A stretch of 55,837 nt of DNA, the filler included, from Jimgerdemannia flammicorona (lineage: Eukaryota): the NCBI GenBank assembly GCA_003990765.1. It is 3 parts of 3 records of this genome, joined end to end, with 100 filler letters (N's around TTAATTAATTAA, not from the genome) between each part and the next. Parts side by side here need not be neighbours in the genome. Positions count along the whole stretch, not along the records: positions 18,650 to 37,197 come from RBNJ01002183.1; 2 more parts are not named here. One strand, given 5' to 3'. Made by a program: the position numbers and the translations under genes. The notes under the pieces are model-generated. The model searched no databases. It worked only from the letters and a program-made list of their open reading frames with translations, and was not told where the DNA came from. This document shows, in pieces, positions 1-55,837 of this stretch. Within the stretch, counting starts at the first letter, position 1, and each line of letters begins with the position of its first letter.

Positions 1-28
<28 letters not shown>
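1..28 (+). repeat. Poly(A) run at contig start
   Basis: 28 A residues directly abutting a truncated LINE ORF2; either the tail of another retroposon or a homopolymer assembly break. Confidence 0.8.
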
Positions 29-31
<3 letters not shown>

Positions 32-2431
32 AGATGTGGTGATCTCCCCAACCTCTAAGAGCCTCCCCCCAGATGGCCACCCTCCTCTTCCACCATATCC
101 ATGGCAAGACAGATCCATATACTGAAAGAAAGATACTCAGATACTGTACTGCCTCTCTCATAGAGATAATGGTTTCAATGACATCCCCTCCCACTAGCCC
201 ATTTCTCTGCACTATTGTCTCATACTTATACTAATTGAGTTTTTACTCTAAAGTATAGTATCTCATACAATTCCACCATCTCCTTAAGTATCTCAACATC
301 TGCTACTGATCTAAGTCCAACTACTATATTATCTGCAAAGACCCCCACCTTCTACTTCACACCATAGATAGAGAGTTCTGCTATCTTCTATCAAATTCTA
401 TCCATCAAAGGTTCTAATGAAAGGGCATATAGAATTGGAGACAGTAGATCTCTCTGAGGAACTCTCCTCCTCAAGGGAAATACCAGACTCTGATAGCTAT
501 TGCACATTAGTACCACCCTACTACTCTCTAACAGATTTAACATAGAAGCTCAAAATCATAGAGGAATATCAATTCTATCTAATATCTTGCTCAGCCACAC
601 CCACTGAACACAGGCATAGGCCTTCTCCTGGTCCAAAAAGACCAGTTGCCCATCCAATTTACTAGCCTATGCCTCTTCAATGATGTCATAAACCCAAGCT
701 ATCCCATCTCTGATAAGTTTGTCTTCAACAAACCCCACTGCTCCTCATCTAGTACCTGTTGGGCAACCCTCTGTTATCTTGCTATGATCATCTTAGTAAC
801 TATTTTTCTGTCTATATCCAGTAGCATGATTGGTCTCCAGTTCTTCCAGTCCTCCCTCCTTCCCTTATCCTTATACAACAAGGCCACCAGCCCTAGGTCC
901 TGCCTTCCAACCCACTCACTATTCAGAAGAACAAAGTCACAGAGAGCTGCCATCTCTCCTAATACTTCAGAGATCCTCACTATCTTCTTCCAAAGTCCCA
1001 AGATAACCCATTCTCTCCCAGTGCTGTCCTAAGCTTAGTTGCTACAAGAACTCTCTGGATTTCCTCCTCTTGGACTGGTAGGATTAAATCCCCCAGACTC
1101 TCTACTTGTGGCAGCTCCCAGTTCTCCAGAGTATCTCCTATTGTCTCTGCATCAGTACTCCCTTCCTCCTCACTCCATAGACCCCTCCACCACTCCTTCA
1201 GCAACTCTAAGATCTGCTGTATACTATGTACCATTTCAGCCTTTGCATTAAGGACTCCATCTCATTGATGTCACACTCTTCTTGCCTAGAGAAGTCTTGA
1301 CAAGTACCTAGTAGGTCTCTCTCCCTCCTCAAGCCCCTGCCACCTCAGCCTAGCTGCCATTCCTTTTATATACATCTCCTCCTCCTCTCTCAATATCTAT
1401 TGCAACTCCACCACCTCCAGTTTTGCTTGCACTATCCTCCAATCATCCACCTCTCCAGAATTTATCAAATCTGTCCATTCCATCTGCAATCTAACCAACC
1501 TATTAGAAGCACACCTCACCATTTTCCTTCTCTGCCTCCCAGTATCTCTACCAACTCCACCCCAGTAAATCCTTGCAGTCTCTTTTAACTTTATCTACTA
1601 GACATCCCCTGGTGAACTCTCATGTATCCAGCTAGCAATTTTCACCTGGATATCTGCTACCCAAGATTCCCACAATATCTTTCAGCCAGCAGAGAGGAGT
1701 TAAGGTACTAATGTCCAGGTCTATCTCTCTCCCAAAACTGTCCCTGCTCTAATAATCTCCAGTGATCTGACCATGGGCACCACTCCACCTCTAGAGTCCT
1801 CCAAATATCCATGCCCCAGCATTTGGCTGTCAGGATCCAGTCAATCCTTGTATCTAGTCCATTCACCTATTGTGTGTAGATCCTCTTTCCTCCCTACCAT
1901 ATTCTGCCCATATCCCCTAAGGAGCTAAGGTTCTCCACATCCTCTCATATGTCCAGGCCTCTACTCCTTCTACTAGTACTCTTTCCTCCATCAGTTCTAT
2001 CTAACTGAAGATTTCACACCATATTGAAGTCACTATCCAGAATATCTACTCTATTCTCCAGGAGAATGCCCTCCTTTGAAAGACTCTTAATCCATACAAT
2101 CCAATCACTCCTAGCCACAGGGCAGTAGCAAGAGCCAACTCTCACTGGCTCTCACCCAGGTTGATATCATTCCCCCAATACCAAATGATCTCCCCAGCTC
2201 CTGATTCTACCTAAATCCCCTTTACCCCTCCATACCAAAATTAATCTATGCTGCAGCACTTCTTCATTCTCTAGTCCACTCCACTTAATTTACATCATCC
2301 TTGCAACAAACATCCTATAGCAGAAAGATATTAGCCTTCAATCTCTTAAGCCAAGTAAAAATGTTATAATGCTATCCAGATACCTATAGTCTATTCACAT
2401 TCAGAGAAAAAATATTAGTTGCACTGTTCAT
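29..2431 (-). pseudogene. LINE-A ORF2 (APE endonuclease + reverse transcriptase), many stops
   Basis: ATG at 2431 reads MNSATNIFSLNVN, matching MNSTTNIFSLNMNGL at 52123; NWRPI motif at ~840. Confidence 0.88.
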
Positions 2432-2454
2432 TTGGAATAATGTTTAGAGGAAAG

Positions 2455-4471
2455 GTCTCTTTACAACTCAGTCTCCCTCTCCTTTCTTACTAGATCTATT
2501 CTCTGCTCTGCAGTAGCCTCTACTCTTGCTAGCTTATCTGCCTCCATCTAGCCAGAAGGTCAGCCAGTTCCACATCCTCCTTCTCTTCCATTGTATTTCT
2601 ATACTCCTGGCACACACCCTGCCAAAGCTAAAGTCCTCTCCCCTGCTCTCACCAAAATACAGCCTGCTCTCCAGCAGCTACTGCCAACTCTTTCTCCCTT
2701 GCCTCATCAACCTCATATCTCTCCTTCTCTATGAAGATTACTAATACTTCAACCTTGAGAGCCTCCACCACACTATCTCCTCATAGCACCCTTTCTCAAT
2801 ACTCTCTACTAATAACCCTCAAGTCCACCTCTCCCAACTCCCAAGTTATATATAATGTTGCACATTCACCTCAGGTCTCCAACATCTTTCCCTCCAGGAG
2901 TATTGGGCCTTCCCTCACCTAGTATAGAGGTATCAATATCTGTACTGGCAGATTCTTCCCACTCTCTATATGAGACATCCACCAGCTCATCCTCCTGAGA
3001 TCCTACTATCTGTCCTTCCATTGCTGTATCCAGGACTCCAAACCTAATCCTATGAATACCCCTCATCTCAAAATCCTCACTACTTTTCATCTTTCTAGGG
3101 CCAGCTGGTGCCCTTCTTTTCTCATCATCCTCAAAGACCTCCAGCACACTCTCATCATACAGTATCTGATCCTGAGCTCTCCTCACTGCCTGAACATCTG
3201 CCTTCCTTGGCTTCTCTCCTCCACTAGTCTAGATAATTGCCTTCATCCCCTCAAGCCTCTCTGCTCTACTCTCCATCTCAACAACACTCTCCTTCATACT
3301 AACCAACAGCTCTCTCTGCCTCTTCCTCCCTTGTGCCCTCTCCCACTATCTCTTATCTATCCAGACATACTTCTCCTCCACTACCTCCAAATGCATCAAA
3401 TCCACATAGGTCTTTCAAGCTTTCATCTGATATTCCACTGCTCTCCCAAGTTCCTTCAATGCTGCCAGAATGTCTTTCTCCTCCTCTTCACTCCCCTTCA
3501 CCCTTAATACCTTACAGATGAAGGCCCACCACAATATTACCAAAGGGCAGTCACTTGTCTTCCCAGTGATCTCTTTCCCAGCCAGCTGAATCCTAACATC
3601 TATATTCCCAGTCCTCAAAGTGGTCCCCTCTCACATCTGAAATCCAATATTCACCATATTGCCATACTCTGCCATCAGCTCCTTAACCCTCCTCATAGTC
3701 TCAATCATCATCACTGTAGACACCCCCTTTACTAGTAACTGAACCACTCTGGGGTCTCACCTCAGACAGTGTACCATGAGGACAACCACCTCCCCTACAG
3801 CTACTCCATTCTTCAATGCTTCCTCCAGTGGACCTGTCTCCTCAAAACCCACTTCAACTCCCTCTAGTCTCTTTAGGAACTTCACTAAGGCAGCTTCAGC
3901 CACTTGCTTTGAGATAATTCTGAGGACTATCCTTACTATCACCACTAAGCCCCAGAAGTACAAGATTACAGCAAACTCTGAGATTGACTTCTTGAGTAAT
4001 GGTTCCACTGCCAGCTCTGTCATATCATTGGCCAGTTCTCTCTTCCTCTTTGGTCCCATTAGCCTGGCTCTCCCATCAATAGTCACATCTGGATTTTTTT
4101 TTCAGATTCCCAGTTACATTACCATCAGCAGTCTCTCTCCTGCCCCCAGCTGCTTCTATATCAGCCCTTCTATCTACTGGCTGAGATGCTGAACCTCCTG
4201 CCTCTACTTCCCTTTGCTTCCCCTTCCCTCCTACCTGACCACCTCAAGATCTAACAGGCCATCATCCAGCCTTCAATATATCAGCAAAACTTCTCTCCCA
4301 CTACCCTCCTGCTCCTCCTCCAGTACCACTACTACTACCCAAACTGCTCTGCTCACTTAGACCACTGAAAGACCCCATCTCTAGTCCATACTCTTGTCCA
4401 ATATAGTGCCAGTTGAAGGCTCCAGATCTATCTGACCTAGTACATATATCAGCTTACTTATTAGTTGCCAT
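2455..4471 (-). pseudogene. LINE-A ORF1, decayed
   Basis: Fragments 3757-4086, 3415-3618 and 2866-3186 align with ORF1 fragments at 50169-51736 (RTGNIDVRIQL vs RTGDVDVRIQL); ATG at 4471 corresponds to ATG at 50070. Confidence 0.8.
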
Positions 4472-4544
4472 GACCTTAGTACCTTTCTCTAATAAATACT
4501 TTGAAGGTATGTTGTAAAAGTGTGCATAACATGAGTGGTGTGGA

Positions 4545-7500
4545 ACAAACTGCCTTTATTAACATACTCATCTATTATAATACATTGAGCCCACCCTTAT
4601 CCAATCTCTCTAGAAGGCCCCCCCCACTTATACTCTCTTGATTAAAGATCACTAGGTCATTAATCATCTCCACCCTTCTACTACTCTGCTTGCAGTTTCT
4701 CTCTATTAAATAGTAGCAATGCCTATCCTAAAGATGCCATCCAATCTACCACCCTATTAGTATATGTATCTCCCATCAACCCCTCCTACATATCTTAACA
4801 ACCTCTCCTGCAAACCTAACTATTGCTTCTCCTCAAAAACAAAGAGCCAATATCTAGTCAGCCCCACCTATACATCTAGAACCCACCTTACAGTAAGCCA
4901 CTCATTGCCCACACCTCCCACCAATCTGGTTCTCAATTCTTCCCAGCAACCTCTCTCCCCATCTGGTCTCCTTTTGACACTCAGCTGGTCACCTACAACT
5001 ATCCAAAAGTCCTCCAGAACCTCACACTCTTTCAACCAATATTCTGGTGTCTCTACAAATCCCCCAACTTATCCTATATTATAACACTCCTCATATTCTA
5101 GGAGTCCACCCTCTACTAGATATTTAGAGCAGAAATTCAACATGATATTCCTCCATAGCATCCACTACCATACCACCCAGAACTTGGGAGGAAGCCACCT
5201 CCGCACCTCAGTACTCTATGACCAGACTCTTGCCCAGTCCTACTCTCCTCAAATTCTTGCTACTTATCAACTGCTAGGTCAGAGATTCTGATCAAGTCCC
5301 TGCTGACACTCCACTCCATTATTAATATCAAACTCAATAAGTGGAGTGCCCCCCAATAGTAGTCTGTCCTATCTCCACATAGCTGGTCCCCATGGCATCT
5401 CTCCTTCATTGCTGTGCCAGCACAAGTCTATACAGTGTACTCTATCTGCCACCCCCTACTAGAAGCCATTATACTATAGCCAGCAGCTCCCCCCCAGACT
5501 CACCAGAGGCAGCAGATCTTCTGAGGACTCTCTTGGAGAGAATCTCATCTCCCACACCTTCAGCATCAGAGGCACCCATCTACCTCCTTGTAGTTCAACA
5601 GCCCACTTCAACCACTAAGCTCTCAGGCAGTTCAGCCTCTTAGAAAAATCCACCAGTCCTAACCCCCCTCAATCCATTGGTATTGAAAGGGTATTCCAAC
5701 TGATCTGAGACTGCCTTCCAGTCCAAATCCAATTCCTAGCCAGTTTTATCAGTTGCTTCAATACCTATGCCAGAAAGTTCAAATGATAGATAATATACCG
5801 CAGCTTAAGAAACCAGTATATATTCAGAATTGATACCTGGCCTATCAGAGAGATATGGTATTCTCCCCAATCTCTAAGAGCCTCTCTCTAGATGATGACT
5901 CTCCTCTCCTACCACATCCATGGCAAGATAGATCTATATACAAAAAGGAAAATGCTTAAGTACTACACAGCCTCCCCTATAGAGACAATTGTTCCAATAA
6001 CATCCTCTTCTACCAGCCCATTTTCCAGCACTATTGTCTCACACTTATACCAGTTGAGTTTTGCTCCAGAGTATACCTCATACCATTTCACTGTCTCCTT
6101 AAGTGCTTCAAAATCTGCTACTGATCTAAGTCCAACCACTATATTATCTGCAAGACCCCCATCTTCTACACCACCCTATAGATAGAGAGTTCTGTCACCT
6201 TCCATCAGATCCTATCCATCAAAGGTTCTAATGATAGAGTATATAGAATAGGAGACAGTGGATCCCCCTGAGGAACTCCTCTCTCTAAGAGAAATACCAG
6301 ACCCCAGTTACCATTATATATGAGTGCTGATCTACTGTCCTCTAACAGACCCAATATAGAAGGTTGAAATAGTGGGAGAATACTAATTCTGTCCAGCACA
6401 TTATTCAGCCACACCTGCCAAATGTGGTCATAGATTTTCTCTTGGTCCAAGAAGACCAATCTCCCATCCAATTTACTAGCCCAAGCCCCTTCAATGACTC
6501 TATAGATCCAAGCTATCTCATCTCTGATAAGTCTGCCCACAATAAAGCCCTGCTACTCCTCATCTAGTATGTATTGGGCAACCTTCTGTAATATTACTAT
6601 AATTACCTTATTACCATCTTCCTGTCCATATCCAGAAGCACAATCAGTCTTTAGTTCCCTTCTTCCCTTGTCCTTATACAACATGGCCATCAGTCAGAGG
6701 TCCTGTCCTCCAACCCACTTACCATCCAAAAGAACAAGGTCACAGAGGGCTGCTATCTCTCCTAATACTCCAGGGACCCTTGCCATATTCTTCCAAAAGT
6801 CCCAAGGTAATCTATTCTCTCCTGGTGCTGTTCTAAGCTTAGTCACCACAAGGACTCTCTGGATCTCCTCCTCTTGGACTAGTAGGATCAAATCCCCCAG
6901 GCCCTCTACCTATAGTGGCTCCCAATCCTCCAGAGTATTCCCAAATGCTTCAGCATTAATACTCCTTTTCTCCTCACTCTACAGACCCCTCTACTGCTCC
7001 TTCAGCAACCCCAAAATCTGTTGTGTACTATGTGCCAGCTCTCTCTCTGCATCAAGGACTCCATCTTAATGATTCTGCACCCTTCTCATCTGGAGGAGCT
7101 GTGACAAGTACCTTGTAGGCCTCTCACCCTTCTCAAGTCCCTGCCACCTCAGCCTAGCTACCATATCTTTCATACACATCTTCTCCTCCTCTCTTAGCAT
7201 CTATTGCAACTCCACCATCTCAAATATAACTTGCACCAACCTCCAATCATCTATCTCTCCTGAATTTAACAAATCAGCCCATTCCATTTATAGTCTGACC
7301 AACTTATTAGAAGCCGACCTTGCTCTTCTCCTGCTTTGCCTTCCAGCATCCCTACCAGCTCTACCCCAGTAGACCCTTGTAGCCTCTTTCAACTTTATCT
7401 ATCAGTTACCTACTGGTGGGCCCTCATGTATCCAACTAGTGATCTTCATCTAGATATTCTCTACTCAAGAGTCCCACATTGTCTTCTCAGCTAGCAGGGA

Positions 7501-8447
7501 GGAGTTAAGGTACCAATTCCAGATCTATCCCCTCTCTTCCCAAACTTCCCCTGTTCTAATAGTCTCCAGTGATCTGACCATGTCCATGCCTCCAGCATTT
7601 GGCTATCAGAATCCAGTCAATCCTTATATCTAGGCCATTTACCCAATATATATAGATCCTCTTTTCTCCCAACAGTATTCTACCCATATCCCCTAAGAAG
7701 CAAAGGTTCTCCATCTCCTCTCATATATTTAGACCACTACTTCTTCTACCTGTACTCCTCTCTCCATCAGTCCGATCCAACTGAAGGTCCCACACTATAT
7801 TGAAGTCACTATACAGAATATTTACTCCATCTGCCAAGAGAGCACCCTCCTCTAAAAGACCCTTGATCCATATGATCTGCTCACTTCAGACAGCAGGCAG
7901 TAGTAAGAGACAACTCTCACTGAATCCCAATCTGGTTGATTCCTTCCCCCTATACCAAATAGTCTCCCCAGTTCCTGATTCTACCTAAATCCCCTTTATA
8001 ACTCTGCATCAGAATAGCCACTTCACCAATCCAAACTACAGCCCCTCTTCATTTCCTAGTCTACTCCACTTGATCCAAATCATCCTCACATTGTACTTTA
8101 TATAATAGAAAGAGATCAGCCTCCAATCACTTAACCTGAGTAAAAATGTTCTTACACTGCCCAGAGCCCTATAACCCATTCACATTCAGAGAAAAAATGT
8201 AAGTTGTACTATTTATTAAGATTAATGTTTTTAGAAGATAGGTCCTTTTATAACTCAGTCCTCCTCTCTCTCCTTGCCAGATCTGGTCTCTGCTCTGCAG
8301 TAGACTTCACATTCACTAGCTTGTTCACCTCTAATCTAGCCAGAAGGTCAGTCAGTTCCACATCCTCCTTCTCTTCCATATTGTCTCTATACTCCTGGTA
8401 TACACCCTGCCAGAGTTAAAGTCCCCTCCTCTGCTCCCACCAGTATA
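4545..8447 (-). mobile_element. LINE family A, copy 2 (full ORF2 span + end of ORF1; cut by Gypsy LTR)
   Basis: RT motifs LVFLDQEKIYD and GVPQGDPLSPILY (6205-6540); AATAAA at 4560-4555; ORF2 start decayed to ATA near 8216. Confidence 0.92.
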
Positions 8448-9622
8448 TATCAATTTCCTTATTAGGATGGTTCTCTGGGTGTAGTGGTGATTTGATGTGG
8501 CTTGAGCAGTTTCCTTATGTGTAATGGTCTGGCAATTAGACAGTTCCTCTTATGTGATTTCTGCATAATGATCTTGTTTCCAAAAGTATGTAATTTCTGC
8601 ATGATGATTTTTTATAGTATAATGATCTCTGTATTGTGGTGGGTTCTTTATGCAATTTGGCAGATAACTCAATTTGGTATAGATTCTTCTAAATCAGACT
8701 CACTGGGAATAGAAGAAGGTACAGATTCTTTCTGAATCAGCAGCTTACTGAGAACAGATGAATAACTTGGATGATATGGATAAATTGAATAACTCAGATA
8801 TCTCAGATATCATGAATTGACAGGTCCTCAGAGAATATCAGATAACTTGAAGTGGTGGATTCCTCAGGAAAATAACTTGGATGGTACAGATGGCAGATTC
8901 TTAGCAAGTTACATCAAAGACTGGCTTCATTTGTATGAGGTTACATCATAGACTGGCTCTACTGTGAAGTTGTATCAAAAGACTAGCTTGTGGCAAGATT
9001 TCTTATAGGCTTTCTGAGAAAATGGGTTCTTGACAAAGTTATATTGAGACTGACTTCATTTATATGAATAAGTTCACTGCAAAGTTGCATCAACAGATTG
9101 GCTTTATGACAAGATGGCAGTTTCTTGAAAATGGCAGCTTATTTCTTAAGCAGTAGTCTACTTAAATGGTGGCGAAGTTCTTTACTTAAACTTTTGGTAG
9201 AAAATCTTCAAACTTATCTGGCAAGCAAACTAAAAATGGACTTGTTCTTGTTATTAGAAAGTAGACTAGAGTGGGAAAAGGGGACCAATAGTCAATCTTT
9301 AGAGGCTTCTTTGGTTTGTACTTCAATTTAACTGAGGTTTATTCACTCTTGTCTCTGGGATATTTTATATATTATAGTTGCTATCTGATTGCTATCTGGA
9401 TAATTATAGATTTATCATATCTGGTAATATTGGGTATATCTACAAGACATAGGTGTGTCTGTAGGACATAAGTGTGTCTACAGGATATAAGTGTATCAAC
9501 AGGATACAGATAAATAACTTAGTTCTGATATCCTAGCTAATTATAAGTGTGACAGATATAAGTAACTATACTATACTGAAAGTTCATATCATCTGGTTAT
9601 ATTATACTATTTGCTCATCACA
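8448..9622 (-). repeat. Probable 3' LTR of G1 (~1.2 kb)
   Basis: Starts TGTGATG right after purine tract AGTGGGGGCTGA (9634-9623); ~19-bp tandem repeats (9441-9508); GAGTGAATAAACCTCAG core shared with other LTRs; left end inferred from where LINE homology resumes. Confidence 0.6.
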
Positions 9623-12492
9623 TCAGCCCCCACTGAAGGATAGTCTGTCTCAGACTGTTCTTCAGTCATTATCCCAATAAGTATAAGCAGCTTCTGCATC
9701 TATACCAATTCTATCAACTTTATTATCTGTACTATAGTCACTCTATTCTAGGGGCTCCTCTTCTTTCTCAGAGAATAGAGTCTCAACTTGCTATATGATA
9801 CTGAGATAGATGGGTAGGATCAAACTTTAGAGATCATTTAGAGAGAACTGGGCCTAGATCAGAGCTGAAGGGTTCTATTTGTAGATTGTGTATAGTCTTT
9901 CTGTAGCAGTGATATTTCTTCTGGTCAGGCTCATAGTGTTGTAAATATAGGCCAGGTCTGGGAGGAGAAGATTCTGTAGCTGTTCTCCAAATATATAGTA
10001 GATCTACAGCTGATGAACTTGGAGTAATCTTGACCAGAGTGAGGTTTTTTTTGATGAATCCAAATTCTTTAAAGATATGTTCCATTGAGTGCTCAGAACT
10101 GTGGCAGAGGAACTGGTAGAGCTAGGAAGGAACTAAGGACAAGAGTCTGAAGACAGTTATCAATTCTCCAATTCATAGTGTAGAGAGAGATATATCTTGA
10201 AGCAATTGCTATATACTGGTATCCTCAGAGTTCATCCATCCAGGCTTCTTAATAGATGCTGGTTTCTCTGATATTATGTATAAGATAGAGTTCTTCCCAT
10301 TTGGGCCCCAGTTTGATGGTAAAGTTGATTTCAATTATACTTCTCCAAACTAGTACTTGATCTCTAATTTTGATCTTTTGATCCTTTAGCTTCTAGTCAT
10401 AGTACTTCTTTTGTCTTTCTTGAGCTTTGATAATCTGAACTTAGGCTTGATTACATAACTGCTCTGTCTTCTTGAGGAGATCTCCAAAGTTCTCATAATC
10501 AGTTGTTCTGGTTTTCTTAACAAACATCATCTCAAAGGACTTTTATTTAGTGAAGGCAACAGAGGTGTTCTAAATTTCCTATAGGATCTCAGGTAAGTAG
10601 AGGTTTCAGTTGGTAGGATTGACTTAGGCAAGTTCTTTCTTGATGGTCTGGTTTATTCTTTTTGTTACATATACCATTGGTCTGAGAGTGATATGATGTA
10701 GTCTGTTTGAGGTGGATCTTGTGAATTTAGATATAACTTGTAATTATGTTGTTGATGAATTCTGTACCTCAATCAGAGATGAGTTCTTCTGGGAGTCCAT
10801 ATCTGAGTGTGAGTCTATAGGGAAGTTCTACAATAGTCAAGACATCTGTAATTTCCATTGGGAAAGTGTTGGGGCACTTGGTCAGATATTTTACAAATAT
10901 AAGAATATACTTGTTTCACTTGTTTCTTCTTAGTATGTATTACTGGTTAAGTCTAATCACATCTACTCTCTATCTCTGAAAGATATTGTCTGGTAGTATA
11001 ATTGATTGTAGTAGTACTTAGTAGTTCTTTCTTCCTTGGTACTTCTGGCAGATATCACATTTTTTGAGTATGTCCCAGTCTTATATTCTGAGGTTAGCCC
11101 AATATTGGTATATTGTTCACAACTTTTCTTCTATATTCACTTGTCCTTGGTGGGCTTTCTGGTATTCTTTTCAGATGAGATCTTCTTATACTTTGATGAT
11201 CTGAAGAGCTTCTTTTAGGGTATAGTTTCTTGGTACACCATTCTTCTGGTTTATTAACATTATTATAAGCTTTCTCAGCTTTATAGATAATAGTAATTTT
11301 GTAATTCTAGAGGATAAGAATCCAGTGGGCTAGGATTCTGATAGGTTCCTTATAGTTGAATAGCTATTTGAGAGCTGCATGGTCAGTTATCAGGATGAAC
11401 CTTTTTCTGATAAGATAATGCTAGAATAGAGTGACTGCCCATATAACTACAATTTGGTGCTATCATAGTTCATCTGCTGCTAATTTGTAGCTCAGCTTAT
11501 ATAAGCTATTATATAGTATTATTAGTCAGATCCTCCTTGGGCTAGAACTGCTCCTATGCCATCTTTGGAAGCATCTGTATACAAGATAAATGACTTTTGT
11601 ATATTTGAGTAAACAAGAATTAATGCTATAGTCATACAGTACTTGAGTTTCTTGAAGGCTAGTTCTTGTGATTTTATCTATTTTTAAGGTACTTCTTTCT
11701 TGAGAAGGATTTGAATTGAGGCAGTGATTTGGGCAAAGTTTTTGATAAATCTGCTATAGAAGAATACTAGTATCAGAAAGGATAGTATTTCCTTTGGGGT
11801 CTTGGGTATTGGCCAATTGTGGATCTTCTCAGTTTTCTTTGAGTCTATATGGGTTCTTTCTTATAAAATTATGAATTTAAGGAATTTAAGTTTCTGTTTC
11901 CTGAAGTAGCATTTCTTGGCATTGAGCCTCAGGTGGTTCTTATGGGTGAGCCTGAAGAATTCTTTTAGGTGGTGCAGGTATTCCTTGAAATTTGCTGAAT
12001 AGATATTAGAATCATCTATGTATATGATCAGACAGTAGTATAACAGGGGGGCATAGACCAAATTCATAATTCTCTAGAAGGTGGGAAGTATATTACAAAG
12101 TCCAAAGAGTATTCAGAGATACTCAAACAGTTTTTCTAGGGCAAGAAAGGTTGTTTTCTGAATATCTTTAAGATCTATGGAGATCTCATGGAATCTCACA
12201 AAAAGGTCTATACTACTGAAATATCTGGTATCTTGTAACTGGTCCAAGAGGTTATCAATTCTGGGCAAAGGATAGGTATCCTTTTTAGTGACTGAATTGA
12301 GTTTCCTGTAATCTACACAGAGTCTCTATTCTCCTTTCTTTGGTATAATATGTATAGTACTGGCCCAAGGGCTGGTTGAGGGTCAGATGACTCCATTGTC
12401 TAAGAGTTCTTGAATGTATTCCTTTTTGAATATCTTTAAATAATGGGGTATTCTATAGGGTTTCTGCTGGATGGATATTGCATTTCTGTATT
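8448..12492 (-). mobile_element. Ty3/Gypsy element (family G1), 3' half: RT-RNaseH-IN-extra ORF-3' LTR
   Basis: QQKPYRIP at RT start (~12460), YIDD (~12020), FILYTDASKDGIGAVLAQ RNase H (~11540-11590), integrase tail KLGPKWE (~10300); RT-RH-IN order. Confidence 0.9.
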
Positions 12493-12571
12493 TACGCTAT
12501 TATGATATAATGGGTTGTATGGCAGGTTGTGTAATAAAGGGCAGTCTAAGTGACTATAAAAAAAAAAAAAG

Positions 12572-12607
<36 letters not shown>
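12493..12607 (+). mobile_element. 5'-truncated LINE-A 3' end with long poly(A) tail
   Basis: GTAATAAAGGGCAGTCTAAGTGACTATAAAA matches the copy-5 terminus GTAATAAAGAAGGAGTCCAAGTGACTATAAAA. Confidence 0.85.
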
Positions 12608-12615
<8 letters not shown>

Positions 12616-12625
12616 GGTTACTTAC

Positions 12626-12819
12626 AAACGACGAGATTGTTATCGCGGGTAGCCTAGAGAGTAAAGTCGAATGGAATATCAAGTCAGCACTCGATTGACC
12701 TTCTCAGTAGCGAATGAACCAATGCTTCAGCTACTTACGTCGAAGGCGGCACTGGCAAATCCGATGGCAGAACCCAGGAGCGCAAGTGCAAAGATGGTTT
12801 TTCCGTTGAGGCCAACCAT
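12626..12819 (-). CDS. First two coding exons of a secreted protein, probably GH18 class III (Cts1-like) chitinase; 3' partial
   Basis: CCACCATGG context; exon 12819-12739 = MVGLNGKTIFALALLGSAIGFASAAFD (signal peptide-like); 85-nt intron GTAAGT..GCTGAC..TAG; exon 12653-12626 = ATRDNNLVV+T; next donor GTAAGT at 12625. Resembles yeast Cts1 N-terminus AFDRSANTNIAVYWGQNS. Not in the ORF track. Confidence 0.75.
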
Positions 12820-12903
12820 GGTGGAGTTGGAATACCGAGCCTGCGAATTCGATCAAATGTGTTGAACTTAGTAAAAACCAGATAATGCGAGGAACTCACT
12901 GGG

Positions 12904-12910
12904 TTATATA
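12904..12910 (-). promoter_or_regulatory. Candidate TATA box of the chitinase-like gene
   Basis: TATATAA ~85 nt upstream of the ATG; a possible 5'UTR intron (12899-12841) is a competing reading. Confidence 0.4.
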
Positions 12911-15900
12911 CCTTTTCTCTGCTGGCTATTTACTAAATTGCAAAGCATACAATCTTCGCAAGCTTAGTTGTGACATTAGCTTCCGCGAGACACCCGAAAG
13001 TATCGGTGCCACAATTTCTGTGCGCAATTCATGTAAATGATGTTCTTAACCCCACTTGTCTTCGCTCTACGACATCATGAACAATCCCCCCTCCATGGCT
13101 GTAAGGATCCGATAAGACAGTTCAAGATTCTAAAGCACAGAAACTCGGTTGTTTCTGGCGATTCGAACTCCAACGGCCCGGATTGGTGGCTGTCTCATTT
13201 AGAATCTGCAATTGTTGCATATTAACCCGAGGTTGGCGAAGTAAGCTTGTGTCGTCATACCAAGTTTTAGAGCGACACGAGGGTAGAAGTTATTATAATC
13301 TGAAAATGAAACGATCGAGTGTAGAAGATCGATTCTCCACGAATTGTGTAACGTCTTTATATAAACCCGACACAACGGATGAATGACAAACTCCTAAATG
13401 CAGCTACCAGCTGAGGGCGAGAAAGGTGTTCAACCCAATAAACTCGGTATTCAAACAAAAACCTATATATTCTTGTTTATTAACAATGGATATGAACTTA
13501 TATACCTCGAGTCATTCAAAAGAACAAATATGGCGTGACCGATATTTCCTTTCGCCACATCTCCTTATAAGCGCTGTCCATATTGGTTCATCGTAACCAA
13601 GAATGTTTACTGCGTAGAGAGTGTAGGCTTCAGCATCTGAACTTGTGCAACACCCGGTTGTGGTAATTGTGCGTATTTGCACTGGGTAGAACTGGATTTT
13701 ACGCCACCTCTCAAAAAACAGATCGATCGGGTCTGTGCGAGATCGAAGTTCCTGGGTTCACGGGTCTTGAGAAAGCGAGATGGCCTGTTTCCGAATGAAT
13801 GAATGAATTAATAAACCTGAATGTAATTAATGAATTAACTCTAATTAATGAATTAAAAAAGCAACTGTCTTAGGCATAGCCCTACACACACCGTGAAGAA
13901 CACTGTCTCGGACCCTGAATAAGCCCACTTCTCGGGTTCTATTTCCCAGCCGAGCGGTGTCACCAGCGCATGTGGGTCCCAAACTGACTTTGACGCAAGT
14001 ATTCTTTTTCGAGGATACCCACGCGTCTGTTTTGGATCGGACCATCCCTGAAGTTTTGCTTTTCGCGGAAATTATTGAAGCCACAGGCAAGCCTATAGAT
14101 AATGCACACCAGAGCCACACTGCCGTTTCTGATACTGCCCTCCTCCCAGCAGTATTAAACGCGCTCCAACATCTGTCATGAAGAAACGATTTGCGTCGTG
14201 TTCCTGTTGTATGGTCGCACCGGAATACTTACGTTTCCATTCGTACTGCGTAAAGGAGCGTATTTAGAGTGCAAAGTCGTTACACTGTCATTTAGAGTTA
14301 CGATTTTTAAGGTCAATATGCATAGCCGGAACTAACCAAAGATCATCGGCAATGAATTCCCAGATAGCGTGGGTACTTTTTTGGTTGGGCTTGGCCAAAA
14401 GCACGCTTTTCACTACTATTTTTTGGGTATTGTCAGCCATGGCGTTAAAATTTGTATAATCTGAAATTCCAGGAATAAAAACGTCATGCTATTTCAAGAC
14501 ACATGACTGCAGAAGACTCAAACAGTTCCTGCCATTTACACATTCAGGTAACTCGGAAGAAGCGCAATGACCGTGGGCAGTGACAAACGACGCTTCAGAA
14601 TGCCACCATGTGTATAACAAGTGACATCATGAGTAACGACGACAGCCAAACTCGGACAGACAAACAAAAACAAGGCAACGGGGATTCCGTTACGTTTACA
14701 AAACAAATCTAATAACTATAAGATGACAGCGGAGCGGTTGTATGCGGAAGTCACGACACACAATGTGTTACAGATTGTCACACGCTTGGCACTTGGATTT
14801 GTTAATGAGTCGAAACTGAAAAACAAGCTCACTTTTTTTTGTTCGGTGTAGGGCATATGGCATGCAGTTATGTGCATCCCTCTCAAGAAAGGCTCCGACT
14901 ATGAATTTGAAACTACTCTCACGGCCAGAGAGATTTATCGGGTCATCCGAAATAGAAGTAACCTTACGGGGCGGCACTAGTGCCATAATCTCTGTCTCCT
15001 TCAAAACATATCGCACAAAGCCATGAGCACTTGTACATACAACCACAGTTCTGTCATGCAGAACGGAACCAATGTCACTCCCTTTACAATTCCACAGAAA
15101 GCTGGGATGATTTATCTGCTTTCTTTAATTAAACGGAAAATTATACGACACGGAGTGTATCGCCGGTTTCCCTGACCATGTTTAAACTTTTCCGGGTATC
15201 ACGTTTAGGAGTTCCGATCGGAAGTTAAGGGCAGCCAAGAATGAATATCGATGGGGCTGAACGCTTCCTACCTATCGCTATTTTGACATCTATATTACAA
15301 TTAATACCCACCTTCGCACCATACCCATCCCCTTTCATCTTTTTGATAATGTCCATTCAACCACGTAAGCAAGACACTGGTGTGTAGAGAAGTTGTAACC
15401 CTTTTCGTATAAATTAATGACTTGGCGTGACCGGTGACGCCTTCACAGGACAGTGAGGTGGAGTAGTGCGGAGATATGGTAAATTTAATGAAGTAAACAA
15501 ATTTCCGGTTGTCATATCGAGAAACAGAGTGGTCTTAATGTAATTAAACGTGATCCTGATTTGCGCAAGAGTTTGTCGTTTGCCCAAAATCCTCTGATCC
15601 AAGGCCCAGTTCACGTCGTCGAATTTTGAAACGCGAGAAACGAAATATGAGATATTTGCTTTCAAACACCAAAATCCCGGAGGTGACGTCATAGCCGAGG
15701 CGCCAAGCTACACACACCGATTTGATCGTATTATCAAGTTACGCATAATAATACGACATTCGACATCCATTTGTCGTTACTACTGGGAGTCGTAAAGCGT
15801 AGAAAGCATTATTCGTCGATATTTGCAAGAGAAATGATTCCGCATATCATCATCAGCGTTCCACATAGTTCGTACTCATCGTATGAGTCAAATGTATATC

Positions 15901-16799
15901 CAAATTCACAGCTGTGATAAAAACTAGTCGTATTGAACGGGTGACAGACATTTATTCCAATGTTCTCTTCTCACCGGAACCACCGTTGAGTCCGAAGAAG
16001 AAAATAAACAGCCCTGACGGATCGCGTAAAAGCAACCTGTACGCATACTAACCACTGAATGGTGGCTGAAGAGAGTGGTGGAACTGAGGGGTGGTAGCTG
16101 GGTTCTGCTGATGAAGAGGGTCTGGGAGATAAGGTGCTCACCAAGAGGGGCTACCGGGGATCTACTATCCTTGGTTGGGCTTCAAAATAGTGGACATATG
16201 AGGTTTAAGGGCTTCTGGTGGGAGTAGTTGATAGGGCTCACTGCATCAGAATTTGCTGGCAGGGGGATGAAGGAGAGGTGCCTTGGGGCCCAGGTGGGAT
16301 TGAGTGTTGCTGGGGGGCACCCTCCTTATAGACTTTGATATTGAGGATGGAGTCAAGTACCAAAGGAGGATGGAACAAGATGTATGGCCTCAAGGTTGGC
16401 AGATAGTGAATATTGAAGAGGAGTGGAACTGGAATGGAGTCTGGGCCTGGAGTGTAGAGATGAGATAATGAGTGCTGCCCAAGTACTGGGTGGTTTGGTG
16501 ATACATGCTGCAGAGGAATATCATACTCAACTTTCACTCAGACCACCTTATGGAGGAGGGGAGCTTTGACTGTGAGGAGTGCTATAATGTAGGACAAGAA
16601 GGGAAGTTTGTGCAGATATCAGAATATTAGCTGAGAGAGTGTATAGTACTTAGCAATTTTTGGTTGGTAGTTGGGAATAGGTTGAGTGTGATATATAGGG
16701 AGGATAGTAAGAGGGGTCACTGGGAGAATCTGAGAGATAGATTGGTAGGGGGGGGTAGGGAAGGAGTGGCTCACTTTGGGTTGAGTATTGACTATATGG

Positions 16800-18305
16800 T
16801 GTCACGTAGTAGTCGCTGAGTCCTTCAAATATGCCAGATTCTCTTCAAGGTGTATCTCTTAGACTAACTCAAGTTGTTATAAGCAAGTTCTTATTGGAGT
16901 GCCTTCCCAAGGTCTTATAGTCCTCAAACTTCTTATCTTTAACTGTCTTGTTATCTCTTAGATTGCTTGTAAGGGATTGTGTGTAAGTGAACTGGAACTG
17001 ACTTTATTTCAGAGGAAATAAGGGAGGTATTTATACAAAATATGATTCAATGGTTGCTAAGATATAAAGCTAAATATAAATTCCAATAACTAAAACTACT
17101 GAGTTCCAGAGCTGGCATTATTTAGTACTACATCAAAATACCGGTGCTGGAACAATTTCGCGTCACCTCAGAATACCAGTGCTGGCATTATCCAGTGTTA
17201 CATGAGAATACCAGTGCTGGCATTATCCAGTGTAACAAAGAACTTTAGAGCAGAAAGTTCAGGACCATGGGGGCTTTATCATCATCATCATCACTGAAGG
17301 AGATGAGATCCGCGAATTCGTCATGCAGGTCACGCATCTCGCGTACTTCGGGTATGTTGCATGGGATGACGTCATCGCCGATGACGTCATCACGTTCGGC
17401 GGGGAAATCGGGGACAAGATTTGGAGCTCTCCAATCTATGAGGTTCTCTTCCACAAAATAGGGGACAAATGTGGGGTCTTGGGGGGATCTAACCCAGATG
17501 CTTGGGCCTTAGAATACTGAGATCAATCCTTGCAGGAATTGGTCTGGGTTGTCCTGAAGGATAGGGTGCCAGAAGTCTTCTACTTCTTCACTGTTGAGGG
17601 TGATGGTGGACTGGGCTTCTGTAGCTACCCTGGCTTCTAGTGCATTGATGCAGCAGGATGACAGGTCTCTGAAGTCTGAGACTCTAACATACTCCAAGTT
17701 GGGGATCGACCATGGTGCATGCCTGAAGATCTGATGGATCTTCTTTGCTGTCCTTGCCTCACATAGGTCTATGGGGGTGGCATCTTGTAGCTCTTGAGGG
17801 CTGGCCTGTGGGAACTCCCAGCAGAGGAGGTTTCCTATTTCATACTCCTGCCATATTTGGAGGCATTCGGTAGTGATGGTGATTCTTGTTTCCATTTCAC
17901 GGTGGTAGAGGATAAAGTGATAAGGGTCTGCAGTACCCAGGTTGACGCTAGGAGTCCTTCTTGAGTGGGTCCTCATGGCTCTTCTAATGTCTTGAAACAT
18001 CCTTTCCTCGACTGAGATACCTTGATGATTCCTTGACCTTGAGGTTTGGCGGGCAGCAGGCATTTTGTTTGTGGTAAGTCTTTGAGCTATTTTGGGATTA
18101 GGGTTCTTGTTGGCTGCTGCTACTGCAGTTCCTTGATCCTTCTTTTATATTCTTCAGGATGCTTGTGCTGTGGTTACAATGACTCACAGTTGGTCATCGT
18201 TGCTCATCTCGCATGCTGTATGATCTTCTTGTACTCTGATTCTTGTGGCTTGTAAAGAAAGGCTGTCTCCTGTGCTGATATCATCATTCTGGGGTCACCG
18301 TTACA
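16800..18305 (-). mobile_element. Solo LTR (1506 bp) with 4-bp target-site duplication ATGG
   Basis: Termini TGTCAC...GTTACA; ATGG at 16796-16799 and 18306-18309; removal restores LINE sequence GACTATATGGATAGAG (cf. 55501 GACTATTTGGATTGAG); minus-strand TATAAATA (17035-17028) and AATAAA (17008-17003). Confidence 0.88.
17245..18063 (-). pseudogene. LTR-embedded accessory ORF, 272 codons with one internal TAA
   Basis: Track ORFs 17509-18063 and 17245-17454 are in frame with no other stop between them; homologous to 39613-38630. Confidence 0.75.
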
Positions 18306-18549
18306 ATGGATAGAGATAGGGCTAGTGGGTCATTGGCTGTTTGTGTTTGAGGAAGGGAAGCATTTGAGTCTGGGGGAGCAGTTGTTGAAGTGGGAAGGGT
18401 TGATAGAAGATATCTTGATAGGCTGGTGGCTGGGATGGAGTCTGTAGGATAGTCAGTAACACTGTTTGGTAGAGAAAATTTATAGGCAAAGTGAGGGGAC
18501 AGTTGGAGTGATAGATGGTAAAATAGTATTCAAATATGAGAGTATAGGG

Positions 18550-18649
18550 NNNNNNNNNNNNNNNNNNNNNNNNNNNNNNNNNNNNNNNNNNNNTTAATTA
18601 ATTAANNNNNNNNNNNNNNNNNNNNNNNNNNNNNNNNNNNNNNNNNNNN
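18550..18649. other. Artificial contig spacer
   Basis: 44 N + TTAATTAATTAA (stops in all six frames) + 44 N. Confidence 0.97.
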
Positions 18650-18729
18650 TAAAAAAAATAAAACTTGTAATTCCTTTGGATATATTTATAATTTATTTAA
18701 TATAAATGTAAAATTTTTAAAATATAGGC

Positions 18730-21700
18730 AGAAATATAAAATACATAGTATGGTGAGGTGTGGGCATGAGTCAATGAGAAAGCATAAGGAATCATCAGAA
18801 ATATCTGGTAATACCTACGCACTGCCAAGGTGATCTCAATCTAGTTTCAATATTGGCAATAATTGGTAAGTCCCAACACTATAGAGCTTCAAAGGAGATC
18901 AGTGTAGTCCTTAATGTCTAGCTGAGAAAAATCAGGATACCATGTTTGCAGGACTTGTTCAAACAGATAAGCCAATATGGGTAGGTTATGTATTTCAAGT
19001 GTTCATAGTTTTGGAAGAGTGAAGCTATAGTCATAATAGGCTTGGGTGCTTGATAGGTGAGTAAATGTATTGATCCTCCTCAAGGTGAGGGTCTCGAGTG
19101 ACTTGAGAAGATCTTTAAGTATTCTACTATATTCAAAAAATGGAAAGGTATCATTATAGCTCCTGACTATTTTGAGGGTTTAAGTCATGGTTTGGTCCAG
19201 GGTCAGTCAAGTTAAGCATCTTGTGATTTTAAAAAAAATTGATTGAAAAATGTTCAAATAAGGTTTTTGCAATTGAAGAGGTCAATTTCAATGTGATAGA
19301 TAGACATAACAAATAGCTCCTTTCTCTGCTACCTTACTGGTCACAAGGTTTGGTAGGTGACCTTCCAAGTCCCCTTTTCCCTATTATTACCCCCTCTACC
19401 TTGGGTTGGTTTGCTGTGCCTGCAGGGGCATGGTGGGAGGAGAGCAATGGTGATGAGTTGTCCCTTTATCAGTGTCGAATCAGTACTTCCTCCACTTTTT
19501 TGCAGATTCCGGTGTCTTCAGCTGCATCTGGGGTATACCCATTTTGGTGCAGTACCTTCTTCCTTTTGCCATCACCAACAAGGAGTTGTCTCAGTATATC
19601 TTGGGCTACATAGGGAGTCAGCTGACCTTAGATATCAAGTGCTCAGTATAGGTTACCTGCAGGTCCTCAGTACCTATGGTGGGGCCCTCTGGCTTGGGCA
19701 AGCTTTTCGGTGAGTGTGGTTCTAGTGTAGGTGGCTGTTTTTCGGGTATTGTCAGGATGGGAGGGGAGATGGTCATCACAGATAGGAGGAAGGGCATTAA
19801 CAGTGAACCAGTAGGGTGCCAGGCTGGGGGCGGTTGTCGGGGCTGGGGCAGGTACTGCTTCAGTGGGGCCTTTTGATTGGTGCGGTGTGGTTAGGTAGTA
19901 GGTGTCACTCTTGACTTCTTTTGGTGGTCAGCAGGGTTGGGCCCCAGTCACCAGGGGGGGTTGGGGGGCCTGAGGCTACCCATTTCAGGCATCTTGGCTG
20001 CACTCAACTAGAACCAGGAGCTGACATGGCAACATGATTGAGGCCCATAGGTTTGAGTAGTGGAGTATTGGGGGTTTCCTCCTACCTCATGTATAAGTCC
20101 TTTACTTACCTCAACTGGGAGAACCAGGTCCTACCCACTGTGTTGTGCTTGATGAGGGTTTTTCTTTGCCTGTCATTCTCTTTGGGGTGGCAGGGGCTAT
20201 TCTATTTGGCTCAGGTATGGCCTTGTATATATGTTGGGTTCTCAGGTGTGTGCTTTTGGTCATTGGCATATGGTTGGGTTTCCCCTGGTAGTAGGGAGAG
20301 CATGGTGTGCAGAATGAGGTACAGGCCAACATAGGCTCTGCTATGCTTGACATGGTCAAGCTGCTGGACAATAGCTAGCCTAGGTTAATAGGGGGGCAGT
20401 GCTTGGTGGGTGGTGGGGGAGGGTTTTGGCCAATATAGTCTGGGTTCTCTTCCAATAAAAATCTGCAGGACATGAGTCCATTAAAAAAAAAAAAAAAAAG
20501 ATGGACATGACAAAGTCAAGCATGGGATCTATTTTGCCATTCACTTTAAGACTCGTAATGTAGCTGATACAGTTGATGCTGCCATGTGGCACTCTTTTAT
20601 GCTTAAGATTCAATGAGACCAAGAGGTGCTCTCAGACTTCTAATGCTTCTTGGTGATATCACTTAATGAAAATTGGATATTCTCCTAGAGTAGCGGAAAG
20701 GTGGTAGCATCCCAGCTATATGAGATAAGTGAGCAGTTGAATATGTCAGCACAGGAAACATGGTTGTGGATGATGTCTCCTTGGTCAAGTTCATGGAAGA
20801 ATGTTGTGAGTGTTTCAATGAGTAGAGGTGAAGCTACCATGATAAGAAGATGGTTTACAGAAAGACAACCTGGTCTATAATTCACAAGTCATGTTCACAT
20901 CATCTCAACACTATTACTTTTATTGTCAAATGCTTAAAAATTATTAAATATATAATTTTTAATATGGCAGATTTTGACAATGACCTGCTATATAATTTTT
21001 TGATATAAATTAGGCTTGGTAAAAACACTTTGTCCGAAAAAGAAAGAATTATTAGGTATCTCATTATCATAGTAATTAAGGTTAATTCAATGGCTCATAT
21101 AAGGATTTTAACTAGAAGAATTAAAAGAATGGGAGATTGTTTTTATTGATACTCTAGTATCATATAAATATTGATGATGTTTCTATTGATGACATTTCCA
21201 TCTAAGCATAAGTCACTCAAGAAATTTCCATCACTCGAGTTATACTTTCAACAGAGAGATGACAACATTTCTTTCATTCATGTATATAGCTGCTCATGTA
21301 TGACCTCTTCTATTTATGTTTATTTTATTTATGGTTCAATATGAATTTTGTCTTAATGAGATATTTATTTGAAATTATTCTACAAAGAACTTTCCTTCAG
21401 GGTGAACATCCAATATTGCAAGTATTTTTAAAAAAATAATGGAGTATTATTGATTAACATTGCGAAAAGATTACATTTTACTCTGTCTCATTCAGAAAAT
21501 GGTAAACACTTGGGATTAAGGAAGGAAGGCATAGACCCCTGTTTATTGTTATTGTTTGCAATAGTGTGATTCAGATAATTATGTTAAAATATAGTGATGG
21601 TATTCTGTGATATTATTGTATTATTTATTTTGGTTGTGCCAAATTTGAAATTATGATAAAAGGATTAGATCTAAGGCAACAATATTGTTAGTGAATTCTA

Positions 21701-22125
21701 TAATTGAAGCATCATAGGGATACAAGGAGAGTCTGTAAAGCAACCTGTGCATAGAATACTTAGATACTCTATTTCCTTGTAAATGTATGCCAATTTGAAA
21801 ATTTTAAAGACTGATATTTATTATACTCTTAACAGCCACTATTTATATATGATTTCCTAATTCAATTTTCGTATATAAGTACTTCCTACATAAGTCCGCA
21901 TAGAAATCTCCTGATATTTCTTTGTGAGGTATACACAACCTGAAACCCTTTGATTTTGGAAGGTAACAAATTCAGTATATATACCATTTCAGAAATAATG
22001 ACAAATTGAAATTTCTGTGGCTTTGCTTACATAAATAAATATGGCTTTTGAGGCCATATAGTGGGGAAGGGTCAGTAATTTTCCAAAATCTCTTATAAGA
22101 GATGTAAAGGAATTTTTGTATATGC
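18730..22125 (-). pseudogene. Probable F-box / leucine-rich-repeat (RNI-like) pseudogene split by a retroposon
   Basis: Manual minus-strand translation: TKIPLHLL*EILE (F-box-like, ~22120-22081), LLKSLETLTLRRI, LPKL*TLEIHNL, FLIDSCPHLTIL; many stops; motif-level evidence only. Confidence 0.45.
19314..20499 (+). mobile_element. Poly(A) retroposon family B, copy 1 (probable LINE 3' region)
   Basis: AATAAA ~20454, poly(A) 20483-20499; 15-bp TSD GATAGACATAACAAA (19299-19313) / GATGGACATGACAAA (20500-20514); WENQVLPT and PLC..FFFAC remnants resemble a LINE C-terminal zinc-binding region. Confidence 0.8.
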
Positions 22126-22974
22126 TTACCATATATCTTTTTTATTTGTCATAAATATAGATTAAATAAATCTTTTAAATATTTGAATATAAATTATAAA
22201 TAAAAATATATAATAATTTCAATTAGCCAAACTCATATAAGCATTTATATAATTATCAAATTCCTATTTTTATTTTATTTTATTTTTTATAAAAAATAAA
22301 ATAAAAAAAAAATATAAAAATAAATTATAATTTAATAGACTACTTTATATTATAATATAAATAACTTCAAATCCTTAATATTTGCTCTTAAAGTAATAAA
22401 AAAATTAAATATATTTAATATATATTAATATTACTATATTTATAAAGTATGCTTTGTTAAAAAAAATACCAATATAATAATATTAAAAGAGTTTAAATAA
22501 TTTAAATTAAATAAGTATTATATTTTATATAAATAATATTTCCTTTCAAATTTTATTAAAAGTAATTATATTTACTTATTTTTATTCTTAGTTATATAAT
22601 TAGAAAAAAAATTATATTTAGTTTTGATCTATATTTTATTAATACTTCTAAGCTTATTTTCAGTTTTTTTTTTAAAAAAATAACCAAATCTTTTATTATA
22701 TAGATATTATAATAAACTAGTTAATATATTTCTCTAAAGAATTAGTATTTTATTTTTATAATTACTATATAGAAATAATACTAATAATTTAATATATTTT
22801 AATTATAATTTTAGTTATATACTCTTTCTATTATATTATTTTATAAATATCTAATAATATAGATTTTCTAAATATAGATATTCTTTAAAGTAAATTATAT
22901 AATATAAATATAATTTAAATAGTAAGAATAATATTATATATTAAAATTTTTATTTCTAATATAATATAGTAGAT

Positions 22975-23329
22975 ACCTAATCTCAGAAGTATAGCAGATT
23001 TCTGTATTTTAGAAACTTGATCTTGTTCTGACTCTTATAGAGTTCTCAGAGTACAGAGGTGTAAGTTTGAAGTATATTTGCCTACAAACTTACTAGTTTC
23101 TTACTTTTTCTTTACTTTGAACTATTTTAATCTAAGGTTTATTTACACTAGATATTAGAATATTTATAGCAATAAAGTGGCTAAGTTATGACTATATTTT
23201 TTATAAGTCACTTTTCACAAGTATTGAATCTTTTGATATCTACTAAGATTTTAATATTTATAAGAATTTCAACATTTGCAGAATCTTAGCAATTGTTAAT
23301 GTTTTTATATTTATTGAATAACTAGCTAT
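22975..23329 (-). repeat. Older decayed LTR related to Gypsy G2 (target of the G2 insertion)
   Basis: Colinear with 23345-23700 but more A/T-shifted. Confidence 0.75.
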
Positions 23330-23791
23330 TGTAACATAGCAAACACTTAACCTTGGAAGTATATCAGATTTCTGTATCTTGAAAACTTAATCTTCTTTGA
23401 CTCTACAGAGTTCTTGGATGCAGTGGTGGGTGAGTTTGAAGTGTATCTGCCTGCAGGCTTACTAGTTCCTTGCTTTCTCTTTGTTTTAAACTATTTCGAT
23501 CTGAGGTTTATTCACTCTAAAATACTGGGTTATTTATACAAGTTTGTTAGCTATAAGATGGCTAAGTAATGAGTCATTTTGCAAGTATTAGATCTTTTAA
23601 CATCTGCTAGAATTCTACTGATTGCCAACTTTCTAACATCTCCTGAATCTTTGCAAACATTAAAGTTTCTGTACTTTGCAGAATATAACTGCTATTTGTA
23701 TGGCTATACTATATTGGAAATTGGGTTCAGGTACCATGATCAAATGTCTAATTCCCCTGATTCATGTTACTAATTTGGATCAACCATCACA
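23330..23791 (-). repeat. G2 3' LTR
   Basis: Direct repeat of 29572-30011; TG...CA termini; follows the PPT. Confidence 0.92.
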
Positions 23792-23832
23792 ACTTCCTTC
23801 TGAATAGGTGATTTATCTCTGAAATATCCTAT

Positions 23833-24198
23833 TCACTTGAACTCCCAGGCTTCTACAATTTGTATCTCCTTGTACTGTGTAATTTATGCTATTACATTCT
23901 TCCAGTATTGTCTCCTGATATATCCAAATTCTCCTGGAATTACTTCTTGGAAATGAGTTAGAGCTGGCTCATCATCCTTGAATAACTTGTATACTCTTTT
24001 GGCGATCATTATCTGAGTGTAGGAGAGCTGACATTCTCTGATCCAGTCTTCTTTTCTCATTTTTGGCTTTGAATTCAGTAGTTGTCCTAGTCTGAAGTAT
24101 TTCTGAAACTCGGTTCAGTTCTGGTAGGCCTTGAAGTGTGAAATTTGTAACAAGTGGGTCTGGACTATACTCTGGATGCTATTAAAGTATTCCTCCAT
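23833..24198 (-). pseudogene. G2 extra ORF3 downstream of integrase (~121 codons, two internal stops)
   Basis: MEEYFNSIQSIVQTHLLQISHFKAYQN*TEFQKYFRLGQLLNSKPKMRKEDWIRECQLSYTQIMIAKRVYKLFKDDEPALTHFQEVIPGEFGYIRRQYW... Confidence 0.65.
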
Positions 24199-24289
24199 TA
24201 TAAGTGGCTCAGCAGAACACCACTGTCTTTCTATGGCTCATTGGGTGGCACTTGTGATCTTGAGGGCAGCTGCATTACTTCATTGACTG

Positions 24290-27200
24290 TTTATGATACT
24301 TCTTGAGTCGGTTTCAGTAAATGGTAGTGGGGATGATGGTGCCTGAGAGTTTCCATAACTAAAAGGTAGTTCCTTTTATATCTTGCACAAGGTAAGGTCC
24401 TTTCCACTTAGGCTCCAGTTTTCATGACCATGAAGCTTCTACTATGTTCTGATATACTAGGACTTTGTCTCTTATCTTGATAATCTCTAGTGGCTTGTGA
24501 ATTTTTTCTGCATTATTCTGTTATAGTGTCTGCACCTTATTTATGTAATCTTTAGTCTTCTTTCTAATTTTGTATTGTTTTCATATCTCTGCATTCATAT
24601 GCTTCCATATAGTATCTCCATTAGATGATAGGGTTCCTTGGGAACTTTCTTCTCCAAATAGCATTTCTTGAGGGGTAAAGTGGGTGCTTTGTGATTGGAT
24701 ATCTCGGAGAGCAGATAATGTCATTGACAGATAGTGATCTCAGTTTTTGTAGTTATCACAGATCTTGACAATAACATTCTTAAGAGTCTTGTTGGTCCTT
24801 TCCATCTGTCTATTTCCTTGAGGGTGATAAGCTGTAGTCCGAATATGCTGAATCTTGTACTTCTTGTAGAGAACCTCAAAGAACTGGTTCACGAATTCTG
24901 TCTCTCTGTCTGTGGTTACTTACATTGGGGTCTTGAATCAGCAGATAATTTCTTTGTAGAAGAAATCAGCAATTGACTGTGCATTGGCTTCCTTGAGGGG
25001 TCCTGCCTCTATCTATTTGTGAAGAGGTCTACAATGATGATGAAGTATTGGTTACCAGTCAGGGTCAACTATAGAGGACTGATTACATCTATTGCAATGT
25101 GGGCAAATGGTGCTGGTTCTATATATGATGATTCTGGGGCTTGATTTTGTTAGTCTTGTTTCTGTTTCTGGCATTTGTCACATATCTTGACAAATTGTCT
25201 AATATCTTCCTCCATTCCTGGCCACTGCATTGTTCTTCTTGCTTTATTGTATATATTGGTTCCTCCTAGATGGCCAAGTTCATGTACTGATTGCATTGCT
25301 TGCTCCTTCTTGTATTCTGATATAACTAGTAGTTTTCCTTTCTTTAGTATTTCTCCATCAGTCTCAAATTGTTTCTATGTTCTATATTGATGATCATTTG
25401 TGTCCATTCTTCTAGATATTATAGCATCTTTCACTATCCCAGATATGTGATGATTCTATAGTAGAGTTCTTTATTCATGATTAATTTGCTGTTTGGGAGT
25501 CCTTCAGAGTGTCCATGAGAGGGCATCTGTATTGACATTAGTTCTTCCTGGGCAGTGCATGATTATTATATCATATACTTGTAACTTCATAATCCATCTG
25601 ATATAGATTTCTTTGGGTTGCCCAGTGGTCAGTAGCCAAGTGAGGGCTGAGTGGTCCATCTGGATGATAAAGTATCTTCCAGCAAGATAGTAGTAGAACT
25701 TTTCTACAGCCCAGATGACTACGAGATACTCCAACTTGTATAATTGATATTCTTTTTCAGCTCCTCAGGTTCCATGGCTGAGGTATGTAATGATATACTC
25801 TACTTTGTCCTTCTTTTGAACTAAGACTGCTCCTAGTCCTTGTGCACTTACATCTGTCTAAAGGATGAATTCTTGGGTCCAGTCTGGTCTTCTAAGGATG
25901 GGTGCCTGAGTCAGTCTGACCTTGAGCTCATCAAATGCTTATTGTTGCCTACCTGTCGATTGGAATTAGATGTCCTTTTTAGATTGGGCTTGTGATGTTG
26001 GAAAATCCCCTAATAAATCTGTGATAGTAGGAGGCAAGTCCCATGAAGGCTTGGACTTCAGTAATGGTAGTGGGTCTTGGGTATCCTGCTATTGCTTATA
26101 TCTTGAGGGGGTCCATATATATTTCATCTTGGTTGATAACATGACCCAGCTAGGAGATCTCAATTTCTGCAAACTTGTATTTCTTGGGCTTGATGTAAAG
26201 ACTATGTTCTCTCAGTTTCTCTATTATCTGCTGGATGTGCTGCAGATGTTCTTTGGCTGTCTTGCTGTAGATAATTACATCATCTATATAAACCATCATC
26301 TATCTTCTTATATCATAGTGGAAGATTTTGTTCATTATTCGCTAGAAGCTTGCTGGTGCATTGCACATTCTGAATGGCATTTGTAGGTAGATGTAGGTTC
26401 TGTCAGGGGTTTTGAAGGCTGACATTTCACTTACTGCTTTAGTGAGACCAATTTGATAGAATTCGGAGTATAAGTCCAAGGTACTGTAATACTGTACTTT
26501 ATCTCCTAGGGTTACAAGGATGTCACTGATAAGGGGCAGTGGTTGGTGATCCTTTTTATTGGCCAGATTGAGTTTTCTGTAATCGGTGCAGAGTCTTGGA
26601 GCGAATTCTCCTGGCTTGCTTCCTTTCTTTCAGGCTAGTATAACTGGTGAAGCCCAAGGGCTGCTGGCTTCTTTGATGATACCAGCTTCCTCCATCTGCT
26701 TGATTTCTTCTCTAAGCTATTCATGGTAGGCTAGTAGGAGGGGTCTTGCTTTCTAATAAATTGGTTCAGTGTCTCCTGTATCTACATCATAGTAGTAGTG
26801 TGGGGTCTTTTTTTTGATGTTCCTGAAATCTGTAGCAAGGACATTCTTGAATTCATAGAGTATCTTCTCAAGTTTCATTTTGAGTGGAAACTCATTTCCT
26901 ATGGTATAGCTATGCTTGTTTGTGGTTTCTTCCTTCTTGTGGTCCAGTTTGGTGATCTTGGTACTGGCAAATGCTCCTCTTCCTGTGGATCCAAATCCTT
27001 TTCTTCCTTTTTCTGTTTTATCCAGCTTCTTGACTTCCATGATCCTTAGCTGAAGAACTGGGAGGATCAACATCTGTGCTAGTCAGTCCTTCTTCTTGAA
27101 TGGAAATGGAATCATAGGATTGTGGTTTCTAGCAATAAGTAGTATTTCTCCAATATAATCGGAATCAATGACTCCTCCTTCAATTGTGATTTTGCTCCTA

Positions 27201-28213
27201 GCCTGGCTGCTTCTTGTCTTGAGGATTCTGACATGGTCTTTCAGAATGGTCATTTCCAGACCAGTTGCAAGTAGGGTGATTGTCTGGAATTCCAGTACAG
27301 TTTTCTCTACTGTGGTGATATTCATTCCGGCAGCATTTTCTGACTTGTATTCTGATAAGACTGCATTAGGGTAAATCTTCCAAATCTTGATCTTGATTTC
27401 CTCTTCATCATCACTGTCTTTGAGCAGAGCTGGTGGTTCATCATCCTCTTTCTCCCTTTTCTTTTCTTCTCTTACTTGTTTCTCAATGGCCTTCTCTCTT
27501 CTTTGATGGTAGGTTTTCTTGATTTTATCAGGACACTGGTAACACTCATTGATATACTCCATACAGTACATTCGGATCCCATGGGGGCAGACTCCTTGTG
27601 GTGCATATTCTTCTGTGATCTTCTTGCACCATTCTTCTTCACTCATCCATCCAACTTTCTTCTTTTTCTGAGTGGTCACCATGTAGGCTTCCTCTTATTC
27701 ACTCTCTTATTCCTCTATGTCAGACAGGACTCTCTTGTTGACATTGATAGGAATTCATATCTTCTGTCCTCTATAGATGATATGTATCTTCTGCACATTG
27801 AGGTCGATTATTGCTCTGGTTTTATGAAGCCATTGATTGCCAATGAGGATGTCATAGTTGGTTACATTGGTTACAATTACATCTACTGAGATGGTTGCTC
27901 CTCCAAACTTGATGGGAATATCTTTAATCTTTCCCAGAGGTGTGGCTCTTGTACCATCTGCTGTGATGAATACCAATTTGGTTGCTTCTTCAACCTCCCA
28001 ATCTAGATGGTCTACTGCATTTTTGCTGAGGAGGTATCCTCCTGCCCCAGTATCGATGATGGCTTCAAAGATTCTGTCTTCAATTTGGCAGATTGTATAG
28101 ACAAAAGTCTTGCAGTTGTCTTCACTTTCTTCTCCTGAGTCCTCTTGAATATTGTTGGCCTCAGTTATCTTCCATCCTTGTTCCTTAGTTGTTTTGGCAA
28201 GTCCAAACCTCAT
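24290..28213 (-). pseudogene. pol: G2 pol: aspartic protease, dUTPase, RT, RNase H, integrase
   Basis: IIDTGA (~28050), MVYIDDV (~26285), DHSALTWL and NTDAL (RNase H), KLEPKWKGPY (~24400). Confidence 0.92.
26980..27400 (-). pseudogene. dut: dUTPase domain within G2 pol
   Basis: All five dUTPase motif remnants: NAAGMNI, TRSS, GVIDSDYIGEI, D*LAQ (TGA where Arg is expected), RKGFGSTG. Confidence 0.9.
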
Positions 28214-28249
28214 TTGCTGTCTGAATGTTAGGATTTCTGCTAGCTGGCC

Positions 28250-29457
28250 AAAGGTTGCATTGACCTTTTATTGACTGAGATCCTTGAAGATATCATACTT
28301 GAAGGTCTTGGTTTTGCAAAGCTTCTTTTTCTTTTCTCCTTCACTAGCTGGAGTGGTTCCTCAGATGATATCTTGAACTGCTTGTTCCAGCTCTATATCT
28401 TGATCCATTTCTTCAGCTTGACTTTCTGTAGTGGTTTCTATCTGCTTTTCCACCAGGTTCTTCTTAGGTCTTCCTGGCAGTCTCTTGTACAGTTCTTTGC
28501 AGACATCTTTCTTAATAGTCTGGGCAGGATACACCTCTCATTCCTCTTCATCAGAGTCTCTAATTTCCTTAAATGTGATGATATTGGCCTGTTCCTTATT
28601 TCTAGTAGCATTGCTTGGCTGGGCCTTGTACTTGGTTTTGCTCATGTATTCATATGAGTAGTGGTCTTCCTCTCCATAGCTGTAGCAGGTACCTTTCTTC
28701 TTGTCTGTAGTAGTGGCAAACTTCTGAATTGGGTGGTGATCTCTTCCTCTGATTTCTTTTACTATATCTCCTAGGTGAGCAGTCATTTCAGCAAACTGCT
28801 TGGTGAGCTCCTCTATAGGGTTACTGTTTCTCTGCTGCTCTGTAGCTCTTGGCTGAGGTGTGTTTCGACTGATCATTGTGGTAGAGATTAACTAGTTGCC
28901 TTGGGTGCTTTGATTCCAACTCCAGTAACTCTTTCCATTATATGGTCTTGTGGGTGTCTGGCTATCTAATATTGCTGAGCATAGGTGATCTTCTGTGGCA
29001 GATCCAAGACTACTGGTGATAAGCGGATGGCCATAGTTATCTCTGGATGGACTCCTTTCATAAAGGTTGCTTTGGCTACTTGATCTCAGATAGCATCAGC
29101 ATAATCTGCAAGGATTATCTGATATTGGATTCTAGTATAGAATGTGTTTGGGTCCTCACTCATTCCTTGGTATATTATATTGAGCTGATCCTTCAGGGCT
29201 TGCTTGATCTCATTTATGTAATATGTATTTTGGAGCCAGGTCTTCTGTTCTATCAGTATAGCATTGGCATCATTTCCTGCATAAGTTGCAGCTGTGAATG
29301 CTGCTCTAGCAGGACCTCATAGGCTGAAGAGTATGAGAACTACTTGCTGTGCTGCCATCAGTGTCCTTACAGTGGCATACTGCTTAAAGTTATCAATGAA
29401 AGTGATGATTGATTTGTCTGAGGTATATCTATGGAATACTGGTAGTCTCATATCCAT
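28250..29457 (-). pseudogene. gag: G2 gag with decayed zinc knuckle
   Basis: Lies between PBS and protease; CYSYGEEDHYSYEY fits decayed CX2CX4HX4C spacing. Confidence 0.75.
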
Positions 29458-29571
29458 TTTGTCTAAGTATCTTGACTCAGTTTGTGTGGTTGTTTGAGTG
29501 GTGGCAGTTATTCATTATTCAGCTTAAAAGTGAGGGATTCATCTTGAATCACTAGCCAATGGGCACCAAGT

Positions 29572-30011
29572 TGTAATGTAGCAGATGCTTAACCTTGGAA
29601 GTATATCAGATTTCTGTATCTTGAAAACTTGATCTTCTTTGACTCTGCAGAGTCCTTGGATGCAGGGGTGGGTAAGTTCGAAGTGTATCTGCCTACAGGC
29701 TTACTAGTTCCTTACTTTCTCTTTGTTTTGAACTATTTTGATCTGAGGTTTATTCACTCTAAGATACTAGGTTATTTATACAAGTTTGCTAGCTATAAGG
29801 TGGCTAAGTAATGAGTCATTTTGCAAGTATTAGATCTTTTAACATCTGCTAGGATTCCACTGATTGCCAACTGCAAACATTAAAGTTTATGCACTTTGCA
29901 GAATATGACTGCTATTTGTGTGGCTATACTATATTGGGAATTGGGTTCAGATACTGTGATCAAATGTCTAATTCTCCTGATTCATATTACTAATTTAGAT
30001 CAACTGTCATA
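29572..30011 (-). repeat. G2 5' LTR
   Basis: Repeat of 23330-23791, about 22 bp shorter; followed by a TGG-starting PBS-like sequence. Confidence 0.92.
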
Positions 30012-30029
30012 CTATATTATATTTGAAAA

Positions 30030-33000
30030 TTAGTTGAAGTTATATAGGTTATATAGTTTACACTTTACTAATAAATGATATAAATCTGATAGTATGATAT
30101 AAGGTCATGTACTGATATATCAAGTTGTCATTCCAATACTCTTGCTCAATGAGATATGTAACTAAAAAAAAAATACTATATATATATAAAAAAAAATGTA
30201 AACTAAAATAAAAGTAATATATAATACATACAAAACTAAAACTGTATATAACCCAATTTACTATATAAAATCCTATATTCAAAGAATTTTCACAGCTCAA
30301 AAAGTATTCTGAAATATACCTATAGGTGAAAAATATAATATATATAATTCTCTTATAGATGAGAAATATAACCAATATATATATAGTGTGAGAGACTTTT
30401 AATTGCCTAAAAAATATCTTGTGAACAATCACTAGGAAGATCCATTCCTTTAATACATTGTTTAAACTTTAGCTTTAGAAGGACTTTAGTAAATAAGTCT
30501 GTAATCATATACTCTATAGAGATGTATTCCAAGCATATAGTACTATTTCCTATATATTTCTATATAAAATTATACTATATATCAATATGTTTCATTCTAC
30601 TATGATGTACCAGATTTTTAGCAAGTGCTATTATGGATTAGTTGTCTTACCTGATTAGTATAGAGTTCTCCTGAGTAAAGCTGAGCTTCTTTAATAGTTT
30701 ACAGAGCTAAATGACTTTCTTTATTACCAATAACAATACCTAGTACTCCATCTGTATTGATGATATTATTATGGATGATTGCTTATATATTTGCTATGAG
30801 ATAACTCTTTTGTTATTTTTGCTAATATGAAAGAGATATCTGATCATAGACTGGTAGTTATTGAAGTCTCTGGTCTAATTGGCATCATATGTGCCAGATA
30901 GCTAGATACTATTGCTCTTGCCATTACTCTCACTCAATTCAATATTACTATCCAATGTGGGTATATGGTATACTGATTCCTTTAAATATCTGAAAATTCT
31001 CTTAATTGCTAACCAGTGTGAGTTGTCATAGTATGAGCAATACTGCACTACTTTATTAACAGTATAGAATATATCAAACCTCATTCTAACTATAAGATAT
31101 ATGAGGAAACTGACCACTTATTGATAGGAAATATTTTTGATAGGTATATTGTTATTATTATCCTTAAGTATAGTGTTTGACTTTCTTAACTTCATAGAAG
31201 TATCTATAGGAGAGCTAATAGGTTTGTATTCACTTATATTAAAACATTCAAGAAAGGCTTTAACATAAGTTTCTTGCAGAAGGTATATTGTATATATTTC
31301 TATTATATATATATCATTGATATCTCCAAAAGAAAGAATGTATTACCCATGTCAGTCATCTTAAATTCTCAGCATAGGTCTTCTTTAACTCCATTAAGCC
31401 TATTCTTACTAGTAATAATAATAATATCATCAACCTATATGCTAATGAATACTATATCATTATCATAATACTAGATATATATATAATTATCTACTTCACA
31501 ATATATGAATCCATTATCAAGGAGATATTTATCAATCCTTTTGTTCCATAGCTATACTGCTTACTTGATATTATATAGTTCCTTATATAATTTATATATA
31601 AGCTCACTATTTTCATATCCTTATGGTTGACAGATATATAGTTTAGTGTCTACATCACTATTCAAGAATGCTGTCTTTATATCCATTTGATAGATTTTGA
31701 GATCATATACTATACTGATTATAAGAAGTATTCTAAGTAAAATAAGCTTAAATATAGGTGAAAATATTTCATCATAGTCTAAACTATAATTCTGTAAATA
31801 ATCCTTGGTAATAAAGTGAGCTTTATATCACTCTATATTATTATTGGCATTATATTTTATCCAATATACCCACTTGGATCTGTTTGCTTAACAGTTTGAT
31901 GGAAGAGGTATGAGATCTTATACTATTTTCAATAAATGAATCTTATTCTTCATCTATTATATATTGCCATTTTCTTTTATTGGGGTATTATATAGCCTCA
32001 TCATATGTGCTTAACTCATTAGAAGATATTGTAATATATATATTTATGCTTCAGTGTAGCTTATATGGTCTTGATATTGCTACTATCTTGAGCTTACTAG
32101 TATGTCCCAATAACTTTCTAATTCTGAATATATCTTATTTCTGAACTTATGTTTTGGCTTTTACTTATTCTTGCTCTTGATAGAAGATCTCTTATCATTA
32201 GATTTACTATCATCTTCATCTTAGATCTTAGTGATCCTTGGCTCAGGCAACTCTGACTTAGGAATATATATATAATAGTTGATAATAATTTTAATTCACT
32301 GCTGGAATCATCAGAGATGTTGTGACACTAGTTGTTGTACTAGCTGAGATATAAAGACAGATATAGATATAGATATAGATATCCTGATAGGTATATCTAT
32401 ATAAAATTCCTGATCTCTTTTTTCTCAAAACTATACATTATGTAAAATCACCATATATCTCATATATAGATTTCAAAGCCTATACAATTTCTCATTATAT
32501 TCTAAGAGTATATACTTGACCACCTTTGGCTTGAATTTGTATCTATTGGTGCTCTTGTCAAGAATGTATATCTTGCAATCAAAGATCTGTAGATGTGATA
32601 CATCTGGCTTCATTCTACTCCACAATTCCTCAGGGATATGATTAGCATCCCTGGAGTGTTTGTCATTGCCAGACTTCTTACTTAACAATTGAAATATATA
32701 CTGATTGCAGATGTATACCACTATGTTGATAATTTTAGCCCAATAGGAATATTCTAGTCTAGTTATATTAATTATTATATACACTATTTCTATGGCCATA
32801 CAGTTAAATTGCACAGCCATGCCAGTTTGCTGAGATGTATAAGGAGCTGTCATCTGATGGCTTATGCTATATTTTATCAAGAATTGCCTATATATATTAT
32901 TGATATATTTATATTTATTATCTGAGTATATAGTATATATTCTATATATATCTTATTTCATTCTTAGTGGTTGCTTTAAATACTTTGAATTTTCCCAAGA

Positions 33001-35159
33001 CTTTACTCTTTGCTAAGAGAAAATATACATATATCTTACATATATGATCATAGATAAAAGTTAGAAAATATCTCTTATCAGAGTATGATGAAATATATAT
33101 TGGACTATATATATTAGTATGGATGAGATCAAGGATCTCTAAGGTACACTTTAATCATTCTTTGAATACTTGCTGGGAAGCTTTATTTTTTATATATATC
33201 TTATAAAAGTTATTCTCCAGATATATATATATTAGTAATCCACTCACTGAGTCACTTCTTATTATATGTTTGAGGCTCATCTTACTGATATATCCTAAGC
33301 ATTGATATCACATATTGGATATATCAGACATAGTTGTCATATATGTAGAGGCTTTTATGCTATTTGATATTCTATTGATTATATAAAGATTGCCTCACTT
33401 TGAGGCTATCATCAATGTCTTGTTGTAATTATTGCTATATAGACTATATATATATAGTAATATCTTTCAGATATATATATATCTCCTTATTACTATAAGC
33501 CATTATCTTGTCTATAGAGAAGAGGTTCTTTTCTATCTCTGAAGTATACAATATATTCCTAAGAGTAGTAGTAGACTTGATAATATTTCCATAGAGATGT
33601 ATCCTCATATTTGTCTTTTTTTAAGTATAGATAATATTATTATCTCTGAGTTTGATAAATATGAAGTGTTCAAAAGACATATGTAGAGTACTATTTTCTA
33701 TATACTGTCATTTATTAAGTGGGTCTAGAATCCATTAGTCAGACATTATTGTTGTTGACTGTGTTGGTAGTGTATTTATTGGATGTATACTTGGAGAATA
33801 TATAATAATTAGTAATATTGATATCACTACTTTTCATTGGTCCAAAAGTGTTTTGTTGACTGGGATTTATAGATAACAAGTTGGTGGATTTGACAGTAGA
33901 TCTTGCACTGGGAGAACTGATGCAGGAGCTGGTAGCTTGTGCAAAAAATAGATTACTACTTTTATCAGTTTCAGCAGTATTTACATTGCTATATATCTCT
34001 CAATCATTCTTTCCACTGTTCTCATATTATCAATACTGGTCTTTTCTATACTCATTTTCACTACTCTTCTTGTCATTTTCCCAACTATAGCAATATTACT
34101 TCCTGTAGTCATACTTACTGCAGTATTCACAGTAACCATCATTCTTAATTAACTAGCTAGACTGGTTATCACATTATTGAGCTTGGGTTTAGATTTGTCC
34201 TCTTTGGTCTTATTGTCCATACTTCTCTTGTTTGGCACTGTATTCATGGGACCTATAGAAGACATTTTTATCATTATTGATACTGTTTCCTTAGTATATT
34301 TTCTTGTTTATGAGACTTATTATTATGTGGGTATAATCCAAAAGTCTTCTGCTCTTGTGTATGGCTGCCACTATGACATTATATGTATCCAGAAGTCCTC
34401 TTATGAGTGTTATAACCTTATCTTCATTCCCAATGCAATCTGCAGATATGCTGAGAGAATATACTTAATTCAACAGATTATTATATGACTGGCATATTTG
34501 CAGATACTCTCCTTAGGCTTAATTCAAAGATTAAATAGCTGAAATTTTAAGTGAAACTGATTTGATGCAAATGCTTATCATGATGATTGCATAGGGCTTT
34601 TTACATCTTATAAGCTATTATAATATATATTATAAGCTTCATTTGAGAATTCAATAATATGAATATAATCTAATATAATGCTCAATAATTATTTGCAGTA
34701 TTATAATCTTGAATTAGTACTTGTGGCTTTGTATACTTTACCAAGCTGTATTTATCAAGAGATTTATTATATAAAATATCCAAATAGTATAATCTTTCCC
34801 ATTAAAGATCAGAATAGACCTCTTGGCTATATTTATGCTAATAACTAGGATTATATTTCCCATACTTATTGAGGTAGTTATACTTATGGTTGGTAGAACA
34901 CTTGTGATTGGCATATCTATTTCTATGCTCATATTGCTAGACTGATTATTAGACATTTCTAGCATAGTGTATTTCAAAGAGATGTTTGTATTTTCTATAG
35001 TTACTTAGTACTAGTAGGGCTTATAACCTTTGTTGTAAAGAGAGGAGAATTTTATTAAAGTTGTGTAGGTCAGGTATTTTACACTTTACTGATAAATAAT
35101 GTAAATCTGATAGTATGGTATAAGGTTATATATTGATATATCAAGTTGTCATCTCAATA
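30030..35159 (-). mobile_element. Ty1/Copia element, full span, heavily decayed
   Basis: Short LTRs (35031-35159, ~30030-30138); integrase TAPYTSQQTGMA upstream of RT (*VDDII ~31430) and RNase H end (ITDLFTK ~30490); PPT GAGCAAGAG. Confidence 0.9.
35017..35028 (-). promoter_or_regulatory. Copia primer-binding site of the half-tRNA-iMet type
   Basis: GGTTATAAGCCC two nt after the LTR end, one transition from GGTTATGAGCCC of Ty5/copia-type elements. Confidence 0.75.
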
Positions 35160-36029
35160 TTATAAATAAATTTGAAAGAATTCATTAAGAGATCTTTAAT
35201 TACCAGTAAGATCTTGCTTATTCAGCTACTCTATCATCATTAGTACCATTACTAATTATACTATATGAAATAAAGAGATCAAAGATATTATTCAGAATAA
35301 GGTTATTACTAAGAAAGTTATCAAGAATGTTAAGTAATATAAAACTAAAAAGTATGGTCTTTTCAGAATTATCAAGGATACTGCTATAACTATTAGAGAT
35401 CTAGTTATTATAAAGTTAGTACTCTAATTAAGAATTATAATATTGGCTTTGGTCATATAGCTACTATTGGCTCTAGTATCATCAATAGTATTATTAGTAC
35501 TAATAATCTTACTATGAATAGTATTGTTGGCACCAGTAAGCTAATCAATATAGAGTATATAATATTCTCATCAATATTCTTCTACTGTTAATCCTGCTAA
35601 GGATTGTATCAAGATTATGGACTTTGCTGACAATATCACTATAACTCAGATAATTAATAGTAATGACTATTTTTTACTTTAGATTGATTAATCCAGCTCT
35701 GTCAAGAAGATGATAAGAATATATAAAATAGAAAGTCATATCAACTCAGACAATGAATGTTGATAACAATCTCCTATTTCAGGCTATAAAATATACCTCT
35801 GAGGAGAAGACTATTAAATGAAAAAGAAAATGGTGAAAATAAGTAAGTTTAGATCAAATTTAATTTGTTTTTATATATTTTTAAGAATCTATATAGTTTG
35901 TATAGTCTAAATGTTAAATAGAATATAGATTAGTTAATTATCATATTTAAAGTCAAAGATATATAAATAAATAAATAGAGGATTTGTTATTATCAGTTTT
36001 TAGAAATAGTTTCCAATAGATAAAAAAAG

Positions 36030-37197
36030 GCTATATCTTTTTCTCTAGTATTATATCAGTTACAAGATATAAATAAGTAACTATATATCTAAGTCTCCTT
36101 TCTTCTAACTTTATAATCTCTCCCTCAGTATAGTTTACTGTACCTATATAGATATAGTAGAAAAAAGGCAATAGTAATGATATGCCCTTTTATTAGTATC
36201 AGATTAGTACTTTCTCTACTTTTTTATAGTTTTTAGTATCTTCAGCTATATCTAGAGTATATCTAATTTGATGTAATATCTTCTTCTCTTTACTATTATT
36301 AAAAAGATATCATTTTGATATATTATGAATAATATATAGAGTCAGCTGATCTTGGGTATTAAGTATCAGTATAGGTTATTTATAGTTTATTAGTATCTAT
36401 AGTAGAGCTCTCTGAGATTTGGTGAGCTTTCCAGTGAGTACAATTTTGGTATAAGTAATTACTTTTCAGAAGAAATCAGAATGGAAAGAGAGATGACCTT
36501 TATAGATAAAAGGAAGGATAATTACAAGAAACTAGTAAAGTATCAGGCTGGGGGCAGTTATCTGGGCTGGAGCAAATATGTACTATATCAGTAGAGCCTT
36601 CTAATTGATACTAGATAGTTAGATAGTAGGTAGCTCTCAGTGATATATAAGTTTAGACTCTAGTTATTGGAAGTTGTTGGAGGGTCCAAGACTATCCAGA
36701 TTAGACATCTTAGTTATACTCAATCAGAACTAAGAGTTGATATAATAATATGATCAAAGTATATAGACTTGAGTAATAGAGTATTAGAGGTCTCCTTCTA
36801 TCTCAAATATAAGTCTTCTACTTATCTTATTAGAGAGAACCAGACTCTGCCCACTACTTGATATCTTTTGGAGAATTTTTCTTTACCTATTACTCTACTT
36901 GAAGTAGTAGAGACAATGCAAATTAACTTAAGTATAGCCTTATATATATGTTAGAGCTTTAGATGTATATCTTTAATTGGGAGTATATAGTCATTTCTCT
37001 CTAAAGTAGGAAGTGTATAGTATATAGAATGAGGTATAGGCTAACATAAGTCCTACTGTATCTAGTATAATTGAGCTGCTAAACAATAGCTAGCCTAGAT
37101 TTATAGAGATATAGTATATGAGAGAGAGTTTTGGCCTATATAGTCTAGATTCTTTTCTAATAAAAAGATATAGAGAGAATATTCCCATTATAAAAAA
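36030..37197 (+). mobile_element. Poly(A) retroposon family B, copy 2 (older)
   Basis: Colinear with 19314-20499 along its length (e.g. CAATAGCTAGCCTAG, GGCTGGGGGC), ends AATAAA...CCATTATAAAAAA. Confidence 0.8.
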
Positions 37198-37297
37198 NNN
37201 NNNNNNNNNNNNNNNNNNNNNNNNNNNNNNNNNNNNNNNNNTTAATTAATTAANNNNNNNNNNNNNNNNNNNNNNNNNNNNNNNNNNNNNNNNNNNN
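37198..37297. other. Artificial contig spacer
   Basis: Identical N44-TTAATTAATTAA-N44. Confidence 0.97.
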
Positions 37298-37500
37298 GGT
37301 CACTTCTTTCTTCTGATTCGGTTTTCTGGCTACTGGTGTTGAATAGGGTCCTGGCTACTGTTCTGACAAGGGTGTGGGCTTTCTTTTCTGCTGAGGAGGG
37401 CTGTTGCTGCCCCTGGTTTGGTTGCTGACTTGGTCCTGCTAAGTTCTCTACTGTAGATAGCTGGGTTCTTGAGCCAAATGGTCAAGTCTTTTGAAAACTT

Positions 37501-37517
37501 TCCCAGTTAAGCCCCCA
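37501..37517 (-). promoter_or_regulatory. tRNA-Pro-type primer-binding site
   Basis: TGGGGGCTTAACTGGGA resembles the tRNA-Pro PBS TGGGGGCTCGTCCGGGAT. Confidence 0.65.
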
Positions 37518-38389
37518 AAATGTGGCATCAGTTATGTATAATGAACTTCAACTGCATGGCTCAAAGTGCCACTGGTGAAGTGCGCGATGGATAACTGAGT
37601 ACATTCGTGACAGTTATGGGTCGATGATCACATGACGGATTATTCAATTCATGCAGTAATTGATAATGGGGAGGTCGTTTGGTTGTTCAATGGCTCAGGA
37701 CGTCGATGGCTCAATTGTTTAGTGGAAAAAGGTATTGTTGCTAACAGAGGGTAGTTATTATGCTGGCTAAGTTTCCTGGTGGCGATTAACTTGTCGGCAA
37801 ACTCGGCGACAACAGGCTTGCTCTTTATGCGGTCAATTAAAGTGGTCCATAGCGCAGTAGCTAGGAAAAATGGAGGTTGATGGCTTACTCATCCATCTTA
37901 ACTTGTTAGGTTCCTGGCAGTTGTTCGGGTCTTTGGCAGCAGGTCGGCCTTTGGTGGTCTAGTATCCTTTGGCTAGGTATCCTTGGGTTTCTGGGTCTTG
38001 AATCTCGAATGGCGGTCTCGAATACACGGTCCAAATGGCGGTCTGGTCTTGAATCCTTGGCTGGGTCTCGGGTCTTGAATGGCAGCAGTTGGGTAACATT
38101 TTCTTTCCATGGCAAGAGAAAATTCTTTAACTCAAACCTCGAGCAATCATTGCTCTAGTTATCTTGTTCTCAGAATTTATCCGGTCTCTTAGAGGCAGTG
38201 TGTTTTCTCTGTAAAACTATCTGGCTGAGGCTTTATTCACTCTAAGAATATGGGTTATTTATACAAGTTTGCTAGCTATGGGAGAGGGGGCGTGACTAAG
38301 GCTAAAGTATACTACATTGTGGCGAACTTATGCTATTGGTTTGCACGATGCGAGGTGCAGGCTATTGTTTACTACAGATTGGGTTGTAG

Positions 38390-38600
38390 GGGATAGCAAT
38401 GCTGGATTCGGACTTGCTGACAAAATGCTGAAAATGGCGGCACTGGATAGCAATGCTGAATTCGGATGAGCTGATATGATACAATGATTGTTGCCAGAAA
38501 TGGTTGTGGAGGGTGGCAATGCTGAATTTGGATCTGCTGACAAAATGCTGAAAACAGTGGTACTGGGTAGCAATGCTGGAAACAGACTTGCTGACAAAAG
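38390..38600. repeat. Imperfect ~54-69 bp tandem repeats in G3 LTR
   Basis: Four copies of GCAATGCTG(G/A)A, three followed by GCTGACAAAA. Confidence 0.8.
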
Positions 38601-38629
38601 CTGGGTTCTCATGGCTGATGGGTGGTACT

Positions 38630-39613
38630 CTAGAGGAAATAGTACCCTTTGTCTGTGGCGGGCAAATCTTGCTGGGTTGTGATTTCTTCTTCATCATATC
38701 TCTCCTCAAAGGGGGGAAGTGCCGGCCAAGAGGTGAGGGGGTAGAAAAGTGGCCAGTCATCTTCAACAATATTCTCCAACCCTTGAACAGCTTGAATGCG
38801 GACAGAGGACTGGTAGACTCTCTATTGCTCCTCTTCTTCTGAAGGCTCGTCAGTTTCGGTGTCAGAGGGGGTTTCTTCAGGGGCAGAGTCTTGGAGTTCT
38901 TGGGCCTCCTCTTCAAAGATAGGAACTTCTTGGACTTCTTCTTGATTCGGTTCCCAAATGATGAGGTGTGAATTGTGGCTGACAGGGTGGTGGGTGGTTG
39001 GAGTAGCTCCAACAGGTGTCTCTATAGTGATGGGCAGTCCTTCAAATATCTCTATAAGACTCATTAGGTGACCTTGATAGTTGTCTCAGAGTGGGGTGGT
39101 GTGGAAACCTAGCTGAGTAGGTTTGGTTTGTTAGCTTCCTATGGCAATGTAGTTGCTGCCAATAGTATTGGCTACTTCAGATTCTATCCAGTCAGCATCT
39201 TCAGTTGAAAGGTGGGAGAGGCTGCCAGCTGTTACTCCTTGCAAGTGTGCTATAGCCCAGGGAATATGGCGGAAGATTTGATGGACGTGGAGGGCTCTCT
39301 TGATTAGCAGGCTGGTGGTTAACATTTCGGCAATGAGGTCTTCCTGGTCGCCTTCTTGAGTCTCATTGCAAAGGCAGTGTCCGATTTCATAGTCATGCCA
39401 GAGGGTCATTTGTTCGGTAGTGTCTTTGAGCTATTGAGTCATTATATACCAGTAGTTGATGAAGTGTCCAAGGTCCTCAGTGTAGAAGTTCAAGTGTTCG
39501 GAAGTATCTGGGCACCAGATGGCCTTCTTGATAGCTTCAAAGATCAGGGTCTTTGGGTCAGGCAAAGGAGTAGAGTGGCGGGAGGTCTGGTTGGTTCAGC
39601 GAATGGGAGGCAT
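38630..39613 (-). pseudogene. LTR-embedded accessory ORF (~327 codons, several internal stops)
   Basis: MPPIR*TNQTSR..., then in-frame track ORFs 39131-39409 and 38822-39064; aligns to 18063-17245. Confidence 0.7.
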
Positions 39614-40662
39614 TGTGTGGTGGGTACTTGGTTCTTTGGTGCCAATCCTTGAGGCAGAGTATGGTTCCTTAAATAACATGGTCTTCATTTTGGCTCGGAT
39701 CATCTTGTCTTCTTTTGGAGTGATCACCTAATGGGTCAGGCTATCTATTTGATTGTCATGCCATTATGTCGTCTGATCTTAGCAGTCACCGGTACTCCAT
39801 TATCAATTGTGTACATCACACTAGTTTTAGAAGATAAAAATAACTCTTAGCTCTGAATTCTCAACAACTATAAAAGTCTGACTATTATAGATAATCTAGT
39901 AAATAAGTTTTTCTTGAAATAATTTTATAGAGAATCTTGGCTATTTAATATAAAAGAAATATTAATTAGTAATAAATTAATAAAATAGAAAATAAAAATA
40001 AAATAAAAAAGTTAATAAAATAATATTTTTTAAAAAAAATAATTCTATTCCTCTTGCTTGATAACTCTTATATAATTTATTAAAATATTTCTATAAATTT
40101 ATTATTGAGCTACCAATAAACTTATATGATATTTTATAGTAGTTTTATTTAGCTTTAGTATCTTCATTTTCTTTATACTTCTTTGTAAACTTCTTTAGAC
40201 TATACTTATTATAGCTATACTTATTAAAGCTATATCTGATATTGAAGTTATTATTATAGTATTCTCTATGAGTAGTAATATAGAAGATATATATATCTAA
40301 TATACTTAATTATAATATATTTAATTACTAAAGAGTATATATATATATTACTGTAAATCATATTATATAAAAGATTTGAATTCAAATTGAATTTCAAAAT
40401 TGATAACAGTGATGTTATCTAAAAAATAGCTATTTCAGAAAATATATACTACTTTTAGTTACTAAACTTAAGCTAAAATTTAAAAATTTTAAATTCAAAT
40501 CAAATTCAAATTAAATTAGATCTTGATTCAATTTAAATAAAATTAAATTAAACCTCAATTTAAATAATTGAATTGGTCCTCAATTCAATTTAAATATTTT
40601 AAATCAAATCAAATTAGGGACAAAATTTAATTTAATTTAATCTATTCTAAGTACTAATTAAA

Positions 40663-40720
40663 ATAGATAATTGAGACAGATAATTGAGATAGATGATTGA
40701 GATAGATTATTGAGATAGAT
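40663..40720. repeat. 13-bp minisatellite
   Basis: About four copies of AGAT(A/G/T)ATTGAGA(C/T). Confidence 0.75.
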
Positions 40721-41029
40721 ATAAGTGTTAGATAGATTATAAGTCTTTACTAGTCTGAAAATCTCTCTTATATTTATAAAATTACTTAAAAATTTAGTAT
40801 AATTTAATATAAAGCTTCATATACTAAAGGTAAATTAATATATAAAATTATATTAAAATTAAATATATGTATATTTATTAAAATATATATTGAAGTTTTT
40901 ATATTCAAGTTTTTATAATAACTACTTTCTTATATTTCAATTTTCTAATATATATGAAAAGTAATTGACTTTTAAAAGTATAAAACTTTATATCTTAATA
41001 TTTAATATAATTTAGTAAATATATATTAA

Positions 41030-44000
41030 TAGAAGTATAGTAAATTTCTTTATCTTGAATACTTAATCTTCTTTAACTCCTCAAGTTCTCAGATATAGAG
41101 TGGGTAAGTTCAAAGTATATCTATTTACAGACTTACTAGTTTTTTATCTCTTTACTTGAACTATTTCAATCTGAGGATAATTTACTCTAGATACTAAAGA
41201 TATTTATATAAGTTTGCTTACTATATAGTAGCTAAGTTAGAACTTCTTTTCTGTGAGTTATTTCATATAGTTGAGAGATCTGTATATTTTTATAATTTGT
41301 ATAATTATAAATTTTATATAATTATATAAATTATACAACTGAGAGATTGAGTAACTACTATGCTATACTATATTAGAAATTGGATTTTAATACTATGATT
41401 AAATATCTATCTTCTGATTATTGTTTCTAATTCAGATTAACTATTATAACTTTCTCCTAAATAAGTAATTTTGCCCTCAGAATTACCTCATTAAACTCTC
41501 ATACTTTGATCAATAGTATGTTTTTATACTATATTATCTGCTCAATTATATTTTTCTAATAATATATCTTTACTTATCAGAAATCTTCTAGAGCTATTTC
41601 TTAGAAATTAGCCAGAGCTTACTTGTTATTTTTGAATAGTTTGTAGATTTACTTAGTAATAGTAATCTGGATATAAGATATCTAGCACTTAGCAATCTAC
41701 TCTTTTTTGGTTATATTTTTCTTTTTATTTAATAATTACTTTAACTGAAAGTACTCTTAAAACTCAGTACAAATCTGATAGACTTCAAAGTGTGAAATAT
41801 ATAATAGGTGAGTCTGTATAATACTTTAAATACTATAAAAAAAAAATCCTTTATAACTAGTAGTTTGGTAGAATACTATTGTCTTTTTATAGCTTACTGG
41901 ATAGTACTTGTAATTTTGAGAGTCAGAGCAATACTTTATTGGTTAGCTATAATACTTCTTAAGTCAGTTTTGATAGATAGTAGTGAAGATAATTATATAT
42001 CTAATAGTTTTTATAGCCAAAAGATAGTTTCTTTATATTTTATATAAGATAAAATACTCTAGTTTTCATAACTATAAAGCTTCTACTATATTCTAATATA
42101 TTAAAACTTTATCTCTTATTAATAATCTCCAAGAGCTTATAGATCTTTTCTATATTATTCTATTATATATAATACTTATACTTTGATTATATAATCTTCA
42201 GCCTTCTTTCTTATTTAATGTAATCTTTATATCTCAATATCTATACTATATCTCTATTGAATGATAGAGTTTCTCTAGAACTTTTTTCTCTAAATAGTAA
42301 TTTTCAAGAGATAAAATAAGTACTTTGTAATTATATATTTTAGAGAGCAGATAATGCTATTAGCAGATAGTGGTCTCAATTTTTATAGTTATTATAAATT
42401 TTAACAATAATATTCTTGAGACTCTTATTAGTTCTTTCTATCTATCTATTTCTCTATAGATAATAAGCTATAGTTCAAATATACTGAATCTTGTATTTTT
42501 TGTAGAAAATCTTAAAAAGTTAGTTTATAAATTCTGCTTCTCTATCTATTATTACTTACTTTAGTATCTTGAATTGATAGATGATTTCTCTATAAAAAAA
42601 AATCAGCAATTGACTATACATTGACTTCTTTGAAGGGTTCCACTTCTGTCTATTTTATAAGGAGATTTATAATAATAATAATATATTGATTACTAGTCAA
42701 GATCATTAGTAGAAAACTAATTATATCTATTACTATGTGAGCAAATAGTACTAGTTCTATATCTGCTAATTCTGATATCTAATTTTATTAATCTTACTTT
42801 TATTTCTGATATTTGTTACAGATATTGACAAATTGTCTGATATCTTTCTCTATTTCTGATCACTATATTATTCTTCTTACCTTATTATAGATATTTATTT
42901 CTCCTAGATAGCTAAGTTTATATATTAACTTCATTACTTATTCTTTCTTATGCTTTGGTATAACTAGTAGTTTTTCTTTCTTTAGTATTTCTCCATTAGT
43001 TTCAAATTATTTTCAGATTCTATTGATAATTATTTATATCTATTCTTTCAAATTTTGAGGTATCTTTTTCTATCTCAGATAGGTGATAATTCTATAGTAG
43101 AGTTCTTTATTTAGTTTGGTTTTACTAGTTGTAAGTATCTATGAGGGTATATCTATATTAGTATTAGTTCTTTCTAGATAATATATAATAGTTACATTAT
43201 AGGCTTATATATAGCTTCATAATCTATTTAATGAATATTTCTTTAAATTTACTTATAGTTAATAGCTAGATGAGGGCAGAATAGTCAGTCAGAATAGTGA
43301 AGTATCTTTCTACAAGATAGTAGTAGAATATTTCTACTGTCCAGATAACTGCAAGATACTCTAGCTTATAGAATTCATATTCTATTTCTCCACTGTGAGT
43401 TTCATAGCTGAGATATATATAATCACATATTTAACTTTTTTCTTCTTTTATATAAAAATAGCTTCTAGTTCAATTGAGTTTATATCTATCTACAGAATGA
43501 ACTCTTGAGATCAGTTAAGTTATCTCAAGATGAGTATCTAGGTCAATTAGACCTTGAGATATTCAAAAGCTTATTACTATCTATTAGTCTATTGAAACTT
43601 AGTATCCTTCTTGAATAGTTCATAAAAAGGGTCTACAATATTAGCAGTTACAGTCTATCCAAGATCTATCATAGTTATAGAAGTTCAAGCTTTCATAGAA
43701 CTTACTATCTATTACAGATAGTTTATTAAGAATTCTCCAAAATTTTAATAGAGTTTATATAAGTTCTAGTCTAATTAATAATATATCTGAGATAGAAGAT
43801 CTTAATTTCTGTGAACTTATATTTCTTTGGCTTAATAAATAGGCTATGTTCTCTCAATTTCTGCAAGATTTGATAGATATAGTTTAGATATTTCTTAGCT
43901 ATCTTACTGAAGATGATTATATGTATCATTCATATAGACCATCATCTATTTATTTATATTTTCTCATAAGATCTTATTCATTATTCTCTAGAAACTTACT

Positions 44001-45130
44001 AGAATATTGTACATTCTAAATAATATTTGTAGATAGACATATATTCTATCTAGAGTAATAAAAACTGACTTTTTACTGACTTTCTTAGTGAGACTGATTT
44101 GATAGAATTCTGAATATAAATCTAAAGTAGTATAGTATTGTACTTTATCTTCTAATATCACTAAGATATTATTGATGAGAAGCAGTAGTTGGTGATCCTT
44201 CTTGGTAACTTTGTTGAGTTTTCTGTAGTCTGTATAGAGTCTTGAGATAAATTCTTCTAGCTTACTTCATTTCTTTAAAGCTAGTATAATTAGTGAGAAC
44301 TATAGACTAATAACCTTCTTGATGATATCAGCTTCCTTTATCAGCTTTATTTTTTCTCTGAGCCATTTATAATATACTGATAGAATTGATTTTGTTCTTT
44401 AATAGATTAGCTCAGTATCTCTTATATCTATATTATAATAATAGTATGGTGTTTTTTCTTAGATATTTTGAAATTGGTGACAAGAATATCTTTAAATTTA
44501 TATAACAACTTCTTGAATTCTTTCTTGAATAAATATTAATTTTCAATAGTATAGTTATACTTATCTCAATTTTCTCCTTCTTGTAGTCTAATTCAGTAAT
44601 ATTAATATTAACAAAAACTCCTCTTTCTATAGCTCTAAGTTCTTTCCTTTTTCTTTTAGCTTTTCTATTTCTAAATCTTAGGTTGTAGTACTAGAAAGAT
44701 CAGTATTTGTATAAGTTAGTCCTTTTTCTTAACTACAAATATATAGAATTGTGAAATTGTAGTTCCTAGTAGTAAGTAGGATTTTTTCAATATAATCAAA
44801 ATCAATAACTCTTATTTTAATCAAACTTTCACTCTTGGCTAGACTACTTGAATATTCTGATATAGTCTTAGGAATAGTCATCTCTGGATTAGTTATAAGT
44901 AAGATAGTTGTCTGAGGTTTAAGAATTATCTCCTCAACTATAATAATATATATCTATTCTAGCTATAATTTCTGACTTATATTTTGGCAGGATAAATTCT
45001 CTAAATCTTGACCTTGATTTCTTCTTTATCATCACTATTCTTTAGAAGAACTGGTAGTTCATCCTCCTGGTCTTTTTTTTTTTACTACTTTTGTCTTCTT
45101 TCTTTCTTCTTATAATAAATCTTATAGATA
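41030..45130 (-). mobile_element. Older G2-related Gypsy copy (3' LTR, ORF3, IN, RH, RT, dUTPase), 5' part missing
   Basis: Colinear with 23345-27530; LTR ~41030-41448; dUTPase remnant ~44620-45020. Confidence 0.88.
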
Positions 45131-45196
45131 TTAGCAATGTATTAATAGTACTCATCTAATATAATAATATATCTTTCTTTACTAACATTCATATAA

Positions 45197-48100
45197 CACA
45201 AACTTTACAATATACTCTTAAGCTGTTTATTAGAGAAAGATACTAACAACATAGCAACTAATAAGTAATCTGATAAGTATACTAGATCAGATAGACCTGA
45301 GACCTTTGACTGATAATATATCAGAAGAGAGTATAGTATAGAGATGGAGTTTTTTTTTTTTTAGTAATGAGTAGATAGAGAGAACTGAGCAAGAGTCAGC
45401 CATTAAGTATAGGTAGAGATAGGTAGAGGCTGATGAGTTTTACTAATAAGATGAAGATAGAGAGCTAGCTCAGAGGTATTTAGAATAGTAAGACTAAAGA
45501 AAAGAAAAAGATAAGTACTGAAAGGACTAGTGGATCAATAGCTAGTAGAGCTGGTATAGGAGCTAGTGAAGCTACTACTAGGGGTAGAAAAGTAACTACT
45601 GATAGTAGTATGATAGGAGATCTGACAAAAAATTCAGATATAACTATTAATAGTAGAGCTAGATAGATGGGCCATAATGGGAATGGAGATCTGATAGATA
45701 GTGTAATGGGCCTAGTGATGACTCTATTACTTAAGAAGTTGATCTCAGAATTCACTATCATATTGTACTTGAGGACTAGATTGATAGTTGGTAAGATAGT
45801 GATACTGATGACTCAGTGCTTGAGATAGGACCCAAGAGTGGTTCAGCTCCTGATAAAAGGAGTACTCATAGTGATAATAGCTGAGATGAGGAGAAGGATA
45901 AAGGAGGTTATAGTAGAGTATAGTAATGTTATAGATATTGGATTCTGGGTCTAGAAGAGAACCTTATTCCAGATTAGAGATATAGACATCTAACTCTGAC
46001 TTGCAGAGAAGAAGGTTACTGAGAAGGCTTGAGATTGACCTTTTGTAATAATATGAAGTATCTTTATTTATAAGATAGCAAGAGTGAAGAATAGTAAGGA
46101 GAAGGAGGAGGAGGATCTGTAGAAGTTCTAGAGAAGCTTAGTGGAGTAGTAGAGTATAGAGTGGTAGTATAGGAGACTTTTAAGATATTAATATATCTAA
46201 AAGTAATAAATGAGAAGCAGATTTATATTAATAAGGTGATGTGAGAGAAGGCTTAAAGAAGAAAGAGATAGAAGGATCTGTTGATAGGATTGAAGGAGAG
46301 ATATGTAACTAGGATTGAGGTGAGTCTAGAAAGAGTGGGGGTGAGTACTTAGACTAGAGATAGAGCCAGAGAGATATTGAAGAGTAGAGAACAAGAAGAC
46401 TAGAGACCAGTAGCTCTATAATAATAGTATACTTGAGATCTAGAAAGAGAAGAAGGAGCAAGAAGTGAGAACTAGTGCTTAGACCAGAGAGGGTGTAGAG
46501 GATATGGAGATGAGAAGTATACAAAGGGTCTAGTTTGGAGTATCTAATATAGTGATGGGTGGGCAGATGATTGGAGTTATAGAGAATGAGCTATAGGATA
46601 TTTAGAAGGAGAGATAAGATAAGTCTGCAAGTATCAGTATTGATGTTATAATATAAGAAGAGAAGAGGTCTGATATCTCTAAAAGAAAGAATATTAGTAA
46701 CTTATACTAGATAAGTGTAATAATAAATGATAGCTATAGAAGAGCTGGAGGAATTGAACTTGAGGATTATAAGTAAGAATTACTAGATAAGAGTACTGTA
46801 GGGTAATAGACTAATGGTAGAGATATTGACTATATTCTTAGAAAAGAAAGATTATGAATTGATAGTAGTTACTGGGAAATAGACAGCCTTCTAGTAGAAG
46901 TAGTAACATAAACTATAGCTTTGATAGACGGTATATAAAAAATATAAGAATGAGATGGAGGAGAAAAATAATAAGACATTGGCTAAAATTCTGACTAGAT
47001 TGGAGGCTAAGAAGATTGAAAAGAAAGAGATTATTGCAGAACATAGTCTAGACTTAGCTTAAGAGGAGATGAGTATAGAACTATAAGGAGATTGAAATTG
47101 CTCTATAATATTATTTATTTATAAACAGTATAACTAACATTTTCTCATTAAATATAAATAGTTTGAAGAGCTTTATGAGGTATAGAAATATTTTTGCTTG
47201 ACTGAGAGAATTAGATATAGATATCTTTCTATTATAGAATATATATTATAAGGGAGACTTAGACAAATAGAGGTAGATAAAGAAATGGAGTAGTATGGTA
47301 GTTTGGAGAAATAAGGTGGAAATTTTAATATAAAAGGGTAGAGGAGACCTTTGTGAGATCAGAAGATGGAGAGAATATTTAGTTTAGGAGAAGTGATAGA
47401 AATCTGGATGAGAGCTAATAGTTATTAACTCTTGCTATTACTCTATAGTTAGAGGGGACAAAGTGGAGTAGATAAATAGTCTATATAAGTATAATATACT
47501 TGCTGAGGCTAGTATAGATATACTTAGTGAGAATTTCAATATAGTGCAGAATATACTGTTAGATAGAACTGATGGAGAAAGAAGTACTAGATATAAAAAA
47601 AAAAAAAAAAAAAAGTACTAGAGACAGAAGTGGCAGTCTAGATATCTGAGAGAAGATAGACTATCTAAGTCTTTGATGGATACTAACAGGATGTTGTGAG
47701 GGGATAAGAGAATTTATATCTATTGAATAAATAGACTTAAAATAAAAATTGACTGAATGCTGACTGCTGACTACTGGGGGATAGATATCTGAATTGATCT
47801 GAAGATTATATAGTACCTTTGATCAGATCATTAAGGGCTAATAAAGTATAGTTGATATGGGGGAAGTGGGGATAGATCTGGATATTAGTATCTTAATTAC
47901 TCTGAGAGATTTAGGTAGAGGATATTGGGTCAAAAATTATCTACTGGAATCATGAGGAGTCTTCTGTGGGGGTCTGCTGAGTGAAGTTGAAAGAGACTAT
48001 TAAGATATACTGGGGTAAGGCTGGAAGATTCCTAGGGGTATAATAGAGATAGCAGATATAGTGGACTTCTTATTAGTTGGAGATATTATAGCTGAAATGG

Positions 48101-49975
48101 ACCAGTTTATTAAGATAAGAGACTATAGAAGATTGGAGACTAGAATGAGCTCAGATAGAGGTAGAGGAGTTAAAGATGAGGAAGAGGCTCAGACTCAGAA
48201 TATGGTAGCTCAGTTATAGTGACAGAAGCTTGAGAAAGATGAGAGGCCTACTAAATATCTGTCTTGACTTCTTCAGGCAAAGAGAGTATAGTAGCAGTAA
48301 GATAGAGTGTTAAATAAGGAGAGTATCCTAGTGACTGAGATGTAATAGATCTTAGATTCTTTAAAGAGTCAGTAGAGAGGTCTGTGAAGTAAGAAAAAAG
48401 AGAGTGCAGATGAGGAGACTATTGGGTACTCTCTGGAGAATTGGTACCCTCTGCAGATTGGTGGACTTGAAGATTTGATTCTGCTAGTCTAGAAGGATGA
48501 GATTCTAAGTATTCTATTAGCTATAAAATTAGATATAGCTTCTGGCAAAAATGGCCTACTTTGGGACTTTTGGAAAAAGATGATGAGAGTCTCAGGAGTA
48601 TTGGTAGAGATGAAGATACTTTGCAACTTTGTCCTCATAATTAAGAAGTAGGTTAGAGGGCAAGACCTTAGTCTGGTAGTATTATTATATAAGGATAAGA
48701 GTAGATAAGAGAATTAAAGAAATTGGAGACTAATTATGCTTCTAGATATAGACAAGAAGTTGATCACTAAGGTGATTATTGAAAGGCTGCAGAGAGTGGT
48801 CTAATAGATATTAGAAGCTAAGCAATGAGGCTTTATTAGTAGTAGGCTAATTAGAGATAGGATAGTATGAATATATAGTATAATTAAAGAATGAGGGCTA
48901 GTAGACTAGATGAGAGATTGGTCTTTCCAGATCAGAAGAAGGCTTATGATCAGATTTAGTAAGTTTTACTAGAGAAAGTGTTAGAGAAAATTGTCATCTA
49001 TCATCAGTTTCAGATTTTAATAATTAGTCTATTGGAGAGCAGTAGAGTGACAATTTTATATAATAACTATTATAGTACTATATTCTCATTAAGGAGAGAA
49101 GTTTCCCAGGGAGATCCATTGTCTCTTATCCTGTATACTCTGTCATTAGAGTTATTTATGGATAGGATTTACTATAAGATATTAGAGTTTTCAGTCTTTG
49201 GAGTAGTCTGAAAGGTTGGGGCCTTTGTAGATAATATAGTAGTTGAACTTAGCACTATTACTGAAGTGAGCACACTGAGGAAGACTGTGGATTAATATGA
49301 AGAGCACTCTGGGGTAAAGCTCAACTAGTATAAGTATGAGACAATAGTGCTGAAAAATGGTTTAATAGGTGAGAACATTGTTGATGCTATTTTCTCTATA
49401 GGGGAGATAGTACATTATCTAGATATCTTTATATTAATATACAGATTAGTCTTACTCAGAGCTTAGTAGGAAAGGAAGGTAGTGGAATGGAGGAATATTC
49501 TTCAGAGTTAAAAGAAGTACTATATTTCTTTTATCAGATAGATATTAATTCTAAATATCTATTGACTACTGAGACTCTAGTATTTGATATACTACTTGGA
49601 TTTTTCTACTTAGATAGTAAAGAGGTTGTTAAAGATGGCTAAAGACTGGATTTGGGCTGAAAGAAGGAGTTAGATAAGTTGGGAGGTCTTAGTAACTCTG
49701 GTGGGCAAAAGAGGGATCAGTCTGGTAGACTTCCCAAAGAGGTTATATAGTCTTAGGGCTTAGTGGTTGAAGAGAGCTATTGAGCTATAGAGAGGTAGAT
49801 AGGTGTTATTGATATAGAGAGTCTGAGAGGCAAGGTTCTCCCCTAGAGAACTCTCTGATAATTTGCTATCTATAGTTAGATTAGGAGACAGTAGATACTT
49901 ATATCAGAGATTCTGATAGAGAGTAGTAGAGAGTACTTACTGTATTGACTTATACTAATATAGTAGTAAGGATGA
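45197..49975 (+). mobile_element. LINE family A, copy 4 (5' end intact, 3' truncated, heavily decayed)
   Basis: SQGDPLSLILY (~49110), FVDNIV; decayed ORF2 start ~47120; shared 5' motif. Confidence 0.9.
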
Positions 49976-50069
49976 GACCCAATCAATCTGCTTCTTCCAG
50001 TACCATTCAGGTTACACAACCTTTAGAAGGCACTTACAACATCATTTTTGGAGTAAAGAGACTAACAAC

Positions 50070-52105
50070 ATGGTGACCAACAGGCAATCTGAGGTGCATA
50101 CTGGGCAGGGCAGCCCAAGCACTTTTGAATAGCAGTAGGTAGAGAGGGGCCCAGGCCTGGGGGGGGGCATGAGGGGGCTGCTGGCAGGAGGATATAGAAG
50201 AGGTGGAGGTATTGGTAGCAGACAAGGGTCTGAGAGAGCAAGCTTTGTGGAGATAGTGAAGGGGAGGCAGCAGGCATCAAGGCTGGAGGGCTGGCTGAGG
50301 AGGGGTAAGGAGACCAAGAAGGTGGTAGTGTATGGGGGAGTAGTCCTTAGAGAGAGAGGCAGTAGAGCTGAGGGAGTAGCAGATGGGGGAAGTATGACTG
50401 CTGATGGCAACAGGACTGCTAATCTGGAAAAAAATCCAGATGTGATAGCTGTTGGTGAAGCTGAGTGGCTGAGGCTTGGAAGACAAGGAGATTTGGTGGA
50501 TGGTGTGACGGGTCTGGCAGTGGCCCCATTACTCAAAAAATCAATCTTGGTATTTGCAGTTACACTGTACTTCTGGGGCTTAGTGGTGATGGCAAAAATG
50601 GTACTAGGGCTTATTGCTAAGTAGGTGGTAGGAGCTATGTCCGTGAAGTTTTTGAAGGGACTGGATGGTGTGGAGGTGGGTTTTGAGGAGGCTAAGCTGC
50701 TGGAGGAGGCATTGAAGGTTGGGTTGGTGGTTGGGGAGATGTGTGTCCTAATGGTGAGGTGTCTGAAATGGGATCCAAGGGTGGTCCAACTGCTGGTAAA
50801 AGGAGTACCCACAGTGATGACGATGGAGATGAGAAAGAGAGTTGAGGATATTATGGCAGAGTATAGAGAGGTGTGGATATCGAATTCAGGGTCTGGGAAG
50901 GGACCTCACTCAGGACTGGGGATGTGGATGTGAGGATTCAGCTGGTGGGGAAAGAAGCTACTGGGAAGGCAAGGGACTGGCCTTCGGTGATAGTCTGGGG
51001 AGTGATCTTGTGCAAGGTGATGAGGGTAAAAGGAAGTGAAGAGGAGGAAGAGGATTTATTGGAAGTACTGGAAGAATTGGATGGTACCATGGAGTGGCAA
51101 GCAAAGGCTTGGAAGGCTTTCATGGAGTCAATGCACCTAGAGGTAGTGGATGGAAAGAGGATTTGAGTAGACAAGGTGCAGTGGGAAAGGGCTCAGGGGC
51201 ATAAGAGACAGAAGAATCTGCTGGCTAAACTGGGGAACCAACCACAGGAGGATGTGAGCAAGATGACAGGTGTGGAAGGGGCCAAAGTGAGTGTCTGGGC
51301 TGGCAAGAGGAGTGGGAATACCAGAGAGGAGACAGAGAAGGCAAAGGAGGTGAAGATTATTGACCCATATACTGATAGCACCTTAGAGGTTTGAGATGAG
51401 ATCTGGGAGAATTCCCCCACTCCTTCTCCTCTTATCAGGCAAGGCCCAGCTTCCAGAAACAAGATGGTGGAGAATGTGACAATGCTGGGGACCCATCAGG
51501 TAAAATTTGGTATTCCAGAGGTGATGGATGGGGGACATGTGGTGGCAGCCAGAGAGGAGGAACTAGTGGATGTTCCAGAGGTGTGGGATGAGGCTGCAAG
51601 TGCTAGAGCCAACACTACAATGCTAGATGGAGGGAGGCCGGCGACCCCTGGAGGGAAGGAGGTGGGGAACCTACTTTGGATGTGCAGGATGATGAATAAT
51701 CTGGCAGCAGAAGAGTTGAGGGAGGTGGACTTGTGAGTGATGAGTGATGAGTACTGGATACAGATTTTGCAAGGGGATGGAGTGATGATGGTACTGAAGG
51801 TGGAAATTCTTGTGGTGTATCTGGAGGAGGAAAGGTATGAGGTAGACAAGGAGTGAGAGGCAGAGATGGTGGTTGTCACTGGAGAGGGGGCTGAGTACTG
51901 TTGGAACAAGCATCATAGATTGCAGCTTTGGCAGGAGGCTTACATTGAGTACTAGGAGGAGTTTGAGGAGAAGGCAGATGGGGAGATGAATGAGCTATTG
52001 GCTGGATTGAAGACTCAGAGGGCTGAAGAGGAGGAGGTGATGGTGGAACATAATCTGGACATGGCACAGGAGGAGAGGAGCATGGAGCAGTAGAGATTGA
52101 CTGAT
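50070..52105 (+). pseudogene. LINE-A ORF1 (RRM-like segment, acidic helical region)
   Basis: AEYREV.DIEF...LRTGDVDVRIQL resembles L1/Tx1 ORF1 RRM segments; stops and a frameshift near 50875. Confidence 0.75.
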
Positions 52106-52122
52106 ATCAAATCATATTTATT

Positions 52123-55100
52123 ATGAACAGTACAACTAACATTTTTTCTTTGAACATGAATGGGCTATGGGGTGCTGTTAGATGTAGAAACATTTTTAGT
52201 TGGCTGAAGGGATTGGAGGCCGATCTCTTCCTCTTGCAGGATGTCAGGTGTGAAGATGACTTTGATAGAATGGAATGGACAAAGGAATGGGGTAGCATGG
52301 CGATTTGGAATGGCAAGGTCAGGATTCTGGTTCAGAAAGACAGAGGGGAGATAAGAGATGTGAGGAGCTGGGGGGAGAGGCTGGTCTGGGGTAAATGGAT
52401 TCATACAGGCTGGGAGCCAGTTACAGTTGGCTCCTGTTACTGTCCTACTGTAAGGAGGGAGCATGTAGATTGGGTGAAGGGTCTCCAGGAGAGTGGGATC
52501 CTGGCAGAGGCTGGAGTGGATATGCTTGGGGGAGATTTCAATATGGTTCAGGATATACAGATGTATCGAACTGATGGAGGACAGGGTGCTGAGAGCAGGA
52601 GTGGGGGGCTGGCGATGTGGGAGGAAGTTGAAAGACTAGAAGTGCTGGTAGATGCTGGTAGGGAGTATTGAGGGGATAGGAGGGTATATACACATTGGGC
52701 TGGAGGCCTGGGGACAAGAATCGACTGGGTTCTGACAGCCAACTATTGGGGTTGTGATATTTGGAAGTCACTGGAGGTAGAATGGTGTCCATGGTTGGAT
52801 CACTGGGGCCTTTTGAGACAGAGGTACTTTGGGGGAAGTGGGGATGGACCTGGACATTGGTGCCTAAATTCCTCCTTATTAGATGATGAGTTCTGGTGGG
52901 AGGAGTGGGCTATAGACATTTAGCTGAGGGTGGAGAACTGGTGGCAGGAAGATGCCTCAATTGGGGTTCAGTGGATAAGGATGAAAGAGATGGCCAGAAT
53001 GTACTGGAGCAAGGCTGGCAAGATGGTAGGGAAGCAGTAATGGTAGAGAGTACACTGGGCTTCTACTAGATTAGCTAGGCTTCTAGAGAAGTGGGCGAGA
53101 CTGGCAATGGTAGAGAGAGAAGAAGATTGGAGAGTAATGAGGGCTAAGATAGAGGTTGGAGAACTACAACAGGTGCTGTGAGAAGAGGAAGAGGCAAGGG
53201 TGCAAAGCTTGGTGGCAAGGCTTCATTGGCAGGGACTGGAGGAAGGAGAGAGGCCTTCTAAGTTTCTCATGAGGACTCTTAGGGTGAGAAGGGTACAGCA
53301 ACAGTGGGAAGGGGTACTTGACTTGGAGGGTGTACTAGTGCATGGTGTACAGGATATTCTTGGATCTCTGAAGGAGTGATGGAGTGGATTGTAGAGTGAG
53401 GAGGAGGGGGGGGTGGATGCTACTGCCATTGAACAGATATTGGGGGATTGGCACTCACCATAAGTTGCGGGACTAGATGATCTGGTGATGTCTGTAAAGG
53501 AGGATGAGATCTACCAGATTCTTGCCATGACAGTCTCAGGTACAGCACCTGGGGAGGATGGCCTACTCTGGGACTTCTGGAAGCAAATGGTTGGAGTCCC
53601 AGATATGATGGGAGAGTTGACAGTATTATATGACTCTATATTGCAGACAGGGAGATGGGTGGGGGAGCAGGATCTGGGACTGGTGATGCTGCTTTATAAG
53701 AACAAAGGAAGGTGAGAGGATTGGAAGAACTGGTGGCCAATAATGTTGCTAGATATGGACAGAAAGTTGGTGACTAAGGTAGTGGTCACAAGACTATAAA
53801 AGGTAGCCCAGCAAGTTGTAGGGGTTGAGCAGAGGGGATTTGTGGGTGGTTGGCTCATTAGAGATGGTACAGCCTGGGTACATGGAGTTATTGAAGAGGC
53901 TAGAGCCTGTGGACTGGATGGGTGACTAGTCTTCTTGGACCAGGAGAAGGCTTATGACTGGGTGTGACAAGTCTGGCTAGCAAAAGTATTGGATAGAATA
54001 GGGTTTCTGATCCAATTTCGATCAGCAATGATCAGCCTACTGGAAGGGAGTAGGGCTGCACTCATGTGTAATGGGTATAGAGGAGTAGCATTCCCTCTGA
54101 GTAGGGGGGTGCCCCAGGGGGACCCACTGTCCCCCATCTTGTATGCTCTTTCCCTGGAATCCCTAATGGACAGAATTAGACAGAGGATAGTGGGGTTCTC
54201 TATCTATGGCATTGGGTGAAAAGTTGGGGCCTTTGCAGATGATATGGTGGTTGGTTTGGGATCAATTGCTGATGTCAAGAAGCTTAAGGAGACAGTAGGA
54301 GAACTCTGGGGTGAAGCTGAATTGGCACAAGTATGAAACAATGATGCTAGGTAATGGCCTGGTGAGAGGAGACATTATAGGAACAATTGTTCCCACCGGT
54401 GAGGCAGTATGGTACTTGGGCATCTATTTGTCAGTCTATGGGTCAGTTCTGCCCAGATTTTAGTAGAAGCAGTGAATTGGAATTTGGGGGAGGACCTGTG
54501 GGGTTGGGGGGGAAGACACTTTTCTCTGGTGGGACAGGTCTCGATTTTGAATATACATATATTGGCTGCCAAAGCTGTGGTATTTAACTTATCATCTGGA
54601 CTTCCCAGCCTGGGTAGTAAAGAGATTGGTGAAGGTGGCCAAGAAATGGATTTGGGCTGGCAGATGGAGCCAGAATGGTTGAGAGAACTTGTCCTTGCCA
54701 GTGGTAAGAGGTGGTCTTGGGCTGGTGGACTTTCCCAAATGACTACACTGCTTGAGGGCATAGTGGCTTAAGAGGGCAGTGGAGTTGTGAGGAGGGAGTT
54801 GGGTTCCTCTGCTGCAGAAGGTCTAGGAGAGGTAGTCATCACCAAGAGACTCAATTGGTGATCTTCTCTCATTGGTTGGACTTCAGAATACTGCACAATT
54901 GTGATATAGAGGTTTCTGGTGGGGGATAGTAGAGGGGGCACACTGCATTGATATTCACTAGCAGGAGAATAAGAGAGAGGAGGTCTGGGACCTAGCAATG
55001 TGGAGATGGGATGGCATACTGCTGGGCAGAGTGTCTTTACTTGAGTTCGACATTGGTGATGGTATAGAATACCAGAGGGGACCAGGCCAGAATCTGTGGC

Positions 55101-55760
55101 CTAGTGGATGGCAAGGAGTTGGAATTAGAGAAGAGTGGGACTGGCATAGTGTTTGGATCTGGAGTGCCGCAGTATAAAAATGGATACCACCGAAGTACTG
55201 AGTGGTCTGGTGGTGCATGCTGAGGAGGAATGTAATGCTCAACTTCCACTCAGAGCACCTTATTATAGGGGGCTGCTTTGACTGTGAGGAGTGCCACAAT
55301 GTAGAGCAGAAAGGGGGCTTTGTACAGATGCCAGAATATTGGCTAGGAGAGTATGAGGTATTGGGAGACTTTTGGCAGATCATCAGGGACTACTTGGAGG
55401 TGAGACATAGGAGAGATAAAGTACAAGAGAGGTGAGAGGACTTGAGGGATTGATTGGTAGGAGGGGTAGGAAAGGAGTAGATCACCTTAGGTTGGGCATT
55501 GACTATTTGGATTGAGCTGGCTGGTCACTGGCTATTTGTATTTGAGGATGAGAGGTGACAGAGCTTGGAGAGCCAGTTGTCATGGTGGCAGAGACTTATG
55601 GAAGACACCTTGACAGACTGGTGGCTTGGTTGGGGGCTGCAGGGGGGTTGGAGGTACCACTTAGTGGAGAAAATCTGTAGATAGAGTGGTGGGAGAGTTG
55701 GAGTTATTAGTGAGAGGGTGATCTTTATTCATGAAGGGGTGGGGAGGGGCTCCCCTATGG
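52123..55760 (+). pseudogene. LINE-A ORF2: APE endonuclease, RT, Cys-containing C-terminus
   Basis: NMNGL, ADLFLLQD, GGDFN, APGEDGL, FLDQEKAYD, GVPQGDPLSP, FADD (~54233-54243), CFDCEEC. Confidence 0.93.
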
Positions 55761-55837
55761 AGATCAGATAGTAGGTGGTGATACTGTATACTTATTCATA
55801 GACTGGTAATAAAGAAGGAGTCCAAGTGACTATAAAA

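What the first reader, a model, noticed from the sequence alone, without database searches (positions are those of the whole stretch)
16800..18305. Solo LTR carrying its own ~272-codon gene in U3
Seen: TG..CA-bounded 1506-bp insert with ATGG TSD and no gag/pol. Minus-strand layout is TG - ORF (one internal TAA, plausibly from CAA) - ~35-bp tandem repeats - TATAAATA - AATAAA - CA. Known: LTR-encoded genes occur in retroviruses (MMTV sag; HIV nef overlapping U3); I do not know of one in fungal Ty3/Gypsy elements. Inference: the gene would be duplicated in each full element and survive solo-LTR formation, and could be a regulator, anti-silencing or targeting factor.
Basis: partly seen in the sequence, partly recalled or inferred. 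Interest (0 to 1): 0.85.

Follow-up and report, generated by a model that had tools for sequence, protein, structure and literature searches.

The report
Solo retrotransposon LTR carrying a gene
A 1.5-kb leftover end-piece (solo LTR) of a fungal-type Ty3/gypsy jumping gene carries inside itself a conserved protein gene of unknown function, so every LTR, even an orphaned one, could be a small gene of its own.

Summary
Window 16800-18305 is a discrete 1506-bp TG..CA insertion with a true 4-bp duplication: a paralogous uninterrupted copy of the host repeat at 55129-55707 has the 4-mer once. In public soil and 'organism A' contigs the same unit is high-copy with depth steps at its two ends. In other copies one end abuts a primer-binding site and the other a polypurine tract. 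Both junctions match those of a full Ty3/gypsy element (E2, 23330-30009) in this window, whose LTRs are only about 440-460 bp and carry no ORF. So it is a solo LTR, and the ORF lies in U3.

The 272-codon minus-strand ORF is a real gene family:
- about 14 clusters, all from jgi/ena sources, 27-90% identical, with Q at the window's single TAA;
- dN/dS about 0.19;
- 15 of 23 well-supported variants are synonymous.

A second, decayed paralog in the same layout lies at 39820-38232. No known domain or fold matched. Expression and function are untested, and the two-promoter and transactivator ideas are inference. I rate it a new variant of a known kind.

The parts
16796..16799 (.). Left copy of the target-site duplication (ATGG)
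   Evidence: The empty-site paralog at about 55507-55510 has the 4-mer once.
16800..18305 (-). Solo LTR ('LTR-A'), 1506 bp, U3-R-U5 reading on the minus strand. Termini are TGTAACG...CGTGACA on the minus strand.
   Evidence: Repeat-family depth steps at both ends, with primer-binding-site and polypurine junctions in other copies.
18306..18309 (.). Right copy of the target-site duplication (ATGG)
18142..18149 (-). TATAAAAG, 86 nt upstream of the ORF's ATG. Candidate promoter of the ORF (P1); this is inferred.
   Evidence: The identical GAATATAAAAG lies 65 nt before the ATG in metagenome locus L001. A TATTTAAG lies 62 nt before the ATG of LTR-B.
17245..18063 (-). ORF of 272 codons plus stop, with one internal TAA at 17509-17511. 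Pseudogene copy of a conserved orphan gene family.
17365..17391 (.). 27-nt stretch inside the ORF holding two perfect TGACGTCA palindromes. It encodes DDVIGDDVI.
   Evidence: Meaning unknown.
17106..17237 (-). 35-bp tandem repeats, 3.8 copies, between the ORF stop and the TATA box. Candidate enhancer; this is inferred.
   Evidence: 75% matches, score 138. A copy-number variant that skips 35 nt was seen in 2 contigs of X5.
17028..17035 (-). TATAAATA, the LTR's main promoter box (P2). The core is shared with the LTRs of E2 and LTR-B.
17003..17008 (-). AATAAA poly(A) signal, 19 nt after the TATA box.
   Evidence: The same spacing (17-18 nt) is seen in L001, E2 and LTR-B.
16800..17002 (-). Short R plus U5, ending in CA. 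In other copies it is followed by ACT plus the primer-binding site.
55129..55707 (+). Paralogous copy of the host repeat without the insertion (empty site).
23330..30009 (-). E2, a related full-length but degenerate Ty3/gypsy element (PR-dUTPase-RT-RNaseH-INT). Its LTRs are 23330-23789 and 29572-30009, with the same TATA/AATAAA core and no ORF. The primer-binding site is at 29552-29568 and the polypurine tract at about 23793-23801.
38232..39820 (-). LTR-B, a second ORF-bearing LTR-like unit. Minus-strand order: TGTGATG start at 39820; TATTTAAG at 39675-39668; ORF 39613-38630 with 5 in-frame stops; 120-bp x2 repeats at 38594-38375; TATAAATAA at 38263-38255; AATAAA at 38237-38232. Its 3' end is unresolved (possibly about 38089), and the contig ends at 37298.
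   Evidence: (D20).

Best explanation
Window 16800-18305 is a solo LTR, read on the minus strand. It was left by LTR-LTR recombination of a Ty3/gypsy retrotransposon related to the full element E2 in the same window.

Its U3 is about 1.27 kb, against about 0.23 kb in E2. The extra length is a complete protein gene of 272 codons plus a block of 35-bp repeats, both upstream of the element's TATAAATA-AATAAA core. The gene belongs to a conserved orphan family that sits in the same place in at least three diverged LTR lineages. The window copy is a pseudogene through one CAA>TAA change.

Proposed mechanism (inferred, not shown):
- The ORF has its own TATA box 86 nt upstream and uses the LTR's own poly(A) signal. 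Each LTR, whether 5', 3' or solo, would then be a self-contained transcription unit of about 1.1 kb.
- The element's genomic RNA starts just after the second TATA box, beyond AATAAA, so the 5' LTR does not terminate it.
- The protein has a basic N-terminus, a helical core and a strongly acidic tail with hydrophobic motifs. It most likely acts in trans for the element family, most plausibly as a regulator of LTR transcription acting on the repeats next to it. This last step is the weakest, at about 0.25.
For: Shown:
- Clean insertion with a true 4-bp duplication and an empty-site paralog.
- High-copy unit with sharp ends at 16800 and 18305 in runs X1, X5 and X6.
- Primer-binding-site junction at 16800: 10 contigs in X1 with agreement 1, and one X6 contig whose 30 shown letters equal window 29542-29571.
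- Polypurine junction at 18305: 3 contigs in X5. Fourteen of 17 letters match E2's polypurine region (my reading).
- The 17-mer primer-binding site is exact next to E2's 5' LTR; 0.05 matches are expected by chance.
- E2 is PR-dUTPase-RT-RNaseH-INT.
- The TATAAATA(A), 17-19 nt, AATAAA core is shared by LTR-A, L001, E2 and LTR-B.
- No terminal direct repeats inside the insert.

Gene reality:
- 6 + 4 + 3 further protein clusters at 27-90% identity, several of them full-length and intact at 247-342 aa. All 6 aligned have Q at the TAA.
- dN/dS is 0.19 over 249 codons against L001, and 0.14 over the first 210.
- 15 synonymous against 8 non-synonymous among the 23 ORF sites in the 40 best-supported variants, where about 33% synonymous is expected for transitions.
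- The ORF is by far the best-conserved part of the LTR between the window and L001: alignment z 51.6, against 2.5 for the spacer.
- LTR-B carries a paralog about 30% identical to LTR-A's ORF and 75% identical to the intact P0021, in the same layout.

For the promoter idea: GAATATAAAAG is conserved upstream of the ATG in the window and in L001, while the sequence between has diverged.

For a regulator: net charge is +1 to +8 in residues 1-45 and -14 to -27 in the tail for the 4 members examined. A CAGCAYTG motif occurs 2x and 4x in the repeats of the two ORF-bearing LTRs and 0x in E2's LTRs.
Against: - No copy was seen with two 1.5-kb LTRs around gag-pol. No genome is held, and the public contigs laid on the stretch are only about 100-250 nt, so the link between ORF and junctions rests on overlaps and on the duplication.
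- The polypurine junction rests on 3 contigs with agreement 0.68.
- The only full element at hand (E2) has short LTRs without the ORF.
- What follows LTR-B shows no recognisable primer-binding site or gag.
- dS is close to saturation (pS 0.67), so the dN/dS value is rough.
- One of the 8 non-synonymous variants, taken singly, would make a stop.
- L001 lacks tandem repeats and the CAGCAYTG motif, which weakens the link between protein and repeats.
- There is no evidence on transcription, translation or function. The two predicted models are poor (mean pLDDT 49.5 and 53.3).
Confidence: 0.8

Rival explanations
1. Deletion derivative. The true LTR is short (about 440 bp, as in E2, corresponding to 17240-16800). 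The ORF would be an internal accessory gene between pol and the 3' LTR, and the insert a rearranged 3' piece of an element rather than an LTR.
For: E2's LTRs are 438-460 bp and lack the ORF. The part of the insert below the ORF stop is also about 440 bp. Additional internal ORFs are known in fungal and plant gypsy elements, for example brtn (passages read; reference list).
Against: The duplication and the empty site bracket the whole 1506 bp. The polypurine tract abuts 18305, upstream of the ORF. No polypurine tract plus TG boundary was seen near 17240; the loose ends reported there only reflect a 1-nt deletion. Depth is continuous across the unit apart from the variable C-terminal coding part.
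Confidence: 0.07
2. Passenger. The ORF is a host gene, or a fragment of one, captured into U3. It is carried along without any role for the element.
For: No homology to any retroelement protein. A related family does without it (E2).
Against: The ORF holds the same position and layout in three LTR lineages whose proteins are only about 30-60% identical. Purifying selection is seen among element copies. All 14 or so clusters come from jgi/ena sources and none carries an NCBI or UniRef source or a name other than 'hypothetical protein', so no host gene copy was seen. That absence is weak evidence, because repeats are often masked before gene calling.
Confidence: 0.08
3. Autonomous-looking small unit. 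The 1.5-kb TG..CA unit moves on its own as a one-gene element, using integrase supplied in trans, and was never part of a full element at this site.
For: Very high copy number of the unit in run X1 (depth about 1000-2500) compared with the few junction contigs. The unit has its own putative promoter and terminator.
Against: Consistent primer-binding-site and polypurine neighbours show that it serves as an LTR. No known mechanism copies a lone LTR. Solo LTRs normally outnumber full elements.
Confidence: 0.03
4. Not a protein gene. The open frame would be kept by DNA- or RNA-level constraints of the LTR, such as enhancers or the TGACGTCA sites.
For: Two TGACGTCA palindromes lie inside the frame. 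No expression data exist.
Against: There is an excess of synonymous and third-position changes. dN/dS is 0.19. Conserved residues persist down to 27-30% identity with intact frames of 247-342 aa.
Confidence: 0.02

Closest known systems
MMTV sag (superantigen ORF in the U3 of the mouse mammary tumour virus LTR). Recalled; the listing shows that 'LTR ORF' papers in the library are nearly all on MMTV.
   Same: A whole protein-coding frame lies inside U3. It is therefore present twice per provirus and is retained in the LTR.
   Different: There is no sequence or family match: Pfam gave nothing at E<=1. The host is a RIP-bearing, probably fungal genome and the element is a Ty3/gypsy retrotransposon. 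Here the ORF seems to have its own TATA box inside U3, whereas sag is read from spliced mRNAs (recalled). Function is unknown.
Foamy-virus Tas/Bel1, and lentiviral nef overlapping U3 (recalled)
   Same: An accessory gene lies at the 3' end or U3 with an internal promoter. The protein has a DNA-binding or basic part and an acidic activating part and acts on the LTR promoter. This is the working analogy for the mechanism.
   Different: This is an analogy only. No homology was found, and no test of DNA binding or activation was made. Here the gene is wholly inside the LTR.
Additional ORFs (aORFs) of plant and fungal LTR retrotransposons, for example the antisense gene brtn of Botrytis Boty/BcGypsy1 (Porquier et al. 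preprint, passages read; Vicient & Casacuberta 2020, passages and reference list read)
   Same: An extra gene of unknown function carried by Ty3/gypsy elements, including ones in a RIP-bearing ascomycete.
   Different: As far as I read, those aORFs lie in the internal region, between LTR and gag or between pol and LTR, and brtn is antisense. This ORF is sense and inside the LTR. Homology to brtn was not tested, because its sequence was not at hand.
Cassandra TRIM elements, with a 5S RNA gene inside each LTR (recalled)
   Same: An independent transcription unit embedded in an LTR and so duplicated per element.
   Different: That is a Pol III RNA gene in a plant non-autonomous element. Here it is a Pol II-type protein gene.

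Membership tests
LTR of an LTR retrotransposon (solo LTR) | TG...CA ends with a short terminal inverted repeat | tested here: met
   TGTCACG at 16800 and CGTTACA at 18299-18305 on the + strand.
LTR of an LTR retrotransposon (solo LTR) | 4-6 bp target-site duplication flanking a single LTR, with an uninterrupted target elsewhere | tested here: met
   ATGG on both sides. The paralogous repeat at 55129-55707 is contiguous, with the 4-mer once.
LTR of an LTR retrotransposon (solo LTR) | U3-R-U5 signals (TATA box, poly(A) signal) in one orientation | tested here: met
   TATAAATA at 17035-17028 and AATAAA at 17008-17003. The core is shared with the LTRs of E2 and LTR-B. Transcription start and poly(A) sites were not measured.
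LTR of an LTR retrotransposon (solo LTR) | In full copies, a primer-binding site follows the 3' end and a polypurine tract precedes the 5' end | tested here: met
   Loose ends: primer-binding site in 10 contigs of X1 and 1 of X6; polypurine tract in 3 contigs of X5 (18 rows shown, 160 not shown). The primer-binding site is identical to E2's.
LTR of an LTR retrotransposon (solo LTR) | Paired identical copies flanking gag-pol | not testable with these tools
   No genome is held. There is no second copy in the window. The public contigs are too short.
Ty3/gypsy (Metaviridae) | pol order PR-RT-RNaseH-INT | tested here: inconclusive
   Met for the related element E2 (PR, dUTPase, RVT_1, RT_RNaseH, Integrase_H2C2 in that order). 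The internal part of the insert's own family was not seen. The link is the identical primer-binding site plus leader (30 of 30 letters), the similar polypurine region, and the shared TATA core.
Retroviral U3 accessory genes (MMTV Sag, lentiviral Nef) | Sequence or fold membership of those protein families | tested here: not met
   No Pfam family at E<=1 for the ORF, nor for 18 family members beyond three chance-level hits. No PDB sequence match at E<=10. No fold match, although the models are poor.
Retroviral U3 accessory genes (MMTV Sag, lentiviral Nef) | ORF located within U3 of the LTR | tested here: met
   The ORF lies between the LTR's 5' end (polypurine junction) and the TATA box. The U3/R border itself is inferred.
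Internal additional ORFs of LTR retrotransposons (aORF, brtn) | Located in the internal region, between LTR and gag or between pol and LTR | tested here: not met
   The ORF is inside the unit bounded by the duplication and by the primer-binding-site and polypurine junctions.
TRIM/LARD (non-autonomous elements with two LTRs) | Two terminal direct repeats within the unit | tested here: not met
   Self-blastn of the insert finds only the 35-bp tandem repeats and one 27-nt inverted match.

The most novel reading that the evidence does not exclude
A lineage of fungal Ty3/gypsy retrotransposons has kept, over long divergence (proteins down to about 30% identity), a self-contained accessory gene inside the U3 of its LTR. 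The gene has its own promoter and shares the LTR's terminator. Every 5', 3' and solo LTR would then be an expressible gene. The product would be a trans-acting factor that controls the family's own LTR promoter or counters host silencing. That would make it a retrovirus-style regulatory gene in a retrotransposon, and a way in which the many solo LTRs could keep acting on the family.
Probability: 0.3. Interest if true: 0.8.

Novelty: new variant of a known kind. Interest (0 to 1): 0.66.

Why it matters
LTRs of retrotransposons are treated as non-coding control regions, and solo LTRs as inert scars or stray promoters. Here an LTR carries a conserved gene under purifying selection. If it is expressed, gene dosage would scale with LTR number rather than element number. 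Solo LTRs would remain sources of an element-encoded protein. Repeat masking would also hide a whole protein family from annotation: all relatives found come from metagenome sources only.

It also gives a natural comparison for working out what the gene does. Related elements in one genome occur with the gene (LTR-A, LTR-B) and without it (E2). Within my searches I found no report of a protein gene inside the LTR of a retrotransposon, and the 'LTR ORF' papers listed were nearly all on MMTV. These were listings and a few passages from an open-access library only, so an earlier description may exist.

Tried and rejected
Searches for more copies and context:
- Whole genome: none is held.
- Other copies in the window: none.
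- Earlier scan notes: nothing by sequence or by place.
- Related loci: metagenome contigs gave a single locus, L001. Genome contigs and viral contigs gave none by protein patterns and none by a 23-nt primer-binding-site/LTR-end pattern.
- The 4848-bp contig of P0019 and the 2375-bp contig of P0007 could not be fetched.
- Fused longer forms (600-2000 aa): none, which is weak evidence.

Function:
- Pfam: nothing (the three hits at E 0.03-0.2 are chance level).
- PDB sequences: nothing at E<=10.
- AlphaFold2 twice: mean pLDDT 49.5 and 53.3.
- Foldseek PDB and BFVD: no match at E<=0.001.
- VIA wide: best Z 5.1, on a C-terminal helical hairpin only.
- ESM Atlas: first hit 0.83, TM at most 0.33. None is usable.
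- Atlas on E2's protease gave no usable taxon.

RNA: no RNA holder is listed for the stretch. Reads were laid on X1, X5, X6 and X22. X22 (raw reads labelled organism A) laid 0 reads, which is no test.

LTR-B:
- Its 3' end and what follows could not be resolved. There is no similarity to E2's leader or gag (blastn and tblastx; weak local alignments) and no Pfam family in 3 frames.
- The MAFFT alignment of LTR-B with E2's LTRs is reliable only around the TATA-AATAAA core.

Other:
- The tRNA matching the primer-binding site was not identified. The window holds no tRNA gene.
- Motif readings of the acidic tail (clathrin box, SUMO- or LC3-interaction motifs) were considered by eye and dropped as untestable here.
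Full report
**1. The observation**

The stretch 16800-18305 (1506 bp) starts with TG and ends with CA. Its ends form an imperfect inverted repeat (TGTCACG... / ...CGTTACA). ATGG lies directly on both sides, at 16796-16799 and 18306-18309.

On the minus strand the order is as follows:
- TGTAACG at 18305.
- ATG at 18063, then 272 codons to the TAA at 17247-17245, with one internal TAA at 17511-17509.
- 3.8 copies of a 35-bp tandem repeat at 17237-17106.
- TATAAATA at 17035-17028 and AATAAA at 17008-17003.
- ...GTGACA ending at 16800.

The window itself is three contigs joined by N/TTAATTAATTAA linkers, and the insert lies in the first, 1-18549. No other copy and no terminal direct repeats were found in the window (blastn, word 7).

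**2. It is a discrete insertion with a real duplication**

The flanks belong to a very C-poor host repeat. A paralogous copy at 55129-55707 aligns to the left flank (16417-16799, 72%) and then directly to the right flank (18315-18512, 69%). At the junction the paralog reads ...GACTATTTGG|ATTGAGCTGG..., with the 4-mer once. The window has ...GACTATATGG[insert]ATGGATAGAG....

**3. It is an LTR**

I laid contigs of one soil run (X1) and two 'organism A' runs (X5, X6) on 16600-18500 at 80% likeness or more.
- 1801, 244 and 186 records were laid. Summed depth in X1 goes from 0-12 in the flanks to about 1600 in the bin that holds 16800, and drops again after the bin that holds 18305. The unit is a high-copy repeat with exactly these ends.
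- A fourth run, X22 (raw reads labelled organism A), laid no read and tests nothing.
- Of the loose ends, 18 rows are shown and 160 are not. At 16800, 10 contigs of X1 continue with one identical sequence (agreement 1), and one 246-nt contig of X6 does so for 123 nt. On the minus strand this reads LTR-CA|ACT|TGGTGCCCATTGGCTAGTGATTCAAGA, a TGG-initiated primer-binding site 3 nt after the LTR.
- At 18305, 3 contigs of X5 (median 51 nt, agreement 0.68) continue with what reads on the minus strand as ...TTCAGGAGGAAGA|TGTAACGG, a polypurine tract abutting the LTR start.

The 17-mer TGGTGCCCATTGGCTAG occurs exactly once in the window, at 29552-29568 on the minus strand; 0.05 matches are expected by chance. 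There it sits 3 nt (ACT) after the 5' LTR of a full-length but degenerate element that I call E2.
- E2's LTRs are at 23330-23789 and 29572-30009.
- Read through with X at stops, E2 encodes aspartyl protease, dUTPase, RVT_1, RT_RNaseH and Integrase_H2C2 in that order, which is the Ty3/gypsy order.
- The 30 shown letters of the X6 loose end equal window 29542-29571.
- E2's polypurine region (+ strand ...ACTTCCTTCTGAATAGG after 23789) matches the X5 loose end in 14 of 17 letters (my reading).
- E2's LTR ends resemble the insert's ends only loosely (TGTAATGTAGCAGATGC against TGTCACGTAGTAGTCGC).
- It has the same core of TATAAATAA, 17 nt, then AATAAA.

**4. The ORF is inside the LTR, in U3**

The polypurine junction is at 18305, 242 nt upstream of the ATG. 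The primer-binding-site junction is at 16800. The duplication brackets the whole unit. In E2, U3 is about 230 bp; here it is about 1270 bp, and the difference is the ORF with its leader plus the tandem repeats. E2 therefore shows that a related family manages without the ORF. It does not show that the ORF is internal in the insert's family.

What I could not show is a copy with two 1.5-kb LTRs around gag-pol. No genome is held and the laid contigs are 100-250 nt long.

**5. The ORF is a real, conserved gene**

Relatives found:
- Word-indexed search: 6 clusters at 56-89% identity, among them full-length intact forms of 247 and 271 aa.
- Exhaustive representative search: 5 proteins, down to 34-46% identity, one of 342 aa.
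- Profile search: 3 further clusters.
- All sources are jgi or ena, and no name is given beyond 'hypothetical protein'.
- All six aligned relatives have Q at the window's TAA.
- No fused form of 600-2000 aa was found, which is weak evidence.

The one relative for which I obtained DNA is L001, a 1345-bp metagenome contig. It has an intact 323-codon frame followed by about 180 nt, then TATAAATA, 18 nt, AATAAA. This is the same layout as the window's LTR.

Tests of selection:
- Against L001, dN is 0.31 and dS 1.65, giving dN/dS of 0.19 over 249 codons and 0.14 over the first 210. pS of 0.67 is near saturation, so the figure is rough.
- Of the 40 best-supported variant sites that one search lists (221 more are not shown), 23 lie in the ORF. 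Fifteen are synonymous and 8 are not, where about 33% synonymous is expected for random transitions in this frame. One of the 8, taken alone, gives a stop. The homologues have Q or R at that codon, so it probably travels with a second change.
- Region by region against L001, alignment z-scores over shuffles are 51.6 for the ORF, 5.1 for its leader, 2.5 for the spacer after the stop, and 4.8 from TATA onward.

**6. A second, older paralog in the same window**

tblastn of family members against the window finds a second locus at 39613-38861 on the minus strand. It is 72% identical to P0020 and 28-35% identical to the LTR-A-type proteins. The frame runs for 328 codons without a frameshift but has 5 stops. 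All five fall where the intact P0021 (75% identical) has R or Q.

Around it the order is again the same:
- a TG start (TGTGATG at 39820, at the border of an AT-rich block);
- a TATA-like box (TATTTAAG) 62 nt before the ATG;
- the ORF;
- tandem repeats (120 bp x2, 38594-38375);
- TATAAATAA at 38263-38255 and AATAAA at 38237-38232.

Its TATA core is 87-88% identical over 67-69 nt to E2's LTRs. Its 3' end and what follows are unresolved. The ORF-in-LTR arrangement is therefore older than the split of the two protein subfamilies.

**7. Host**

The AT-rich copy E3 (about 41003-47000) differs from E2 mostly by C:G>T:A changes. These make up 541 of 861 differences, and 270 of them are at CpA. Its indices are RIP-like: TA/AT 1.20 and (CA+TG)/(AC+GT) 0.86. 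The insert is not affected (0.74 and 1.43). RIP is known only from fungi (established knowledge). The CA and CT bias is the one quoted for Botrytis in the passages I read. This supports 'fungal', probably an ascomycete, but it names no species. CAA>TAA in the insert and the five stops in LTR-B are changes of the same type.

**8. How it most likely works**

Shown: the anatomy above.

Inferred:
- (a) The ORF has its own promoter. GAATATAAAAG lies 86 nt before the ATG in the window and, letter for letter, 65 nt before it in L001, while the sequence between has diverged. LTR-B has a TATA-like box at a similar distance.
- (b) Its mRNA would end at the LTR's own AATAAA, giving a message of about 1.1 kb from any LTR, solo ones included.
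- (c) The second TATA box lies 19 nt before AATAAA. Genomic RNA would therefore start at or beyond the signal and would be terminated only in the 3' LTR, where the ORF is carried as part of U3.
- (d) The protein has a basic start (net +1 to +8 in residues 1-45 in 4 members), a helical core that holds the invariant residues, and a very acidic tail (-14 to -27) with repeated hydrophobic motifs (DLISF, LNFLL). That is the general build of an activator. The repeats lie between the ORF and the promoter it would act on, and CAGCAYTG occurs 2x and 4x in the repeats of the two ORF-bearing LTRs and not in E2's LTRs. It is also absent from L001.

I give the regulator reading about 0.25. An anti-silencing role or some other trans-acting role is equally open.

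**9. Comparison with what is known**

By position, the closest known case is MMTV sag in U3. By proposed logic, it is foamy-virus Tas with its internal promoter. Both are recalled, and neither is a relative by sequence or fold.

Known extra ORFs of plant and fungal LTR retrotransposons, including the antisense brtn of Botrytis Boty elements, are described as internal genes. I read passages of the Porquier et al. preprint and passages and the reference list of Vicient & Casacuberta 2020. The rotifer paper (PMC5408684) held none of my search phrases.

My six searches for an ORF inside a retrotransposon LTR returned MMTV papers and unrelated uses of the phrase. One fungal hit (PMC12037069) uses 'LTR ORF' for polyprotein ORFs. 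These were listings and passages from an open-access library only, and I read no supplements.

**10. Verdict**

Function and expression are unknown. It is a new variant of a known kind: an LTR retrotransposon with an accessory gene, placed here in U3 and probably with its own promoter. Interest is 0.66.

Noticed in passing
window 18550-18649 and 37198-37297: The window is three contigs joined by N44-TTAATTAATTAA-N44 linkers. Features on different sides of a linker are not known to be neighbours in the genome.
   Followed up: yes
window 23330-30009 (E2) and about 41003-47000 (E3): E2 is a full-length degenerate Ty3/gypsy element with a dUTPase between protease and RT. E3 is a heavily mutated copy of it: 541 of 861 differences are C:G>T:A, half of them at CpA, which is a RIP-type pattern.
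   Followed up: partly
window 22957-23320: An extra, AT-rich partial LTR copy lies directly beside E2's 3' LTR (families D9 and D13). It may be a tandem or nested arrangement.
   Followed up: no
window 1-8000, 16000-21000 and 46000-55837: Long repeats show extreme strand asymmetry at ordinary G+C content: GC skew is -0.37 to -0.52 in one set and +0.3 to +0.6 in the other. The sense strands of the retroelements here are G-poor and C-rich. This is not explained by RIP alone.
   Followed up: no
window 17365-17391: Two perfect TGACGTCA palindromes lie 15 nt apart inside the ORF, encoding DDVIGDDVI. They are absent from LTR-B, E2's LTRs and L001.
   Followed up: partly
window 17304-17431: Depth of public contigs drops from over 1000 to 9-138 in X1 over the part that encodes the acidic C-terminal region. 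This part varies most among copies, including by insertions and deletions.
   Followed up: no
window 1-2659 and 5800-8447: Two copies of a repeat longer than 2.6 kb lie about 5.8 kb apart at 74-88% identity. Their ORFs gave no Pfam match.
   Followed up: no
window 32473-32952 and 52105-52671: There is a copia-type integrase fragment (rve, SH3_retrovirus). There is also a weak endonuclease/exonuclease/phosphatase match (E 0.0096, below Pfam's cut-off) that may be a LINE remnant.
   Followed up: no
proteins P0019 and P0007 (no DNA held): The family member P0019 is recorded on a 4848-bp contig and P0007 on a 2375-bp contig.
   Followed up: no

What the first reader, a model, noticed from the sequence alone, without database searches (positions are those of the whole stretch)
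23833..24198. Distant homolog of the LTR ORF sits between integrase and PPT in family G2
Seen: KYFRLGQLL...IAKRVYKLFKD aligns by eye with EYEIGNLL...TAKKIHQIFRH at similar spacing; also present in the older copy (~41480-41850). It occupies the env position but shows no signal peptide or TM segment. Inference: one accessory gene family in two architectures, suggesting an LTR boundary shift captured or released the gene.
Basis: partly seen in the sequence, partly recalled or inferred. Interest (0 to 1): 0.72.

Follow-up and report, generated by a model that had tools for sequence, protein, structure and literature searches.

The report
Swappable accessory gene of Gypsy retrotransposons
A decayed but once-functional small gene of an unnamed protein family sits just before the end repeat of this jumping gene, and relatives of it sit inside the end repeat, or fused to the integrase, in other jumping-gene families, apparently because the gene is passed between lineages by recombination.

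Summary
Observation confirmed. The stretch is a real third gene of a Ty3/gypsy element: 153 codons (23833-24294, 32 longer than reported), sense to pol, ending 31 nt before the PPT, under purifying selection, with no membrane segment. It is a remote homolog of both LTR ORFs: pairwise BLAST fails, but a profile from 11 outside proteins hits all three (E 5e-16 to 6e-10). The family has three architectures, not two: before the PPT (G2, window family G1, chromovirus C), inside U3 (A, B), and fused to an integrase chromodomain (one metagenome contig). A simple boundary shift is not supported. A is G2's sister by integrase and keeps the same PPT, but its LTR ORF groups with chromovirus C's ORF (AU p 0.0003). 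Best reading: a cassette with its own TATA box, ancestrally before the PPT, captured into U3 by recombination between lineages. The protein is all-helical with no significant family or fold match; a DNA-binding regulator of the LTR is my best, unproven, guess. The scan noted this family at least 8 times before on other DNA of this genome.

The parts
23833..24294 (-). ORF3 of family G2, 153 codons; start codon reads ATA here, four in-frame stops; overlaps the last codons of pol
   Evidence: selection
24373..24380 (-). TATAAAAG inside integrase codons, 86 nt before the ORF3 start; candidate internal promoter (inferred)
   Evidence: 28 of 30 G2 and 15 of 19 G2b copies; 0 of 23 matched sites in sister family A
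23792..23801 (-). Polypurine tract of G2; same tract and flank as in family A
23329..23791 (-). 3' LTR of G2 (about 460 nt, no ORF)
   Evidence: 88% identical to 29571-30004
29571..30004 (-). 5' LTR of G2, followed by the PBS/leader shared with family A
24275..29560 (-). G2 gag-pol: Gag region, protease, dUTPase, RT, RNase H, integrase; broken by stops and frameshifts
   Evidence: Pfam; pol stop
41489..41950 (-). ORF3 of the older, AT-rich G2 copy (ends approximate)
   Evidence: (16.8 bits, iE 1.6e-6)
16800..18305 (-). Solo LTR of family A, 4-bp target duplication ATGG, splitting a LINE
17245..18063 (-). ORF-A in U3, 272 codons, one in-frame stop, TATAAAAG at 18149 (-86), acidic tail
37521..39820 (-). 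LTR of family B (5' LTR; PBS-like TTTTGGGGGC follows)
38627..39613 (-). ORF-B in U3, 328 codons, several stops, TATTTAAG at 39675 (-62)
9660..10176 (-). A fourth family in the window: homolog before the PPT of the other Ty3 element (G1), frameshifted here; about 170 codons in other copies (end approximate)
   Evidence: weak in this copy (2.9 bits, iE 0.029); iE < 1e-3 in 26 of 30 loci of the family

Best explanation
ORF3 is an accessory gene of Ty3/gypsy elements. Shown: it encodes a soluble all-helical protein with a core of about 110 residues shared with the LTR ORFs; it was under purifying selection; each of the five families of this genome has one copy at the 3' end of the genomic RNA, with a TATA-like word 60-90 nt before its start. 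Inferred, history: the ancestral place is between pol and the PPT; the long form was copied from a chromovirus (C-like) element into U3 of families A and B by template switching, behind the recipient's own unchanged PPT, and A then lost its resident ORF3. Inferred, function: the gene is transcribed from its own small promoter into a subgenomic RNA ending in the LTR, and the protein binds the element's LTR DNA through a helix-turn-helix-like core and switches on or protects the main promoter, as foamy-virus Tas does. The confidence is for the function; I put homology at 0.97 and the recombination history at 0.7.
Confidence: 0.45

Rival explanations
1. LTR boundary shift: the same resident gene moved into or out of the LTR when a new PPT was recruited on its other side.
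For: The gene always lies in the same order relative to pol and the LTR promoter; TATA spacing is exactly -86 in both G2 and A. At a deeper level, any capture into U3 means a PPT upstream replaced one downstream, and B against C could be such a pair since they share the spacer.
Against: A and G2 have the same PPT and flank; no relic PPT was seen after ORF-A or ORF-B in the copies printed; A+G2 ORF clade rejected; G2 LTR profile finds 0 of 12 A LTRs.
Confidence: 0.15
2. The protein binds the element's RNA (export, packaging or translation control), like Rev or the Cer1 CERV protein.
For: Small helical protein with basic residues on the conserved helix; a 258-nt non-coding block shared by B and C lies just upstream and could be an RNA target.
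Against: No RNA-binding fold or family found; no Rfam match at gathering level in four loci.
Confidence: 0.2
3. The domain is an integrase partner that tethers integration to chromatin or a host factor.
For: In L243 it is fused in frame after the integrase chromodomain (49 bits against a profile lacking it); in G1 and G2 its start overlaps the pol end.
Against: Only one fused case (one contig; a search of 600-2000-residue proteins found none, weak evidence); exchange between integrases only 30% identical argues against a specific integrase contact; its own promoter and U3 place are not needed for that role.
Confidence: 0.15
4. The protein counters host silencing by binding a host protein rather than DNA.
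For: Copies show strong CpG-biased C-to-T decay (80% of CpG sites differ between copies, 18-24% elsewhere), so silencing pressure exists; the ORF module turns over faster than integrase between G2 and G2b.
Against: No likeness to a known suppressor was found or tested; not exclusive of the best explanation.
Confidence: 0.17
5. Env-like fusion protein, or neutral captured DNA.
For: Env position.
Against: No hydrophobic segment; all-helical 153 residues; strong frame-specific selection.
Confidence: 0.03

Closest known systems
Sense additional ORFs between pol and the 3' LTR of LTR retrotransposons (PMC7264820; first third of the text read)
   Same: Place, orientation, presence in most copies of a family, unknown function.
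   Different: Those described as sense ORFs are mostly env-like with membrane segments; the part read names none inside the LTR.
Bdelloid rotifer ORF3 types shared between diverse retroelements (PMC5408684; abstract read)
   Same: One accessory module shared by distant lineages; dUTPase-bearing Ty3 elements.
   Different: Those are env, GDSL esterase and DEDDy exonuclease; no such family matches here.
Foamy-virus Tas with its internal promoter (PMC4929722; passages read)
   Same: 3' accessory gene with its own promoter in upstream coding DNA; N-terminal binding domain and C-terminal activation domain resemble the long forms in layout.
   Different: No sequence or fold match to Tas was found; DNA binding and activation are untested here; short forms lack the tail.
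MMTV sag and HIV nef, genes in or overlapping U3 (recalled, no call)
   Same: A protein gene in U3.
   Different: Retroviral, membrane-linked immune functions; no homology seen.
Recombination during reverse transcription and LTR swapping (PMC6894440; passages read)
   Same: Template switching shuffles LTR elements.
   Different: The passages say it needs sequence homology and describe close relatives; here the partners' integrases are about 30% identical.
ParB/KorB/SopB/VirB helix-turn-helix domains and DUF3102
   Same: Weak likeness of the helical core, residues about 60-150.
   Different: All scores are below significance; no ParB nucleotide-binding domain.

Membership tests
Accessory family shared with ORF-A and ORF-B | Significant profile match | tested here: met
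   pairwise BLAST not significant
Accessory family shared with ORF-A and ORF-B | Common motifs in register (Y/F-x-[ILM]-G; A-x-[RK]-[IV]-[HY]-x-[LI]-F) | tested here: met
   alignments
Additional ORF of LTR retrotransposons | Present in most copies, between pol and 3' LTR, under selection | tested here: met
Env / env-like ORF | Transmembrane segment | tested here: not met
   maximum 19-residue hydropathy 0.19-1.07 in 8 proteins
Env / env-like ORF | Signal peptide | tested here: inconclusive
   only N-terminal hydropathy checked; no predictor available
Foamy-virus Tas/Bel1 | Sequence or fold homology | tested here: inconclusive
   no Pfam or viral-structure hit; absence from a list does not exclude it
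Foamy-virus Tas/Bel1 | Own internal promoter | tested here: inconclusive
   TATA-like word at fixed distance in five families; no RNA data
Foamy-virus Tas/Bel1 | Binds and activates LTR and internal promoter | not testable with these tools
   needs binding and reporter assays
ParB-type HTH / DUF3102 | Significant fold or profile match | tested here: inconclusive
Boundary-shift pair G2 / A | Non-homologous PPTs and orthologous ORFs | tested here: not met
   same PPT; ORF clade rejected

The most novel reading that the evidence does not exclude
Ty3/gypsy elements of this lineage carry their own trans-acting regulator as a swappable promoter-plus-gene cassette that crosses between chromoviruses and non-chromoviruses; once captured in U3, every solo LTR becomes a free-standing expression unit for it, so dead elements can regulate living ones across the genome.
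Probability: 0.3. Interest if true: 0.82.

Novelty: new variant of a known kind. Interest (0 to 1): 0.6.

Why it matters
Extra ORFs of LTR retrotransposons are common and mostly unexplained, and their origin is open. Here one unnamed family can be followed across five families in one genome and three architectures, with a testable promoter, a confident structure model and a documented clash between its tree and the integrase tree. It would show that a Ty3 element can hold a whole selected gene in U3 and that 3' modules move between distant lineages. It is less fresh within this scan, which has flagged the family repeatedly in this genome.

Full report
Setting. The window comes from a 231-Mb, repeat-rich eukaryotic assembly; the host was not identified, and a fungus is only my inference. 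Family G2 is a minus-strand Ty3/gypsy element with LTRs at 23329-23791 and 29571-30004 (88% identical) and protease, dUTPase, RT, RNase H and integrase domains. The 'LTR ORFs' are ORF-A (17245-18063) in a 1.5-kb solo LTR with a 4-bp target duplication, and ORF-B (38627-39613) in a 2.3-kb LTR. A and B are 29% identical to each other (E 3e-17).

The gene is real. Ten environmental proteins are 67-87% identical to an open copy, and six of them begin 32 codons further up. That start is ATG in 27 of 30 G2 copies and overlaps the end of pol, so the gene has 153 codons; this copy has ATA and four stops. A sister subfamily G2b has 5 of 17 colinear copies fully open, G2 0 of 29. Between G2 and G2b, differences fall 0.25/0.19/0.54 on the three codon positions; net dN/dS is about 0.06 (rough, as dS is saturated) against 0.93 and 1.92 for the same DNA in the other frames. 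There is no hydrophobic segment.

Homology. Pairwise searches fail; core identity is 12-18%. Profiles from 44 distinct ORF3 copies (of 60 loci), 30 A and 30 B copies give hhalign scores of 39.0 against A+B and 35.9 against B, with shuffle maxima of 15.9 and 18.5; against A alone 20.7, within the shuffles. A joint profile found 19 proteins among 1.84 billion at E 0.001, all unnamed or 'hypothetical' where looked up (10 of 19). A profile from 11 distant proteins, none from this genome's families, hits ORF3 (iE 5e-16), ORF-A (2e-13), ORF-B (6e-10) and the older G2 copy (2e-6) in the six-frame window. Limits: those proteins were first found with a profile holding all three types, and an LTR-type-only profile barely sees this decayed copy (5.1 bits, shuffle maximum 4.7). 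The 27-row alignment folds confidently (pLDDT 89.2).

Architectures. Upstream DNA is unique flank in 14 of 21 A and 20 of 26 B loci, as expected for LTR sequence, but in 1 of 29 G2, 1 of 19 G2b and 0 of 29 loci of a further family C. Full-length A and B elements carry the ORF in both LTRs. C is a chromovirus (chromodomain read) whose long ORF stops right at its PPT. The window's other Ty3 family, G1, also has the gene before its PPT (26 of 30 loci at iE below 0.001). On one 2.8-kb metagenome contig the domain follows integrase and chromodomain in one frame and stops at the PPT.

History. The integrase tree of 19 rows separates (C, L243) from (B, G1, (A, G2/G2b)); A with G2 has 100/99 support. 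The ORF tree of 27 rows joins A with C at 97/97, and holding A with G2 is rejected (AU p 0.00027; the group comes from the integrase tree). A keeps G2's PBS, PPT and about 40 nt of flank, has no ORF3 remnant in its 320-nt spacer and lacks the TATA word in integrase (0 of 23 matched sites). B and C share a single DNA block of 258 nt at 80-81% in the 3' spacer. Even between G2 and G2b, third positions differ 0.54 in ORF3 but 0.20-0.21 in integrase. So 3' modules move independently of pol. The pre-PPT place is found on both sides of the integrase tree, so it is the likely ancestral state (parsimony). I infer capture of a C-type cassette behind the recipient's own PPT by template switching; that mechanism is reviewed for close relatives (PMC6894440, passages), not for partners this distant.

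How it works. A TATA-like word lies 60-90 nt before the start in all five families: -86 in G2 (28 of 30) and A (22 of 25), -62 in B (28 of 28), -60 to -74 in C (30 of 30), -79 in G1 (at least 14 of 21); shuffles give about 0.02 each, with patterns chosen after the fact. In G2 and G1 it sits inside integrase codons. This suggests a subgenomic RNA; there are no RNA data. The fold has no significant match; the weak rows that cover the core are ParB-type DNA-binding domains and DUF3102. With the place next to the LTR promoter and the acidic tail of some long forms, a DNA-binding activator or protector of the LTR is my best guess (0.45). I had the DNA-binder reading; the Tas comparison came from earlier notes of the scan, and I checked only what Tas is (PMC4929722, passages). 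RNA binding, integrase tethering and anti-silencing remain open.

Known relatives and novelty. It meets the definition of an additional ORF between pol and the 3' LTR (PMC7264820, first third read) and parallels ORF3 sharing in rotifers (PMC5408684, abstract). It is not env. Genes in U3 are known from retroviruses (recalled). Ten paper searches showed no description of this family in their listings (named under tried and rejected). The scan itself has at least 8 earlier notes on the family in this genome; none was found by sequence or by the words fusion and recombination. Verdict: real, a new variant of a known kind; what this finding adds is the pol fusion, the promoter word inside integrase and the evidence against a simple boundary shift.

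Noticed in passing
window 9660-10176 (-): The other Ty3 family (G1) also carries the gene before its PPT, with TATTTAAG at -79 inside integrase.
   Followed up: yes
L243:1005-1874: Chromovirus with the domain fused in frame after the integrase chromodomain, stop directly at the PPT.
   Followed up: yes
L125+L126:10825-11079 and L198:6463-6716: A 258-nt non-coding block, 80-81% identical, shared by families B and C whose integrases are 31% identical; no Rfam match; possible cis element.
   Followed up: partly
window 23507-23554, 29749-29796, 38232-38279: G2 and B LTRs share a 48-nt TATA/poly(A)-signal block at 92-94% although the rest of the LTRs differ.
   Followed up: partly
window 26402-29599 (-): dUTPase between protease and RT in G2, A and B; in family C the dUTPase hit lies before the protease.
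   Followed up: no
G2 copies L091-L120: Decay is 88% transitions, strongest at CpG (80% of sites) but also 18-24% at other C; old copies fall to 22-26% GC.
   Followed up: partly
window 22946-23330: A more decayed partial G2-type LTR lies head to tail with the 3' LTR.
   Followed up: no
window 1-8442, 16059-18549, 45200-55700: Several LINE-like elements with poly(A) ends; one is split by the solo LTR of family A.
   Followed up: no
L136-L165, spacer of family A: One frame of the 320-nt spacer is open for about 90 codons after a fixed stop and runs into the LTR; no start codon or homolog was sought.
   Followed up: partly
window 18550-18649 and 37198-37297: Assembly gaps holding the linker TTAATTAATTAA; the window spans three contigs.
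   Followed up: no
L121, L043, L196: Tandem arrangements sharing an LTR (PPT before and PBS after the same LTR) and internally deleted elements in families A and C.
   Followed up: no

Follow-up and report, generated by a model that had tools for sequence, protein, structure and literature searches.

The window that we analysed is a stretch of 55,837 nucleotides from the fungus Jimgerdemannia flammicorona, and it is made up of three contigs with 100-nt N/TTAATTAATTAA linkers between them. Because the contigs were joined artificially at 37198-37297, it means nothing that two features are neighbours across that linker. Beyond it lies what appears to be the beginning of a retrotransposon on the minus strand, with the remains of a protein-coding gene inside its long terminal repeat (LTR B):

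37298-37499, minus strand: start of the internal region (leader), cut by the contig end and covered by record 9 of metagenome run X2
37500-37517, minus strand: primer-binding site (PBS) TGGGGGCTTAACTGGGAA, 18 nt, starting with TGG, 3 nt (three T) past the end of LTR B
37521-39820, minus strand: LTR B, 2300 bp with TGTG..CACA ends, from reading the sequence and from the divergence of contigs at 39820
38232-38284, minus strand: LTR core promoter block TGTATAAATA, with TATAAA at 38263-38258; conserved in LTR A, in the metagenome locus L001 and in the LTRs of Gypsy1 (see below)
38375-38594, minus strand: tandem repeats that separate the gene from the LTR core promoter, with two copies of 120 nt, each composed of two units of about 55 nt
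38630-39613, minus strand: LTR-borne gene copy B, 327 codons plus stop, with five in-frame stops and no frameshift
39669-39675, minus strand: TATA-like box (TATTTAA), located 62 nt before the ATG of copy B, a motif found by eye and by string search
39821-39824, no strand: CTAG flank, possibly half of a target duplication, seen on one side only in the window

In the element's orientation, the TGTGATG edge is followed by the TATA-like box (LTR position 146), the ATG (208), and the 327-codon open reading frame (ORF). Past the ORF there are about 220 nt of tandem repeats, the LTR TATA (1558), and AATAAA (1584, or 38237-38232 in the window), and then about 700 nt that we take to be R/U5, the ..CACA edge, three T, and the PBS. 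GTGAATAAA lies 20 nt downstream of TGTATAAATA in LTR B. We presume that the core promoter block is the U3/R border; many otherwise unrelated metagenome contigs match the window at 38232-38284 only.

A second unit of this kind, also on the minus strand, lies in another part of the window:

16800-18305, minus strand: LTR A, 1506 bp, a solo LTR from a sister family, with TGT..ACA ends
17106-17237, minus strand: tandem repeats (3.8 units of 35 nt), immediately behind the stop of copy A
17245-18063, minus strand: LTR-borne gene copy A, 272 codons plus stop, with one in-frame TAA at codon 185

LTR A is flanked by an ATGG duplication (16796-16799 and 18306-18309) and interrupts a repeat that bears a reverse transcriptase. 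The site is continuous in both of the other copies of this repeat (54760-55707 on the plus strand and 5615-4629 on the minus strand). Because LTR A is a discrete insertion with a duplicated target, and the host repeat is uninterrupted in the two other copies, the gene must lie wholly inside the LTR.

The initial annotation had placed the ends of the first unit at 37521 (TGTGGC..) and 39820 (..CATCACA), and we read the same ends. The contigs that we compared come from four runs, all of which are soil-metagenome DNA, and the outer end can be seen in contigs from two of these. Five contigs (four from run X1 and one from run X2) depart from the window exactly behind 39820, and all five share one continuation, which is purine-rich on the element strand (..GCAAGGGGCAGA beside TGTGATG). 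Beyond 39835, the summed depth of the contigs drops from 170 to about 1. This continuation looks like the junction between an internal region, a polypurine tract (PPT), and a 3' LTR. The tract that abuts the LTR is present in the metagenome relatives only, and the window does not include a 3' LTR of element B. At the inner end, a single contig (X2 record 9, 37298-37568) spans the end of the LTR, the PBS, and the internal leader; the contig that carries LTR B ends 220 nt past the PBS. Position 9 of the PBS (37509) is C in eight metagenome contigs, and the 18-mer is otherwise kept, so it differs by one transition. This PBS may be tRNA-Pro-like. Searches of the window for tRNA genes and for Rfam families gave 0 hits each.

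Together, TG..CA ends, an 18-mer that begins with TGG, and an abutting purine tract make up the canonical signature of an LTR. The claim that LTR B is a 5' LTR that contains the ORF and is followed by the PBS is supported by the contigs that part at 39820, by the bridge from LTR to PBS, by the insertion of unit A, and by the shared TATA/AATAAA block. We therefore read 37521-39820 as the 5' LTR of an LTR retrotransposon on the minus strand. The element is probably related to Ty3/gypsy, a label that refers to shared LTR motifs only, as there is no pol of element B in the window.

We considered whether the units might be repeats of a different sort (for example, non-autonomous DNA transposons or captured host gene cassettes), with strings that resemble a PBS and a PPT by coincidence. 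Neither unit has pol attached to it in the window, the terminal inverted repeats are just 3-4 nt, and LTR elements are not the only ones that make 4-bp duplications. On the other hand, the units have TG..CA ends, and the TGG 18-mer lies 3 nt past one end while a purine tract lies at the other, as seen in independent contigs. Also, the TGTGATG terminus and the TATA/AATAAA block of LTR B are common to the paired LTRs of an element that encodes protease, reverse transcriptase, and integrase (PR-RT-IN). We consider a non-LTR repeat to be very unlikely.

It could also be that the half of the unit with the ORF (about 38600-39820) is the 3' internal end of an upstream tandem element and that the true LTR starts near 38600, which is the scenario that the initial annotation itself had named as its refutation. 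At 2.3 kb, LTR B would be unusually long; related short-LTR elements in the window have an ORF3 just outside their LTRs; and the recognisable LTR core promoter is downstream of 38300. However, the five contigs switch and the depth collapses at 39820, not at 38600. The homologous unit A is bounded by its ATGG duplication, and the ATG of copy A lies 243 nt inside the 5' edge of this unit. Finally, X2 record 12 runs uninterrupted over 38661-39449. The contig junction and the boundaries of unit A contradict an LTR start near 38600, and we see hardly any chance that this explanation is correct.

Both LTRs carry a copy of the gene. The peptide pairs on which their homology had been proposed are real, as six-frame translation places both on the minus strand: LWHDYEIG at 39403 matches IWQEYEIG at 17856, and HQIFRH occurs at both 39283 and 17736. 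Both frames begin with MP..R (MPPIR and MPAAR) and both have an acidic tail. In BLASTP, the two proteins are identical at 56 of 191 positions (E = 2e-20) and align colinearly from the first Met onward, which is far more than chance would give. It had also been noted that there is little DNA similarity elsewhere, and indeed none of the 42 HSPs from a self-blastn of the window (E <= 1e-5) links the two units. With a word size of 7, blastn of A against B gives a single significant HSP, which is within the ORF core (58% over 246 nt, E = 5e-7). Apart from the ORF core and the TATA/AATAAA block, the LTRs show no similarity at the DNA level.

Neither copy in the window has an intact frame. Copy A has its TAA at codon 185, where P0002-P0007 encode Q. 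The stops of copy B are at codons 6, 61, 161, 177, and 266, and these correspond to R, Q, Q, R, and Q in the intact relative P0018 (325 amino acids; 75% identity over 314 amino acids). At 39598 the metagenome contigs have G, which would turn the first TGA of copy B into CGA. The ORF had been described as ending at the acidic tail after 264 codons; that stop is one of the five premature ones, and the frame continues to 38630. Judging from its sequence, copy B is a dead, pseudogenised copy, and its nonsense mutations are mostly of the C-to-T/CpG type. Where contigs from run X1 differ from the window, the window has A or T and the contigs have G or C at 68 of 102 places (A>G 38, T>C 30), and the reverse transitions account for 23. 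We read this bias as decay that is specific to the copy in the window. CpG is strongly depleted, with an observed/expected ratio of 0.37-0.42 in LTRs A and B and 0.0-0.1 in neighbouring repeats.

Intact relatives of the gene occur in soil metagenomes. Diverged relatives have uninterrupted ORFs of 271-342 amino acids (271 in P0003, 325 in P0018, and 342 in P0010), as does L001 with 323 codons, even though protein identity among the relatives is as low as 28-30%. In a comparison of A to L001, we obtained pN = 0.27, pS = 0.67, and dN/dS of about 0.20, which is a rough value because dS is near saturation; the differences at the three codon positions are 97/59/131. The intact ORFs and the low dN/dS agree with the suggestion of past purifying selection, and they support the view that the gene family evolved under it.

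Relatives are few. Among 1.84 billion representatives, we found 11 matches to the family, and all of them are short metagenome proteins of the same kind; there was no stand-alone cellular homolog among these representatives. As far as these searches reach, the family is an orphan. At the DNA level, the metagenome contigs gave one related locus from 46 candidate stretches (L001, 1345 nt, without LTR edges), while viral contigs gave none from 43 candidate stretches and genome contigs none from 40.

LTR retrotransposons are known to capture host sequence, so the ORF might be a fragment of a host gene that was transduced by chance into one lineage of LTRs, with no role in the element and with conservation that reflects recent common descent. 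It is consistent with such an origin that no domain was recognised in the protein. But at least three types of LTR (A, B, and L001) have this gene in a matching position and orientation, and outside the gene these LTRs have no alignable DNA except for the core promoter. The ORFs of relatives have also stayed intact down to the lowest protein identities, and the excess of differences at third codon positions and the dN/dS of about 0.2 argue for long selection while the gene was borne by the element. The lack of a stand-alone cellular homolog also speaks against a host fragment. We think that this explanation is quite improbable.

The predicted structure of the protein has an all-helical N-terminal domain of about 140 amino acids (pLDDT 89.9, pTM 0.83). 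The protein also has a conserved DNPDQFLQGL..F.GP motif and a disordered acidic tail. Pfam has no family at E <= 10 for the protein of copy A. With 18 members of the family, the Pfam matches are not credible: the best has E = 0.024, and they are to unrelated families with at most 3 of the 18 members. A profile search of PDB sequences gave a single match at E = 0.33. In the ESM Atlas, the best feature score was 0.83 (the bar is 0.9) and TM was at most 0.33. Foldseek found nothing in the PDB at E <= 0.001 (the best were 0.71 and 1.7), and neither of two wide fold searches with VIA-align gave Z >= 5.

The helix-turn-helix domains of ParB-type proteins (SopB, VirB, P1 ParB, and KorB) are at the top of both fold searches, but only at Z of 2.7-4.1, which is below what the tool treats as meaningful. 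With the model of the domain, VIA-align ranked 3mky_P (Z 4.1, rmsd 4.6, 80 aligned), 3mkw_B (3.9), 3vwb_A (3.5), 1zx4_A (3.3), and 8qa8_A (2.7), and with the full-length model it gave 3vwb_A (4.0), 1zx4_A (3.6), and 3mkw_B (3.5). CCAGCAYTGSTAT occurs at 3 sites within the tandem repeats of A and at 3 within those of B and is absent elsewhere in the window, and L001 has no match to it that is better than chance. Because we derived this motif post hoc from the same repeats and because L001 does not match it, we do not count it as evidence for a binding site.

So it may be that the structure is as we describe it and that the protein has another function, such as a structural factor or one that counters host defences (e.g., a suppressor of silencing or a particle-associated protein), and is not a regulator of transcription. 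There is no significant fold or family match, and the ORF3s that LTR elements carry as accessory genes have a wide range of functions (PMC5408684). Nothing argues directly against such a function; the ParB-type matches, the acidic tail, and the adjacent tandem repeats are weak hints that favour a DNA-binding regulator. We regard another function as a real possibility, although we would not bet on it.

A clue to the gene's origin may come from Gypsy1, a short-LTR PR-RT-IN element within the window that encodes RVP_2, RVT_1, and rve in that order, between paired LTRs that are 88% identical. It contains one further feature of interest:

23773-24198, minus strand: Gypsy1 ORF3, decayed, between the integrase and the PPT/3' LTR

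P0013 matches the profile of the LTR-borne family at E = 4.4e-6 (library-wide) and matches Gypsy1 ORF3 at E = 4e-7 in blastp. In hhalign, the core family profile (A6) matches the profile of P0013 and ORF3 (A7) with a probability of 96% and E = 2e-9, and its match to Gypsy1 ORF3 alone is weak (E = 0.034, probability 1.5%). A word-index search for P0013 returned P0013 only. So the LTR-borne gene may be distantly related to Gypsy1 ORF3, by a link that is transitive via P0013.

We propose that LTR B is a 5' LTR with a complete accessory gene in its U3. With its position downstream of the plus-strand priming site, the gene would have a single copy per genomic RNA, within the 3' U3. During reverse transcription it would be copied into both LTRs, and it would persist in solo LTRs, as appears to have happened at 16800-18305. 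The box at 39669-39675 is a candidate promoter for copy B itself, and both A and L001 have GAATATAAAAG upstream of their respective ATGs (by 86 and 65 nt). This upstream TATA would probably drive a short mRNA that ends at the poly(A) signal of the LTR. More tentatively, the protein could be a trans-acting regulatory factor of the element, and it might bind DNA. We also suggest, with little confidence, that the gene descends from the ORF3 that related short-LTR elements have kept between the integrase and the PPT, and that an upstream move of the plus-strand priming site could have brought it into the LTR. Taken as a whole, we think that this explanation is likely to be right, with low confidence in what it proposes for function and origin.

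A stronger version is a long shot: this would be a fungal lineage of the Ty3/gypsy type that shifted its plus-strand priming site to a place upstream of ORF3 and so gained an LTR cassette that has its own promoter, and in which an acidic-tailed DNA-binding regulator targets the tandem repeats in the LTR that encodes it, in a circuit like those of Tas or Tax. If it were true, then each insertion would carry two copies of the gene and each solo LTR would carry a complete one. It would be a "complex retrotransposon" outside of animals, and solo LTRs could supply the factor in trans.

The closest parallel in layout is the sag gene (the "LTR ORF") of mouse mammary tumour virus (MMTV), which is a complete protein-coding frame in the U3 of the viral LTR. 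There too, the frame is wholly within U3, so both proviral LTRs have it and the genomic RNA carries it at its 3' end. The likeness is positional only: none of the 18 members of the family has a credible Pfam match, and there is no sequence relationship. Also, the carrier here is a fungus-type retrotransposon without env, and Sag is a membrane glycoprotein, whereas the protein here is predicted to be a soluble-looking helical domain with an acidic tail.

The tas/bet (bel) genes of foamy viruses and the lentiviral nef are 3' accessory genes that run into U3, and in foamy viruses a DNA-binding transactivator, which has an acidic activation region, is expressed from an internal promoter of its own. 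This scheme is, by analogy, our working model for the LTR-borne gene. Like these genes, it would be a 3'-terminal accessory gene that overlaps U3. However, tas/bet and nef start upstream of the PPT and merely overlap U3, while here the whole gene and its candidate TATA box are inside the LTR, and there is no homology to them.

To our knowledge, the arrangement of a gene inside an LTR is otherwise known mainly from a few complex retroviruses. In animals, sag, nef, and bel are the mark of "complex" retroviruses, which manipulate their own transcription or the host. The usual treatment of LTRs is as control regions that do not code for protein; LTR-finding and annotation pipelines mask them, and gene callers ignore them.

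If a selected gene does lie wholly in U3, then its dose per element is doubled, it is spared when LTRs recombine since the solo LTR retains it, and it can have its own promoter beside that of the element. A case from a fungal retrotransposon, with intact copies in soil, would extend the category of "complex" retroviruses. The orphan protein, with its confidently predicted yet unmatched fold, could be tested as a transposon-encoded regulator. And if the shift of the priming site were confirmed, it would be a simple mechanism for LTRs to grow and to acquire genes.

Other LTR retrotransposons have accessory genes outside of the LTR. In the portions of these papers that we cover, the additional ORFs (ORF3) of bdelloid rotifer elements (PMC5408684) and the aORFs of plant elements (PMC7264820) are internal, between pol and the 3' LTR. 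They resemble the gene that we describe in being element-borne accessory genes downstream of pol, with functions that are not known or that are diverse, but here the boundary of the LTR is upstream of the gene. The phrases "in the LTR" and "within the LTR" are absent from the covered part of the plant review (PMC7264820). In the non-subscription literature that was covered, we found no description of a fungal retrotransposon with a gene inside its LTR.

Parts of LTR B may vary between copies. LTR positions of about 1920-2240 (37580-37860) have almost no cover from metagenome contigs, and this segment may be specific to the copy in the window. Within the tandem repeats at 38375-38594, the metagenome contigs have joints at which the match goes back, which suggests that the number of repeats varies.

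The resemblance between the two LTR-borne gene copies is real and far beyond chance. The peptides quoted in the initial annotation were found at both loci, on the minus strand. Copy B has its ATG at 39613 and continues in a single frame to 38630 (327 codons, no frameshift), interrupted by five stops (TGA, TAG, TAA, TGA, and TAG/TAA at codon 266). Copy A runs from 18063 to 17245 with a single in-frame TAA. A BLASTP alignment of the two proteins begins at the first Met and has identical residues at 56 of 191 positions (E=2e-20). At the DNA level, none of the 42 HSPs at E<=1e-5 in the self-comparison of the window links units A and B, and a word-7 search of unit A against unit B found only the core of the ORF (58% over 246 nt, E=5e-7). 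So the claim of scant DNA similarity beyond the protein was also correct.

Unit A has the form expected of a solo LTR: it is a discrete insertion flanked by a 4-bp duplication. It occupies 16800-18305 (1506 bp, with ends TGT..ACA), splits an RT-bearing repeat, and has its edge 243 nt upstream of the ATG of copy A. The host sequence on the left (16059-16799) resembles 54760-55510 and that on the right (18315-18512) resembles 55510-55707, where the other copy is uninterrupted. A reverse copy of the host (5615-4881 and 4872-4629) is likewise continuous across the site. When the junctions are aligned, ATGG flanks unit A on both sides, whereas each empty site has it a single time, which is why we consider the insertion to be established.

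For unit B (37521-39820, minus strand), we relied on contigs from four soil-metagenome runs that align to 37298-40100 (509, 51, 8, and 8 contigs). Five of these (four from run X1 and one from run X2) depart from the window precisely behind 39820, and summed contig depth, 170 at 39742-39835, drops to about 1 in the bin that follows. All five share the same continuation, so it is element sequence rather than the flank of an insertion. On the element strand, it is a purine-rich tract (..GCAAGGGGCAGA) adjoining TGTGATG, so that the junction resembles the one between PPT and 3' LTR in full-length elements. Similarly, the 3' LTR of Gypsy1, a short-LTR element in the window, starts with TGTGATG directly behind a purine tract. 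Downstream of the ORF, unit B contains the block TGTATAAATA, followed about 20 nt later by GTGAATAAA, and this block is common to A, B, the metagenome locus L001, and both Gypsy1 LTRs. The insertion of unit A, the contig junctions, and this block are independent results, and together they indicate that unit B is an LTR that holds the ORF. The alternative, that the true LTR starts near 38600, is rejected on the same three grounds.

At the other end of LTR B, record 9 of X2 (37298-37568) runs from the end of the LTR through the PBS into the leader. (Record 1 of X1, at 37344-37524, includes just 4 nt of the LTR, so we did not count it as bridging.) The PBS, TGGGGGCTTAACTGGGAA, lies three T past the LTR end. 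It is putatively tRNA-Pro-like, agreeing at nine bases at its start and four at its end with the PBS type that pairs with tRNA-Pro in some retroviruses; the ninth base is C in eight metagenome contigs (37509 A>G, plus strand). We found no tRNA genes in the window. The segment 37580-37860, within the presumed U5, may be variable or specific to some copies: X1 depth is 1-4 there as compared to 50-340 over the rest of the LTR, and one metagenome contig jumps over 37593-37706.

Anatomy of the two LTRs (positions counted from the 5' edge of each LTR)
Upstream TATA-like box: TATTTAA at 146 in LTR B; TATAAA at 157 in LTR A
ATG: 208 in LTR B; 243 in LTR A
Tandem repeats: 2 x 120 nt, beyond the ORF, in LTR B; 35 nt x 3.8 directly behind the stop in LTR A
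The LTR's own TATAAA: 1558 in LTR B; 1271 in LTR A
AATAAA: 1584 in LTR B; 1298 in LTR A
LTR end: 2300 in LTR B; 1506 in LTR A

Because the gene precedes the LTR's own TATAAA, this order places it within U3, upstream of the element's own predicted start site. The gene would be present once in genomic RNA, within the 3' U3, and the candidate upstream TATA would drive a short mRNA terminating at the poly(A) signal of the LTR. The string GAATATAAAAG opens L001, 65 nt upstream of the ATG there, and is identical in A. Although the two LTRs otherwise do not align, the 13-mer CCAGCAYTGSTAT has three sites in the tandem repeats of A (17138-17220) and three in those of B (38393-38579), all on the minus strand with at most one mismatch. 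It is found nowhere else in the window, where 0.23 sites would be expected, but it was from these repeats that the motif itself was defined; it is absent from L001.

A word-index search found six A-type relatives, including P0003, which is full length at 271 aa and shares 75% identity with A, and two B-type relatives, P0011 and P0018 (325 aa, from a six-sequence cluster). Over 314 residues, P0018 shares 75% identity with B, and it has R, Q, Q, R, and Q at the positions of B's five stops; the first stop (39598) is CGA in two metagenome contigs. Many replacements that are specific to B turn R into C, H, or W, a typical mark of CpG decay. Consistent with this, 68 of the 102 places where X1 contigs differ from the window are A/T in the window and G/C in the contigs, against 23 reverse transitions and 11 transversions. 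An exhaustive profile search of 1,835,955,588 representatives identified just 11 proteins at E<=0.001, including a third type with an intact member (P0010, 342 aa). Even distant members (P0013, P0014, P0016, and P0017) keep the W.EYEIG..L and A.R.HQIFRH.P..I..L core. One metagenome locus with DNA, L001 (1345 nt), has an intact ORF of 323 codons. Comparing A to L001, pN is 0.27 and pS is 0.67, for a rough dN/dS of about 0.20 with dS near saturation, and the differences by codon position are 97/59/131. Given these figures, the proposal of past purifying selection on the ORF stands. Between A and B, synonymous sites are saturated (pS 0.72, pN 0.49).

The protein has no family in Pfam. A profile search of PDB sequences gave a single match (E=0.33), which we took as noise, and the ESM Atlas returned nothing above its bar. 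AlphaFold2, run on the family alignment, gave a confident helical N-terminal domain. In the full-length model of P0003, pLDDT exceeds 90 over residues 70-160 or so and the acidic tail is disordered; a model of the domain only (residues 14-165 of A) had pLDDT of 89.9 and pTM of 0.83. Foldseek found no match at E<=0.001 and an exhaustive structural scan found none with Z>=5. When this structural scan was run with each of the two models, DNA-binding HTH domains of the ParB family (SopB, VirB, P1 ParB, and KorB) were near the top both times, over about 80 residues, with Z of 2.7-4.1, which is below the tool's meaningful level. We view the modelled likeness to a ParB-type HTH as a lead only.

Our results support the reading of A and B as an LTR retrotransposon with an accessory gene in U3. 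By position, the closest analogue is sag of MMTV, whose frame is within U3. The bel genes of foamy viruses and nef of lentiviruses overlap into U3 but, unlike the gene in A and B, start outside it. In full-text literature, mostly outside subscription journals, we found no description of a gene inside the LTR of a fungal retrotransposon. The accessory ORF3s of known LTR retrotransposons are well described and, in contrast to the LTR-borne gene, are internal (PMC5408684; PMC7264820, which does not contain the phrases "in the LTR" or "within the LTR"). New here are the proof of a solo LTR with its target duplication, the apparent PPT junction in independent contigs, an intact 325-aa relative (P0018) that on paper restores all five stops of B, the corrected length of copy B, a confidently modelled fold that has no match, and the possible descent of the gene from an internal ORF3.

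This last idea involves the short-LTR elements, in both of which the domain order is protease, RT, integrase.

Retroelements and other repeats around units A and B
1-8400, minus strand, and about 45800-55700, plus strand: RT-bearing repeats with strand asymmetry (RVT_1 from Pfam, E=1.6e-8, at 6205-6552)
23329-30004, minus strand: Gypsy1, with LTRs of ~450 bp that are 88% identical and remnants of RVP_2, RVT_1, and rve
About 41032-45107, minus strand: Gypsy2, of the same element type as Gypsy1 but older, with 69% identity to it
19296-20490 and 36016-37197: pair of direct repeats of 1.2 kb with 64% identity, both terminating in AATAAA and a poly(A) run

When 17 family proteins were compared to the window with tblastn, they matched loci A and B and gave two weak extra rows. 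P0007 matched 17142-17279 (E=0.002), where the end of ORF A gives way to the repeats of LTR A. P0013 matched 24165-23923 (E=0.001), the sole match outside units A and B. This is the decayed ORF3 of Gypsy1, with the integrase remnant (rve, E=2.5e-4) on one side and the purine tract and 3' LTR on the other. P0013 and this ORF3 match by blastp (E=4e-7), and the core family profile (11 sequences) matches the two together with 96% probability (E=2e-9, 129 columns). Because the profile matches the decayed ORF3 alone at just E=0.034, the link is transitive, with P0013 as the bridge, and these comparisons support it moderately. If the link to ORF3 is true, a single accessory gene is external to the LTR in the short-LTR family but internal to it in families A and B, and an upstream shift of the plus-strand priming site would be the simplest way from one state to the other; we consider this about as likely as not. 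The PBS of Gypsy1 (TGGTGCCCATTGG..) is unlike that of element B.

Decayed retroelements crowd all three contigs, and very AT-rich remains lie between them. The GC skew of the RT-bearing repeats is extreme (about -0.45 at 1-8400 and +0.47 at about 45800-55700), and their CpG o/e is 0.01-0.07. In Gypsy2, GC is down to 25% and CpG o/e is 0.0, and its decay shows where the AT-rich stretches of the region come from. The old repeats have lost nearly all of their CpG (o/e of 0.0-0.1), while the two LTR units are less depleted (0.37 and 0.42). A 188-aa frame at 52105-52671 looks endonuclease-like by eye; a Pfam search had no match to it at E<=0.001. The pair of direct repeats probably represent the 3' termini of a family of non-LTR retroelements or SINE-like sequences, with no relation to the LTR gene. 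The 100-nt linkers (44 N, TTAATTAATTAA, 44 N) are at 18550-18649 and 37198-37297, and neighbours across them are uninformative. Units A and B are both at or near contig ends, which fits with an assembler breaking within repeats.
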